Source: Raillietiella orientalis
Lineage: Eukaryota
Direction: 5' to 3'
NCBI GenBank assembly: GCA_036172245.1
Contig: JAYWIR010000065.1
Span: 434,001-498,000 of the forward strand
DNA: 64,000 nucleotides
This document shows, one piece after another, positions 1 through 64,000 of the stretch. Position 1 is the first letter of the stretch. The number at the start of each line of letters is the position of its first letter. The notes under the pieces were generated by a model. It did not search any database, was not told where the DNA came from, and saw only the letters and a list, made by a program, of their open reading frames with translations. A program made the position numbers and the translations under genes.

Positions 1-199
1 TTCTCCCTGGCAACTTACGAGAGGGACTTCTTCCTTTCAGATCTCGAGCATCAAACAAACGGGAATAGACTTGCTAGCAGCAAGTAGGATGGTTTGCTCT
101 CCATCTGGAACAGCTCTTTCTTACTCTTTACTGCCGCGGCTCGAGGTGCATCTCCAATGTCCACTTCAATGTCCATTTTCACTCGAAGGTCTGAAAACA

Positions 200-1400
200 C
201 GGATTCGAAGGCACACAAGAACAAACTCTACGGACCGAACAGTCCATCGGCATTATCAAACTATCAGCAAAGGCAAATTTCAACACTGTGCACTTTGTGG
301 GGGCTGAGGCTTAAACAGTACTGAGACGTGTGTTCGATTTTCTGGATGAGATGAAAAATTTTCACGGGAAGGGAAGCGCACAAGGAGAGCCACGTGTGGC
401 GTGTAGAAAATTTGCTGACGCAGTTCGATGACGATGCAGCTTGACGAGTTTAGGGATTTCCAAAGACTGGGAAAAGCGATGGAGATGTTTTCTTCTCCAT
501 CCATTGAGACATTCACGGAGAAGCTCTTCAGTGTTTCGGTGGAAGGAGGGAGCATTAGATACGGACGGAGTAGCCACCCGATGGTTTGAACTGCAGGATA
601 AGACCGCTCGTGTGTGCCCTTACCGGGCAAAGAATCTTCTGGACAGAATACCTGCATGAGTGTCACTTACCTCTATTTTTTTAACACACCAGCTGTTAAA
701 GCATGAGTTGTTTGTGAGAAGGCGATAGCAAAGGCACCTTCCGTCATCCGAAAGCCGGCATCTGTAGGTCCCTTGACTGCAGCCTCCTCGTTTGCAAAAT
801 TTCGGCACCGGCAGCCTTTTCCGATCTTCGAACCGACTCCAGGTAAATTAGTGGGAAGCTTACCCGGCTCTCGGGGTTGCTGGAAATGAAGGAAGATTCA
901 AAGTTGATCCGAAACCCGAGCAGAGTCCTTTTACTACGCAGAGGATTGAGTTTTGAGTTTCACGTTAAGCAGCGCGGATCATGAAATGAAACGGTCAACT
1001 TGCTGCGTTAGTCTGGACCAGAAGAAAGATTCTAGCTGAGTAACAACTGGGATGGCAGCGAACAACGAAATTCCGCACAATCAGCGTGTGATAGACAGAA
1101 GAGAAATTACAACAGCAAAAGTTTGAACAGGGAGCAGTAGAAACAAGGAGCAGATTCTCATAATCTTCTTTGATGAAACATTCCTCGAGACAGAAACCCC
1201 TTGAGAATAGATGAGCTCAAACTGTCTTGTTCAGTCTGAAGTGGCTGATAAACCCAGGAATACAGCGAAATAGCCAACTTCCATGCATGGGGATTTGCCG
1301 AACACTGAAGTCATTCAACGGAGTCTCAACTCAGAGGAAGTAGCTGCAACCGGAAGTCGGGCATTTCAGAACAACAGTCAGCTCTCACGGAGGAGGAAAA
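200..1400 (+). mobile_element. Possible highly decayed L1/Tx1-like endonuclease-to-RT linker remnant
   Basis: Scattered, frameshifted motif-like pieces in the expected order: RDFQ (GDFN-like, ~451), AFSDL (SDH-like, ~815), RGCWK (GxWK-like, ~872), SLNSEEV (~1325). Weak, by eye only. Confidence 0.2.
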
Positions 1401-1623
1401 ATTCAGTTGCTGTGATAGAGGGAAAAAAAGAAAGCATACATTCCTTCAGGATCGCAAAGAATCAATGACCAGTCTTTCCTATCTCCATTATGGAGAAATG
1501 TTTGGAACTAGCTATTAGAAGTGACATAGCATTGATCTAACATTCGAAGAATCAACAAAGAATTTTTTAGCATCGTATTTGGATTGCCATTTTACTAGTT
1601 TGCTCCTCATAGCCTCAGGCTAT

Positions 1624-2420
1624 TGTGAGAGCTCATTTGCATCAGTATGCTTAGCCCGCGTCGGAGACCGTGTGGTTACGGTGGTCTCCGAGCGTGGCAC
1701 CACCATGCGTCGCGGGTTGGAATACTCCGACTGAATCGACTCAGTGCGTCGTGAGTTCGACTTTCTCCCGCGAGATGACGCTGGCTGGCCTGCATTCATC
1801 CGGGTGCAGCACTGGTAGCGGTTGGAACCGGATGCCCCAGATGAGGGCCGGGACAAATGGGAGGCCACCTCCCCGGTTCTTCCAAGAATCAAGTAGTGGG
1901 AGATCCCCTCGGTTGTGAAGGAGCGGACCTTCCATTACGGGGGGGTGCTCAGCGTCGTACTGATGGAGTAGGTGTGTCTCCACCATCTCTCCAGAGAGTT
2001 CAGAGAAGCGAGTCGATCCCATAGGGGAAGCCGCGTCCTTCTGAATTTCGGAAGCGTCCCTTCTGGATTCTCTTCAGAGGAGTAAAAACAGGAGCGGATC
2101 CCTTGCGGGGGATCCCCTCCGAAGAAGAAAATCCAGGAGCGGATCCTTCCCGGGTTCCCTTCAGAGAAGAAAGAATGGAGCGGATTCCCCCGGGGGTCCT
2201 CCAGAGAGAATAAGGAAGGAGGATTCCCTTCTGTATTCCCCTTCGGAGACAACCAGGGTGTAGGTGACCTTCATTTCCGGGGATCCCCCCCAGGCGTGAG
2301 AGGAACGGACTCCGAGTCCTTCCTGGCTTCATAGGGAGGACCCCTCCCGGGGTACCCCCTATCTTGGAGAATTACCCACCCTCGGGTGGCGTGGAACCAT
2401 GCCGAAGAACTGCGAAGACA
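1624..2420. repeat. GC-rich, hairpin-rich dispersed repeat, copy 1, with an internal ~41-45 bp tandem unit
   Basis: Unit starts GGAGCGGATC/GGAGCGGATT/GGAGGATTC at 2091, 2136, 2177 and 2218. Positions 1748-2415 align in reverse complement to ~8690-9332 (e.g. CTTCCAAGAATC; GATGACGCTGGCTGGCC vs GATGACGCTAGTTGGCC). Confidence 0.8.
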
Positions 2421-3719
2421 GAAAGGAAAAAATTTCCATCAGCATGCTTACCTCCTGAAATACTTAGCCAGAAACAAGACGCACATCAACGCGTTCCAAT
2501 TCCAGAAACAAATGCACTTATGCGGAGGTGCCACGTTTAGAATGCGATTCCCTCGACAGCGAATGAGCAAGGTGTTGATCTGATACTTGGAAATCATCTG
2601 GGAGAGGAATATTCGCTCATTGCCAGACTTCCTGCTCGTGTGGAGATAGACACAGGCATAAAAACTTCATTGCAACGCATGGGCAGTAGGTTCTGCGTTA
2701 ACATCCAACGGAGTCCGCAGCGCTCATTCGATGAGAAAATCGTAAACAGAGATTGGCGTTTCTGTAGCATAAGCATCATCATAAATTCAGGATGGTGCTA
2801 AATTTCAAGATTAGTTTGATGAAGCTGTTTTAAGGTAAGGTTTTTCGAACAAGTTGTTTTTAAGGTCCCTTTAGATTCCCGAGTGGTTTCTCAACTGCTT
2901 CTTGAGCGCAGCAATGTCTCCCGAGTTTTTCGATGGAAAAACCAACGTGGGGCCTTACCTCTTCTATATGCACAAGGTCAGATCGACTGGTCCTTCGCTT
3001 TGATTCGGAAATCAGCCCACTTCCTTCCTTAATTCATTTAGCCATTTTCATTGCCCTTTCAAGGACCGAAGAACGACCTCACGAACTTTTTGGTGTCGCT
3101 CTCCCTTTCAGATTTCCCTAAAGCCGTGCACACACACCCATGTCTTACTTAAGCGAACCCGAACCCTCTTAAGAAGAGCGTTGGTTCATGATTGAAATAA
3201 AAAGCAAGCAACCAAACGTGAGGCCTTTAATCGAAGGTAAACAGAAATTTGTTTCTTTTAAGAAGAATCAGTGAAAGAGTAATTCTGTCACCAGAAAAAT
3301 GGTATGAATGAACCGATTTAGCCTGCGAGACGCCGCTGCATTTCCTTCACGGACTGAGAAACCCTCGGTTTCAAATACAAAAGATGTCCAACGCAGATCG
3401 TTCTTGACGTGCAGTCGATTTCCATTTCGCTTCTTTCGTCAGTAAAAAAAAAAAAAAAAAAAACTACATAAATAAAACCCTGTTTTTTGTTTTTCCTGTT
3501 TTTTTTCGTTCTTTGAGTGGATGTACGCGGGTGCAAGCCGAAGAATGGCACGGAACGCAGTCCTCCGGCCTTCGGGGAAATTGGAAAATACTTTACCCGA
3601 AACGCCTTCAAGCTTGAAATTTCGAGGGTCATCTTCCGCAATCGAATCGTGTTCCACGTAAAGTGTTGGGTTCTCGCAATACGTCTGGCAGTGAATCGGC
3701 AGCAACACTGAGCACCTAT

Positions 3720-4200
3720 TGAGCACTGATTTGCTCAACGGGGGTTTCCAGGAGACTTTCCTCGAACGGGGAGGTCCCCACGAGGCACAGCGTAGTTCAC
3801 CGCATCCTCTGCGTTTGTGGTGCACTTCGTCCCCAGCGAGGAACGGAAACTTTGGAACAAGAAGACTCCATGGCTTGCGTGCGATGCTCCCGAAGAAACT
3901 CCCGAAGAAGGTTTCCCAGCAAAGTTCTTTGACAACTTCGCAGAGAGTCGCTGCTTTCGCTCACCTGAGGCAATCAAGAAATCGGATACGCTCAGCATAA
4001 TAACTCTCGATGGCAGTTTATGCTTACTGTGCAACGTGCGACAGAACCTTCTTTCCTCTTTCGCTGGAGGGAAACTTTCACTGGGCCTTTCAGCTCGAAT
4101 AGAATGTCTCTTTGAGAAGCCGTCGCAGCTCTGTGAGACGAAGGTGTTTTTGCGATTTCAGAACGAGCCGAGGCAATGATTGATGATCTAGGTTCCAAGC
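3720..4200 (+). mobile_element. Decayed non-LTR retrotransposon RT N-terminal fragment
   Basis: ORF 3817-4179 has TPEEGFPAKFFDNF (like PGPDGFxxEFY), then SIITL and KPSQLCETK (like RPISLLxxDxK). Confidence 0.4.
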
Positions 4201-4739
4201 ATGGTACCAAATTGTCATGTTTGAAGCGTCATTCTTAACGAAATCTGCAACTTTTGGTTGGCAAATCATGCAGATGACTCGGAACCCTTTTAGCAGCTCA
4301 CGCTTGCCTGTGTCTGAGGCGGCGAGCAGCGATCAAGTTGAACTTTTTTTCTCTCATCAACCAGCTAAGATGGAGTTATACGATCCTATATGACACCTTC
4401 CGTACATTTCCGTCTGTCGGTACTTCCTGCACAATTCCATTTCCTCCGTGAAGTAAGGGAGCGTGTCTATGGCACCTAAAGCCTTCTATTTGACTGTCGC
4501 TTCCCCAGAAAAATCAAGTTTCACAGCTCTAGCAGTGATCCAGTGTGCAAGAGCAGCTCACATCATCGTAGGGCATAAGTTCCGTAACCTCTCTGGATTG
4601 AGAAAACGAGAATCTTCGTTGAATCCACGGCTTCTAGTTTAAAAATTCCCTGCCAAGATGCTGCCGCTACATTTCACAAGGCTATAAAAAGACATCTCCG
4701 GTAGTTCTTTCTTGCCCGACTGTGCAAGATAGATGGTCC

Positions 4740-5100
4740 GCATTCATGAGTCTTCAGAACACTTCCTGTCCTGCTTTGGCAAGTAAAGCACACGGTGCAC
4801 AGATGTTTTCTCTACTCTGACGGAGGCATGGAAAAGCAGCCGTGGTTCTCATCTTCTTCGAAGCTCCTCGATAGTCTCAGTTGGTCAGCACGATGTTGTA
4901 TCCAAAATTGCCTGCACTTGTTCGGCAATTCATGAGCACTCCATGAGAAGACTTTCTTTATTTCGCTGCCGTTGTACTTGAAGCTCCAGAGAACTTTCCT
5001 TTCATGTCTTGCAAATCTCAGCACCAGTGCTTTAGCATTCTAACATTTCAATCCTAGCATTCGAAAATTCTCCCGGCTCGCCCTTTGTGTGCTTTGGCTG
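4740..5100 (-). mobile_element. Decayed non-LTR ORF2 C-terminal zinc-finger (zf-RVT-like) fragment
   Basis: KVFSWSAHELPNKCRQFWIQHRADQL...CFSM...KHLCTVCFTC resembles the Cx2C-H-C C-terminus of L1/Tx1 ORF2; contains a stop. Confidence 0.35.
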
Positions 5101-7441
5101 CTGTGAAATGCTACTCAGCAAGAAGAGGTTTCAGGCATCGTTGTCTGGAACAGAGTGGCACATCGGATGCTGAGAAAGTCTCTGTACGTTGAGGATCGCT
5201 TCCTCGACAGCGTAGAAGCATCCGATGTACCTCTGCATTGGGGCTACTTTCCCTGATGAACATGGATCCATCTCGTTCATCTCGTGATGATTACTGTTTG
5301 CTTTTCTCAGTGTGCAAACGAATTTCGCTGGAGTGAGTTGATGGGAGCCAGTGCTGTAGTCAGCCACAGCCACCGCTATGCATCCCTATGCATCTTATAA
5401 TCCTCCATCAGTCACCAGTCGATCTCCCACTAGAGCTGTGCTAAGCACTGCCAGATATTCTGAAAAATTCTGGGAAGAGACGTTGTATCGCTTCCAGCAA
5501 CATATTGTGCCACTCCCAGAGTCGGGGCACCTACACCTACACGCCGAGGATCAAAAAAATGAAGCACGTCAGCAGTTCATGATGAGCTTTCAACCTTTTT
5601 TGCTTTTTCTTTCCTCTTTCCTCGAAATTTCACATCTTTCAGTCCCCCTTCGGATTTTTTCTTGAAGTTGGATTACTCCTCTGAGCTGAACGATTCTTCT
5701 GAAAAGTGTTTTTCAAACTTTTCCTTTTTACGCTGCAATGCTTTCCCCCCCCCCCCCCTTCTTAAATACGAACATGTGTCAATAATATGTACTTGATATA
5801 CACATACTCCTGAAAAGTTATCTCGATAAAAAGCATCTAACGTAAACCACCCTTACCGTGCAGTGCAAACTTTTCCTCCCTGAAATATCTTCCGGAATCA
5901 AGGCTTGCATCAGCATGAACCACAAGAAGGTATCCAGAGAGTCATGCAAAACATTTATCACGCGTTTACATGGAAAACGCCGTTGATGACCGTTCCAGCA
6001 AACTTTCTACAGCCAATAGAAGAAGTTGAATTCTTTGATTTCGTTACTTTACCACTGCATCTGCTCCTTTTTCTTCCTAGTAGGGGATTATATTCAAGGA
6101 ATTTCAAACACATGCTTGCAGACAAATGCAACAGAATTCATGAAATGTAGCCGGGTTCCGATGAAATTTTCGGGACTCAGTTATTGACTCAAAATGTTAA
6201 ATGCCCAATAAGTAATGTCTTCTATCTCGCCAAAATTTCAAAATACTATTTTGATCTTCCCAAAGAATTCCTCAATACAGCATAGGAATTTGAAACTGAT
6301 TTTTTTTACCTCTCTGGAAGATGCCTTACCAAATTTGCATGATGTATTTTTATTTTTGACTGATTTTTTTTCATGAATTCCACAATTTGTCAGTTTTAAT
6401 GAATGAAAGCTGGTGAGATCGTAAAGAATTAATAATCATTTGGTCCTTTTGTGTTCATGGAACACAGTGAAGCGCACCAACAAAAGTAAAGAACAAGTAC
6501 GAATACATGTACCATAATATCCCATATTAGCAGTTCGAAAAGCCTTCCCAGTTCCCGGAAACCTGTTCTGTTCATTAGGACTCATTCCTGATAGCTTTGG
6601 ATGGTCGAACCTTGGTCTGAAGGACTTGTTTCGCTTTCCATTGGGCTTTTCTGACTCCTGAAGGAGCACATCAGGTAAACTCGAATTTATTCTTCGTTTC
6701 TGAACAGTCTGAATTTCGTCTGCATCTCTTTTCTTTAAATAACATCCCTGTCCCTTCGAGGCAATCGTACTTCGGTAATCATGTCAACTGTTACCAAAGT
6801 GTTCTTCTTGTCATCCTTATTTTTGCTGTTATTTTCCTATTGTCGTTAGTGCTTCCCCTAATTGTCATTATCATTCATTCAATAATCATTATTCCTGCAT
6901 GTTACTCTTATATTGCTACTGTGCTTTATATGTTCAAATTTCTCTCCCTCCAAATTGGCTGCAAGGCCGCATACAATTGGGCTGTGCTGATTGAGTTCCT
7001 TTACAAAGCTCACTGATATTACAGTTTATGTTGCTCGAAATCTTCCTTTTGTCATCCTCAACAAATAAAGACATACTGAATAAGTTGCATTCGAATTCGC
7101 GGACTGCTTAACCACCGCACCCATTTTCTTCCATTTGAGCATTCGAAAACGAAGTTTCTGAAGCCCTTGCATCAGGATCAGTCAGCTAGTTTTCCGGTAT
7201 TCCATCAGAGCTTCTTCCTCAGCCGTCGTTGATGATGCATGTCCAAAGCAGGAGGAAAGTGTCCGTGAAGTGATTCCAATGAGTTTGAGATCATCAAACG
7301 AGCAAGTGAATTTGCAGCTGCGACCATGTTTTGGGAGAAGCATTGCTTTTATCGTAACCGATATTTAAGAAAGAGGTAGAAGAAAGCGGTTTGGAGCACA
7401 AAGAGGTCTTGCATACGTGGCCGTTCCGTTTCTCCAGTTAA

Positions 7442-8319
7442 CCCTCTATCTGAGGCGCGATTATTGCTAGTTGAAAACCTTTACCCTCTATAGGCCGAAT
7501 TTTTTGTTCCGGCTACGAAAAAAAATATGTAACGTGAAATTTTCAAATATCAAGCTTTGAATACGAATTAATGATCGTATGAATTCAGTAGTTTCAATGA
7601 TTTCATTATAACGAACGTGCTTTGTAACTTTGGGTTTGCAACGGCGTACAACGTTTACACTTGGGCGTGTATAAAATGCTGAAGCATGGAATTCCATAAA
7701 ATAGGTTTTGCCTGGCGTTCGACATTGATGTACGTTGGATTTCCCGCGCTTCATTTCTGGCACTCCTTTGCATCCGGGATTTCTGCAGCCTCCCCTCTTA
7801 TCCGAAAAGAGTGGCCGACGCGCCATTGCATCCTTTTTTACGTTTTTGACAGGAAGTGTTGCGCTTGTTCCCCTTTTCTCCTCCTCCTTTAACTATTTAT
7901 CCACAGCGGTTGATGCACCGAATCCCACCATTACAGCTCACTGTGAGTTTCAAGTCACAAAGCTGTATCATGTGAAAATAATAACAAGATGAGTGTTTAA
8001 ATATGCAAACGAATGAGAGATCGTCGATATACAAACCAAGAGCCATTACGTAGGCTTTTTCTTGTTCGTCAAAACACCGGCAGAACAAAGAATAAAAACA
8101 ACTGCGCAGGATGGTTCATACAACTTTCATGCACAGACACCTCGCAAAAGCATTTACCTCGGTATCTCGGGTTCGAGTTTGATATCCGTTACCAAGACTG
8201 TTGTTGGTTACCAAGGAGACGTTATACAACGAGCCACCTTGCGGTGAAAAATTAAATCAATCAATAGGGTATCGATACATTAGTGTGTGAATTCAAAGTC
8301 CCATCAGGCTATAAAGGGG
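7442..8319 (-). mobile_element. Internally deleted, decayed piggyBac DNA transposon
   Basis: TTAA|CCC at 7438-7444 and GGG|TTAA at 8317-8323, with imperfect terminal inverted repeats (an alternative left end lies at 7484). Minus-strand translation RPLFSDKRGGCRNPGCKGVPEMKRGKSNVHQCRTPGKTYFMEFH matches the piggyBac C-terminal Cys-rich domain pattern; CRCFDEQEKAYV lies upstream. Confidence 0.6.
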
Positions 8320-8627
8320 TTAATAGCCTAGACTTATCAACAAAAAATTTTTATCCTTCAAAACGATCAAATCCTTTGTTTTGCTCCAAGCAGACCGGTG
8401 TCAATGATCATGAGAGCAAGGGAAAATCATTCAAGTCCTTGCAGAAGCATTTATCAGCGGCCTTCGTGGTGCGAGTCCACAATGGAATTTGCATTCGAAG
8501 ATATCACATCATGTAAGGTGAATTCTTCATTACTCGGCTCTTCTTTCGAACGGGGAAGTTCCCGGTTGATGCCTTGTTGAATCCAGATGAAAGGAAATCC
8601 GCTTGCGACTCGGAAACACAAGACAGC

Positions 8628-9332
8628 TTTTTTTCTTTTTCGGGTTTTTTGGGGGGTTTGCTAAGTACCCAAGAACCGTTCTCCTAGCGGCTCACGAAGC
8701 TCTTTAGCACTACTCCATGCCACCCGATGATGCGTGTAGTAGCCCTTCAATTTGGGAGGTATCCCCGAGAGGGGACCACCGTATGAATCCAGGAAGGACT
8801 CTGGAGGAAGAAGTCCGTACCTCTTACGCTTAGTAGGGGAACCTCTAATGGAACTCTCGCCCTGGTTGACTCTGAAGGAAATTCCGAAGGGAACCCCTTC
8901 CTTATACTCTCCAGAGGGAACTCCCGGAGAGAGCCACTCCTTAGTTCTTTTTCGAAGGAACCCGGAAAGGAACTCTCTTGGAATTTCCTTTCCGGAGGCA
9001 CCCGCAAGGGAACCGCTCTTTGTTTCCTTCTCTGAAGAGAACCCCAAAGGGAACAGCGCGCTTCTTCCACTCTGTAGAAGCAAATCCCTCCGAGTGGGGA
9101 ATCAACCGGCTCCATGGTACGCGATGGAGGATCCTCAGAGGGGAGAACGGTTTCGTTTTTGCAACCTAAGGGGGAATCCCCAAGGGAACCGACTCCTAGA
9201 TTCTTGGAAGGACCCCGGAAAGTCAACTTCTTCCGATCCCGGCCAGTCAACCATTCCGGCTTTCACCAGTGCCGCACCCGAAACCTATGGGCCAACTAGC
9301 GTCATCCTGCGGTGGGGGAAGAGTCCACGACT
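8628..9332. repeat. Hairpin-rich dispersed repeat, copy 2 (inverted relative to copy 1), with an A-rich end on the minus strand
   Basis: Homologous to 1748-2415 in reverse complement. The plus strand has serial hairpins CCCC-GAGA-GGGG, TTCC-GAAG-GGAA, CCC-GCAA-GGG and CCC-CAAA-GGG. The minus strand ends CCCCCCAAAAAACCCGAAAAAGAAAAAAAA at ~8628-8657. Confidence 0.8.
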
Positions 9333-10050
9333 TCAGGCTTCCCCACTCTAAAGTCTACTGTAGGTCGATCTTCTGGCTTTGTCAGCGCCATGACTACATC
9401 AGCCGCTACTCCTAACAATGGTATTTCGTCGAACAAGTCGTGGTTTGCCATGTCAACTCGCGCTGAGTGGTATCCGTTGCCCCCATTCACGATAGCCTTT
9501 CGAATAAGAGGCACCCGTAGTTCAGTGACTTTGTGCATCTTGTCCTCGTAATTGCCAACTGATTTCAGATACGTAAGGAGAGGACTGGGCACACAAAATT
9601 CTGTATCGATAATGGCCTTACGTATCGCTTTTGGAGTTTGGAGTTTAGAGCGCCACTTTCGCTTGTCTGACTTCCATATCTAAAAGCATTGTCCACAGTT
9701 CCAAAATATTTAACCTCCCCGACTTCGATCTTACGATCCACCTCAAGCGGGATCCAATGGGCGGACCTCCTCAGCTGTGTCTCCAGCTTTGCTAAGGTTA
9801 GCCTTGAATCCCTTGCGCGGGTTAACTTCTGTTAACCCGCGCAACTACGAGCTGAAGATTGCCTCATCTAAGATAGAGGCGTTCCTCTGCGGTGTCGGAT
9901 TGGCATTCAAAGCTAAGAACCGTGGAAGAATGACAAAAGGTGTCTTCGGGGCAAACCGATTAGGTTGGCGACGAACTTTTGTTTCCATTTGCGCTGAAGC
10001 CGAATTCCCCGCTCTCCTTTGGTCTCTGCGTCCTTTTCTACATCGACTTT
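9333..10050 (-). pseudogene. Endogenous viral element: partiti-like virus capsid protein fragment (stops and frameshifts)
   Basis: The minus strand gives, in order: basic N-terminus RKGRRDQRR; PTPQRNASILDEAIFSS*LRGLTEVNPRKGF; EVDRKIEVGEVKYF; LWTMLLD..QAKVAL; KAIRKAIIDTEFCVPSPLLTYLKSVGNYEDKMHKVTELRVP..GGNGYHSARVDMANHDLFDEIPLLGVAADVVMAL. From recall this series matches arthropod-associated partiti-like capsids; not searched. Confidence 0.7.
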
Positions 10051-10439
10051 GCTTCTTGAGGTTTGTGGTTATTTATTTCTTGTCAGACCGCCACCACTTT
10101 ACTCACAGAACACAGCGATCCTTTATTTCATCCGGCCACGTCGGGGAGTTTATTGTAGAAAAATATTTACAAAAAAAAAACAGTCATATAAAATATAAAA
10201 TGTTTTTCCTCGTAGTGGCTTCACATCACCACTGTGAAGGAAAATGCCTCGGAGGAGCTGCTTCTCCTGAGCAGCTTAGCGATCAGATCCGCACAGGAGA
10301 AGTAGGGAAGAGATGAACAAAAACAAAAAAAAAGCGCAATAGCTCGATTTCAGCGTATGTTGGAGGGGGAAGGGAAGGGAGCACAGATTATGTCCTGGAT
10401 GCGTCCTCGGCCTCCTCTGGAGGATGTTAGCAACTTCCT

Positions 10440-11750
10440 CCTTTTTTTTTTTTTTTTCCTTCCTCCTTTTGTTGGCCTAGATGTGGCCATCTTGTCTCCT
10501 TCCTCACGAAGGAGCAGACGATTGCGATGACCTTACCGTTCGACTGACGTCTTTCGGCGTAGCTTTCAGCCGCCACAATCCCACGGAGGCAGCACGGAGC
10601 TGCAAGGGAAGCTGCAGGCGACATCGGCGACATACGCGGCACGCGCGTAAAGAGGCACCGCAAAACCTCTCTGCCGTTGCCCATAGGAAGTGGGAGGGCT
10701 GCAGCGAACGTTCTTTGACACTCAAAAGAGCAACACAGGTGCGGGAATGTTTTTCTCCACACCTGGCACAGTCTGGCACTGCACTCCCTCTTGTCTCTGG
10801 TAAGCTCGTGCCTTCCATGGGATCTCCCAGTGCAACAACCTCAATGCCGAGTTCCTCCCACTTCAGGGGAAGAGTGCAATTGTCCACAAATACTGGGAGT
10901 ATATCTGCCTCCTCAGGAGGAATGTCCAGGAGTTCCACCCGGCGGCGAATTCCTTTGGAGGGGCGTCAAGCCTTTACATGTATTCGAACCCGTGACGGTT
11001 GGTACCACGCGTGGAGACCGCAGCCACACGGCCTCCCACGCGGGCACATATCGGAGGAACTGTCTCGGGGGACACATGTATGCGTCCAAATAAATCTACC
11101 TTTGTGTGCTTCTTTCTGATACCAGTTCGCTTCACATCAGTTTTCTTTCCACGAAAGAGTCTTGTTTGATTTCAGATCTTCATGTTATTCCTGAAAAGCG
11201 ATTCCTTGATTCCGTTCCCTTCCACGCAAATCCCCTTTTCATGTTGAAAAATCTGCTCGACTAGGAAACCGTGATCCGCCCTTTCATCCCAATTCAGTTT
11301 AAATGCGAGACGAAACCCGTTGAGGACCAATGATGCTTGCTGCGGTGCAAATCTTTCTTTGGTTTCTGCCAATCTGAACTGCGAGCATGATTTCGAAGCT
11401 TTGATCTCCTCAATCAACACGAACAACTTTCTCGATGCTCTGCAAGACTCTGCAAGACAGGGCTCTCTTTTTCATCTTTGAGGATCATCTCTAGACCTAT
11501 GAGAAGTTAAAAGCACCTTTTACTAGTGAATTTTGATGAAGCCGTATTGGAGCGTGGTGTGCGAGATGCAACTCCACACAGACTCTTCGCTTTCCCGCAA
11601 AGGAAACCCCGGAGTCTAATTTCAGTCCATAAATGCCCTTGCAAACGATCGTTTCTTCGGGAAACGTAATTCTCCTCCCAAGTGTAATAATTCCGTACAC
11701 TTCTCTAGGATAAGTTTCACGACGCGCGTTTTTGATCTGCATTGAGATTC
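10440..11750 (-). mobile_element. Decayed non-LTR retrotransposon pieces (ORF2 linker and zf-RVT-like end) with a poly(A) run
   Basis: LPETRGSAVPDCARCGEKH (10504-10938); GFRLAFKLNWDERADHGF (11172-11426, like the EN-RT linker); A16 run on the minus strand at 10442-10457. Confidence 0.4.
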
Positions 11751-14700
11751 CTCGTGACGACAGTTTGCAAAGGGCCTTCCTTGCAGCGTGAATTGCACGA
11801 CTTGCCCGCTTGCGCCAGGGCCCTTGGAAGAGCGCTCGTGGATCGAGTCACGCAGACTGCTCCAAAACGCTCCAGGAAGTCCTCAGGAAGTGGGGCTGTT
11901 AATTAGCCTAGTTTCGGCACTTCGTCCACTCGTCGGGATTTGGAAAAGAAACACAAAGTAAGAAATAAAAGAATCCAGACGAAACAACCTTTTTTTTTCT
12001 TTTTCTTTTTCCCAGTTATTGGTTTACTACTTTGTTTTTGATCCAAAAGAAAGATTCTTTGTGGACAACAGCACAACGCTTTCGGGACTCCAAAATGAAG
12101 CAGATTCCATAAAACAAAGCACGAGCCTTCTTGCAATCATTTTCAATCATTTCCTCTGTGAATTCACACTGAAGATCGGTCCATACAAAAGAAAAAAAGC
12201 TGCAAATCTTGATTTTGTTTTTCCAGCTTCAGCTTGAAAATAAGGAGCTGTGCATGGATTTGCAAGAGAGAGTAGTGATGATGATGATATCAGATTCTTG
12301 ACGAAGCTTCAGAATGCTGTGACCACAGGGAGGGAATGAATCTCGGAGCTGGCCAGCGCCTCTCCGGAAGTTTGGAATCCGAGGGCTTCTAACAGTTCTT
12401 CATTGGCTGGAGGCTCTCATGTGCTGAACATAAACAGATTTCTTTTGGCACTTGAGGAAATGAGAAAGTCATATTCACAACGTCCAGAATTCATGTTACG
12501 CGTGGGAAGGATGAATGTGGGCGTAGTGGAGGAGATGGTGGGAGTAAAGACGTGAATGATCTCAAAGAAGTGTCATTTAGTTGGCTATTTCTATAGCACT
12601 TTTTTTTTTTTTCGAGGTGATTGCACTTTACATGTACATTGGTATTTTTTTGCACGATATGGCATAAAGAAAATTCGGTTTCTGCTGTAAAAAAAAAAAA
12701 AAAAAGTCTTTATGTTTTTTAAGACAATCTCGAAAATTCCCAGTAGGTATTCCTGCTTCGAAAGAGATCCGTTAACTGTGGGTTGAGGGTATTCCGTTGA
12801 GAACATTCAGACAGATTGCTGATCAGTTAATGCTGCGTATGGAACGGAGCTTCCAGACTAGAGGTCAAGAAAGCAGTTGCAGTTTCTTTTGCTCATTTGA
12901 GTGAGGTACATTTGCACCATCGGAAACGATCGCCATTTAGTTTAACCGTCTATATAATAAAAGGCGATAACCACTATTATAGTTTCAATAGAGCAGTGTG
13001 TGACTTCAGATATCTATAAAACGGTTGTTATATCCTTTCTTGAATGACTTCTGATCGGGGAAGAGGGAGGAAAAAAAAGGCCGATTGAGAACAAGCTATT
13101 CTCAATTCGCTTTTTTGCGTCCAAATGGAATGCGAACGCTTATGGGATTTCGGTACAAACGACGCACAAGTGGAAGGTAGAGATGAGAGGATTCGTATTT
13201 ACTGAAGTGTAGAAAGGCGTTCGGCTTCGAATTTCGCTTCTAAGACCAATAAATTGGCACATATTTTTTCCAGACCACCTTCCCCTCTTTATTCTAGCTT
13301 GCGCAGCTTGGAAGTGGAAAGATGGCAGGATCAGTACCAAGGAAGAAAGGACGGATTCCTCTATGTTCTCAGATCTACAGGAACGAATTTGAAGACGGTA
13401 AAGGCGATATCAGGAAACAGCAAGTTGAAAACTCAGAGATGGATAGCAGCAGCCGTCCACCGGCACTATTTGTTGCATTCCCGTTTCCCCTTGTAGGTGT
13501 TCCCTTTGAAAAGAACCCATTAGGTTACTAGCTGAAGACTGACCAACCGGTGGACATTTAGAAAAAAAATCGGTGGTCTATGGACAAGTTATTGATTGCT
13601 TCCTTCAGTAGTGAACCGGCCCATTGCCGGTTCACTACTGAAGCCTTTCTGCCTGCACCGTTTCGAATACTGCCCGCGTGCTACCTTAGGCCTAGGAGAT
13701 TATGAATTTTCTAGAATTTGTCATCTATCTGGGAATCAGTTCTTATTTCTATCTGCCAGCTCAAGAACATTCACCAAGAGATGAATTTACAATAGCCTGC
13801 AGAACGTGACAATTGCAGTCTCGAAATCTCTGCCGAAAAAGTGCTCCATCTTGCCCCCCCTTACATTCGGTTCATTCATGCGCACGTTATTGAGCTCATT
13901 TCTCACTTTCAGATGTGAGATAAGCATCCTTAAACAGATATTGCGGTCGTTGCAGCGAGAGCCTCCAAACGTCGGTGCTGTATCCCAATGCCGAAATTTC
14001 AGAAAATCCTGCTCACTATTGACGAAACCCACTGTTTTCTTATTCTTCTTCAAGTTGTTTATTTTCATCAGGAGATTCTGGAATCACCGTAGCTAGATAG
14101 ATCTTCAGTGTCTGCAACAACATAAATGCACCCAGGAATCTATAGACCACAGAGAACACACAATGAAATGGGCATAATTCGAATATGCTCTGTCGACTGC
14201 ATAAGAGTGGGCTATTTCCGTGCTTCCCGTGTTGGCCGAAATTGACCACTGTGGATCGACTACTTGGTGGAATCCACAAATAAAATGCTCGAAAAATCTT
14301 TTTTCACGCATTGGTGAATACGTTTTGCTCTTTTTTCCTTACAGATCATTTCAGTCTTTTCTCATGCTCGACATGATAAAGCGGAATGAACCACAAAAAC
14401 TCATAGACACTGGGAATGAGAAAATCAGGAAAAAGAGAGAGCCTCCATACGACCAGTTTCTTTGCACTACCAACAGCGCCCGACAGATATCAATGTTAAT
14501 TTCCGAAAAGTCCATTTTCCTCATTTCATCATCAGTTTTGGATTTGCCCACCGTGCATCACTCTATTCTCTTTCGCAAGGTCGTTTCCTGCAGATAAACA
14601 AATGGAATCGTGATTTTTAGATCGAAAAGCACGGCCGTTCTCGAGACCGTTTCCTACATGTAATTCATATTGAAAATCTTCCTCAAACCCTTCGTTCCTC

Positions 14701-16335
14701 TCTTCAAAATCAAGCCAATGATCGTAACTTCCCAAGCTCACGGTCCAGTCAACATTTGATGGATTGCAAACATTCATAAAATGTTTCTAAAGAGTGCTCA
14801 GCAGTGTGGCTTTCTGCTGCTATTCAATGATTCTGCTGTCGTTCAGAGAGGGAAATCTTCACGAAACGACGACGGAGCTTTCAGAGTTGAAATTTGTTTA
14901 GAATTCTTGCAATAGTTCGAGTTCGGATATCTATAATGTAGCAAAAAACTGTTACTTATGATATTCCGGAAAAATAGTATCAGTGTGTTCTTAATGTTTT
15001 CACGGTTTTCCATGAAGATTTGGGGCCAGAAATTGGGCTGTGTCCGATTCAAGGATGTGGGCATGATCTGCTCACCCAGAGCTATATATTTAGACGATCG
15101 TTTGCCTTAAAAAGAAATCGAAAGATGCTATTTAGAAATCCGCTAATATTTCAAAACAGCAATTTATCCGGAAAAACTTCAAAAACCTGGATATTCTCGA
15201 AGGTTTCATCGAAAGTTTTCGCAGTTATAAGTTACCGCACTGCATTGAAGTACGTTGAATGTCTCACTTAATTCCTTAACCAGAATAAAGGCCTTCTTCA
15301 GTAAATTAATTCGCCAATCCGCATTCTGAGACAAAGACATCCTAGCAAATCGAACCATTGAAGGCAGAAGTTTGCATTTCTTTTTAGCATTTTCATTTGA
15401 AAAATGTTTCTATAGATGATGATCAGTTGGTTATACGTTCGATTCCTCTACCATTAAGTATTACCAGAGAAATAAAGACTTCACTGATCTGCAAGCTGAA
15501 TGAGAAATCATCGAGGCGAAAACAAAATGATACCCCAAATTCTGTAATAAAAAAAGGCACTAAGAATAATCTATGGATGGACTTTTTTTGATCTTTGGCA
15601 CATTTATGTTCTGATCTTCAGTACCAATAATGAGGAAAATTTTCCGTTGTACGTCATATCAAATTTGTAGAAGCAAGCTGTAGAACTTTTCATACGAAAA
15701 AATTAGTGTTACAGAATCACATTGCATCTTTTCACTACAAAATAAGACGAAAAATATGGACCCTCTCTGCAAAGTCATTTAGCAACTTTGAAAGATCCCT
15801 GATGGAAAGATTTCTTGCAGATTCCGTTTCCTGAAGTTACCGGTTAAAAACGAAGACGAAGTGTTTCTATTATCCCACATTATACGTAGGCACAGATTAC
15901 CTGTTAATGCATCAATTGTAATAATTCTGAATGATTACTTTTGCTACCGAGAAGTATTCTTGCAAAAGAGAAAATCTGATACAGAAATAAAGCCAACGAG
16001 TATGCACACTTTATACATGTCTAAGGCAATATAGTACATGACGAAAATAATGGAGTATGGATGTCCTGACGGTCAATTGAGACAAAAGGTGCTTCAATCT
16101 CAGAATCAGCCCTATTTGCACTTTAAAGATGATTTCACTAAATTCACGAAGAGACAGAAGGATTTTCAAAAATGCGTTGTTAAAAAGCAACACTGGTAGG
16201 GAAAAACAAATTTTAAAGATTCTTTTGCAGGCTGACGTTCACAATGTGATTGGAGCAAACCACAAGGAGTTAATCACAACATAAAGGTTGCTTTTAATGA
16301 ATTTTATTCTTAAAGAACAACCTTTCTGATTTCCT

Positions 16336-16404
16336 TGAATGAAGTATAGTGGTTCAGATTTAACATATGTTTGAGTCAATATCGCGCGCATCTCGTGTAA
16401 GGTG
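16336..16404 (+). repeat. ~69-bp direct repeat, copy 1 (partner at 21447-21514)
   Basis: TGAATGAAGTATAGTGGTTCAGATTTAACAT..TTTGAGTCAAT.ATCGCGCGCATCTCGTGTAAGGTG is nearly identical to 21447-21514. Confidence 0.9.
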
Positions 16405-17702
16405 CCAGCTCCTTAAGAAAATTTCTTGGGTAGCAGCTGACAGCTTCATAGCATGATGTTAACAGTAGATTACTAGACTTACAGGAAGAGGAACTCATCG
16501 GACTTCCTGAAACTGCATTAGAATAAAATATCGATATAAAAACTGCAACTGAATAAGATTTGAGGTTCAGGTAATTGAAGAGAAAGCGAAATGAATATCC
16601 AAAGAATGCCCTGAACAAAGTTTCGTAAGATAACACACAAAAAGAATCCATACTTAAAACTGCAAGTATCCACGGTTGCAGTTCCAAATTTTAAACTACT
16701 ACATACCAAGAATTCAAGATAACTGCTTGATTAAGGTAGATGGCATCCTTCATCTTGCAGCACCGATTTCAATTGTGAGGATATGGATTTCCAGCCATCG
16801 TCCGCAGGGCAGGGTTCAAGTATTCGGAAAAGAATGTGTGCTTTTATCTAGGGCTATGATGACATACGCCGGAAATCAAATTCTTTTGATAACGCCTCAG
16901 AAAGAAAGGAATGGCGGTACTGAATGGACTCACAAAGCAGTGGAACTTTCTGGCACTTCAAGGATTTTCCAACTTGTGATTTTAATTATTAGACAGAAGG
17001 GAACAAAAAGGGTTTCCTTATCTACTAAATTATGCGACAAATTGCCGTATTCTTCACCGCAGTTTACTTGCTTCAGTGGTGCAATGAGGATTGGTGCCCC
17101 TTCCCTGGTACCCTCTTTCTCGAGCGAGTAAACGCGTGAAGTCTTTGACTTCGAGTTCCTTGTGAATTCTTCGCTGGCAGGCAGAAAAGTTCCTTTATCG
17201 ATCTTTCTTCAGAAATGCAAAGAGTACGATTGAAGAGAGACTTGTGAATTGTGTCGTTCATTATAATATTCAGAATTAAGGTTCACTATTTATTAATGTA
17301 AATCACTTTCTATCCTGGATATATTTTTTTTTCTATTCTCGCCATACAACAGACTGAATCATTACTACTTTCAATATCTCGCATTACAAATCACCCGACT
17401 ATGTATTAAAATACTTTTGTATTTTTTTTTGTAAGGAGAAAAAAACAAAAGCATGGTTATCCGATATAAAACATAGATCCGATATTCCACCGAAACAAAA
17501 TTCCACGTTTTCGTATCTCAACAAGACTTCAACAAATCTCTCATCGTCCATGGCAATCTACAAACTGTCATCGAGAAGAAACTCCTATTCTGGTCTGTGC
17601 TGTGATCCAGTAGAGTCACCACTACATTCTTTCCACATACAGAGGATGGATGATCCATCCAATACTGCACCCTGATATGTATCCATGTAGATGAAAAGGA
17701 CT

Positions 17703-20700
17703 TCAAACATTGGTTGACTCCAGCAGTTTAGAGTTAACAACTGCCTCATGTGCAGTCTCTTCAATTCTCCACTGAAAAATACTTCCATCTCGTCCTCCAG
17801 CTGATATAAGATGCTGGTCATCATAAAGGAAACAGACTTGGGTGACATGGCTACTATGTCCAGTGTATACATGGCTCATTGTCTAAAAGCATTCTGATAC
17901 ATGCAACTTAATTTTGGCAATCATACTTACAGTTGGCTGACTGGCTGGATAAGAAAATAGTTTAACTGTACCATCTTCCTCGCCTGTAGCCAAAAGTTTT
18001 ACTTTGTGCCCCCGACAACAAGCATTAATTTCTGTGCCCTGTACACCTTCAGGCCAAATGCCCAGCACTGTACTACTGATAGTGCATGTTTCTGTGGTCC
18101 ATTCCACATCACGCACCTTGTATGTCTGAGTTACTTGTTGGCAATCACTGACATGCCCTAACACAATGGGTGAAAATGCCCTTTCAACTTATCATCCATC
18201 TTACAGAATTGGAGTTGATAACTGGCAGATGTGGTGCGCAAATACATTCCATCTACAGACCAGTCCAATCCATTAATAGGAGAATTATGGCCCTATAATG
18301 ATGTGACTAACAAGTTCATCATCACATCAGTCTCACTTGCACTGACCTGGCAAACACCCAACCTTGATACAAGACTTCCATCTGCTTGCATCTGATATAT
18401 AAACAGCTGACCACTTTGAGTTCCAAGTGCCAAGCAGGTACTGTCGGGAGAGAAACGACAAGTCTGAATAGGACTGGTGCCATCCATGTGACGAAAAACG
18501 ACTTGCATAGTACACAAATTGAGCAATGTCCACTGTCCAGTAACTCCACCAACAGCAATTAACACACCATTAGGGGAGAAGCATACGGATTGAATACTAT
18601 CCTGGAAACCCTTTGAATCAACTGTAGACCCTCCATACATACTTCCCATTCCTGGATCCATTTTGGCTCATGGGTAACTAAATCCCACATTTTTAACAAG
18701 CAATCATGAGCCCCACATACTATGTAGGGTTGAGTAGGGTGACAGTCAAGTGCAGGAAATTCAGCTATGTGACCACTGATCACCAATTTCATCTCTAAGG
18801 CATCAGATGCCAACAGGATGCAATTGTGTGTGGTGCCCACAATCAGCTGAGAATTTTTCCCCATTACAAGTGCTCGTACTCGACCATAAAGAGGAGGTAT
18901 CTGCCAAAAAAAATTATTTAAGCACAAATACTATCAGTTGTTGCTACCGTAGTTTCCAGTCCAGTCTTATGTCCTACACAGTTCCAGGCTACAATGCGAC
19001 CATCCTTGCCTCCTCCAGACAAAAGAGTTCCTTCTGCTCTTCTAAGAAGTGCAAATACACTGCCATCATGAGCATGACGAATGATATTGGCAACACTGTT
19101 ACCACCAAGGGACCAGACCATTATGTTGCCATTTGAATCTCCTGAGAGAATATCTCCATTCTCAGCAAAAGCTAAACAAGTAAGGTAGCGTGGCTTCTCC
19201 CGAGGATCCATGACTCCGAGGCGACGATGCAAACCTCCATTACCATCAATAGTCCAAAAATGGATGTGACCTTTGCCACACAAAACTAAGCTATTCTTCT
19301 CAAATGGGTGCCATTCAATAGCCAGCACTATGTCAGGTGCAGCCTAGATAAGGCATTTCATACCATCCAACTTTATCTAGCAACTTACTTTCACTTCAAA
19401 AAGACGTTTGTTTTGCTGCCAATGCCAGATTGTTAACTGATGATCCATGCTCTCATCTACAACAGCCAGAAGAATTCCACCATCCTAAAGCAAACAAAAA
19501 ATGCCTCGATTTATGTTGACCATGCTTACAGCATAGGAAAAAGCATGACAAGCAACTCCACGAAATGGACCCAGAACATGCAAAGTGTGTAAAGTAGCTG
19601 AATCCCAGATTCTGATGTTGGCCTGCAATGAGATGAGTAAAGAATGATCAAATTACTCTCACCGTTAGATGTTTGCTGTTTCCTGCACCTTGAGCAGAGG
19701 CCACTAAAACCCGATTGGGATGCACTGCCATACTGATAGTATTACAGACACATATGCTCTACATGTTTCAGCATCTTTACATACCATTTGACATCTGAAG
19801 TATGACCAAAGTAATGCCTCTGCACATTATCAACAGCATGATGAAGAACAACTACCAATCCCACAAAATACAACAGTTCCCCAGTGGGCAACCAGAATAA
19901 ATTTTGTCGGCAATCTCGCCCTCGATAACCGTAACTGACACTCCATTAAGTTCTTGCTGTATAGTGCACCAAACAAAGGATACACCCACTCAAGGTGAAG
20001 TTCATAATGAGGAGGAGGTATGACAGAAGATAAAGAATATGTATCTTTTATCGCACTGGGCACATATATAGTCAATGATTGACCACGCAGCTGACAATGG
20101 ATACTACCTTCTTTGGTCTTTAAACTGATATCTCGAAGCCTAACAAAGTCAACAATTCGAAGTCAATACTTTCTACTTACCCTCCTTTCAAAGCAATAGT
20201 ACGCTGAGCGGTGGGAGTACCATGTCCACTCCTTGGGCTCCTCGTAAAACTTCTGCCAATACTTTGATTGCTAAAGAGCTAATCAATGATGCTGCTTGCC
20301 AATAGTCTACTAAGGTTACCCATGACTTGCCAAGCTGCTGTTTGAACCATATACATCTGGAGATCTGCCTGCTCCCCCAAAATCAGTTGCAGAAACCCAA
20401 CGACGACTTGATTTTAAATCTACTCCACTTGGAGTACATTTGGGAGATCCATTTTTGCAGTTATTTTCAAATCTATTTCCGCTATCTTTCCAAGAATGTC
20501 TAAACACCAATGTATAAGACAACTTACAATACTCTTACTTAAATGGAGACTTTCGCTGTGAAACTGCTGAATGTGCTTCTAGAAACATCTCTTCATTTTC
20601 TGGAAGCTGATAGACCGCCCTTTTGCCTGCAAAAGTATGGGATCACTAGATGATGATTAAGCAAGAAAACTCATTCACCACTTTTAAGAGATTCCAGAAG

Positions 20701-20976
20701 TTGTAAACGCTGTAGAATGTCAACTATGGAAGCATGCAAATTAGCAATTTCATTTCCTTGCTGCTGAACCTTATTTTCCAAACTGATGATGTAATTCTGT
20801 AGCCCATTTCCTGAAGATTGGTTTCTCTAGCTTTCTAATGAGATTCAGTTCACCATACCTGAGTTTTCCTCTGACACAGAATGAGACAACAAACCATTAT
20901 TTACAATATGATTTGGTTGTTCATTTTCAACAGGATTGTCCTCAACAGTGCCCTGAATGTTTGACTGCAAATGCAT
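17703..20976 (-). CDS. EML: Echinoderm microtubule-associated protein-like (EMAP/EML family), multi-exon
   Basis: Spliced translation gives an N-terminal trimerisation coil (IISLENKVQQQGNEIANLHASIVDILQRL), a HELP motif (PHYELHLEWV|YGYRGRDCRQNLFWLPTGELLYF) and WD40/TAPE repeats (CGKGHIHFW, SGDSNGNI, LSGGGKDG, VLGIWPEG, GHSSHVT..ISAGGRDGSIFQW). GT-AG introns are short. Stop TGA at 17703-17705. The ATG at 20976 is tentative because upstream exons are possible. Confidence 0.93.
19935..19983 (-). other. U12-type (minor spliceosome) GT-AG intron, 49 nt, within the EML HELP motif
   Basis: The 5' splice site is GTATCCTTT (U12 consensus). A branch-like AACTTAAT lies ~11-12 nt upstream of the AG, with no polypyrimidine tract. 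Removal restores EWV-YGYRG. Confidence 0.85.
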
Positions 20977-21446
20977 TATTCCAGAATTCACATTGCGCAA
21001 AGATAAAATAATCTGTTATGTTAGGAGACTTCTGATGTTTCAGTATGCTGTTAAAACATCTGAAATAAGAATACCAAATCAAGCACATGTGATTTTCTTT
21101 TCATAACTGCAAGTCACAAAAAGAACAAAAATGAAATAGCAAATTTAATAAAATGCTGATCAGAAATACATGAATTTATTGCATTTATGACTGAACTTGG
21201 TAAGATTACCTAATGACATTACAGTACACACAGTCTACACTTTATTTTCTGCATTTTTCATAATCACTTGTCAGGAAAAGCAAAGAAAATATAATATGAA
21301 AATACTTTCTCAGAGAAGAGCATAAACACTGTCACACATACCTGACAAATGTCTGAATTCTAAAAATCTTCTTTCAACTATAAACACTTTCATTCAGTGC
21401 AACACTTCACAGTTTCAAAAGTTATCATGCTCTTGTACTGAGTGAA

Positions 21447-21514
21447 TGAATGAAGTATGGTGCTTCAGATTTAGCATGTTTGAGTCAATTATCACGCGCA
21501 TCTCGTGTAAGGTG
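21447..21514 (+). repeat. ~69-bp direct repeat, copy 2
   Basis: Near-identical to 16336-16404. Confidence 0.9.
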
Positions 21515-22949
21515 TCAAATAACAAACGCCTATAAAAAACGCCACCTTAACTGACAGTTCCCAAAGAGAAGCAAGCAAAATAATTTACAGCTATACTCAT
21601 AAGTTCGAAGAAACATACCAATAAGCTGGCTTAAAACATGTTTTAAAAAATTGAAAAGGAGAAACTAACATTAAAAACACACCCTGCCAATATTATTACA
21701 TCACTTTAATCCATTAGCATATATTACCATTATCTATCAAATCAATAATCAATAATAAATGATCACGAACATCAATGTGTTAAGAAAACTTTAGCTTGCT
21801 AATTCTGCAGAGAAAATACAAGGAAAAACACACACACACACAGTGATACAATAGAATGGGGAGAAAAATTAAGCAAGACCTGAGTGGCAAAAAGCTAAAC
21901 ATCTAGCGTAGTCACCAAGGCTTAAGATATCCTTCTTATGACTAATAAGTTAGTCTCGTTTGAGACTTCAATTTTGATGTGTTCCTAATTTTTAAACATG
22001 TAGCTATGCTAGTGACCTGCAAAATTCTCCGGTTCACTTGTGATTGATGCACTTCACCAATTTGAAATATCAAACGATGAGTTTCAACCTAACGTGTATC
22101 AACTACTTGGCACTACTTCGTCATTTATAGCATATATCTTGAAAATAAATTACTGACACTACCCAATATAAGCTGATCAAATTTGAACCCAATTTGCAAA
22201 ATTCTTCTTCCTATTCTCTTCAAACTTGCTACTCTGTATGAGTTACCTCTCAGATTGCAAAATGAATACATGCAATAGTTGTTTCCTCAAGATTTCTTTG
22301 GGCACTATTACCATTTGACCCAATTGCATAAGCAGCTAATGTCAGCAACACATCCTATACAATTGAATTTATGGCTTAATCTAATGTACATTATTCATAA
22401 ATTCCACTAATAGGAATGTTTAGTTTTGTTTTTTCTGGTCACTTTGCGTGAATAGACCCCATTGGATTCTAACGAGATAAAATCTATGAAATGCATCCAT
22501 CACAACTACAAAGCTTTACATAGACATCTGGTGCTTATTCATAATAGCCCGGTGTGCTTTCATCGTGAAGGAATAGAAACAAACAATTGTTTTTGAAGAT
22601 TTGAAATTCAGAAACTGAATTCGAAAAAATCGAATAACTGTCTGCAATAAAACTACAATTCGGATTGAGATCTGACGCCCCATACTGAAATCGGTAAATA
22701 ACAGCTCCCAGAAGAAACCCCCACAAATGCAGCCTCACTCATGTTTCCCATTTCTTGCATTCAGAACAGTACATTTACTTAAAGCAAGATGTGCCTTGCA
22801 AAAGTATGTACCCTAGACACGTAACTGTGCTATGGGTTGTACCTCGTGCATACGGTACCTCTCGTGAGCACTTCATACTCACATTGCATTAAGTTTGATT
22901 GTGGGGCACAGAGCATGTTGTCAAAACAACACTGGTGAAGGCATTCATG

Positions 22950-23450
22950 CTTTCGAAAATCTTCTGAATGAACGGATGGCTCAGAGATCCCGGGCACTGC
23001 GGCAGAAACACGGCGGCTTGCGGAGAGCTTGAACTTCGCATACCAAATGTTTACACAGTGCAATCTCATGCGTTCCCCCAAACCATCGAAACGATCCTCA
23101 GCGGACGGCAACACGCCCAGTGCTTCAGCCACAGACTGGAAAGATCTCCCTCCGGCTGTGACGAAGATACAAAGCTGGAAAGATGCTCGGCCGCGCACTT
23201 TCCAGCTTCCGACGCAGTTGGCCACCGAAACCCTCCCACGCACAGCACAACGCCTGCACAGAGACCACGAACGAATTTATTGACGTATCCGTTGATGATC
23301 GGTGTATCCGTCGCCGAAGCTGTCCGCACAGGCAAAAAAAGTGAAAGCAGTTTAAGATTACATCCGCACACAATACACAATGAACCTTCGAGTGAAAATC
23401 TGTTGGAAGTGCACAGAACAGCTGGAGGCAGAATTTGGTGAAACCACCAG
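22950..23450 (+). mobile_element. Possible decayed non-LTR RT C-terminal remnant
   Basis: DWKDLPPAVTKIQSWKD resembles the post-RT 'W..l..ki..W' segment; CpG-rich relative to flanks; weak. Confidence 0.25.
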
Positions 23451-24142
23451 CCTCCGAAACAAGAGTATCCATGGAGCGAACGGCCAGGAAACAGGAAAGA
23501 TCCTGACCTGAAAAACCCAGATGTCTGACGTGAATTAGGGTTCGGAGGTTTGCTTGTGTACGGAGAAAAAACTGAACCGAAACATTTCGGTAGAATTCAA
23601 TCCACACCATTTGTGGCTCCCTCCCCCCCCCCCCCTCGCCCTCTCCCTTCTTTCTAACACTTTATTGCGCAATTCAGTCTATCCACCGTCTTGAGAACAG
23701 AATACTCGCCGTCGAGCTCGAAATATCGAAATCCGGACAAGGTGAAAGGGAAATCTGCACAAAGACCGACAGCAAAAATGTGAGCAAGAATGGCTTCAAG
23801 AAAAACATGAATTTTTTCGTTTACGTGTGATCAGTATTCTAAAAGAAAAAAAAAAAAAACGGCATGAGGGGACGTATTGCAATTAGTCAACAGATTTTTT
23901 GACTGGTACAAGATCTTTTGGCTGATTCCAACATAAAACTGCACAAACATCAATGAGCCTACGTCCTGAAACGCATCTGTGAAAATTATTCACGGAATGT
24001 AAAAATCAGTTGTCAAAATTATAAGTTAGCTTATGGATAAAGATTCACAATTTAAAAACGTTCTTGCTTACATTCACAAAACAGATGGTGAGAATGGAAC
24101 ATCATAGGAAAAGGAAAAAGAAAAACGAAGATAATTTAGCTC

Positions 24143-24600
24143 TCATCCTGATTTGAAAAATCTAGATGACCTAGAAAGTGTAACAAATCTGTCCAAGTAT
24201 GCCCTAAAAGAGCTGTAATCAAAGCATCTACTCTCCAAAGACCTCAGCTGATTCTGTTCTCTTGCAAGTCCTAATAGGAAAGATGCTGTTCCCTTATCCG
24301 TGTTAATCACTGGTCTCCATAGATGATAAAGTTCTGGGAACATCCTTGCTTTGAAGCTTTCTTCCACTCATAATCATCAAAGATCTCGTTAACTGGATCT
24401 TCTCTTGCCTTATGAGCATTACTGCTAGAATCGCTACCCACTCTACGGTCTGTCCCAAGAGCCCCAGGACCTCAAGACGTAGCACTTATAAGGGTCAGAC
24501 GATCAAGCATTCCGATGCCCATGAGAAAATCCTTTCAGGACCTAATATAAAACATCCAAGTATTTTTCCAGAGCACTGACCGTTCTCCCAAAGAGTCGGT
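24143..24600 (-). pseudogene. Candidate endogenous fragment of a mononega/chu-like virus L polymerase
   Basis: PELYHLWRPVINTDKG resembles the L-protein ELYGLxRxWGHPxIN..G block but lacks WGH; YLDVLY*VLKGF lies upstream; stops and frameshifts present. Confidence 0.3.
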
Positions 24601-24909
24601 GAACCTGCGGGAGATCCAGGTTATCTTTCGCAATCCGAACGCTGCAGCAGGCAGGCATATGGGCAGCAAACGCGTCGGTCATGTCACTACAGCAAGAGGA
24701 GGAGGCAGGCAGCCTCTTCGTGTGCAGAACACGCTTCTCTCGGCAGCAGCGAGACCAAAGCGCGGAAGATAGAGACGCAAAACGGGACAGCCAGCAGTTT
24801 TCGCATCTCCAAATCCCCCGTAACGCTCTCTCGTGCCTTCGAGAAGGGCCACTCGTCTCGAAGACGATTCATATGACTGAATCGGCCGAATCGGCACTTC
24901 TTCGCGGTA

Positions 24910-25330
24910 GTGGAAAACGGCCGCAAAGTGTCCTTTAGGACAGCAGTCGCGCCGCAAGGGACGAACGCTAGCGGATATCCGGGGCCGGGGCTTTGGGGGA
25001 AAGGAAATTGCTTCGACACTCCCGTGAGAAGGCCTCGGCTATGCGCATCGCCTGTGCTGCAAGCGGGCGCCATGCTGGCAATGCGATCACGTGGAGCAAG
25101 GATGAGTGAGTGTGGACGGCAGCCGATAATTGCGCCCGTACCTCCTATTCCCCTGCGAGCGGAAGAGGTACGACAAACGACGAGATCGCTTAGCTTATCA
25201 CAGCTTCCAGAGTGTGACCTTGGGATATCCCATGAATCGACTGCAGTGCGACGCAAGCTTTCCCCACAGGCGCTCCTGCTGCCTAAGCTGCTGGCAACGA
25301 AAGCTGATGCCAGTTTTCTCTTTCATTAAT
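24910..25330 (+). mobile_element. Decayed non-LTR RT N-terminal remnant
   Basis: PIPLRAEEVRQTTRSLSLSQLPECDLGISHES..LSPQALL resembles 'P.t.eEv..ai.s....PG.DG...ef...l.p.L'. Confidence 0.4.
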
Positions 25331-25708
25331 CTCGGCTGCATCAAAAGTAATAATGATGATAATAAAATGAGGCATTCATTCTGATGAAAAAAGCGTTCCA
25401 GAAGCATCCTTCTGGATGTATGCTTCGTGCCTAGCAGCTTTTGTGTGTTATGTGTTCTGTGTGTTTTTTAATTCCCCCGCAGCTTGACCAGGAACGAAAG
25501 CGGGTGAAGAACGGAGCTTCTATAATCCTCTAGTGATGGACCTATTTTGACTCGAATGCACAGCGGGAGAGGCGATGAGACCCTGAGCCTCTGTGACTGC
25601 GCGCGCGCACGCTAGCGAGTCCAAGAAATCGCACGAATCCGTTTCGGAGAATCTCTCGGTGGCCGAATGAACGACCCCACTTGTGGGACGAGGCACCAGT
25701 GTGCGATA

Positions 25709-25772
25709 CCGCGATCCTGCACTGTCTTGAATCATCTCAACCGCGATCCTGCACTGTCCTGAATCATCTCAA
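25709..25772 (+). repeat. 32-bp tandem duplication
   Basis: CCGCGATCCTGCACTGTC(T/C)TGAATCATCTCAA occurs twice with one mismatch. Confidence 0.95.
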
Positions 25773-27599
25773 CACAGGCATCTCATATCTCCTTGATGGA
25801 GACCCACCATCTCCGATCTTTCCTGCTTTGCACAAAAGGCATTGCTCACTTGCGGACACCTGAAGTTGCATCCTTGGAACTGGAGCTTTCAACCGAACAT
25901 TCTCCACCCTGAGAACGAATGAGAGCATCTTGCCGTCCCCTGCCGGGGTGATGAGAGACTCCTCACTGAGACTAAGACTGCGGACATTCCCTAGATGTGT
26001 CCGTCCTCAATTTTCATCCTTCTCTGGACCCCCTGAACCATCGGGGCGCCTTCCGTGTGCTTACTGGGATGCTGTTTCTTCGCAGGACGGATCTTCCTTC
26101 TCAAGACCCTTCCTGCTTGTGGGACCGGCTTTCGAGGGGTTCTGCTCCTCACCCTTTCCCATGGCCATGGATCGATGGAATAGGCCGTGCCTTGGGGAAG
26201 GAGGAAGCACTGTACCAATGAACTCGTGCTCGATCGCTCTTCAAAAAGGGGCGGAAAATCCACAAAAAGCCGCCAGGGCTGCAGAACCATAGTGATCCGT
26301 TTGTGGTGTGGCACCTTGACGACGACACCTGAAGGGTGGTGCATGGAAGAGTCCCTCTAATACTCTGCACCAAGAGAACCACACGGCGGACGCTTTGCTC
26401 TACGACTCCCGAAAGCCTGCACGACTCTTCCCCTCTCCTCGGCGCGAGGGAGAAGGTAAGGGACCTCCGGAAATGGGAAAGCGAGAGATAACCATTCTTC
26501 CTTCCTTGGAAAAGGATCCTTGTCTTTGCTTTCTGCCTCTCAGGAGAAACAAGATGAAACAACAGCGTGTATCTTCGTGACACGCACGGATCTCTTCTTC
26601 CCGGGACCCAAAAGCTGGTTGCGCAGTGACAGGCAGCCCAACGGCGCTCTCGAGGAATAGTCCGACAGCAGCTTCCGATACCCTCGAATGTTCTTCACTT
26701 CCCTTTCAGACCTCCTCTCTTCATCTGCCTCTCCTCTCGACTACCTGACGTCCACGGGAGAGATCATGGAAAAGGACTTTTGGCCAGATGCCTCCACATC
26801 TGGGAGGCGGAACATTTGGAACATCGGGTGTCGCGATCTGCGCTTCCGTCCCTGGGAAAGCAAGCCGATCCCATCTTCCCACGAACGGATCCCAGTTCTT
26901 GAGAAGTTTCCTGCGCAGTGCCTCCCGCCACAGCCCCAGGGTGGGGACTTCGTTTGCTCACGTTAGCGCGTGGGTGTTGGCAAGCGAGCGAGAGATCCGG
27001 TATCAAGAGAGGAGTGAGAAAACCTTAATTTCCCCGCCTCTTGGCTATGACTGCCGCAATTTTTCGGATGAGAAGGAGGGGAGGGCGGCTGTCCACCCCC
27101 TCCCCTTCTCAACGGATCCTCTTCCTTCGTTTCCTTTCCAGCCACGCCCATCGAGTAACACGCGTACCCTGTTGGGGCCTTGGCGGTCACAACAAGTGGG
27201 TGCCACCCACTTCATCGAGAGTCGCGGCATCTAGGATGGCGCTGAGGACTACCTGTCCACCCTGAAGTGGTTGATCACTCGGGCCATTCCGGCCCGTTTG
27301 CTGATCCGCGAAGAGGCAGCACGGCCACCTCCTCTCCTCAGAAAGGCGGCTTAGAATCATCCTGGATGTGTTACGGCTCCCACTATTTTTTCCCCTCTTT
27401 CCCACCTCTGCCTCCTTTCCCACTTCTTCCCCACCCCCGCCACTGGGAAAAAGCAAGCGTCGGATGCTCATGCTCTTCCCTACGACATCTCCCGCGACTG
27501 CGCCGCCGTGCTCGGGAGGATGTCCGGGAAGCTCGCAGCAAACAGAAAGCAAACGAGTGCCAATGAGTGGTGTTCGGATCTAAGAACACCACATGGAAC

Positions 27600-29800
27600 T
27601 AAGCGGCTCCCGAAAGAGGTTGCTGAGTCGTGCCGCCAATCCACGGCAGATCCCAATCTTCCTGGGCAGGATCTGCGCCGCCTCCGCCTTCTCAAGAATC
27701 CTTCTTTCCCCGATCCGAAAGAGCAAGTTCGAGAGAGGGCGCAGGATGCGACCGCGCTTCCAGGGGAACCGGTCACGTCCTGGGGGCGGCGGAAGTAAGG
27801 AAGGAGCTCTTTCCTGCGGGGAAAGAGCTCCTTGGGAACGGAACGCGCTCCCCGAGGCGCGGCTCTTTGTGGATAAGGCAGCCGCTTCCTTCGTCCCTTC
27901 TGTCCCCTGCCTTTTAGTCCCTTCCTGTCGGAGAGCAGCCGATCCCTCTCTTCACCCTGCCAGCCGCAGAAGCTCACCGTGCCATTCGCCGGTGCCTCAG
28001 GCGTACGGGTCACGAGGAAAAGTGGTGTTCCGGATCTGTCGCCGCTTAGGCGGCTCTGCGGCCGGCAGCGGAACCGAACTGGACGCCCGTTCACCTCCGT
28101 TCTTCATGAGCGCTGCGTTCCCGTGGGAAAGACGAATGGAGCTTCCAGACTGCGAAAGAAAGGACCTGCGAAAGTCGGGAAGCGCAGACGAGCAGGCGGC
28201 TGGGGTAACGAGCTGCGGCGTTCTTCGCTGTGAAGGGAAAACACCTGCCCCTAGTGGAAAGCCCCATTGGCGGCCAAGATGCCCACCCTAATGCTTATGC
28301 CAGGGAACGCTCCGACGACCCAATTGACGATCGCTTCGTGCGCGTGCCCTCTTCCTCCTACCCACATGATTCCCTTGGAAGAGAGGGAATCTCCCTCTCG
28401 GGAGCGAACGTCCGGAGCCCCTCATCCCCCCAGGAAACGAAGGTTACATTCCGCTCTTCCTGATGAGACGCTGAAGATGCTGGAGAGCGACATCTTCCGG
28501 CTGAGTTGAAAGCGCGGACGTCGATGGGGGAAGAAGCTCCGGCGATTGTGTCGCCCGCACTTCGCTGCCGGAGGCGCTCCGGAAGACCCTTCCGTTTTTC
28601 CAAGGATTCTGGCTTCCGCTCTGCAACGTCGTCCGACGATACTCCTTCTCCGTGGAGCGCGCTCTCTTCACTTGACGGGCACCATTCCCTTCTTGCCAGG
28701 AGGTCTGTTCACCCCCTCCACGCAGGTTCCCTGAGGGATCCAGTGCATCGCCCACACCTCCGACCGGCTTCTGGCACGCCTTTCCTGGATGCTCTTTGCC
28801 GTGTGGATGTGGAGGGTCCCACGTATCCTTCCTTCCGTTCCCGAAGCCGCGCAAAGGTTCGTCGCTCCTTCTGGGCTCGCGACGCCCCCCCCCCCCCCCC
28901 GAGTGCGGACGACAGACGAGGTCCGCTCCGCGAGATGGCGCGCGCTCCTTCGTACAGGACGAGGGAGAGGGAGGACGCGAGCGGTGGCGTGAGTCGAGAA
29001 TCCGTGCCGCGACGGGGAAGAGGAAGCGGCGTCAGGAACCGTGCATCGCTTCTCCTACGAGAAACCCCCACCGACCTCTGGTCCTTCGACGTTCCGTTGG
29101 GGAAGGAGGGCTAGAAAGTCCTCCGCACGCAAAGCGGAGGCGCGGCGGATTCTGGCAGGCGTCCAGGACTCCTCGGGAAGGATCACGCGCATCCACGCCC
29201 TCTCGACGCAGACGAATGGGAAGTCCAACCCTTCGAAGGGGCGGAGGAGGGCAGAGAGCCCTGCATCTGACGGCTGGGATCACACGGTTCCCCGAACGCA
29301 TCCAGCCGGGAAGGTCGCGGAACCCGCCTCTCGCTCCTTGCTTGCGGACTCGCCGCCGTGTCGCTCCGGGAAGCAGCTCCTGGCGAGAAGACCTTCCGTC
29401 CAAGGGTAGCCGAGAAAACAAATACCCCGGAGCTGCGGTTCCAACGCGAGGTCTGTGACCCCCAAAGCGGAGGAGCCCGCACGCTCAACTCCTCACGATC
29501 CCACGATTGCTTGGCTTCTCATCTCCGGCACCTCCTTCGTTCGACCCTCACTGCGCTCTTCCCTGGGCCACAAGAGGACCCGAACTTTCCAGCAGCGCCA
29601 TGTCCCTTCCCTCCCGCCTTCTTCGGCTCGGGACCCCTCCACTGGTGGACCCTACCGCGCCTGTAATCCGCTCGGCCTGCGGTCAAGTCTCTTCGGCGCC
29701 CGGTTCCCTCCTCATGTCGCAGGGCGCTCCCGAGATCAAGTGGCGCGTAGGCGCTCAGACTTGGCTTCTCACTTGTGGCTGCACCGGGCCTCCTGCCTTT
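27600..29800 (-). mobile_element. GC-rich block, probably old non-LTR ORF2 remnants
   Basis: Minus strand LSAYA (YADD-like), SWDREELSVRA and PPLRRVGLP (GGLGLP-like) in the expected order; heavily frameshifted. Confidence 0.3.
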
Positions 29801-31397
29801 TCAGAAAGCTCACTTTGTAATCACAAGTCGTGATCGGCGGCATCTTTGGCAAGACAACGGGAAGATTCGGCTGTGCGACGGATGCGCAAGAAGCTGAAAG
29901 CTGGGGAAAGCAGTTCGTGGCGCGAAGGAAGGGCACTCTTCTGTTCCGGAGAACACTTTCCAGAGGAACTGCGCTAATGGATCACTCACTTTACTCGGAA
30001 GCGCAGTCCACTCCGGCATTAATCATGATTTTTCCCACTCACGAAAGAAAGTTCTCATCCCGACAAGGAAACGATCGACGCGAAGTCCAAGATTTAAAAA
30101 ATAATGAACAGAAAGTTTACAACGACGACAACGGGGGGAGGGGGGAGAGAGAAGAAGAAACCATTCTCGCTCTTAGATGGCGTATCCACTGAAAAATTAC
30201 GATACCCCTCATGAGAGAAAATGCAAAAGTTTTAGAGATGCAAAAAGGAGGGCAACCACACGCCTCGCAGCCGCCGCCACCATGGTGCTTTACGTTACGC
30301 TACTCCCAAGTAAGACGACCGAAGGTGCCCTGTTCGGAAGAATTCCGTAAATTCTGTGCTTCGCACAGTACAATTCATATCTGCGATCTTCCACTCTGCC
30401 TTTCCCGCAGCTCACTGAGTAAGGAGAAAAGGACGCAAGCAGCGAATGCATCCACACGTGTCACCTGTTTTCGTTATGCAGAACACTCCCAAAGAAAGGA
30501 GGAGGTGGCTACACCAAAATATGCTTGCTGTTGGCTGTGGCAAAATCCGGTGTTCCTATCTGGCACAACCGTAAGGGAAACACGGTGCGGGGTGACGCGG
30601 CATGGATGAGATACGAGTGGGAAGATGTAGCAGAAACAACAGACTCGGTAACACACACACGTCCAAAGCGAGAAAGTCCCCCCCACCCCCACCCCACCCC
30701 AAAAAAAAAAAAGCAAATGTCAGTAATAATGATGGCAGCGGTTCCTGAATCAGTGACCCAAATCAATCAGACGGAGTGCAAAATTCTTATAACGAATGGA
30801 AGTGCATCTGGATCTGATATGATTACGACCGTAAGATCTGCTACTTACGTGAAAACAAGCAGGGGTTTGGAAGTAACGGGAAACGGGGGTGATTCTAGAA
30901 TTCGCTTCCATGGCAGATGCCGTTTCCACAAAGGCATTTGCAGCCGTCAACTCGGCGCTTCGTGCAAACGTGAAGATTTGCCATGCAGCAACAGCACACA
31001 TGCATGTGAGGACCGCAGAGACATGCCCTCAAGGTTACTCTGCGTGACACCATCCCTCCTTGTTTTGATCCCCGGTGTGAAAAGCGTACACTTCGAGATC
31101 GGGATAGCCTACCGGACCTATTTTCACTCTCGAGAAAAAAAAAAAAAAAAAAAAAAAAAGGAACGGAAACCAGAGATCTGGTCGTTTTCGAGGAAGATAA
31201 TCCAAGAGTAATTCCGTCTTGCAAAGATCCACAAAGGTTCGCTCGCGAATTACAGTGCAGCTAAGTTGGGATCTTTTTTTTTTCTTCCTTTTTTTTTTTT
31301 TCCAGGCATCATCCTCTCATGTTGAAGATCACTTGCACTTGAGGATAATTTGAAAACTGGGGCGAAATCGATATCCGAATCGCAGGATTGCGTAACG

Positions 31398-31401
<4 letters not shown>

Positions 31402-31444
<43 letters not shown>
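31402..31444. repeat. (CA)n microsatellite, ~21 units
   Basis: Read directly from the sequence. Confidence 0.97.
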
Positions 31445-31446
<2 letters not shown>

Positions 31447-34400
31447 GGAGGGGGGAGGGAAAGAAGGGGAAAAAAAAACAAGAGAACAAAGTTTTCACGA
31501 AAAGCCAAAAAAGCTTACCTGACCAGAAAGTGGGGCCGGCTGGGAACGGAGGAGAGACTTCCCGATAAAGGCCTTCTACGTGCTCGCTGCAGCAATAACT
31601 CACAAAGTGGAAGTATAACGTTTTTATAAACAGGGCTTTCGCAGGTGTACCGCATGAGCTATTTTCACAGGCATACCTGCTGACCTCTAGCGTGATAAGC
31701 TGTACGTAAACCACTGGAAGCATCCTCCTTATTAGTGCATGACATCAGAAATTCACACCCCATGGGTTTTCGTGGAAGGAACCGTTTCCTTTTCAATGAA
31801 CAGCACCCCTTCTGGTAAAAGGTAGCGTATTTCACTGGGAAGCAGGAGGAAAAAAGGACGAAGGACTCTTCGTAGGGCGTGTGGGAATGCTTCCTGGATC
31901 GTGCGTTTCCTAGAGGGAAGCAGCATTCTGGAAGATGCTCGGCTTATCTACATATCACATGCACAGAGGAAAGGGAAGCATTCCAAAACCTACAGTGGTG
32001 TTGAGCTTGGAACACTGCGGTGTTAGCCACTTTCCATGATACACGGGCGTTCTCATATGCTCATTTTTTTTTACTGAAATCACGTGAACCGATCTTTCCG
32101 CTCATGGACCTCCTTTTCATCTCATGGCTCCTCGAAGTGCTGCATAAGAAGACCAGTTTCATTTTTCTCCTGATCAGGAAAGTAAGAAAATAAATACATG
32201 CTCGTGGCAAGTTGTAATTCGGCACAAAACACATGGAAAACAAGAACACAGCATTTAAGAGTTGACAGGAGGCAATGCCCGAATAGGAACAACTCGAAGT
32301 TACGACCGAAAATTGGATACCACTGCTAGACATAGGTTACGGCAAATTTCCATTTCTTTCATGAGGCAGGAGAAAATCAAACGTGCGAAAAGAACACACC
32401 AGTACCTAATAATTAGCATTTCATGCTCTGAAGACATATGAAGATTTACTGCGTACGGATTACCTCGTATGCATGTACAATTGCCAAACGGAAATCAATT
32501 TGCGAAAGCAGCGCTTATGGCGTTCCATGCTAATCGTGTGCTCCTGGAAAGACGGCAGCAGGGAATAAATCGAAGTCTTCTGAATGACTCGTTTAAAACG
32601 GGGAGGAGGAAAAGTACGTTGGTTACTGCATCTGCCTCCAAAACCTAAGGAGGATGCTGCAATCGGCGTATCGTAATTTAACAAACGGTTCGACATCTCG
32701 ATTGAATAACACTCGGAGCGCACTGAAAGTCACCTTTCCATTGGTGGATCCCACGATTTCTGCCAGAAGCATGAGAGATGTTGGGTTTCATGATGCGGAC
32801 GCAGTTTCCCATCTGCGAGTTCTCTTGCACACCTATTTCGAATTAAAAGAAAACATTGTGTGTTGAACCCTGTCTGTCTCATTCCAGTTGCTTACGGTGG
32901 TTCCCATCTTGGAATTTTAATGCTGCTTGGAAACTGCGGAAACCAAGCATCTCCCCAGCTGCCCCTCTCGCGTGCATATCTTACAGTAAGCAATGTAAGA
33001 AATACGTTGCAGTTTGTTTGCAAGACAGGACTCTGCTAGGAGCATAAAATTTGAAGCGCATCTCGATAGATGTAAAGATATCTTATATATAAATAGGAGA
33101 AAAAATCATTCCTCAAAATAGTTTGCCATTTTTCTACAGAATCGTTTCGAAAAAGCAAAGAAAGAAAGATGTTTGATGAGGAGGTCCCAGATAATAGCGG
33201 TGACGAGGAAAAGAGCAAACAAACTTTCAGAATCCGAAATGAGGCGTAGCTGTACCACTCAATCCATGGAACATGATATCATCAAAAACAACTTTGTCCT
33301 GGAAACCGAAGCAGCAGCAGGCCGCAGCTCTGGTTTGGAGGAAACCAAGAGAACTGAACTACTTGTACAATAGTCGGACCTTGAGCAAACAAACGCCTTC
33401 GTGAGAAAGAACTGTGAACATTGCCCGGACGGAATGGTGTGACAACGATAGGATGCTGAAAATGAAAGAAAAACTGTGGGGAAAGGGAAACGCACGTCAT
33501 ATCCTTTAGGCCTTTTCCATGCGAAATACACTTCACACTCTTGAATGATTTTCGTGAGCTCGGCCTAACAAACGGAAGCTGGGAACGTCCTAGTTCTCAA
33601 CACTCCGGTTTCTGAGAGTCGACGTTGGACTCTCCAGAGGCGTTAGGAGTGGAATGCGCCATTCGAGAGAAGAAGAAAATGCCGTCTCTGTCTCCTAGCG
33701 GTCACATTTTACGATTCCTTTTCATCATCTGGGGCATGGGAGCGAGACAAACTTTCGTTTTTCATTTCGGTATGATTCCACTGTCCCGCATTCCCAGTGC
33801 CACCCGCCGAGTGAGTGGAGATAAAAAAAGGACACGAGGTACGATTGCGGAAGCTGTATCTTCCGAATCGAACGGCCACTAAACGAAGGCAATCGAGAGT
33901 GGCGGATAACGGGCATTCAGACTCTGTGCACTGGAGTGTTACGTAATAACAGATACTGGCGGTGAGCACCTTTGCGGGTGTCTTAATTCGCTGGCAGCAT
34001 GCTAGTTGCTCTCGCGCTCCTAAACCAGCATATCCTCCGTCCCGCGATACACTGGCAAAATGCCTCCACAAAAGCCTCCAGCTGTCTCCGTGTGGTCTCA
34101 CCAAAAAGTTTCCAGTTCGCTGCCGAACCCGATCTCTCGCAAGCGCGCCCGGACAATGAATTTCTAGTGATGGCTGAGAGGTGGTGATTATCAAGATTCC
34201 GCCGATACAAGATATCATCCTTGTCAATCAGCGGAATCCCCACACGTGTGAGATTTTACAGCTTCACAGCTTCCCCTTTTCAACCAGTGATTGAGACTTG
34301 GTCAAAAGTCTCCGTTGACCGCGTCCAATCTGTCAGGCCGAAGACCGCACAGTGCACCCGTGTTAGATGTGAAGACTGAGGAAGAAAAAACAAAAGAAAC

Positions 34401-34615
34401 CGGCTGACAATCAGGAACCTCTCGGGCACAAGAAATACAAAAGACGGGCAGATACACCGTCAAGAAAAAATGCATAGTACAGAAACATACATGAAATATA
34501 GAAACAGAATTCCCAGGGGTCCATATGTGAAGAAGTGAGAGGAGCAAAACGTCCTTCACCACTGCACGATCAACAACGTCACCAGACGTGTCGTGGTGAA
34601 CTCTCCGAAAAGTTG

Positions 34616-35842
34616 AAAAGAACGACAGCCGAGCACGGGGAGATGCTGGCGTCAAACCTGCCGATTCTCAAAGCGGACTCCGGACTCCTCCTCCCACCCG
34701 ACCTGGTAATGGCAACATACATCTTTGATCATCTTTTTGCTGTTGCTGCTAATAAAACACTTTGCTGCTAATGATCATTTGGACCGAGAATTTCCTCTCA
34801 GTCCAAATGATTTCAGGGATTTCGAAATCCGAATCTGCCTTCATGGAGGATGAAGCGAAATGGCCATGCTTGCTGGGCTGTGCGGCAAGAGCATCCGTAC
34901 GCCGCTTCTTCTCTTTGGATGTCTTGCATCTCTAGGTAAAAATCGACTGCACCCCCTGCTGGATTTTTCTTCTCGAGCGCAACATGCGTCAGGGCTGCAT
35001 TTGGATGCACCCTTGCAAGATCCTTGGAAATGAACCCCACAGAAGGCTACGGAGAACACATAGGGTCTTGAGGGAACCTTGGAGACCATGCATCCAACAA
35101 GGGACGAATCGTATTCTCCGCTGGCAGTCTCGTTCCCCGTCTTCATTCCTCTTTTTCTAGCCCCTCTTTCTTTTTTTTCATTCCTCTTTTATTCCTTCTC
35201 TTTCTTGTCCTCTTTTTATTCCTCTTGGTTGCTTCATCCAATATCTCCCGAGTATCTGCCACGCATCCATGTCACAGGAGCTGCTTTTGAATCATGACTA
35301 GACTGATTAGGAAAAGGAAGCCTGTAGGGTCCGCGGGTTGCCGAAGAGGCATGCTGCAACGAGTTCGAACGTGAATGTCCTTGGTGGACAGCATGCCCAG
35401 CTGTGCGGTAACCACATGAATCCGTGCTTTGCATGTTGTTTTCGTATTTGCCTTTTTGATCTGCTGCTGAGCCATGGAGCCCAAGAACAGAAAGGTGTTC
35501 TTGCTTAATCCGAGGCTTCTCAAGGGCGTTCCTTGGAAGCTGTAAAATGATTGCAGTACTTGGAGACATGGCAGTTCCGTCTCTGTGCGCCTACTCGGAG
35601 CACAGCTGCCGTCCTGGTTGGGATTTGCTTCCCTCGGTTTTCGAAGGGAACCAACAGATGGAGTAAAACAGCTTCCTGGTTTCCCTTGCCTGGAAACAGT
35701 ATTCCAGCACCTTTGTGACAGCTCAAGTAAAAGTACTTCCTAAAAAAGCTAAAAAGAACGACAGCCGAGCAAGGGGAGATGCTGGCTTAAAACGCGCCAA
35801 TCCTCGAAGCGGACTTCGGTCTCCTCCTCCGACCTGACCTGG
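34616..35842 (+). repeat. ~90-bp direct repeat pair (34616-34706 and 35752-35842)
   Basis: AAAAGAACGACAGCCGAGCA(C/A)GGGGAGATGCTGGC...AAGCGGACT(C/T)CGG(A/T)CTCCTCCTCC..GACCTGG occurs in both places. Confidence 0.85.
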
Positions 35843-38800
35843 AATTGTAGAGTGAAGAGCGAGTGGCCATATGCGGAGTCCTCGAAGTCCTTTGTGCCAT
35901 AAAAGAGATCCAACGGCAACAGAAGAAGGGAAAAGTTTCGCTCTGCTCTCAGCACGTACCCTTGGGGTGAGATTCCTCGATGGATGTACCCAAGTCCTCA
36001 GAGTACTCGGAACCTCACGGAGCAGAGCAATAAACTCTGGAAAGGAAGATAGTGGAAATCAGCAGGATTTGGCACTCCTAGATGACCTATCGAATTCACC
36101 GAATAACTCACTGCCGAGGGTCCTGCAGGCCAACAACCAGACGATACGTAAACGAAGGTGGAAAAAGTTCCCCCTCCCCCCGGACGTTTTCTTTGCAACC
36201 CACAATAGGTATCTCCGTTTGCAAATTTTTTTAAGTAAGAGACAGGATGGCAAGACGATGAAGTTGAGGAGACAGGAAGATCGTGCACGAAGGGGTGAGC
36301 GGATGCGTCTCAAGGAGTAATCCTTTTAGCCACAGCCATTGGTTCATCCTCTTCCTCTCTTCCTCATTCAAATGGCACGGGACCTCTAGTCTCATGGTGA
36401 AATGGGCCGTGGTTGATCGCTGGTTACGCGAAATCTCTCGATCTCCAGAGGTGCTTCTGGAATCCTCACAGCATCTTGTCCGTGGACCTGAGAAAATCTT
36501 GCCTGCCGATTCTGCAAGGGCTTCATCTCACTCAATCTCATTTCCAGACTGTCAGGGGACCCAGGACGAACCGAACTGGGATGGAGATTGTCTGAAAGAA
36601 CATCTTGCAGACGTTTTCGGTCTCATCTCGTTCTTTGCTTTTCTTCCCACAGGAATTTCCGATGGCGTTCCTGAATTGAATCACTCGGTGTGACGGTGAA
36701 GGGATGCACCTTGTTCAGCATTCAGTGCTTCATTGGCGAGGCGGAAAGGAGACAGCCTTGAGGAGGTTTTCCTACGCCTCAGCCTGGGGGTATGATTGCT
36801 TCAGGCATGCGGGACATCTTCAGCGCATTCAAGAGAACGCAGGAGGAGATTTCTGTTCGGAGATGCGGTGTCGCAGCACCCACAAGATGCGGCCCGATGC
36901 CGGTGTCTTCGACAGGTAAGGTGGACCACCTAGGAAACGTTTCTTGCAAGGAAACCACCATGAAGTCGAGCGAACAAGGGGTCTCATAGATCGCATGCCA
37001 CACTCTCCGAGTGTTGAACTACCTTCATCTGCAGGAACACATCCAAATTTCTTGCTCAGATCGAACAGCAGCTTCTTTCATCCAGCATCATTTGCTCTTT
37101 CCGCGCAAGCGGTCACCTGGCGATCGGAACAAAGCAGTAGGACGGGAGAGGTACATAAGAGAAATAGGGTGCGGAGATTTTCCCTTGATTCCATGACTTT
37201 GGGGCGACAGCCAGTGAGTTCCGAAAGAGGCAAAAAAACAGAAACATTCCCTGGAGTTCCGTGGTGCCTCCCTCCTTGATGAGCCGTAGCAGCGTGTTGC
37301 CGCCTCTGCTGATCGCGTCTAGTGGCCCGAGAGGGGAAGGGAAAAGTCGAAGGCGTAAGAGGAAGAATCGGTTAAGTTGGCTCCAAAGAGCAACTAGAAA
37401 CTCTCCCCCATCTTCCGGTGTGGGCAGGAAGGATCCGGAGTGGAAGACGCATTAAAGTTTCACTTTCGTGGGTCCCGATGCACGCGTTCGATCCTCCGGA
37501 CCCACTCGAAGGGAGCGCTATAGGTTCCCCGGGACTTAGAAGCTCGTTGCCGTAGCTGCAGACAGCGAGCAGTCTCTCGAACCGATCGGCAGGCCGCTCT
37601 CTTGGGAGGTGGACCTGGATGTATCTTCCTTCCTCGACTGCCTTCCTAGTGGCACCCCGTTGGGTGAGTGTGAGTGACTTCAATCCCTTTGTACCACGGT
37701 CACCCGCTCCACCTTTACTCTCGTTCCTGAGCGAGGTATTCCCTAGGCAATGAAAGCCCGGAAGATCCTTTCTGCTCCTTCCTTTCATCCCCATTGCTGC
37801 TTTCCCTCCTCCTGGTTTCCCCGGGAAACCGGAGACTCTGATCACGAGCGTCGCTTCCACTCCGCATCGGACCGACCTCCGCCTGCGAAAGTTTCGAGAA
37901 AATCTGGCAAGCCTCCGGAAAGCGTCAGGAAAGGAGACGTCCCTTCCGCTCTCCTTGTCTCCTATACAGAGGTTCCTTGCCGCTCCCCTGCTCCCGTAGG
38001 TCCGACTGCCTCCTAGAAATAGATTGCAGAGGAGGTTCAACGATCTCTCGCCTGATTGTCGCTTCCGTGGAAATACTAGAAATCCCGCGGCCATGGGACT
38101 CCCTCAGACGCCCCAACCGCCGCATTCCATGTGGCGGTTGTTTTCCCAGACCTCTTTAACAGGAAGGCGGCTCGCAGCCTCTGGATCCTCAGGAGCTCGG
38201 GGACGGTGCGACTGTGAAGTGCCATTCAGTTTGCACTTCAATCTCTCTCTCCTTCCGGAAGGGATGCTTCGCATCTTCCCCTATCCTCAGCAACCCTCTT
38301 GTTGGCGCCATCACGGATCCCTCTTCTTCAGTCGCCTTTTTTTCTTTCAGAGTGGAGTGGTTGCCGGCATCTAGTTCTACGGAGGCGAAGAGCTATGTTT
38401 TCGCACTTTCTCTTCTGCTTCTCCTTCGGGGAGGAAAAGGGGAGAGGGATATCCAAAGCGCTTCCAACGGCGATTCCGAACCTCCTAGACATGATTGTCG
38501 GGTCTTGCTGGAGCCGATGACCTGCACGCTTCCCCGCGAGCCAGAAGCAGCCTCAGCACCGAATCCCTCCCACGAAGCTGAAAGTCCTAATTGCTCCAGG
38601 ATGGAATTCGATGGCGAAGAGAAAGAACAAAGAAATTTTTTTTTTCCTGTCTCCCCGGTAAGCGCATAGACGCCAAACTCGGAGTATCCCGGAACAACAA
38701 ACGGAATTTCCCTATTCGCGACAGAACCCATTCCAGGACGAGGGACGCCCTTTGTCTCGGAATGAGGTCCGCCACGTTCCAGAGAGAGATTGCCTTGACA

Positions 38801-39320
38801 ACTTCTCCATCTCCAAAACCCTCGCAGCTCGGAAACCAAAGATCGAGCGGCATTCCCCTACTCCCCATCCTCTCTCTGAACGGCGCAGGGCAGGATGGAA
38901 ACCCAGAGACGCGCTCCTCGCTCTGTATGCATACCGGAAACGATCCGGGATCGCTTTTGCCTCCTGTTAGGAGCCCCTTCGCTGTCCAAGGACCTGCCTT
39001 CCGGTCCCATTTCCCGAAAAGAGCTCTGAAGCCCCTGTCGAATCAATAAGGATGTTTCCTGGTTGCCAATGTCAACGGCGTTTCTTTTTTTTTTTTGCCT
39101 CCTCCTCCTCTTTCGGGAAGACTCTTTCCGCTGTCTGCCCTCTTCCACTCCCTTGCTTCTTCGCGCTTGCGGAGACTCCCGACAACCGACTGGATGCCGC
39201 AGTGGGTGATGGATCTATGAGAGTTTTTCCTCTTGAAAAGCAGCGAGGGACAAGAAATCTTGTCCTGGAGATGGCCTGAGTCCAAGGGATTCCGGGATGG
39301 ACGCGGCGCGAAGCAAGACA
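35270..39320 (-). mobile_element. Decayed L1/Tx1-like ORF2 (APE endonuclease plus RT)
   Basis: In order on the minus strand: VDIGNQETS and FGVYALTGETGKKKFL (APE); HPISLM, GIGPHLVG..SSCVLLN and GVGKPPQGCLLS (RT QG motif); LRARSSCLLNFIVLP. Many stops and frameshifts. Confidence 0.55.
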
Positions 39321-40119
39321 AGACAGAGCGGAAGGGATACCTTTCAGGAGGTCTGCCCAGGAAGGGCAGGAAAGGGCACCGATGGCTTTTTCTGCACTCT
39401 CCTTTTCATAGCGAATGATGTTAGAACCCTCCTTGTCACAAAAGTGTCATTCTCTCACGCTCCCATCAGCACGTGACCCTTAGTGATCCATGGCTGACGC
39501 GGAGACGCTTCTCCCTCTCCACCCTCGCAGGAGCTACCTCGCTTTGGAGGCTGTTCGCGTTTTCCCTTTCCGGGAGCTGAATTCCTGGAAAGGGGAACTG
39601 CCGGAGCTTCCGAAAATCCTCGCGGTCCCTCCGACCAGAGATCCTCCGCGTCCGGGGAATCCGGGGCATGCTGTTTCCCGCGGCAGCGCACCATGCGTGT
39701 CCCTCATCCACAGGTGCCTCCTCCTTCGGCGCCACCGGCCCGCTTCACTCTTCCTTCGTTGTTTCGTTACGCGCAGGATCCACTCCGCCGCCTCGGCGTG
39801 AAGCTTTCGCCGCCTCCCGACCGGGATGAACCCGAGGATCAGGAGGGAGTGCGTCTCTGAGTCCTGCCTGCACCTTCTCTCTGGGATGGAGTAACTCTCC
39901 CCTAGGGAAAGCTCTTAAGTGTTGCCTAGCAGCAGCTTGCGCTAAACTCTGGCATTCCGTAGGTCCCGGTTTCCTGTCTGCGCTTTTGCAGCCCGAGAAC
40001 TTAGCAAGAGATGCTCAGAAAACCGAGTACTGCCGCGCTCCATAGGCGTAAAGAATGAACGCATGGATGGAGGAAAGAACGGAGAAAGGAAGAGGAAGAG
40101 GAATGAGAGTCTACCTGAT

Positions 40120-40960
40120 TACCATTTTTTCACCCTCATCCTACTCGATGAACCACTCTTGAAAAAACACAATGGTCGTGACAAATTTCATCTTGCCCCC
40201 CATTCTACCCGTTGACCCTTTCTCCACCCATCACTCCATCTCTCTACACCTAATATTATTATTTTGTCACTCACTTCCTGTCCCTTATGGTTTATGGAAC
40301 TACATGAAGCCACGTGCAAGTAATGAAACGACTGTCTAAACCCATCAGGAATACCCTAGGAAACCCAGTCTCCCCCTCTATCAAAATCCTCATCTCCTTA
40401 ATTGCCGTCTCATTCTCGTCAACCTCTTAAGACTTGCATCATTCACACTCCCATCACCCGCTCATCTTTTCATGTCCCCCTCATCAGTCATCCTATGACG
40501 GCTCTCAAGGCAACTCTTCTTCATCCACCCAAACCCCTCAGACTTTCCAATTCACTTCTTTACAGGAGAAGCCCTAACATCCCCATCTCTTCTCCTTTGG
40601 GACCCACGGGACCCACAATTCAATGCTACTGCCACTCTCTCTAAGACTCACAACAAATGTTACTACCGGACACATCCACATGATCGTACTCTCAAACACC
40701 TTCATTATTATCTTCCCTTCATTCTGATTATGACGAGGAACCGCCTCCCTTATTCAAGCCTTCATCTTGGTCACCCCAACTTTTCCTTCGACCAGAAAAT
40801 AACCACAATAGCAACCCACCAACCATTACTCTTTCACCCACAGAGGCCATGGCCCATCCTTCTTTCTCTCTGACAACCATCCATGACCTCTCCTTAACCT
40901 GCCTCAAGCACTTTAAACACACCCCACCCACACTGCTGCTTATCACATCCACAAGATTAG
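40120..40960 (+). pseudogene. atp6: NUMT: decayed mitochondrial atp6 followed by the 5' end of cox3
   Basis: Abrupt C/A-rich, G-poor skew. In the invertebrate mitochondrial code it reads LILVNLLSLASFTLPSPAHLFMS, then LSL(S/R)LTTNVTTGHI (RLxANxxAGH motif) and ASLIQAFIL, with TAA at 40800-40802. From 40808 it reads MATHQPLLFHPQSPWPILLS (cox3 SPWP). Confidence 0.75.
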
Positions 40961-41399
40961 ATTTGAAGATTTTTCTGTAGGAAAGACATGAAGCGAGGAT
41001 CTTCGTTCCTAGGTATCCCCCTAATAAAAATTAGGAGAGTGTTCAGAGTCTCAATCAGCATGACTGTTCCCTCGTAAATCTTCTTATTGGTTCCTTTCTT
41101 CTGATCATCTTTTCATGCCACATAAACAAACCTCTGATTCAACTTTTGAACCTTTTCAGCACCGAGCCTTATCGGTAGCAGAGGAAACAAACCGCATTCG
41201 GATTCGTCCGTCCTCCCATTCGTGGGACAATCGCAACAGCTTATGGGACTGCTCATAACGCGGACATGGGATCGCCGTGATTGCTGATGAGACGTGGTCT
41301 CCACGCTTGGATGTGGTGAGAAGCAGGCAATCAGCAAGGACTCTCCCGCCTACCCCAGTCTGGAGAGCGGAAACCTTGTTCCAACGCACCGCGACTGGG

Positions 41400-42470
41400 G
41401 TGGATTATCCTCGGGAAGTGGGAGTGGGTGCCATATGAAAGGAAAGGGGAATCTTGATCCCCAGAGGCAGCCACCCACTCCAGGAAGACGGGCTGAGAAG
41501 CGCAGGTTCCCCCACCACGCGTCCGATCACACCTCCTGAGGCACGTAGCCGGGGTTGGCAGTGGTCTCCCGCTTTCTGCAGCGTGGATGAACTGCGTGTC
41601 GGCAATCGGAGCACAGCTGGTGGATGGCGCGCTCGGTTCGCAGTTGCCGAGCTCCCTATCGAAGATTCCCGATTAACGGGGGGAAGGGAGGATCTGGAAG
41701 CTGCGCAGTTCCATTGCGGGGATCGAAGGGGAGAGCCGGTTCCCAGCACGGAAGCCAGAAGCCAGAAGCAAGCGTGCCAGCTTGCTCGCCCCGCCACCGC
41801 TCTCTCCGGAACGTAGCTCCGGAGACGATGCTCAAGGAGGAGGAGGTGCATGGGATGCATGCAGGGCACTCCGAACGCACGGGAAAACGCCGCGTTGCAT
41901 GCCTCGTGCTCATTACGCGCCGTGCCCGCGGTGTGTGTCTCCCAACGTGTGGAACACGGAAAGTCACCTGCGCGCGCACGCACGCGCTCCTTGCCGGAAG
42001 TGCAGTTCGTTTTTCTTCCCCCCTCCCTCCCCCCCCCCTGTCGCACTCTGCTGGAGTGGCACAAGTTGAAGGACGCGAATGAGAATGCAACAGATTGCCA
42101 CTGGGCTTACGCATTCTTTCCGATCGAGAATGACAAGCAGTGGGAGTTGACTGATTCTCCGGAATTTGCAGAATCTGCGAAGAGACTTCCTTTTTTGGAC
42201 CGTTAGGTCAAACTTGCCTTCTTCTACCCACACCACTTTTTTTCCCTTCCTTTTCCCTTTAATGTTTACCTTCACGCAAGGGTAATTCAGATGAAACCCA
42301 CCAGATGGCCAACAGTTCCTCAGTTGAGTGCGCGTAGGCGGACCCGCTTGCTCGTCTTGCTCCCATTGTGGTTCAAACGAAACCCCTGGGAACCTTGCGT
42401 GCCGCTCCTGCTTTCTCTTTTCCCATAATGCACCTCTTCCGTCTCGCTCATGCAACGAAACGACTCCGGG
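41400..42470 (-). mobile_element. Decayed APE endonuclease remnant of a non-LTR element
   Basis: VVSLHERDGRG..EKRK, VEEGKFDLTV, ECVSP (NVYAP-like) and AGDFPC (GDFN-like) in order. Confidence 0.35.
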
Positions 42471-42774
42471 ATCCTTCTAAACCGCGTTGTTGCAGCAGAT
42501 GTAACGATCCGTTCCTCGGACAGGTTCAGCATCTCCTGGGTGCCCACGGCGACTGACGGTGCGGCGTTCGGTCACTGGAATGCGAAGTCCGTGCGCAGTG
42601 GTCCGCTTATGTCTCTCTCTCCGCCGTGACGGAAATCAGCGAAGTGGTACTCGTCACAGAAGATTCTTCAAGCTCATGACACGGCTATAAATGGGTTTAT
42701 TGCTTGCATAGGTCTGCATGTTGAGTACGCGCACATATGAATGTGTTATTCCAGAGCTGCATAGCATCATTTCC

Positions 42775-43170
42775 TTTTTTTTTTTTTTTTTTTTTTTGAT
42801 TTTATCATCCCGACCTCTTCACTGCCACGAATCCTTCCCACCAATTTTTCGAAGATTCAAAATGGGTCCTTACAAAAAGCCTCCCGCCTAAACGTTTGTC
42901 CCCCAAAATTCCTCCCCCCCCACACTCCTCCCCCTTCTTTGTGCGGACAGCAGGGATGCGGTACAGCATAGCAACAGACACGTGAACTATCAGAGCGATG
43001 TTCCGTTGCTTGCTGCTTTCCCCTGAAGCCAGGTGCAAGCAAGGCACGTACATCCCTCCTTCGTGTAAGAGATCCAGGGAGGTGCGTTGCAGTTCCCCCC
43101 GTCTTCCCAGTTTTGGTTTCCCAGTGCAGTCCCTGGTTGCATTTGTAACGATGTGGTTTCCGATCATTGA
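42775..43170 (-). mobile_element. Non-LTR ORF2 fragment ending at a poly(A) run
   Basis: RTSLDLLHEGGMYVPCL (EGGLGLP-like); T run at 42775-42797 is poly(A) on the minus strand. Confidence 0.35.
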
Positions 43171-46100
43171 GGTCCAGTTGACGTCTGCTTGCCTGACGAG
43201 CGGTTTTCACAGCAGAGGGCCCTCCTCCACGGTCTTGCGATCTTTTTGCTGGAAAAAAAAAAAAAAAAAAAAAAAAAAAGAATGTTCCTCCCATCATCAG
43301 GTGTCTATCGAGGGCACTTTGTCTGCAGGGCTGTGCTGTAGACATTTGTCATGAATAAGTGGAAGCCTTCCGCCATCTCTTGGAAGAATGAAATCATTAA
43401 AGCTTATTCTGTTCCTGACCAACTCCTTTGAGATAATCAGGTTGATTGTTATATAATGATTCATGCTATTCACATTATGTCTCATTCGTCCATCACTGAT
43501 CATCAATCATTCGCAGATTAAACCTGACACTGCAGTTCGTAGAAAACCAACACGCTTTGGCATGCTTTAAGTAAGAATTACTTAAGCCCCGATCGGGAGT
43601 GCCTAAAGATCCGAACTTAAGCGCTTCCAACAGCTTGGACTTGTGATATTTTTACGATCTTTGGACGATGGAGCAGGAAATCTCAGAAACTTAAGTTGGG
43701 CGTCGAAAGCGAAAGCAAACTGAACCGAAAAGAATTCAAGAGAATGTTTCCGTCTCAAACAGCAGGAATGTTTTCTTTCCCCCCCCCCCCTTTTCACAGC
43801 GTATGTATTTGTGCTCAAGAAATCTGTTTCTTCTCTACACGCAAGAGTACACCCATAGGAGCATGTGAGTGCATTTCATCTTATTGCATTCATACACTAC
43901 AAATAATTAACAATAATACACCACGAATTCATGCACTGCAATCTTCCCTTAGGTGAAGCGCTGCTCGCCAAGGAATTATGAGAAACAAACCAGAAACGGC
44001 ATCTGTGCCGATGAAGCAGCTAACGAGCAGTAAGCATCTTCATTCAACTGCCCGTGATCACATCGTAATGCGTCCTTATCCCCCCGAACTGCAGCCTTTC
44101 TGTTTTGAAACAGATGATTTCCTGTCTCTATCACTGCACCCCGAAAAGCAAGTCCTTCAGAATGTTCCATCTATTGCATTCTCCTGTTATATTTTTTTTG
44201 CTATCAATTTGAAACTTTGTAGCACTGCTTTTTACCATGCAATGATAAATCGCTTCCTCAGCTGATAATTGCACATGAAGAGCTCGACGAGGTATGCTTA
44301 CTACGAGAAAAAAAAAGCAAAGAAAAGCGAGCTCCGCATCTCTGGAAGTAGGTATTCGATGTGAATTCAAGACGCGATATGAATATTTTCTCGTAAAAAT
44401 TCCTTTCCGCCTTTCTCTTCAGGAGGCTGCTGTATCAGTCTTTCATTTCTAAAGGCAATCAGTGCCTCGCGTCTGTACGGATGTCTGCTGCCTCGCAACT
44501 CGTGGTGCATGAGGCACACAATTTGGATACTTAAACGTTTTTACCGTTCCATCCGAAGGATACGTAATGCAGCAGCTGATGGCAAAGGGTTCAGACAAAT
44601 AAGACGACCGTTGAGTTTGCCAGCAGATGTTTTTCTTGCAACGCCTCATCCGTTCGCCAGCCACCTGGACTGTCGCAGAAATCACAAGTGGCTAAGAGCC
44701 TTCAACTTGCGAGCGACGCGCTGCTGGCGCAGTTGCCCGCTGTCCATCCAGAATGTGACTTTTCCTAATAGAGGATTGACTCATTAATAAGGAACGAACT
44801 CGTGCGGAATTTGAATTTATGCATTCATATCTCTTGGGTCACAGATGACGGAGACTCATTAATCCCGCGGAATACCTGCGGATTATTTCCAGAAAGGAAG
44901 GAGCGTTTTCATACACGGCTGCTAGAAGGAACTCATCGGAAACAACGAGAAGAATCAGTACGTTTTCAGTCAATTAGTGGTTTTCGCGTTTGGAAAAAAA
45001 AACAAGGAAAGGTTACTGAGAAACCAAACTATTCGTGGGTTTCGAGTAGTATTTTAATTATTTCGTATTCATTTTCTCAAATCCACAGAGTGATTTGATT
45101 GCTTTGCATTTCCAACTCTGAGAAAAACATCATCGAAGCAGTTTCTGAGAATCCAATATTCCAACTCTTTCATGGTGCCGTAATATGATGAAGGCATCTT
45201 AATTACAATCGCCGTTTACCACAGTTATTGAGGCTTTACATGGATCGAAGACGTTTCCATATTTCAAAGCAAATTGGCTTCGTTTTCTCTGTTCCCCTGA
45301 AACGCAAAGGGCCTTCATGCAGATTGAAAAGCATGCACAGAAAAAGTTTACCAAGGAATAGCTGTTAGCCCGGCTATTCCTGAGTACCACAAAGGTTTTC
45401 CTGTTCAAAGATATGGATCAGTTTGTATCGTGTCGGAAACGATCCATTAGCTGCACGCTTATGCACGCTTGCACGTTAGGACGGTCTGAAGACCTTTTTA
45501 TTTATTTGGAGCGACACAGATGGGGAACACTCGATGTAGAAGTCCTACTGGCTCTAACGAAAGTAATGAATCGATCTTTTCCGTCTCATCAATTGCTTCG
45601 GTTTCCTTAGAAATCACGAAAACATCATAAACGAATTCATGAGGGGAAAAAACGATCTCGCCGGCAAAAAAGGGTTTCCTCTGGGAAATCTTTTCCATGT
45701 GCCCTGGCGCATGAAAAACACCCTCCAGATGTAGGTGTGTACTGCAGAAAATTACCGATGGATTCGTTTCTTCAGACTCGTTGAAGAAAAAAAAAAATTC
45801 GCAAACTCAAAAGAAATTCATTCAAGGAGAACCTTTCCTTCACATTCGAACCCAACTGGCTAGCACACATAGTTGGGCCAAACTCTGAAAGAGCACGTGA
45901 AATCTACTCCAGGTCTCCAGGAATGGGCACATTTCTCGTGTACTTTGTCAAGATTTGCATGCGTGTTGACTTCTAGGTTTCCGAGGGCAAGCAAGAACAG
46001 ATGGGGAGTTCGAGACGAGAACGTCCTTCGTCTGAGGTCTGCTATTCGCACTTTATTGGAGAGTGATTGGAATGGGAAATCAGAGAAACTGGCACAAGGT

Positions 46101-46664
46101 ACTGAGAAACCAATGGAAATCCCAAAGATGATTAACGCACAATACTGTCCAGTAACAAAAAGGAAGAACTGGAACATCAACATGAGCAAGAGAAAATAAA
46201 CCAAGAATTTGGCATCCCCACTTTAGATTTACTTTACTTTGTTCAATACCATAATGGTCCATTAATTGACATTGAATGTGGCTGTTAACGAGTCACTGGA
46301 CATTTAGTTATTTGTTCCGAGATAGTTCTTTCGATGGAGAAAGAAATACTGCCGCTGCAATGTATGAGATAACAGGGCACATCAAGGAAGATCGACGGCA
46401 GCAAATGAAATAGGTACATTTTCTAAGCTGAGAGTGTTTCAGAGGGTGGAAATCATTTTTTGAGACTTTTGGTTGATTAGATGTGATGAATATAATCTGT
46501 GAATACCTACATCCCCCTTATAGTTCTATACATTCTCATTGCTGCTTGGCACGTGCTCAAGAAGATGGGAAAAGGATATATCTTGTTGCTGAAGTCAAAG
46601 AATCACCGCGCTGTTTTGGATATGAATGTTTCACATTTTAATTTTCCTCAATCCCACGAGGAGT

Positions 46665-47610
46665 GGGGTAATTTTATTTCCATTTGCATTCACTCTACAA
46701 ACCATTCATTCCACTGCAAAACAATGTTGATTACTTTCTCACTCAAGTTCACTTCCGGGGAGTCACTGCACCAAGGTTCTACAATAGGGTGGGTTGGGGT
46801 TTGGGTGAGCTTGGACATTGTCCTCAATCCTTCACAGTTCCGTATGTCAATCTTTCAGGATTTCCATGGGAGATACGGCCGTTCTGGCGGTCCTCAACTT
46901 CCACCGCCTGACGAAGATGATCGTGGTGAACAGAGCAATGGTCATCCTAGCCATGGGATTGTAACAAGGGACGTTTCCTCTTCCTTGAAACATCTTGGCC
47001 AGGACTTCCGTCGGTGAGTAGTTCTGCAGCCCTATGACCCGTTTCAGAGTCTGCCAGTCTTGATGTATTGTGGGGCAGCTCAAGACATGAAGTCTTGTAT
47101 CCACATCCCCACATGCTTTACAGTCCTCGTCTTCTCTTGCTCCTGTGGAGTATTTCATCCTGGACCCACTCAGGATTCTTCCGTGATAGAACATAAGCAA
47201 GTTATCCTGGGCGGTAGGTCACTTCTCCTGATCATGATTCCGAGTGCCAACAGGTTGACTGTGTCGACCTCGTAGCGATGGACAGCTTCCCAGAGAGCAC
47301 TGGTGTCTTTGTCTTGTTCCCTTATGATGCAGCGTAGATTTTGCTTGGTTACCTTGGACCACGCGTAGTTATGGTTTTTCCACACTTCGCGGGTCTTATG
47401 GGTAAACCTTCCCGTCATCATTTCGACGTATCTAAGTATCCGGGAGTGGTGGAAGAACCCACTCCGTTTCCACTGTTGGATTCTTTGTAGGGTGACTCTG
47501 GGCCGTTGGTAGATGCAGCTCTGCGTGTCACTGAAGAGCGGGAGCATCTAGAGTACCACCAGAATGGGTTCTTCTCCCAGAGTTCCTTGCTTCTAGGCAC
47601 GATCTTGACC
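46665..47610 (-). mobile_element. 5'-truncated non-LTR retrotransposon (zf-RVT C-terminus and 3' UTR)
   Basis: YHGRILSGSRMK..EDCKACGDVDTRLHVLSCP (Cx2C-H-C); AATAAA on the minus strand near 46672-46678. Confidence 0.6.
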
Positions 47611-50369
47611 TTCTAGGCATGATGTTTCATGTTTTAAGGAATTCACAGAAAATTCAGAAGACTCGATGCTTACGTCTTCATGGTGACAGTTAAAATGGAT
47701 CTCGACTGTTGCCATGGGAAGGACAATCCTCCTATAAAGAAGTCTGGAAAAGCAGAACATTCTGACAACCATTTAAACTTTAAATACAAAAGCAACCAAG
47801 AATGAAGATTTCTGTAACTTGAGAATCAATAGAACACAAATACACTCGGCATTCGATTTTGCTGAAAAGATAAAACCATTTTACCAAAGTTCGGAAAACT
47901 TGGAATCCTTGAAAATGCTGAAGTATCGATAACACCTCACAAAAGCAACTTGTTTGCAGGATACGATTGGGAAAATGAAGCTGTTGTCCTCTGCCCTTGC
48001 ACATAAACTAGCATGCTTCTCCCCAAAACTGCATAATGCAAAAAAAAAAAAACATGCAATGTTTGGAAAAAGCAAACAGACTTTGTAACACAACAAACTT
48101 TGTGATGGTCTAATTATTATACCTGCAATCGACACAATGTCTAGATTGCCTACGAACTGCTTGTAAGGAAAGTGCTGGATGTCTGACCTAGAAAAAATGT
48201 AAACATGAACATTGAGTCATATGATTCACAGGTCGAATTTAGCAGCACTATCATCCAAGACATTCTGAGATATCCATCCACACCATCACATATGGCGTGT
48301 CCCCCTCCATTGTAATTAAGACTTCTGTGAGACGATTTTCGGTGTCCTTACTGCACTATTCGCATAAATCTTTAATAAACGTCATTAATCAAAAAATTTT
48401 TTCCAGCTTTGCAAGTCATACAAAATCGTTTTTCCTTTTGGATGGCATCTTGCTATTGCAACCAAAGAGCACAACCAAAGAGGAGAAACATTCTCAACGA
48501 TAACGTAAGATGGATTCTTCTAAGAGCAAGTGTTGCCTGAAATTACCATGAGCATCACAATGAACTCTGCCTTGTCAAAGAGCATGAATAAGACAGATAA
48601 CACGCCATCATCCCAGTTGGCTTTTCTTCTACCGACTCATAGCTGATTATTACGCAGATTAACACTCATTACCTCTTAAGTAACAAAATTCTGACATGTT
48701 CCATGCATTAATTTTACTTCGCCACACTCATAATCAGCTTTTGTCATTCCAAGTGTCGATCTATTCGAAAAAAAAATTCATTCTTTGTTTCTTCACCGTA
48801 ACATGATAAATTCGAGTCATTTATACTTTCTAAGCCAAAACAAGAATACATCTTCCAAAGAAGCCATCCAGTAATTTCCACCTGTTGCATGTGCATTCAG
48901 TTGAAGTTTCACCTTTATTCAAAAAGAAAGGAACTCTTTCGAAATCACACTAGAAACAATATATTTCTAAAGACAAGGTCAAACCTCACTTGAATGATTC
49001 ACTCCAATCCCAAATTGAATCCTCCACATATTCAGGTTATGGAATGCCATATCCGAAGGAACTAGAAAGAAAAAGAACTGAATGGAAGAAATAACAAAGG
49101 CTCAAAATGGAGCTCCAAATCTTTTGAAAGCATTAGGGTAGATTCGGTTAAATGCTATTAAACTGCTAAATTACTTCTCAGGAGTTCTGCCTTATTTACA
49201 TTCACGCAAAAAATAAATGACTACAATCATATGAAGTTGAAAAATTGCCTGCATTTGTTTCAATGGAGAAATATACTCATTGGATAGAGGAACGTGTACT
49301 CTAATTACATACTAAGAATTTGCTCTCATAGATTTATTTTACTATCAGGTATAATTTCAAATAACGGATATATACTGAATACACTTGATTTGAATCGCTT
49401 TTAATCGTTGATCTAAATAAATCCTGTAGACTTTCTCATAATGTAAGTTGTATTAAATTGTAATACTCTATGTTTCATATGAACTTTTGAAATGCTTCGC
49501 AGTGATCACAGCTTATTCTCACTGTCTAATCTCTATCTCAATGAATGAATTTGTGTGTATATTTTTGAATGCCTTTTCTGTCCATATAGTTTAAGTATCC
49601 CGGTATAGTTCTAAAAACTTATTGCTCAACACAAAAAATTTCATTTTTGGACAGTTTCTCGATGATAACCACAAACATAGAAGACACAAAACCACTTCGG
49701 TAAAATTGAACCCTCTCCTCGTAATTTGCTTCACTGTTTTCTTGTATTTAGTTGGTTTGTTTTTTGTTTTTTGCTTGACCACCGAAAATACTTCCAGCTG
49801 ATTGAAGTGCCGGCACCTCTGGAAAATATTCCTCGGAACAACCCTTGATCTGTCCCTTATTTCAGAACAAACTCTACAACTTTGAAAATAAAATGCGACT
49901 CATCAGGCATGTTTTGTTCCTTTAGTTGGTTATATATGAAGAGTTGTTTGTGGTATTGTTTTATTAGCATAAAGTAAATATCAGATTTTTCATCATAAAC
50001 CAAATAATAAAGCGTTTCTCATCTATAGTTATAATCTTTTTAAGAAGTTATTTTCTCCATGCTCCTTTCTTTTTTTTTCTACAAAAAGTATCCGTATTCT
50101 GTTCAATTAAGTGCAATTATTATTATATTATGTTAAGGTGAGCAATATTGTTTGTTACGAAGAAAATTTAAAAGTTATATTGATACTGACATTACTGGCA
50201 TTTCCTTTAAGTATTTGTTTCAAAAACGCATACCGACTTCTGCATTGGAGTTTGAAAAGAATGTTGATTTTTTCATATTTAGTACTATTAATTCATGTGA
50301 AGGAAGCACATAATCTTAAACATCTGCAATAAACGTAAATTTAATCTCAAAGAATACGTTTCATATCAG

Positions 50370-52912
50370 ATGGAAGTTACGAGTAGCAAACGTGCTTCAT
50401 GTGGGTTGGATCTCACGTGCCCATCGGATTTAACGTCTGATCTTAGAACTGCCAGGGAACAAGGGTAAGGTGGACTAGAAACATTTTCATCACTTACAGT
50501 TGCATGTTGTAACCGCATAATGTTTGTTTCTGTATTTTAAACTATTATGTGGCTAACCAGATGTAGCCTTTATTATTGGATTGCTGTGTGTGAGAGCATT
50601 TTAGGGTTCTAGAAACTATCTTTTAACTATGGCACATATATTTTAATTAACCACAAATCATCGTGTTGTGCTTATGATAAGAAAAATAATTTATTTGTGT
50701 TTCTGATGATTGAAGGTATGATTTTATAGTAGTACCGATAGTACATCCACGTTTTAAACGAAATCTCATTAGTAAAAGTGAGGTAAAAGATTTGGGCCCC
50801 CTAACCCGTTCCGATTTGGTCTTATCTAGTCAAGGTAAAGTAGTAATTTTGTCATATTATCTACTGAATATGCTATTAACTATTTTCACAATAGAGTGGA
50901 GCACTTTAATTGTGGGAAAATTATCCCCAAACATTGACTTGGATTCACCTGTACCATCAATACGCCGTAATTCAGAATGTTTATTTGAGCAAGAAACAAG
51001 CTATGCAGCCCATTTAAGTTTGCCTGCTGTGATAGTAACATTAACAAGTAGCAACTGTGTGAATTTGGCCCGCTGTGTCTATAATTCAATGCTTCATGGA
51101 TCCAGTTACCAAGCTGGACTGCTGCGGATGGTATGGAAATAAGAATGCTCAATGAAACTATGTGCTTAATATAGGTGTGGGTTCAAGTACCCATGGAATC
51201 AAAAGCAAAGTTAGCAAAACAGTTCTATCAAGAAGAATCAAATAACCTTCCTAAAGAAAATGAGGACACATGGATTTGGTGAGTTCTTGAGTATGTTGAT
51301 GTTGCTGATGGGACCTAGGTGGAACAAATTCCATAGTCTCTGTCACTTTGACCGGCATATCTTTCTGGTAATCCAAATACCAGAAGAATTGCCTGAAAAA
51401 GAACAAACTGAAAGATGGCTAGGGGAACCTATACGTTGTGCCTTCTTATCAATTAGTACATTCATTACTAATCGTAAAGGTTTCCCTGTTTTGTCACGTG
51501 CACATCAGGATTTTCTAATTCGTTTATTTCGGCAGGATGTTCAAGTGGTTCTTTGTGGTGCCCCAAGGCATGAGTCTGTACGCTCATATCAGCAGTATTT
51601 GGATCATCTTTGGCAAGTGAGTTTTAGTGCTACAGATTACTTTTATTTTCTGCTAGAACCGTCCTCCAGATAATGCTTTACAACAATTTGCCCAAGGCTA
51701 CGAGGACTATCTGCAGGTACCTCTACAACCTCTCATTGATGATCTTGAATCACAGACCTATGAGATTTTTGAGAAAGATACAACAAAATATTATTTATAT
51801 CAGAAAGCTCTTTTGCAAGCTATGGAAGATTTGTGTCCTGATGGACAGAATCAGCAACTGTAAGTAAAGAATTTAAAATACTTTTATAGGAAATCTTTGA
51901 AGAGTTGTGATGGTATTGGGAGCAGGTCGTGGTCCAATAGTCCAGTGTGCTTTAGAAGCTGCATCAGAGTCTGGTAAACATATAAGGCTGTATGCTGTAG
52001 AAAAGAATCCCAATGCTATGGTGACGTAAGTACAAGTAGCTTCATGTCAACTTTATGCTTCTGTAGCTTGCAAGCTCAAAAACAAGAGTTGTGGAATGAT
52101 GCAGTCATTTTAGTGACTTATGATATGAGAAATTGGGATCCTCCTGAGAAGGCAGATATTATTGTATCAGAATTATTGGGTTCTTTCGGTGACAATGAAT
52201 TATCTCCTGAATGCCTTGATGGAGCTCAGAATTTTCTCAAAGGTTGTGAAATGCATGTTCGTAATATAAAATCAAGGATTTTCACAGAAGGAGGAATAAT
52301 TATTCCTTGTAGCTACACATCCTATCTAGCACCTTTGCATTCACCACGCTTGCATGCAGAAGTTGCATTGTCTAGAGATCCTTTTAGACCTCCATACACA
52401 TGTTTTGAAATGCCCTATGTTGTACATCTTCAGAATCGGCTGGAACTGGCACAGGCGCAACCATTATTTACATTTTATCATCCCAACTATGGTTAGAACT
52501 CATCAGTTTGTTTTTCTTATTTATGTTTCTCAGACCCTAATAAGAATAATAGTCGATATGGCTGTGTAACTTTCCGTACCAGCCAGCAAGCAATGTTACA
52601 TGGCTTAGCAGGTTACTTTGAAGCTAACCTTTATAAAGACATTATGTTGAGTACAGTACCTGAGACACACACACCTGATATGTTCAGCTGGTTTCCATTT
52701 TTGCTTCCCATTAAGGTAAGAATTTTGTATTTAATGGTTGATATTGTTTTTTATCTAAGGATCCAATTCCTATTGACAAGGGAAGTGAAATCACAGTCCA
52801 TCTGTGGAGAAGAGCTAGCAAACGGAGTATCTGGTATGAATGGTGTGTAACTGAACCACATTATGTACCTGTGCACAATGCATGTGGGCGTTCATTTTCA
52901 ATTGGGTTGTGA
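50370..52912 (+). CDS. PRMT5: Protein arginine N-methyltransferase 5; exons 50370-50464, 50716-50834, 50895-51130, 51175-51278, 51319-51616, 51657-51859, 51903-52025, 52067-52242, 52288-52491, 52534-52715, 52760-52912
   Basis: The spliced frame is continuous: [61 protein letters not shown] (SAM motif I), [28 protein letters not shown] (double-E loop), [14 protein letters not shown]. All introns are GT-AG. Confidence 0.96.
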
Positions 52913-52965
52913 ATTTCACAAGACGATTTGCGAATTAATCGAATTTATGAAAATTATTTGGCTTT

Positions 52966-52971
52966 AATAAA
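52966..52971 (+). terminator. Probable polyadenylation signal of PRMT5
   Basis: AATAAA ~54 nt after the stop codon, followed by T/GT-rich sequence. Confidence 0.6.
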
Positions 52972-54162
52972 TATCATCCCAGTTTTTTAAAGCTTTACGT
53001 GTTTTCTTCCTTTAATTGTGTGTCTATCGGAAATTGAAAAGCTGGAATTTGTGCATTCAAAGTAACTAGGCACTGCTGTGAGCCAAAACCCATTCAAACT
53101 CTGCATTCCTCAATGGAGAAAATGAGCTTCAATCCACAACATGGGATCATTTCATCTTCAGTTCTCAAATTCGTTCCCGAATGTCTACGTGGATCAACAG
53201 AAGCGTCAAAGACGTTGTTTGCCGATTACATACACATAAGTTTTGTTGAAATGTTTGTGAACTGGAGGATTGTGCACTTAAGCCTGACTTTCAGGAATGT
53301 AAGTGGCTGTGAATACAAAGACGAGTTGATCGGAACAACAAGCGAATAGGAAACCGATCTGAAGTGAGAATATTCGGAAACGAATTTTAATTTACCATTC
53401 TATGAATCCTTCACTCGTGGTATTGCAGCTGAATTCTGCGGTGGTTCTGTTGAATCGAATTAAAAATGCATAAATCACATTCCAAAAGAAGAACACGTGG
53501 GTACGGAGGTAATTCGGAATCCAGGAGAGCCAGGAAGAGAAGTTTCCTTTGGCTGATTTTCCCTGAAATACAGGAACGGTTGTAACAGGAACACCGTGCT
53601 CCGTTTACGTACATCCGAACAGCTGATTTATTTGGGAGGAAAGTGATTTGGATTTTTCAAACGAATTTCCTGATTCTCAGCTTTTAGTACGACATCTTTG
53701 CACATTGCGGATTTTTTTTTCCCTCTTTTTTTCCACATCACAGGCTATTTAAAAGTAAGTTCCGAAAATTCTTCACAAGTTCACTTGACAGCAAAATTAT
53801 ACACGACAGTACGGCCTGTAGTATTTCAAACTTTAGATTTTCTTGGAAGAAAAGTGCACCCTCTGCAAGTATTCGTCCCTGAAGATCCCCGGCTGAACTT
53901 GGTCGCCTTTTCAAACGCTTGTGGAAGAGTTTGGAACTTTTATTTCGACGTTCCGTTCTTCATTTGGTGTGTTTCGTTTTCTCATCCGTTCCCACCAACT
54001 TTCTATAAGAACTAGAGGCGTCCACTTTCCCTATTTCACGGATCAAGGTGTCAGCAGTGCCCACAGTCAGGGCATCCCCCCTCCCCCTTTTTTTTGGGGG
54101 GGGGGGGGGGAGGAGGAAGCAGCTGTTTGCTGAGTTGCGATCCACATTCGTGGGCCACTCAG

Positions 54163-54531
54163 TCAGAACACCTGGCGACTTGTGTGAATAGATAGCCACA
54201 GGCACTGTGGAGTTTCCGTAGAATCCCGTAGAAGTATTGATCTGTGAAATGCAGCTGATTTACAAAGTGAAGATTTCAAATGGTACAAAAAACCTCCTGA
54301 ACCAATATGCATTGCTTTCAGCCGACTCTTTCTAATGACAGCATCGGTTCTTTTTGTCATTGGTATTGCCTCGGCTGCTTCACTGTAATAAAAGTACACT
54401 TGAAATCTGGTCTTGGATCTGTGGTTGCTTTTGCAACCTTGCATGAATATCAGAAAACCTTCCTGCAAAGCGGGCTTTAAGTAATGACCACAGACGTCTT
54501 CAGAACGCACACTGACCTGGGCAGGTTGCAT
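54163..54531 (-). mobile_element. Possible APE C-terminal remnant
   Basis: SKTRFQVYF (SRIDY-like) and GSGGFLYHLKSSL (GxWKLNxSL-like); weak. Confidence 0.25.
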
Positions 54532-55348
54532 GCTTTTGCTTTCTTGTTTGGCTTCATTCCCAGATATGCCAATATATGAGAATGGCTCGCGATCAGTAAG
54601 AATTGGATAGGCATAGGTGCGGCATGCAACTATTTCTTAATGTGCCTACAACAAACATCTCTCAACCCAAAGTTCTGCTGGGAAGAGGTTTTCTCTGTGG
54701 ATGGTGAGCTTTTCTGTCAACGATCAGAAGTTAGCGTTTGTATCGACAGTTGATGTGAAGATGAATTTTACCGAGGTATTTTGTTTTCGTGGAAGACATT
54801 CGCAACTTTGGCGACTCGCGTTTCCGCAGTCTGACGTCGCCTGGAAACGATTTTGAAAACCTTCCAAAAGGATGTGTGAAAATGTAAACGTCTACCCTCG
54901 ACGGTTGACGATTTTGTGACAGGGATGTCGCTTCGTGCGGTTATTTTCAGTAGCCTTTCGAGCTACTCTGAACCTTCAAAGGGAACCACGCATTGGTGAA
55001 AATTTCTGCGATTTTGTTTTTTTTGGCACAAGAAAACTATACAAAAGCTTTCCGTTTTATTAGGTGCAGATCTGAAGACTGCGACCACGGACCACTGTCT
55101 GTGGAAAAAGTGCATCCCCTAACATTTATTTTCGTATCGATTGTGGACGCAAACGCTAATTTCGGACCATTGAGAGAAAGGAATGCATGAGCTTCTTGAT
55201 CCCCGAATGTTTTATTAAGTTTTCAATAACCCCTATCAACAATTTTCTTTTCTTCCATTGCTAAATTCGTGGGTAATTTACATATTACAGAGATTGAGAA
55301 TTTAAGAACTGAATTTAAGATGAATGAATTTAAGAACTGAATTCTGGT

Positions 55349-56250
55349 TCATATGGAATGGGTAGCAAAGATGCAGTTTGAATGCCTACAGATGCTAATG
55401 CATCTAAAGCACCGTCCGAATATATAAAGCCCCTTCATGGGTGGAGGTATCCATATAAGGGACAAGGCGTTTTGTTTGATAGGTACTGCAGTTTCGCTGC
55501 TGAACTCCCACACCATCAGTGGGAAGCTGCCATCCTTCTCCACTAGGAAGGCCAGAGCCGCCGCTAGGGAGAGGCTCAGTTACCCCGTCCTTTTTCACTA
55601 GATAGGGTACGAGCTCCTAGATGATGAGTTTTTCAGGAAGAGTCTCCGATAGCTGAGGAGATTCGAGGTGGTCACTGTAAATTACGTCCGGGTCTTTACT
55701 GTATCCTGCCACCAGGCAAGCTACTGCATCTTTGAATCGGATCCTCAACTGTTTCCAGACGCCATAGGGCCTCTTTTAGGTGGCCATCAATCCGCCTCCT
55801 TACAGAGCAGAGAGGGAGGAGGAAGGGCAGCATTGGTTTCAAAACGGAGGCGAGCTATGCATTCCGAATCCTCGCCCGTTTCTTGCAAGAGAAATTCGCC
55901 ATGCTGGAACGAGCCTAGGCCAACTCGATTCATTGGGAGCAGGCGGACCACAGATCCTTGCTCATCCCTGCCGGGAACTCCCCCGATCAGACGCCCAGGT
56001 GCTTGAAGTAGCTGCTCCTGGGGATCCCCAAGAGAATTCAGACCGGTCGTCCAGCCCACGCCTCGCCAACAGGAACCACTGAAGACTTCTGTCTGTCTAT
56101 GTGCATGCCCGCTTCCTGGCGGATCAGCTCGAAGTGGATCTGCCGGGGAGCAGGTAGCGGACGTGAGTAACAGCAGCAGCAGCAGATCGTCGGTGTGGGC
56201 CGACATGGCCGGCTTAGCGGGGCACGAGCGCGGCAGGTTTTTCACCCAGG
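55349..56250 (-). mobile_element. Older non-LTR ORF2 3' half (RT catalytic motif to zf-RVT)
   Basis: MSAHTDDLLLLL (YADD-like), GLNSLG (KYLG-like), and a zf-RVT-like tail at 55349-55543. Confidence 0.5.
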
Positions 56251-57511
56251 TAAGCCGGGGCTTTTATTATTAAAAAATTTTTACAAATAAAAAATTCCAT
56301 AATAAAGTCTTGTCTTGAAGTTAATTTTCAGGAAGAACACTTCTGTCAAGTTCTCACAGGCTTGAGGCACCTGTCCCTACCGACCCGCAGGCCGGTAAGG
56401 TCCTCTCCACTGGCGAAGGGGCGGGAAAACCAGGAAAAACACAAAAAGAAAAACGCCTGGGGGAACAATGTTTATAGGGAGGGGAGGGGAGGGAAGGGAT
56501 CACGGTACGCCGCGAGTGGTCCTCTGCATCCGCGTTTGGATGCGCACAAGTGCAGGTCGTAAGTTCGTAGCCAGGGCCCTCGAGAAACTTTCTCCATGGA
56601 GATGCCCGCCCAGTGAGTGGCATTCCGGCCGTTGTGGCTTCGCACTGATGCAGACCCTTTGTCCAGGATTCCGCGTATGCGGCAGAGAACTGCTGCACAC
56701 GCGGCTGCTGGCAGGGCGTCCCGCATCAGGAGGCGACATCAGCAAAATGTCCTTTGGGTCGCCAGCTGGAATGTTCAGGATCGACGGCAGTCGATTCCAC
56801 ATGGGGAGGAGGGCGACACAGTCGAGTAGCAGGTGCGGGAAGGTTTCTCTTTCCCCGCAGCCTGCACAACGGACATCCACACTCCCCAGTGTCCAGTGGG
56901 AGAGGCGTGCTCTGCAAGGGAGTCCCCAATGGAGCACTAGCAGCGCCGTCTCTTTCCGCTCTAGGGAGAGGGTGCCGTTGTCCCAAGACGCTGGAGGCCA
57001 CTTCACCTCATTTGGAGACATATCGATCAGCTCGCCCCAGCGCACAATTCCATTTGGCGAGACACTCGGGGTTGTAGCGTCCGCTAGTTCCCGGGACGTC
57101 CACGCCTTCATTGGTTTTTTCCTACCTCCAATGAGGCAGGACACTTCCCACGATTCCTCCTCTTGGCTGTTCCTGGCTTCTCTGAGGGAGGGCAGCACGA
57201 GGGCAAGGGGGGTGAATGAAGCCCACTAGAGTTTCCGTGGGTTGGAAACGATCTCCCGCAGGGGCTGTCGAGCGTTCCTGCCTCGACGGAGGCAGGAAAA
57301 GTCCACATCTCTGGAGCCGTTGATTTTTGCCCACGCAGAAACAGACTCCTGGAGCCAAGTTGTCCAGTTCGCAGGGAGGTAGGAGATTCTATATGCGTAT
57401 TCTCTCTCACCAGGGCAACCAAGTCACGTAGCTGAAAACCACCATGGTTGAGGCTGTGGTCGTTAGTCACAAGGATTGAAGTCAACCCATTGGAGCCGGT
57501 CGCTCTACTGG

Positions 57512-58654
57512 CGAGTAGGCATGTAGGGACTCATCATGGCGTTAATGGGGGTACTTGGATCTGTGAGAGATTATGAACTAATGATTGGTACTTTTGACTA
57601 GTAATATTGATAAGAATGACTAAGAATGCGCAGTTACCATTTAGTTCGTGGCTGCCAGAAGCTATAGCGGCACCTACGGCAGTTTCAGCTTTGGTTCATT
57701 CGTCAACATTGGTGACTGCGGGAGTGTATTTGATGATTCGTTTTAATGAAATTGGGATGATGGATAATGCAATGGTTTATGTTGGACTTGTGACAATGGT
57801 GTATTGGGGAATGATAGGAAGAATAAAAGTTGATGTAAGATAATTTATTGAGTATTCAATGCTGAGGCAATTGGGTATAATGTTTATGAGGTTAGGGTTG
57901 GGTATAGGGGTGTTGGTATATTATCATTTATTACTTCATGATGTATTTAAATCAATAATGTTCTTGTGTGCAGGGTTAGTTATCCATGGGTATGATGGGA
58001 GACAAGATTTGAGCAGTATGGGAAGCGTGAGAATGGTTAATGTGCTTTTGGGAGTAATTTATAATGGAGGAGTGATGGGGTTAGTGGGATTTCCTTTTTT
58101 GAGAGGTTATTATAGAAAGTATTATTTCGTAGAGTGAATGTAATAATGGGTATCGGATATTGGATAGATCATTAGATGTTAGTGATAGTGTGGCGGGGGA
58201 TGTTGCGTTAAGTGATAGATATTGTGTTATTAATGATTTTAGGTTTTATGGTAGTAATGGGAGGTAGCGTGGTTGTAGAAGTTGAAAGATTGTATTGTCC
58301 ATTATGGAGAAATCTGTAACGGCTGCAAGTGTGATGATGATGGCTATGGGTTTGAAGTTAATGAGGAGGTTGATAGTAAGAAATCGATTGATGCGTGTTG
58401 GTATAATGGGAGAGATTGATAAAGGATGAATAGATGTGATTAGGAAAGGGGGTATTGTTTATAATGTGGTATAATAGAAATATTTTATAGTATATATTGT
58501 GATTTGTGATTTGAAGTGGGTAATTTCTTTGTAAATGAGTTTGTTGTAGTTGAATTTGAATGCCTCAGAATCCGGAGGGAATAAAATTTTTAATTTTATG
58601 TGGAGCAAAATCTCTGGGAGGAAGATAATAGGGCATTTATTGAGTAATGTGTAA
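57512..58654 (+). pseudogene. nad5: NUMT: mitochondrial nad5 (5'-truncated, decayed)
   Basis: RVG.[65 protein letters not shown] and GFPFLSGYYSK in the invertebrate mitochondrial code (ATA=Met, AGA/AGG=Ser). Strong G/T skew. The 3' end is approximate. Confidence 0.9.
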
Positions 58655-58702
58655 GACGAATTCAGGGTTAGGCCGAAACTAAGTGTGTAATCACTTTTGT
58701 CT
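58653..58702 (-). tRNA. trnR: NUMT copy of mitochondrial tRNA-Arg (TCG), apparently lacking the T arm
   Basis: Minus strand: acceptor AGACAAA/TTCGTCT, D stem GTG/CAC, anticodon arm TTAG-TTTCGGC-CTAA, and only ~7 nt before the 3' acceptor strand. Confidence 0.65.
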
Positions 58703-58945
58703 AAAAACATTCATGAGATGGAGTCGGTGTGTAATTCGTATTGTAGTCTTAGGATTAGGAAAAGAATTAATGACATAATGAAATAGTTATGGAAAATGTA
58801 TGACAGTGGAAAAAGAGATAGGAGAAGAATGATGGCTAGTTTAATAACAAAGATTAAGATGAGCATTGTAATCAAGGAGCATTGAATAGAAAATGGGAAG
58901 CATGCGTTAGTTTTGGGGTCGGAGCCACATTCGAACGGAGATTCC
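58703..58945 (-). pseudogene. nad3: NUMT: mitochondrial nad3 (5'-truncated)
   Basis: SPFECGSDPKTNACFPFSIQ..LIF..YELHTDSISW matches nad3 SPFECGFDP..PFSxxFF..YHEW..W. Confidence 0.88.
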
Positions 58946-59919
58946 AAGTCCCTGCTTGTGGGAATCCCCAGGCGCATCCAGTATGGCTGCCCCCCCAACG
59001 ACGCTCCAATTGGCACGACCGTGGACCTTGTCCTGTTGACGCGCAGGTTTGCTCCCCGGCGTATCGGCCCACAGAATTCCTCGAGCTGCTTCACCAGGAT
59101 GGACCTGGGCAATAGGTTAAGCAGATCGTCAGCGCAGGCCACCACGCCTGGCGTGCACGGACAGGACGTCGCCAGGTTGACCACTGTTGTCCTGTACCCA
59201 CTCAGCACCAACTCGAAGTGGGTGGTGAACAAGATGGGCCTCCGGCTGTCACCTTGCCTAATTCCTCGGAGCATCAGCACGCCGTAAACGTGGCGACTGA
59301 GAAACCCAATGTGTATTATCGCGTTGCGCCATAGCGACCGCAAGTACTCCAAAAAGCAGAAAGGAAGTCCGAGGCGCTCCAGAAGTTCCAGAAGGTGCTT
59401 CTGGTTCACGCAGTCGAATGCTTTCTACAAGTTGACCGCGATCGCGAGAACACTTGGTTCCTCCGCATTTCTGCCAGTACTGTTTCCGGAGCCCTTCCGT
59501 GAGATCTTATCCCTACGGATCTCCGCCACAACCCGCTGTTGCAACCATATCCAAGTTCGCACGAGGAACAGGTTTAACTCCATACTTCTGCCTGAGACAG
59601 CATAGGTCTGCTCCGGACGTAGGAAGGAGTCGGCCAATTGTCCCAGAAGTGCTTCCCACAGCCTGGAGAGCAGATTGAAGTTCCCATTTAACCTAGTAAT
59701 CGGACGCCAATTGCTCACATTGCGCAAGTCTCCTCCCTTTTGCAGGAGACGTACTCTGGCTGACCGAAAGGAAGCTGGCACCTCACCTCTCTCTCGGATC
59801 AGTACGTCCAGCTTCAGTACCAAGGGAGCAAGCTCTGCTGCGAAGGTCCGGCAGCACTTCGCGGGTAGGCCATCATCCCATTTTCTGAGTGCTCCCATGG
59901 CACCGCTGACTTCCGTCAT
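58946..59919 (-). pseudogene. Reverse transcriptase domain of the L1/Tx1 element
   Basis: ORFs 59425-59919 and 58711-59409 are in one frame, split by a stop before KAFD; QGD and ADD motifs present. Confidence 0.9.
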
Positions 59920-60235
59920 AGTAAACGGCTATTTCAGGCCCTCTCGTTCCTCCTCCCCTATCACGGTGATGCATCCCTCCAGCAGACGCTGAGAGAAGGC
60001 ACTTTCCACCGGTGCCCTTGCGTAATGGGAGGAGTAAACGTCGCGCAATAAGCGGCGGACATCCGAAGGTGCCGAGCTCTCTTGGCCTTGGTCTTCCAGC
60101 AGGCAAGACGCTACGAACTACCAAACCTGGCGCTTGACTCCAGTCTTACATTCGGCCAGCGTTCCGACGTAAAGGTGTCTGCAGAGAGTGTGCGCACGGA
60201 GAAAAACTCTGCTATTCTGCACTTCTTCCTCGAAT

Positions 60236-61080
60236 TCAGATAGAAGGAGAGCCCGTGGGAACTGTTCGCAGAACTCTCCGATCCACACCTTGAACACGTC
60301 CCAATCCTCGAGTGTGAAGATGCCGAATCCACGCGAGAAGCCAGGGACAATTTCCACAGCTTCCGAATGTCAAAGCCAATCCCCCGGGAATCCTCCACAC
60401 TTTGATGGGCGGACCCTTTTCTGGAGTCCGCAGCTCGAATTCGAGCCTGGGATGGTCCGAGAGAACCGAAGTCACTCTTCCACGACTGTCCACTCGACAA
60501 CACAAGTGCTCTTCAAGAAAGGCGTGGTCGATGGCCTCGTGCATCCCAGGTTCGCCGGCCAACAAGTTGCATGCATTCGTTGACCTGCACGCGATTCATC
60601 TGCGCCCACTTATCATCTGACAGTAGGCGGACATTAAAGGGACCCGCTATGAGGGGAGTGACGCTGGTGCTTGCGGAGTTTAGCCATCGGCTACCAAGTT
60701 CGCAGAACAACTGCGTCCTGGCGCTGTGGTGCAGCCTCCTGCTGGCCGTGTAGATGTTCGTAACGACGAGTTGGGCTACTTGAAAAGAAGCCTCCCCACT
60801 CGAACTTCCTCGTCGAAACGCGTCTCGAGCACGGCACTCTGCACGGACAGCCTCGAAACAAAGCTCACTCCGCACCAGTGCTCTGTGCCATCCCACCAAT
60901 GTAGCTCACTCTGCACTTCCCGCGATATCCTTGATGTCCTTCTGGGAGATCTGGTGCATCCCCTGGAGCAGAGGGAGATCGAAAAAGCGCAGGATTTCCG
61001 CTACCGAGCGTGTCTTCTCGTCGTCGTGCAGCCCGTTGGCATTCCAACAGGTAAATCGCAGACGAAGAGAGGAAGCATGA
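60236..61080 (-). pseudogene. APE-like endonuclease domain of the L1/Tx1 element (frameshifted)
   Basis: FTCWNANGL, LLQGMH, TNIYTA, IAGPFNV, IDHAF, LSDHPRL. Confidence 0.85.
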
Positions 61081-61777
61081 TAGAGCGTCATGGAAGAGAA
61101 CATGATGGATAGACCCTCCTCCTCCCTCGGTGGGAGGGGCATGCATACAGGGAATGCAGGCAAGTCGTCCATGAACTCGTGCGTGTGCCCCCTTGGATGG
61201 CACTCTTCTGCAACCCTCCTTTGAGATGTCGCGAGAGGCCACTTCCATACCCTCTTCCTGCTCCATTTTGTCCACCTCCTCACGCCTGCCTACCCCCCTT
61301 GGACTTACGCGTTCGCACGATGGATGGGGCATCACCTGCGGCAGCAGAGGAATCCAACTGCTTCTCGGAGTCAGCACCTTGCAGCTCGCAGGTTCCACTC
61401 TGTTGCCGTGAGAAACGCCTCCTTGCAGTCGCGTGCTCAGTTGCGCTTACTTCTGTAAAATTCCAGGACGCAACTGCAGGGACAGCATCGCCACAGCGTT
61501 CGAGGACGACCGCGCTTTTCCGCAAAAGCCGTGCAGAACGACGCGCCACCTGTTCTTCGCTTGAGCGGGACGTGTTTGGCGCGTTTTTGGCGTACGCAGT
61601 ACGTTCCTCCATGCACACTTGAAGGTGCTCGCGTCCACGCACGCTCTTCGCCTTCCTTCTCATTGCTGTCCAAACAACGTCTTCTACAGAATTCTTTCCA
61701 GGGGTATCCCTTTCCTCCCAAGCGGCACCTTTTTCCGCGGAGGTCGCGTCGCGAGTCGGGGGCTGTCTCTGATTTGG

Positions 61778-62209
61778 TCAATTAGCCTCTGCTGCGTTTG
61801 CAGGGCATACCCGCCTAACGTGCCCAAGTTGCTTGCAGCCACGGCACTCAATCTTCGGACATCTCCTCTCGAGGTGTCCCGCTTCTCTGCACTCGCCGCA
61901 AACTTTCGAGTTCCCCACAAACCAGAGTTCGACGTTTCTTCCTCTCATCTCCACTTTACGGGGAAATTTTTCCCTCCCAGCGGAAACGCGCACCGCACCA
62001 AGTCCACTGAACACACATTTGAAACTCTTCAAAAGTTTTCCTTTCAGCCACAGGGAGTGCATGGTGGTGTGATCCTCCAGCGCCGCAGTCTCCTCGTCGT
62101 CGGACGCGCCCGACAAGTGAAGAGCGAAAGACTGATCCTCCCTTGGTTTCTCGATGCTGAATGACGTTCGAAAAAGTCGCCGGGTGAACTCTGTTCTTTT
62201 GCAGACCAA
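61778..62209 (-). pseudogene. Gag-like ORF1 with two CCHC zinc knuckles
   Basis: CGECREAGHLERRC and CRGCKQLGHVRRVC, preceded by FPRKVEMRGRNVELWFVG. Confidence 0.85.
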
Positions 62210-63149
62210 TTCCCAGCCTTCGTTTTTGCAAGCAGTATGAGGGACTCTAAGTCTCCCTCGCGTACCCCGACCCTCGTTGGTCTTCGGTCGAGCTGGAGAA
62301 TCGCTCTCCTTTAGGTGGCTTACCTTATATCTGATTGCTTATTTATAGCCTAAGGCAATATATGTCCGCATTTCCCCATCCTCCGGAGGTCCCGCGTTGG
62401 CCACCGCTGCCGCGGCTACATCGCTTCCCAAGAGTGGAATGGCGTGGAGAAGACTTTCCCGTTCTTCTTATCGAAACCTTCCTCAGAAAGGCATCAGGAA
62501 GTGTTGCCAAGCCAACTTCGTTGAGTACACCTCCCTCCAACCTTCCCTTGGAGGATGTGATGCAAGACCAGAGCAAGAGGAATAGCCTGGCCGCTACGCT
62601 CCTTGCAGCAACGCTGTCCAACCTAAGGGCAAGCCACGACAGTAGCCTGCTGGCGGTATGGGAGCTCTTCTACACGCTTGCTGGAGAAACAAGACCCTTA
62701 AGCAGCTGGGAGAGGAGCGAGCTGGCAAACGTTGCCACTTCCAATTGTGCGAAAGGACTCCTTCAGAGGAACGAGGTGTTCCGTGTGTCCCCCGAAGAAC
62801 TTGTAGTCCCTCCCTCGTGCGTGTACACTTCGGAGTTCCCCCTACCATCGAAACAGGACGTGCTTCTGCTGGTCCAATGCTGTTTCCATTGCAGCCAGCG
62901 CACGAACCAAGGGAGGAGGTAGTTGCATCCTCGTACAGTGGGAGGCGCGGAGCAGGGGAATCGCTCCCGCACCTGCTCTTCGACGGTTTGTTCCCTCCAA
63001 GGACCGTGGTGAAGGCTGTCTTCAGCGCTCCTGCATCCGGAGGAGACCTCAATGGACGTGATACGCCGCTTCACGCGCGGAAGCCTCCTAGGTGCGGTCA
63101 TCGCAATGCTCTGTTACATCCGCGTCATAGTCACGTCCCGCAACCAGTT

Positions 63150-63480
63150 GGAGTCACAGGCGGTTCCAAGAGAGGTCACCGAGATTGCTGCTGGTACCAA
63201 AATGAGAGCAGCTTCCAGATTGCGTCATCTTAAAGAAGTGAGGACCCCACTCACCAGTATACAACGCCCGTTCTGAAAGGATGAACGGTCGAAGCCAAAT
63301 TTCCCTGTCCTCTACCTCCACCCTGCATATCTGCATATCACCCTGTATCCCGTCCTTCCCGTTCTGGATTTTTGGTGTTCCCGACACGCAAATCGGGCAT
63401 AGCGAAATGGCCTGCAATGTCTTCTCCGATTCAGTTCTTCGGAGAATACAGAGCGAATGGCTCAATGTCTCCGGCACCAG
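63150..63480 (-). mobile_element. Possible second decayed ORF1-like remnant
   Basis: GIQGDMQICRVEV..LRPFILSERALYTG..FFKMTQSG resembles the ORF1 pre-knuckle segment; weak. Confidence 0.2.
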
Positions 63481-64000
63481 GGTGGCACGCCTCGTCGCCG
63501 GAAAGCTTTAAGTTCCACCTGCTTAAGCACGAGAGCAGCTACCCGTGAGAAAAATCGCCGCCCATCGAGATGTGGGGGTCAGTGCGTGCACTCATCTTGC
63601 TGGCCAGAGCACCTGGGATGGACAGTTGGACACGCCGGTTGGCGCCTTTCTTGATGATGAATTGAATTCCCGTGCAGGGAACAGAGGAAGAGTACTGTTC
63701 GCGCTTTCCAACTACCTTCGGTAGGAGTTTGTGCTCCTCCCGCTCGGCAATGAACGTTTGGAGGAAGCCGGACGAAAGTCGTAGCCATCCAGAGCCACCG
63801 TAAAAGCGCCTTCGCCAGTGCCACCGCGACTTTGAAATTCGGGAACTCGCGAAATAAAACGATCTGAAAAGATCAGTCCGAGAATTTTGCGAAAAGTTGC
63901 CATCGGCTCTCCTACCATCCGAAATCGGGAAAGGTCAGTAAAATAGAAGTGTTTTTTTGCAAGCGAGCACCCCACGGAGACACCATGACGTCCGAAGGCT

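Follow-up and report, generated by a model that had tools for sequence, protein, structure and literature searches.

A partiti-like virus capsid fragment joined to a 5'-truncated, A-tailed host retroposon: a candidate chimeric retrocopy of LINE type

How dsRNA viruses such as partitiviruses find their way into host chromosomes is an open question. At the locus described here, part of a partiti-like virus capsid gene abuts a host retroposon without 5' end but with an A-rich tail. Were virus and retroposon inserted together? We regard it as slightly better than an even chance that a host non-LTR (LINE) reverse transcriptase placed everything between about 10104 and 8628 (minus strand) at this one locus in a single insertion, as one chimeric retrocopy. 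All positions refer to the window, i.e., the whole 64-kb stretch of DNA that was analyzed.

The viral part is found at 9332..10054 (minus strand). The open reading frame at 9302-9679(-) yielded 97 homologous proteins at E<=1e-3, of which 44 reached E<=1e-10. Two named relatives are "putative capsid protein [Ips partiti-like virus 1]" and "Capsid [Hubei tetragnatha maxillosa virus 8]", and full-length capsid relatives comprise about 450-465 aa. Two members of the homologue list were set aside as irrelevant to the locus, P0001, a capsid with an internal tandem amplification, and P0060, an unrelated repetitive protein. Using a profile of 57 full-length capsids, a single domain was detected at 10054->9332 (E 5e-45), collinear with exogenous partiti-like capsids and covering profile positions 15-257 of 459, the N-terminal 56%. 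No Pfam family was assigned to the capsid ORFs or to ten relatives, a first scan of viral contigs with the 125-aa ORF gave no relative, and a search for longer homologous proteins with the same ORF gave none. One in-frame stop (9847-9845) and at least three frameshifts were observed, with three frame changes between 9764 and 9643 on the collinear profile path. The fragment is an endogenous viral element (EVE) of a partiti-like (dsRNA) virus and a pseudogene, no longer a working gene. Its setting is a host chromosome, as EML and PRMT5 exons lie on the same contig; the nearest relatives of the PRMT5 exon are arthropod proteins.

Both ends of the viral part were inspected. All 98 capsid queries (98/98) matched the 64-kb window solely within 10060-9305 (tblastn). 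For 99 HSP ends, 71 were located at 9335 or 9332 (...FRVGKP/E), 5 at 9320-9305, 23 earlier and none beyond 9305. The profile search recovered no further capsid domain in the six frames of the window at E<=100, and the C-terminal half (profile 258-459) was found neither beyond the tail nor elsewhere in the 64 kb by tblastn and profile. An earlier interpretation of this DNA, termed the sequence-only reading below, had named a capsid remainder beyond the repeat as evidence against its proposal; none turned up. Over 50 nt, 9433-9384 shows 78% nucleotide identity to positions 768-817 of an IMG/VR capsid segment 1652 nt in length; in a segment of this kind the joint is to be placed near nt 868 (~870). 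A poly(A) end is absent from both viral capsid contigs examined, so an internal start by template switching would explain why only the 5' 56% is present. At the other end, 50 nt (10055..10104, minus strand) without a profile match in any frame separate the detectable capsid from a candidate target-site duplication, and these are possibly the capsid N-terminus plus a short leader. Upstream of the inferred capsid start there is room for at most ~30 nt, compared with 5' leaders of 92 and 133 nt in the two viral contigs. As a host repeat starts at 10126, the viral leader must be far shorter than these, and the viral part probably lacks most of it.

The retroposon is best understood from its full-length copy, copy 1, which occupies 778 nt at 1654..2431 (plus strand), its ends fixed by a 19-nt duplication. 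It consists of a 72-nt head, a linker of ~40 nt, an array of ~45-nt hairpin units and a short A-rich end. The target-site duplication at 1635-1653 and 2432-2450 matches at 17/19 positions (2 mismatches); in a control, only 1 of 2000 shuffles yielded a 14-mer with at most one mismatch. The A-rich end directly precedes the duplication and is shorter than the tail of the fused copy; the sequence-only reading had listed copies without such an end as a point against itself, and copy 1 has one. The retroposon is mobile by a mechanism that forms duplications, and the 17/19 duplication together with the A-rich end indicates target-primed reverse transcription as the way in which the family moves. The fold of copy 1 is much better than those of its shuffles (z -4.55, 0/20 equal), its 72-nt head forming a single long hairpin. 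ARAGORN detected no tRNA in the retroposon and no Rfam family was found on the heads 1654-1725 or 11045-10980 at E<=1. The head copy at 11 kb contains GGTTCGAAT, which we take to resemble a B box. As no head derived from a tRNA or an Rfam family was detected, the element is termed "SINE-like". In the 64 kb, two body copies and one extra head were counted. No similarity was seen between the 3' ends of the retroposon and of the LINE in the window. A 20-letter pattern common to both copies gave no match in viral contigs; the one metagenome locus found with it (L001) was discarded, since its match to the window of only 25 nt is due to chance.

The fused retroposon, copy 2, extends over 8660..9316 on the minus strand and thus has the orientation of the capsid. 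It comprises element positions ~111-778; by nhmmer, positions 111-774 of copy 1 align to 9316->8682 (E 9e-54). The best blastn block shows 71.6% identity over 356 columns. Overall, identity between the two copies amounts to only ~72% and the 3' 60 nt differ; copy 2 may not have been an active family member. The first ~110 nt of the element are missing. The sequence-only reading had let copy 1 run past the junction by ~120 nt and had taken copy 2 as truncated there, which proved correct, with 110 nt once the duplication fixes the ends. The description as a hairpin repeat is sound for copy 1, but the fused copy folds no better than shuffles (z -1.14, 6/20 as good). On the same strand the copy runs, as had been stated, into an interrupted A-rich end, read directly as a 32-nt run broken by C and G (8628..8659, minus strand, 8659->8628).

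Between virus and retroposon lies an unassigned junction zone of at most 19 nt (9313..9331, minus strand), as defined by the HSP ends and the nhmmer start. From the last capsid codon (9332) to the first firm repeat base the distance is 15 nt by nhmmer (9316) and 19 nt by manual reading of the alignment (9312). The nhmmer alignment starts at 9316 and its envelope reaches 9343; an overlap of virus and retroposon at the joint, i.e., microhomology, is possible. The claim that the capsid ends (...FRVGKPE, ~9333) "exactly" where the repeat begins is accurate to within about 20 nt. Truncation at the joint is reciprocal, the retroposon being without its 5' end (110 nt) and the virus without its 3' end (profile 258-459). 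A switch at this point would lie 5' of the entire hairpin array, and the hairpins would thus not have halted the enzyme there.

Could the retroposon simply have been added later? An ordinary 5'-truncated copy would then have landed in, or at the end of, an existing capsid EVE. Target-primed reverse transcription results in 5' truncation more often than in anything else, A-rich or T-rich debris is a magnet for new insertions, and both points favour such a history. Nevertheless, the capsid is not resumed after the tail (profile E<=100; no tblastn match left of 9305), and either an extra deletion or an exact landing at the end of the EVE would be needed. Furthermore, a duplication around the retroposon part alone, a further counter-indication named by the sequence-only reading, was not found, the score at the junction being equalled by 96.7% of 300 shuffles. 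We consider a later insertion very improbable.

A duplication around the whole chimera was found in a weak form. Directly after the A-rich tail, GCTGTCTTGTGT (8616..8627, minus strand) forms the candidate 3' copy; it pairs with the candidate 5' copy GCTGTGTTCTGT (10105..10116, minus strand). This direct repeat (8627->8616 versus 10116->10105) matches at 10/12 positions. Only 91 nt are available for the 5' end of the chimera, and 2000 shuffles of this admissible interval reached the same score in 1.1% of cases, while it was reached in 59 of 1366 real 91-nt windows (4.3%). In a wider interval of 430 nt, 9.7% of 300 shuffles did so. Exact direct repeats of at least 8 nt flanking the chimera were absent besides A-runs. 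A repeat bracketing the whole chimera, as the sequence-only reading had asked for, is present, but with these controls it is suggestive only as a target-site duplication. Larger units were also considered. For a composite 11045->8628 the best duplication was 11/14, located 225 nt upstream of the head and equalled by 14% of shuffles; for a unit of head and LINE just a 12-mer with 1 mismatch in an implausible position was obtained. Both were rejected.

That the repeat is not significant by the real-window control (59/1366) is what a different history would lead one to expect, in which capsid EVE and retroposon were inserted independently in the same orientation and joined by a later deletion. 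This deletion would have removed the 3' half of the EVE, the intervening DNA and the first ~110 nt of the retroposon. This history requires three events plus a 50% coincidence of orientation, and an intact retroposon 3' end with its tail alongside a lost 5' end is left unexplained. On the other hand, the EVE is old and damaged (a stop, at least three frameshifts), which allowed time for deletions, and the neighborhood is dense in retroelement fragments. A survey of EVEs in the crustacean Armadillidium, in the sections of PMC4231630 drawn on here, describes no obvious target-site duplications and no retrotransposition signatures. Finally, joining by deletion predicts no bracketing repeat, whereas the 10/12 repeat sits at the tail and inside the narrow 5' interval. 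A juxtaposition of capsid and retroposon via successive insertions and deletions in a debris cluster is plausible, and we rate the joining of two independent insertions as unlikely, though far from negligible.

Outside the chimera and bounding it, 10117..10958 (minus strand) is a 5'-truncated LINE 3' end, with an ORF2 C-terminus, a 3' UTR and a short A-rich end. It ends only 4-16 nt upstream of the chimera, within a cluster of retroelement debris. A second LINE remnant, with the C-terminal zinc-binding region of ORF2 and a 3' UTR, was found at 56240..57225 (minus strand). Comparing 10958->10126 with 57057->56240, 532 of 736 ungapped columns were identical (alignment score 228, shuffle mean 46.9, sd 6.9, 100 shuffles), and the encoded peptides share 36% identity over 88 aa (E 3e-10). 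The Pfam domain zf-RVT was seen in the 56-kb copy with 22.3 bits, under the cut-off of 27.5 (E 2e-4); in a protein atlas its first match scored 0.97, and zf-RVT clusters accounted for 25/30 matches. The window holds two LINE copies with a zf-RVT C-terminus, both 5'-truncated, and the one at 56240..57225 is a candidate relative of the source of the reverse transcriptase. The 56-kb paralogue was ruled out as an "empty site", since homology ends at the LINE 3' end (10126/56240); the flank to the right of the tail did not match (score 24, null mean 25.3).

Upstream of the LINE 3' end at 10117..10958, a second retroposon head of ~72 nt (10980..11045, minus strand) is joined to this LINE sequence and not to a hairpin body. 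It is 77.8% identical to 1654-1725 over 72 nt (blastn, E 1.5e-9), with a local score of 64 versus a shuffle mean of 21.3, while the bodies are unrelated. As this head module has two different 3' partners, a hairpin body and a LINE 3' end, modular joins do occur in this genome. The possibility that 11045-10980 is the lost head of copy 2, split off by the virus, was ruled out, as its own LINE 3' end of 830 nt follows.

A further alternative locates the joining outside the chromosome. Viral cDNA, made by the reverse transcriptase of an LTR retrotransposon or by a reverse-transcribing activity of the partitivirus polymerase, would have undergone cytoplasmic recombination with the RNA or cDNA of the retroposon, and the product would have been end-joined into the genome by DNA repair. 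Two publications report that partitivirus polymerases make DNA from RNA templates (PMC8557412; PMC12027680), and others describe viral DNA in mosquitoes arising through reverse transcription and recombination with retrotransposons (10.1101/438911; PMC6797480). The weak duplication at the chimera would also fit. Against this stands the A-rich tail, which is the retroposon's own and abuts the flank as target priming predicts. Moreover, no LTR-element sequence is located beside the capsid; of 139 ORFs with 110 aa or more, 90 were searched with Pfam, and the only matches were a zf-RVT and a CCHC knuckle, both weak and each more than 45 kb away. We give an origin off the chromosome little credence.

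Taken together, a single template switch is favoured because both parts lie on the same strand, abut within 19 nt and are reciprocally truncated part-way along both templates. No second capsid half is present in the window and no duplication surrounds the retroposon alone, while the weak 10/12 candidate brackets the whole chimera. In addition, the intact copy 1 moves by target-primed reverse transcription, two LINE copies are present in the window, and the architecture fits features (ii) and (iv) of LINE chimeric retrogenes (PMC2104539). This leads us to infer that a switch took place, that a LINE enzyme made it and that the chimera arose in a single event. In the proposed sequence of steps, the LINE enzyme would nick the chromosome and prime on the A-rich 3' end of the SINE-like retroposon RNA, which would be copied through the entire hairpin array to about position 111. 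There the enzyme would quit the retroposon template and resume on capsid plus-strand (messenger-sense) RNA near nucleotide ~870, copying it toward the viral 5' end. Sealing of the cDNA into the chromosome would follow, possibly creating a target duplication of 12 bp, and the insert would afterwards have undergone neutral decay. That reverse transcription started on the repeat and switched to viral RNA, as the sequence-only reading had proposed, is the best-supported reading of the anatomy; with a duplication of 10/12 and a joining deletion as a possibility it falls short of proof. Counting against it are the restriction to one locus, the probable loss of most of the viral leader, the divergence of copy 2 from copy 1, the surrounding retroelement debris and the lack of similarity between the 3' ends of retroposon and LINE.

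The same reading had gone further and viewed the structured element as a vehicle for viral capture. The other copies in the window do not bear this out, viral sequence being found at 0/2 of them; one, the full copy, is bracketed by a duplication of its own and shows nothing foreign at its 5' end, and the other is the 72-nt head in front of a LINE 3' end. Broader still is the notion, suggested by the 72-nt head with its two different bodies, that in this arthropod the LINE/SINE-like system habitually jumps templates and that SINE-tailed copies of cytoplasmic viral RNA are a regular, mechanistically defined germline route for dsRNA viruses lacking poly(A), which we hold to be quite unlikely. If true, the locus would be the first caught example of a SINE-tailed viral entry into the germline, and viral inserts tagged by a retroposon could feed small-RNA defence. 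Independent of this, the fusion of viral sequence to an A-tailed host retroposon that has lost its 5' end provides direct physical evidence for a route by template switching of a host enzyme, with its value limited by the single, old and decayed locus and the weak flanking duplication.

The locus belongs to kinds that are already known, LINE-type chimeric retrocopies and EVEs, and would extend the class of LINE chimeric retrocopies to exogenous viral RNA. For LINE-mediated chimeric retrogenes, five features, (i)-(v), are listed in PMC2104539, which also describes a fungal chimera ending in a 5'-truncated SINE. As in MINE and WEIRD-MgSINE of Magnaporthe and in mammalian U6-L1 and similar chimeras, a retroelement truncated at its 5' end and bearing its own tail forms the 3' part; it is joined directly, and in the same orientation, to a copy of an unrelated RNA as the 5' part. 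The 5' partner is a cellular RNA there and an exogenous dsRNA-virus transcript here. As regards a full-length 5' part (feature i), the capsid is detectable from profile position 15 of 459, with room for a leader of at most ~30 nt. The 5'-truncated retroelement (ii) is represented by copy 2, which starts at ~111 of 778, and the direct join in the same orientation (iv) by the gap of at most 19 nt with both parts on the minus strand. Truncation points scattered among chimeras (iii) are faced here by a single chimera, and flanking direct repeats (v) only by the 10/12 match. Neither "viral" nor "virus" appears (0 times) in the main text of a LINE-1 chimera survey from 2025 (10.1101/2025.02.02.635956). 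Compared with SINEs, copy 1 shares the target-site duplication (17/19) and the A-rich 3' end, while a small-RNA head with an internal Pol III promoter was not recognized in the retroposon (ARAGORN, Rfam). SINEs form many dispersed copies and have a 3' end in common with a partner LINE; here two bodies and one head were counted in 64 kb.

Recombinants of LCMV and IAP in mouse cells (Geuking 2009, as cited in PMC4231630) and viral DNA and EVEs beside LTR elements in Aedes (PMC6797480; 10.1101/438911) are alike in that integrable chimeric DNA arises when the template of a host reverse transcriptase changes between retroelement RNA and non-retroviral viral RNA. There, synthesis is cytoplasmic and involves an LTR element; the partner at the present locus is SINE-like and non-LTR and carries an A-rich tail. 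The implied chemistry is thus target-primed reverse transcription on the chromosome. EBLNs, the bornavirus copies of mammals, are processed-pseudogene-like copies of polyadenylated viral mRNAs and use the viral poly(A). In these LINE-1-mediated retrocopies (Horie 2010, as cited in PMC4231630), too, non-LTR machinery turns viral RNA into a germline insert; here, by contrast, the host retroposon provides the tail, and the viral 3' half is absent. Judged by title, abstract and outline of PMC5177903, the nodavirus-like EVE eBxnv-1 of Bursaphelenchus, "captured by a retrotransposon", likewise is an RNA-virus fragment inside a retroelement. Capsid-like and RdRp-like genes of partitiviruses are described for plant, insect and other genomes, with insects as frequent recipients (PMC12027680; PMC3136472). 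The mechanism of their endogenisation is called unknown or ascribed to the viral polymerase in PMC8557412 and PMC12027680, with the speculation that DNA synthesis by the polymerase feeds endogenisation. The locus shares virus group and gene with these endogenous partitivirus genes and additionally shows a direct joint to a host retroposon.

A chimera of a partiti-like capsid fragment and a 5'-truncated retroposon copy with an A-rich tail was found at about 10104->8628 (-). It is embedded in animal chromosomal DNA, as indicated by the presence of host exons. Scanning the ORFs of the window with Pfam, exons of an EML-type WD40 protein (beta-propeller) were detected at 18296-19343 (-) and exons of PRMT5 at 50714-52847 (+). 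Six arthropod proteins were returned for a PRMT5 exon, with spider proteins nearest (52% identity), followed by isopod and decapod proteins (45-49%). The host is thus an arthropod and, with identity of at most 52%, none of these six comes from a close relative of it. All locus results refer to the 64-kb window. A U4 snRNA-like sequence with an intact central U4 motif (7405-7560 (+); 22.9 bits versus a gathering score of 46, E 0.1) lies about 1 kb from the tail of the chimera and could be a U4 gene that has diverged or, alternatively, a retropseudogene. Toward the right end, ORF 58714-59424 (-) matches NADH dehydrogenase chain 3 in a nuclear context (Oxidored_q4, 29.6 bits, E 8e-7) and may be a mitochondrial DNA insert. 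A weak CCHC zinc-knuckle below cut-off (ORF 61781-62338 (-), 19.9 bits) and a 76% complementary 41-nt inverted pair 6 kb apart (56818-56858 and 62947-62987) may represent further mobile-element debris there.

For the viral part, a search of 1.84 billion representatives with ORF 9302-9679 (-) gave 97 protein matches at E<=1e-3. Full-length relatives are 450-465 aa long, with contigs of about 1.5-1.7 kb; the two named ones are the putative capsid of Ips partiti-like virus 1 and the capsid of Hubei tetragnatha maxillosa virus 8. Pfam holds no model for the capsid ORFs or these relatives. One database match from outside the window, protein P0001 (1976 aa, predicted), carries a partiti-like capsid stretch of about 120 aa 16 times in tandem, then a normal capsid C-terminus, and reflects either misassembly or, in another organism, amplification of part of a capsid. 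Using 98 capsid proteins of 300-600 aa as tblastn queries against the window, all 98 matched, solely within 10060-9305. A profile of 459 positions built from 57 full-length capsids yielded one domain, positions 15-257, at 10054->9332 (-) (E 5e-45), and no other capsid domain in a six-frame search of the window at E<=100. The capsid copy is broken by an in-frame stop at 9847-9845 and, because the collinear profile path at 9764-9643 uses all three frames, by at least three frameshifts. Within the fragment, two perfectly inverted 14-nt arms around a 4-nt loop were observed at 9813-9844 (estimated chance expectation about 2e-4 in 1.6 kb). One arm codes for residues still matching the profile, the other covers a stretch of lost similarity beside the in-frame stop, and the arrangement resembles a templated mutation of the snap-back (quasi-palindrome) type. 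The IMG/VR capsid segment L002 measures 1652 nt (a 92-nt leader, an ORF of 461 aa and a 174-nt trailer), and its contig has no poly(A). Since 9433-9384 shows 78% nucleotide identity to it over 50 nt, the viral part ends near nt 868 of an L002-type segment.

The intact reference retroposon, copy 1, occupies 1654-2431 (+) (778 nt), its ends being set by direct repeats of 19 nt that differ at two positions (1635-1653 and 2432-2450). In the control, a 14-mer with at most one mismatch occurred in 1 of 2000 shuffles. Copy 1 consists of a 72-nt head, a linker of about 40 nt, an array of fold-back units of about 45 nt and a short A-rich end, so the tail of the fused copy has a counterpart on another copy. 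Its RNA folding is strong (z -4.55, equalled by none of 20 shuffles), and its behaviour is that of a retroposon mobilized through target-primed reverse transcription. ARAGORN found no tRNA in it, Rfam at E<=1 no family on the head, and the head copy at 11 kb contains what we take to be a B-box-like motif; for these reasons the element is termed SINE-like. The fused copy, copy 2, is about 72% identical to copy 1 (blastn) and aligns from element position 111 to 774 at 9316->8682 (-) (nhmmer versus copy 1, E 9e-54). It continues with about 24 nt absent from copy 1 and a 32-nt interrupted A-rich run (8659->8628). Its fold does not surpass that of shuffles (z -1.14, 6 of 20 as good), as expected of an old copy.

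The sequence-only reading had the capsid stop exactly where the repeat begins. The two parts do abut, while the word exactly holds to within about 20 nt. Most alignments accept capsid codons as far as 9332. Firm homology to the repeat begins at 9316 (9312 in our own reading of the alignment), and the 15-19 nt between the two are assigned to neither. Among 99 capsid HSP ends, 71 fall at 9335 or 9332, 23 earlier and none beyond 9305; the other 5 reach 9320-9305 and overlap the joint. It is likewise covered by the envelope of the nhmmer alignment (to 9343), and a short microhomology may thus exist there. As had been noticed, copy 1 runs past the joint, by a measured 110 nt.

According to tblastn and the profile, the rest of the capsid is absent left of 8628 and elsewhere in the window. 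No target-site duplication surrounds the repeat alone, the best match between joint and 3' flank being worse than 96.7% of 300 shuffles. A later insertion of a 5'-truncated retroposon into an existing endogenous viral element is thus improbable: unless a deletion is added, it does not account for the absence of capsid sequence downstream or of a duplication around the repeat. On the other side, the start of the chimera is confined to 10125-10054, between the capsid start at 10054 and a host LINE 3' end at 10958->10126 (-). This LINE copy shares 532 of 736 ungapped columns with a paralogue at 57057->56240 (score 228 versus a shuffle mean of 46.9, sd 6.9), and the encoded peptides match (E 3e-10). 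The C-terminus of the family is zf-RVT (Pfam 22.3 bits, below the 27.5 cut-off; atlas first hit 0.97, 25 of 30 hits zf-RVT). At most about 30 nt of viral leader fit before the LINE fragment, compared with leaders of 92 nt in one viral contig and 133 nt in another. The leader therefore seems largely absent; either the reverse-transcribed copy stopped early or sequence was lost later. A-runs aside, any exact repeat shared by the flanks of the whole chimera is shorter than 8 nt. A 10/12 match to the 12 nt right after the tail (8627->8616) is present at 10116->10105, a candidate duplication flanking the whole chimera, not proof of one. Within the admissible 91-nt interval it was equalled in 1.1% of 2000 shuffles and in 59 of 1366 real windows, and within a wider 430-nt interval in 9.7% of 300 shuffles. 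Such a weak duplication and the debris-rich neighbourhood would suit a deletion that fused an independent viral element to an independent retroposon copy. We consider this a minor possibility, as it requires three events plus a coincidence of orientation and leaves the 10/12 repeat to chance.

Both parts share one orientation, the retroposon lacks its 5' end and the virus its 3' end, the retroposon tail lies against the flank, and a second viral half is missing. This is the pattern expected of a LINE reverse transcriptase changing templates. Priming on retroposon RNA where the chromosome was nicked, it would have copied this RNA as far as about position 111, then moved to capsid plus-strand RNA near nt 870 and proceeded towards the 5' end of the latter. 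The sense orientation of the capsid fits a plus-strand template, the strand that partitiviruses release from their particles. A LINE enzyme probably, if by no means surely, switched from retroposon to viral RNA and left one chimeric retrocopy. The template-switch capture proposed from the sequence is the reading that suits the anatomy best; with a weak 10/12 duplication and a single locus, it is plausible and unproven. It is doubtful that another enzyme built the chimera off the chromosome and that end-joining then inserted it; this route does not predict a retroposon tail at the flank. Candidate enzymes do exist, namely an LTR-element reverse transcriptase or the partitivirus polymerase, for which reverse-transcriptase activity is reported (PMC8557412, PMC12027680). 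Readings not thought of retain a very small share.

The structured element had further been proposed as a vehicle for viral sequence. This generalization is unsupported: there is one case, and neither of two further instances in the window adds another. Copy 1 carries no foreign sequence at the corresponding end, and the sole other related sequence in the window, a second head at 11045-10980 (-) (77.8% over 72 nt, score 64 versus a null of 21.3), is joined to a LINE 3' end, not to a virus. The proposed switch took place on the 5' side of the entire hairpin array, so the hairpins were not its cause there. In the two-part unit 11045-10117 (-), the head (11045->10980) is followed within about 20 nt by a 5'-truncated LINE 3' end (10958->10117) homologous to 57057->56240. 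No convincing duplication was found around this unit, which is laid out like a chimeric retrocopy of a small RNA and a LINE, or like a nascent SINE. The head occurs with two different bodies, the hairpin array of copy 1 and, at 11 kb, the LINE 3' end. This genome therefore does make modular joins; the pattern could equally be ordinary SINE subfamily structure.

Parts of these processes were known beforehand. LINE enzymes make template-switch chimeras (PMC2104539, PMC4476161, 10.1101/2025.02.02.635956), LTR elements make virus-retroelement recombinants and L1 has made bornavirus copies (both cited in PMC4231630), and insects and plants carry partitivirus capsid genes in their genomes (PMC12027680). 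Searches of open-access full text yielded no account of a SINE-type retroposon fused to a piece of a partiti-like virus, which does not establish absence; the words "viral" and "virus" are absent from the main text of a 2025 LINE-1 chimera survey (10.1101/2025.02.02.635956). The mechanism proposed here is that of the chimeric retrogenes in PMC2104539, for which that paper lists (i) a 5' part of full length, (ii) a 3' part truncated at its 5' end, (iii) truncation sites that differ from chimera to chimera, (iv) parts joined directly and in one orientation and (v) direct repeats on both sides. Compared with (i), the capsid is seen from profile position 15 with little leader space (about 30 nt or less), and compared with (v), the flanking repeat is the 10/12 match with its 59 equals among real windows. 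The chimera shows the direct join in the same orientation (iv) and has a 5'-truncated retroposon as its 3' part (ii), just as one of the chimeric retrogenes described there ends in a 5'-truncated SINE.

What the first reader, a model, noticed from the sequence alone, without database searches (positions are those of the whole stretch)
9333..10050. Endogenised capsid gene of a partiti-like dsRNA virus
Seen: collinear, frameshifted peptide blocks over ~230 codons with no introns. Recalled knowledge: the series PQxNASILxxAIF / LWxxLLD / IRKAxxDxEFxVPxPxxxYL / DKM / GYH / HxLFxExPxLGxAxD is typical of arthropod-associated partiti-like capsids. These viruses have no DNA stage, so integration needs a host retroelement RT. 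It would be a fossil record of infection in this host lineage and a possible source of antiviral piRNA.
Basis: partly seen in the sequence, partly recalled or inferred. Interest (0 to 1): 0.75.

Follow-up and report, generated by a model that had tools for sequence, protein, structure and literature searches.

The report
Decayed partiti-like virus capsid gene fragment
This is a broken, half-length copy of the coat-protein gene of a partiti-like double-stranded RNA virus, sitting between ordinary animal genes; it is a real fossil of a past infection, but of a kind already well documented in insects.

Summary
On the minus strand, about 9332-10006, collinear peptide blocks in three reading frames match positions 30-257 of a 458-position profile of a roughly 460-aa protein family. 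The path has three frame shifts and one in-frame stop. The open 125-aa frame finds 97 proteins at E<=1e-3 in an exhaustive search.

The only virus-named member seen is the putative capsid protein of Ips partiti-like virus 1, 46% identical over 100 aa, E 2e-28. Full-length relatives sit alone on 1.45-1.67 kb contigs, the size of a viral segment. A confident model of that named capsid aligns to solved partitivirus capsids at Z 16.5, 12.2 and 10.1.

The window also carries animal genes, EML and PRMT5. My frameshift-aware scan found one fragment only (score 508; next best in the window 57.8). Neither end of the capsid gene is present.

Verdict: a pseudogenised non-retroviral endogenous viral element, a new member of a known kind. 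Integration by a host reverse transcriptase and any piRNA role remain inferred and untested. No retroelement domain was found in window 1-18400. Interest is low to moderate.

The parts
9332..10006 (-). Whole endogenous viral element: an internal fragment of a partiti-like capsid gene, profile positions about 30-257 of 458.
   Evidence: hmmsearch with profile A1; frameshift-aware alignment 9990..9332, columns 31-255 of 455, score 508; tblastn best hit P0136, 39% over 214 aa, E 7.6e-37, 9964..9335.
9848..9991 (-). Block 1, frame A: the weakly conserved N-terminal arm up to the PTPQRNASILDEAIF motif.
   Evidence: Profile positions 30-81, E 1.6e-5 in the six-frame window search; part of domain 1.
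9845..9847 (-). In-frame stop codon inside block 1/2 (frame A).
   Evidence: Frame table; shown as X inside the aligned domain 30-109.
9764..9844 (-). Block 2, frame A, profile positions about 82-109.
   Evidence: domain 1 (30.4 bits for positions 30-109); alone E 0.54.
9700..9744 (-). Block 3, frame B (first frame shift lies between 9764 and 9744), profile positions 119-133.
   Evidence: E 0.073 with a search space of one; accepted only because collinear.
9648..9698 (-). Block 4, frame C (second frame shift near 9699), with the LWTMLLD motif, profile positions 137-153; the frame ends in a stop at 9645-9647.
   Evidence: E 0.044 with a search space of one; collinear.
9630..9650 (.). Three copies of a 7-nt tandem repeat lying on the third frame break (frame C back to frame A).
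   Evidence: Tandem Repeats Finder row 9630-9650, period 7, 3.0 copies; break placed between 9648 and 9640.
9332..9640 (-). Block 5, frame A: the best preserved part, 103 codons without a stop, profile positions 155-257. It lies inside the 125-aa open frame 9305-9679.
   Evidence: E 1.3e-33; 108 bits; 46/100 identical to residues 150-249 of the Ips partiti-like virus 1 putative capsid, E 2e-28.

Best explanation
The stretch 9332-10006 (minus strand) is a non-retroviral endogenous viral element. It is a DNA copy of an internal part, roughly the first half without the extreme N-terminus, of the capsid-protein segment of a partiti-like dsRNA virus.

Shown: the sequence is capsid-derived, it is broken by three frame shifts and one stop, it lacks both ends of the gene, and it lies in an intergenic stretch about 7.7 kb downstream of the last recognised coding exon of an EML gene on the same strand.

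Inferred from what is known of such elements: viral plus-strand RNA was reverse-transcribed in a germ-line cell by a host retroelement enzyme, the cDNA was joined into the chromosome, and the copy has since decayed as neutral DNA. It most likely makes no protein today. Any present activity would be at the RNA level, for example as a small-RNA source, and that is untested.
For: (1) Family. The 125-aa frame finds 97 proteins at E<=1e-3 among 1.84 billion. A profile search lists 56 proteins at E<=1e-5. The only virus-named one is 'putative capsid protein [Ips partiti-like virus 1]'. A table in PMC12567637 files that virus under Partitiviridae (passage only). Direct comparison gives 46% identity over 100 aa, E 2e-28.

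(2) Viral nature of the family. All 9 full-length relatives looked up lie on contigs of 1450-1672 nt. Two IMG/VR viral contigs of 1652 and 1517 nt each match over nearly the whole query, and the first holds a single 461-aa ORF.

(3) Fold. The AlphaFold2 model of the named capsid has pLDDT 87.7 and pTM 0.80.
- BFVD gives 56 matches at E<=1e-3. Of the 50 listed, 29 carry names: 26 are capsid or coat proteins of partitiviruses or partiti-like viruses, 2 are Galbut virus Orf1 and 1 is uncharacterised.
- VIA-align gives Z 16.5 (307 residues aligned, rmsd 4.1) to the Atkinsonella hypoxylon virus capsid, Z 12.2 to PsV-F and Z 10.1 to Pepper cryptic virus 1.

(4) Broken copy. Three frame shifts and one in-frame stop. 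No match to profile positions 1-29 or 258-458 anywhere in the window.

(5) Host context. EML exons at 17706-19343 (minus) and PRMT5 exons at 50714-52847 (plus) lie in the same 64-kb sequence.

(6) Precedent. The same family appears in chromosome-scale insect assemblies: Colias eurytheme, Neodiprion pinetum, Parthenolecanium corni, Abscondita terminalis and Cyamophila willieti. Partitiviridae-derived capsid EVEs are reported in tephritid flies (PMC10689555, passages).
Against: - No read-level evidence for the junctions, and no genome is held for this window. Integration therefore rests on the assembly alone.
- No reverse transcriptase, integrase or gag domain was found among the ORFs scanned in window 1-18400: ORFs of 55-109 aa in that stretch (the two capsid-bearing frames left out of that scan) and ORFs of 110 aa or more across the whole window. 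No flanking repeat of 25 nt or more was found in 5000-15000. So nothing in the sequence supports the retroelement step.
- The fragment is internal, lacking the 3' end of the segment and any adjacent poly(A). A simple LINE-type copy primed from the 3' end would not leave that; later deletion or template switching has to be assumed.
- In a FastTree of 117 rows the element sits on a long branch (0.95) with no supported clade, so the donor lineage is unknown.
- The partner RdRp of this capsid family was not examined here. 'Partiti-like' rests on one database name, one literature table and the fold.
Confidence: 0.9

Rival explanations
1. Assembly artefact: reads or cDNA of an exogenous partiti-like virus infecting the sequenced animal were wrongly joined into a host contig.
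For: Junctions could not be checked; no run was listed and no genome is held. Relatives are common as free 1.5-kb contigs in public data.
Against: - A replicating virus would not carry three frame shifts and a stop in its only structural gene.
- Only profile positions 30-257 are present, with no UTRs and no C-terminal half.
- The fragment has no close relative; the best identity is 49%.
- GC content of the 8001-10000 block (0.482) matches the next block, 10001-12000 (0.486).
Confidence: 0.03
2. Domesticated viral gene: the 125-aa open frame (9305-9679) is expressed as a host protein, for instance a capsid-derived inhibitor of related viruses.
For: 103 homologous codons remain open and are the best conserved part. 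In the scale insect Parthenolecanium corni the same capsid region (profile 165-278) is repeated 16 times in one annotated 1976-aa protein. Capsid-derived coding sequence can therefore persist in annotated insect genes.
Against: - The frame is cut off from the rest of the gene by frame shifts.
- Its first methionine is at residue 48, inside the conserved block.
- It covers under a quarter of the capsid fold.
- No start context, splice evidence or expression data are available.
- An open run of this length is expected in a moderately young pseudogene.
Confidence: 0.04
3. Not viral at all: a decayed cellular or transposon gene whose relatives were mislabelled as viral.
For: The family has no Pfam model. 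Only 1 of the 56 listed relatives carries a virus name. Several members are annotated as hypothetical insect proteins.
Against: - Full-length members sit alone on 1.45-1.67 kb contigs, two of them in a viral contig collection.
- The fold matches solved partitivirus capsids, with picobirnavirus capsids next at Z about 5.
- The insect-genome members are partial or fused, as expected for insertions.
Confidence: 0.02

Closest known systems
Partitiviridae-derived non-retroviral EVEs of insects (tephritid fruit flies, PMC10689555; bumblebees, PMC12922265)
   Same: Fragments of partiti-like virus genes in insect chromosomes. In tephritids, 11 Partitiviridae-derived elements are reported, seven of them from the capsid ORF with Vera virus as best hit. 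Most are not close to known circulating viruses. In Bombus, 32 Partitiviridae-like elements are reported, with a mean EVE length of 504 bp (passages read).
   Different: - This element belongs to the capsid lineage that includes Ips partiti-like virus 1. That capsid's model shares only 14-19% identity with its nine named BFVD matches among the first 11, such as Verdadero, Netjeret and Galbut.
- The Vera virus capsid was not among the named BFVD rows, so its relation to this lineage was not assessed.
- The host has no close relative among named PRMT5 sequences.
- In Bombus the Partitiviridae-like elements are mostly RdRp-derived, not capsid-derived.
Putative capsid protein of Ips partiti-like virus 1 (P0106) and its unnamed relatives on 1.4-1.7 kb contigs
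   Same: Same protein family: 46% identity over 100 aa, and collinear over profile positions 30-257.
   Different: Those are complete 446-466 aa open reading frames on segment-sized contigs. The window copy is half-length, frameshifted and chromosomal.
Partitivirus capsid-like sequences in plant genomes (Chiba et al. 2011, PMC3136472; search listing and start of abstract only)
   Same: Endogenised non-retroviral RNA virus sequences, including dsRNA-virus sequences, in a eukaryotic nuclear genome.
   Different: A plant host, and, from my recall, different partitivirus genera. I did not read the body of that paper.
Solved partitivirus capsids (Atkinsonella hypoxylon virus 8phh, PsV-F 3es5, Pepper cryptic virus 1 7ncr)
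   Same: Shared fold for the named full-length relative: Z 16.5, 12.2 and 10.1.
   Different: Sequence identity is only 9-11%. No sequence-level hit to any PDB chain below E 0.24. Foldseek alone gave no PDB match at E<=1e-3.

Membership tests
Partitivirus / partiti-like capsid protein family | Significant sequence similarity to the capsid protein of a virus assigned to Partitiviridae or partiti-like viruses. | tested here: met
   46/100 identical, E 2e-28, to the Ips partiti-like virus 1 putative capsid; profile E 1.3e-33. The virus's family assignment comes from a database name and one table (PMC12567637).
Partitivirus / partiti-like capsid protein family | Partitivirus capsid fold. | tested here: met
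   Tested on the full-length relative P0106, not on the broken window copy. Model pLDDT 87.7. Z 16.5, 12.2 and 10.1 to three solved partitivirus capsids. BFVD top hits are partiti-like capsids, E down to 8.8e-22.
Partitivirus / partiti-like capsid protein family | Encoded alone on a short dsRNA segment that accompanies a separate RdRp segment. | tested here: inconclusive
   Segment-sized contigs holding one ORF were seen. Neither the RNA nature of those contigs nor the partner RdRp segment was examined.
Non-retroviral endogenous viral element (EVE / NIRVS) | Virus-derived sequence contiguous with host chromosomal DNA. | tested here: met
   At assembly level only. EML and PRMT5 exons lie in the same window. 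Read support could not be checked.
Non-retroviral endogenous viral element (EVE / NIRVS) | Copy not able to act as the viral gene (truncated and/or disrupted). | tested here: met
   Three frame shifts, one in-frame stop, both gene ends missing.
Non-retroviral endogenous viral element (EVE / NIRVS) | Germ-line inheritance: the same insertion in all individuals, or orthologous copies in sister species. | not testable with these tools
   No genome held for this window or its relatives; no sequencing runs listed.
piRNA-cluster-resident EVE | 24-31 nt small RNAs with 1U bias, mostly antisense to the viral mRNA. | not testable with these tools
   No run listed.
piRNA-cluster-resident EVE | Embedded among transposon remnants. 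| tested here: inconclusive
   No transposon protein domain among the ORFs of 55-109 aa scanned in window 1-18400 (capsid frames left out) or among ORFs of 110 aa or more. The nearest TE-type domains are a sub-threshold zf-RVT match at 56503-57225 and a zf-CCHC match at 61781-62338. Non-coding or badly decayed elements would be missed.
Domesticated (co-opted) viral gene | Intact open reading frame covering the domain, with start and stop. | tested here: not met
   only 125 codons are open, and the homologous path changes frame three times.

The most novel reading that the evidence does not exclude
The fragment is kept as a template for antiviral small RNAs. It would be transcribed as part of a long non-coding unit and yield piRNAs against a still-circulating partiti-like virus of a poorly sampled arthropod lineage. 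It would then be the first record of such virus-host memory in that lineage. Nothing in the sequence excludes this. The same-strand position downstream of EML allows read-through transcription, though that would give sense-strand RNA, not antisense.
Probability: 0.15. Interest if true: 0.5.

Novelty: new member of a known kind. Interest (0 to 1): 0.25.

Why it matters
It records that a partiti-like dsRNA virus once infected the germ line of this animal's ancestors. It also adds a divergent data point: a long branch with at most 49% identity to anything in 1.84 billion representative proteins. Partiti-like viruses are often vertically transmitted insect symbionts, so such fossils help to date and map these associations. 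Capsid-derived partiti-like EVEs are, however, already reported in several insect groups, and this copy is single, short and broken. Its value is as a catalogue entry unless small-RNA data or orthologous copies show more.

Tried and rejected
- Pfam and PHROGs scans of the frames gave no family. Pfam on 15 full-length relatives gave only three chance-level rows.
- The word-index search for longer proteins found none. The exhaustive search was needed.
- The ESM Atlas gave only sub-threshold CDC45-type rows for the 125-aa frame. For the neighbouring 212-aa ORF 10481-11116 it gave nothing. Both were disregarded.
- A PDB sequence search with the profile gave only myosin light chain rows at E>=0.24; disregarded.
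- Sequencing runs: none was listed, and no RNA holder was listed.
- No whole genome is held for this window. There are no earlier scan findings for this place or sequence, and the word search gave only unrelated items.
- A possible second, more decayed fragment at about 10637-10862 (minus) was suggested by recurrent weak tblastn hits and an hmmsearch row at E 6.5. It was rejected. It is not among the top 12 alignments of my scan, and 38 of 400 random segments score as well.
- Extension of homology was rejected on both sides. In the 3' flank (9100-9331), 355 of 400 random segments score as well. In the 5' flank (9991-10250), 77 of 400 do.
- An interrupted A-rich tract at about 8630-8675 (minus strand) was considered as a remnant tail of the inserted copy. 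It lies about 650 nt beyond the end of homology. The DNA between it and the element shows no capsid similarity, and the 3' ends of the two viral contigs I read carry no A tail. Left unexplained.
- One phmmer hit, P0060 (a 5830-aa Ig-like protein of an Enterovibrio), does not match the family profile. I take it as a false hit.
- The IQ-TREE 'quick' tree did not finish in time. FastTree was used instead.
- Rfam and tRNA scans of the window found nothing.

Full report
**What is in the sequence.** PQRNASILDEAIF lies in the frame open from 10072 to 9848. LWTMLLD lies in a second frame (9770-9648). IRKAIIDTEFCVPSPLLTYL, DKM, GYH and HDLFDEIPLLGVAAD lie in a 125-codon open frame (9679-9305), which is the same frame as the first block. 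No Pfam or PHROGs family matches any of these frames. A word-index search among longer proteins found nothing.

**Is it more than chance?** An exhaustive phmmer search of the 125-aa frame against 1.84 billion representative proteins returned 97 proteins at E<=1e-3 and 44 at E<=1e-10. One of the 97, a 5830-aa Ig-like bacterial protein, does not match the family profile and is taken as false. Many hits are 440-466 aa long and match the query with their residues 150-260.

I aligned 15 full-length hits (A1, 458 profile positions) and searched the window's six frames:
- 9305-9679 scores E 1.3e-33 (positions 155-257).
- 9848-10072 scores E 1.6e-5 (positions 30-81).
- 9746-9844 scores E 0.54 (positions 86-109).

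With stops read as X, frame A gives one domain over positions 30-109 that contains a single in-frame stop (9845-9847), and a second domain over positions 155-257. The gap between them is filled by two short blocks in the other two frames, at positions 119-133 (about 9744-9700) and 137-153 (about 9698-9648). Those two blocks are not significant by themselves and count only through collinearity. The homologous path is therefore A, B, C, A: three frame shifts and one stop. The third break coincides with three copies of a 7-nt tandem repeat at 9630-9650.

**Extent and copy number.** I built a position-specific score matrix from 43 relatives (A2, 455 columns). I then ran a local alignment of my own over both strands of the whole window, allowing frame shifts. 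The element scores 508 for 9990..9332, columns 31-255. The next best alignment anywhere scores 57.8 on the plus strand and 52.6 on the minus strand. So there is one fragment, covering about half of the gene.

Targeted tests of the flanks against 400 random segments of the window found no extension:
- 3' flank: 355 of 400 random segments score as well.
- 5' flank: 77 of 400.
- A suspected second fragment near 10637-10862: 38 of 400.

Mapped onto a complete relative (L001: 1652 nt, ORF 93-1478), the fragment corresponds by my arithmetic to roughly nt 180-860 of the segment. It is an internal piece lacking both termini.

**What the family is.** A profile search of 5.8 billion proteins listed 56 members at E<=1e-5.
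- The only virus-named one is 'MAG: putative capsid protein [Ips partiti-like virus 1]' (P0106, 446 aa). The window frame is 46% identical to it over 100 aa, E 2e-28.
- A table in PMC12567637 lists that virus under Partitiviridae with four accessions (passage only).
- All 9 full-length relatives I looked up lie on contigs of 1450-1672 nt.
- Two IMG/VR viral contigs of 1652 and 1517 nt each match over nearly the whole query. One ORF plus short untranslated ends on a contig of this size is what a partiti-like capsid segment looks like.

An AlphaFold2 model of P0106 built with the 43-row alignment is confident: pLDDT 87.7, pTM 0.80.
- In BFVD it has 56 matches at E<=1e-3. Of the 50 listed, 29 carry names. 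Twenty-six are capsid or coat proteins of partitiviruses or partiti-like viruses (Verdadero, Netjeret, Orestiada partiti-like, many fungal and plant partitiviruses). Two are Galbut virus Orf1 and one is uncharacterised.
- Foldseek against the PDB gave no match at E<=1e-3. Its first four rows are partitivirus capsid chains from two entries, and all six top rows are partitivirus or picobirnavirus capsids.
- VIA-align on Foldseek's 36 chains gave Z 16.5 (307 aligned, rmsd 4.1) for Atkinsonella hypoxylon virus, 12.2 for PsV-F, 10.1 for Pepper cryptic virus 1 and about 5 for picobirnavirus.
- The fold test was run on the relative, not on the broken window copy.

**Host context.** Pfam scans covered 138 ORFs of 110 aa or more across the window. 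They also covered 141 ORFs of 55-109 aa in 1-18400; that second scan left out the two capsid-bearing frames. The genes found:
- EML exons lie on the minus strand at 17706-19343. The last one reaches the end of the second propeller model.
- PRMT5 exons lie on the plus strand at 50714-52847.

The element lies about 7.7 kb downstream of the EML coding end, on the same strand, in a stretch where no ORF matched any family. The PRMT5 exon is about 60% identical to arthropod proteins (a leafhopper, a horseshoe crab, a termite) but 59% to Nematostella. The host is therefore an animal, probably an arthropod with no close sequenced relative in that collection; I claim no more than that.

No reverse transcriptase, integrase or gag domain was found in 1-18400. 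The nearest transposon-type matches are a sub-threshold zf-RVT match at 56503-57225 and a zf-CCHC match at 61781-62338. No direct or inverted repeat of 25 nt or more was found in 5000-15000.

**How it most likely arose and what it does.**
- Shown: capsid origin, disruption, truncation at both ends, chromosomal context at assembly level.
- Inferred: partiti-like viruses have no DNA stage, so a cellular reverse transcriptase must have copied viral RNA in a germ-line cell before the cDNA was joined to the chromosome.
- The internal nature of the fragment does not fit a simple 3'-primed LINE copy. Either template switching or later deletion is required, and the sequence does not say which.
- With three frame shifts and one stop in about 660 nt, while 103 codons stay open, the copy looks like a moderately aged pseudogene. 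I cannot date it without orthologues.
- It most likely encodes nothing. A small-RNA role is possible but untested.

**Relatives in other genomes.** The same family occurs in chromosome-scale assemblies of Colias eurytheme, Neodiprion pinetum, Parthenolecanium corni, Abscondita terminalis and Cyamophila willieti, as partial or fused pieces.

The tree was a FastTree of 117 rows: the window read-through with X at its four breaks, plus all family proteins of 200 aa or more. Left out were shorter rows, the 16-copy array P0001 and the false hit P0060. In it the window element sits on a long terminal branch (0.95) with no supported clade. Its highest identities are 48-49% over 69-102 residues.

**Comparison with what is known.** Partitiviridae-derived non-retroviral EVEs are on record.
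- In ten tephritid species, 11 such elements are reported, seven from the capsid ORF with Vera virus as best hit, two of them transcribed (PMC10689555, passages).
- In Bombus, 32 Partitiviridae-like elements are reported, mostly RdRp-derived (PMC12922265, passages).
- Partitivirus-related endogenous sequences in plants are reported by Chiba et al. 2011 (PMC3136472, listing and start of abstract only).

This finding is thus a new member of a known kind. It is distinguished only by its divergence and by an apparently poorly sampled host.

**Limits.** No genome is held and no sequencing run was listed. Junctions, copy number elsewhere in the genome, expression and small RNAs are all open. The partner RdRp of this capsid lineage was not examined. 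Supplements of the cited papers were not read.

**Verdict.** Observation confirmed; interpretation supported. Confidence that this is a pseudogenised partiti-like capsid EVE is 0.9. Interest is 0.25.

Noticed in passing
window 8700-9200: A degenerate tandem array with a period of about 40 nt lies about 130 nt beyond the 3' end of the viral fragment. Autocorrelation at lag 40 is 0.38 against a mean of 0.248, with further peaks at 79-80 and 119-120. The motif GGTTCCCTTGGGG occurs 4 times here among 9 in the window, against 1.7 expected. The array leaves long open frames on both strands (171, 146 and 202 aa), none with a Pfam match. TRF did not report it. It may be what replaced or cut off the rest of the capsid gene.
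   Followed up: partly
P0001 (Parthenolecanium corni hypothetical protein, 1976 aa, 20-Mb scaffold): One annotated open reading frame holds 16 head-to-tail copies of capsid profile positions 165-278 (period about 110 aa). The last copy runs on to the C-terminus (position 457). This is a tandemly amplified, still open, capsid-derived coding array in a scale insect genome. It is more unusual than the finding itself.
   Followed up: partly
window 8630-8675, minus strand: An interrupted A-rich tract on the same strand as the viral fragment, about 650 nt beyond the end of homology. No link to the element could be shown.
   Followed up: partly
window 58714-59424 (minus): A 237-aa open frame whose last 76 residues match NADH dehydrogenase chain 3 (Oxidored_q4, E 8e-7). 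It may be a nuclear copy of mitochondrial DNA.
   Followed up: no
window 56503-57225 and 61781-62338 (minus): Weak zf-RVT and zf-CCHC matches (E 2e-4 and 8e-4, both below Pfam's cut-off), probably retroelement remnants. They are the only transposon-type signals seen in the window, 46 kb or more from the viral fragment.
   Followed up: no
window 17706-19343 (minus) and 50714-52847 (plus): Host genes: EML (both beta-propellers) and PRMT5 (TIM barrel, methyltransferase and oligomerisation domains), with short introns.
   Followed up: partly
rows 1-2: The two highest HMMER scores for the PRMT5 exon are records labelled Cocos nucifera and a Mesotaenium data set, at lower identity (49-51%) than the arthropod rows (about 60%). 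I did not work out why.
   Followed up: no
window 10349-10508 (minus): A lysine-rich low-complexity frame gives the second-best minus-strand score (52.6) to the basic N-terminal columns 10-59 of the capsid profile. That is within the background range (plus-strand best 57.8), so I take it as a composition effect.
   Followed up: yes
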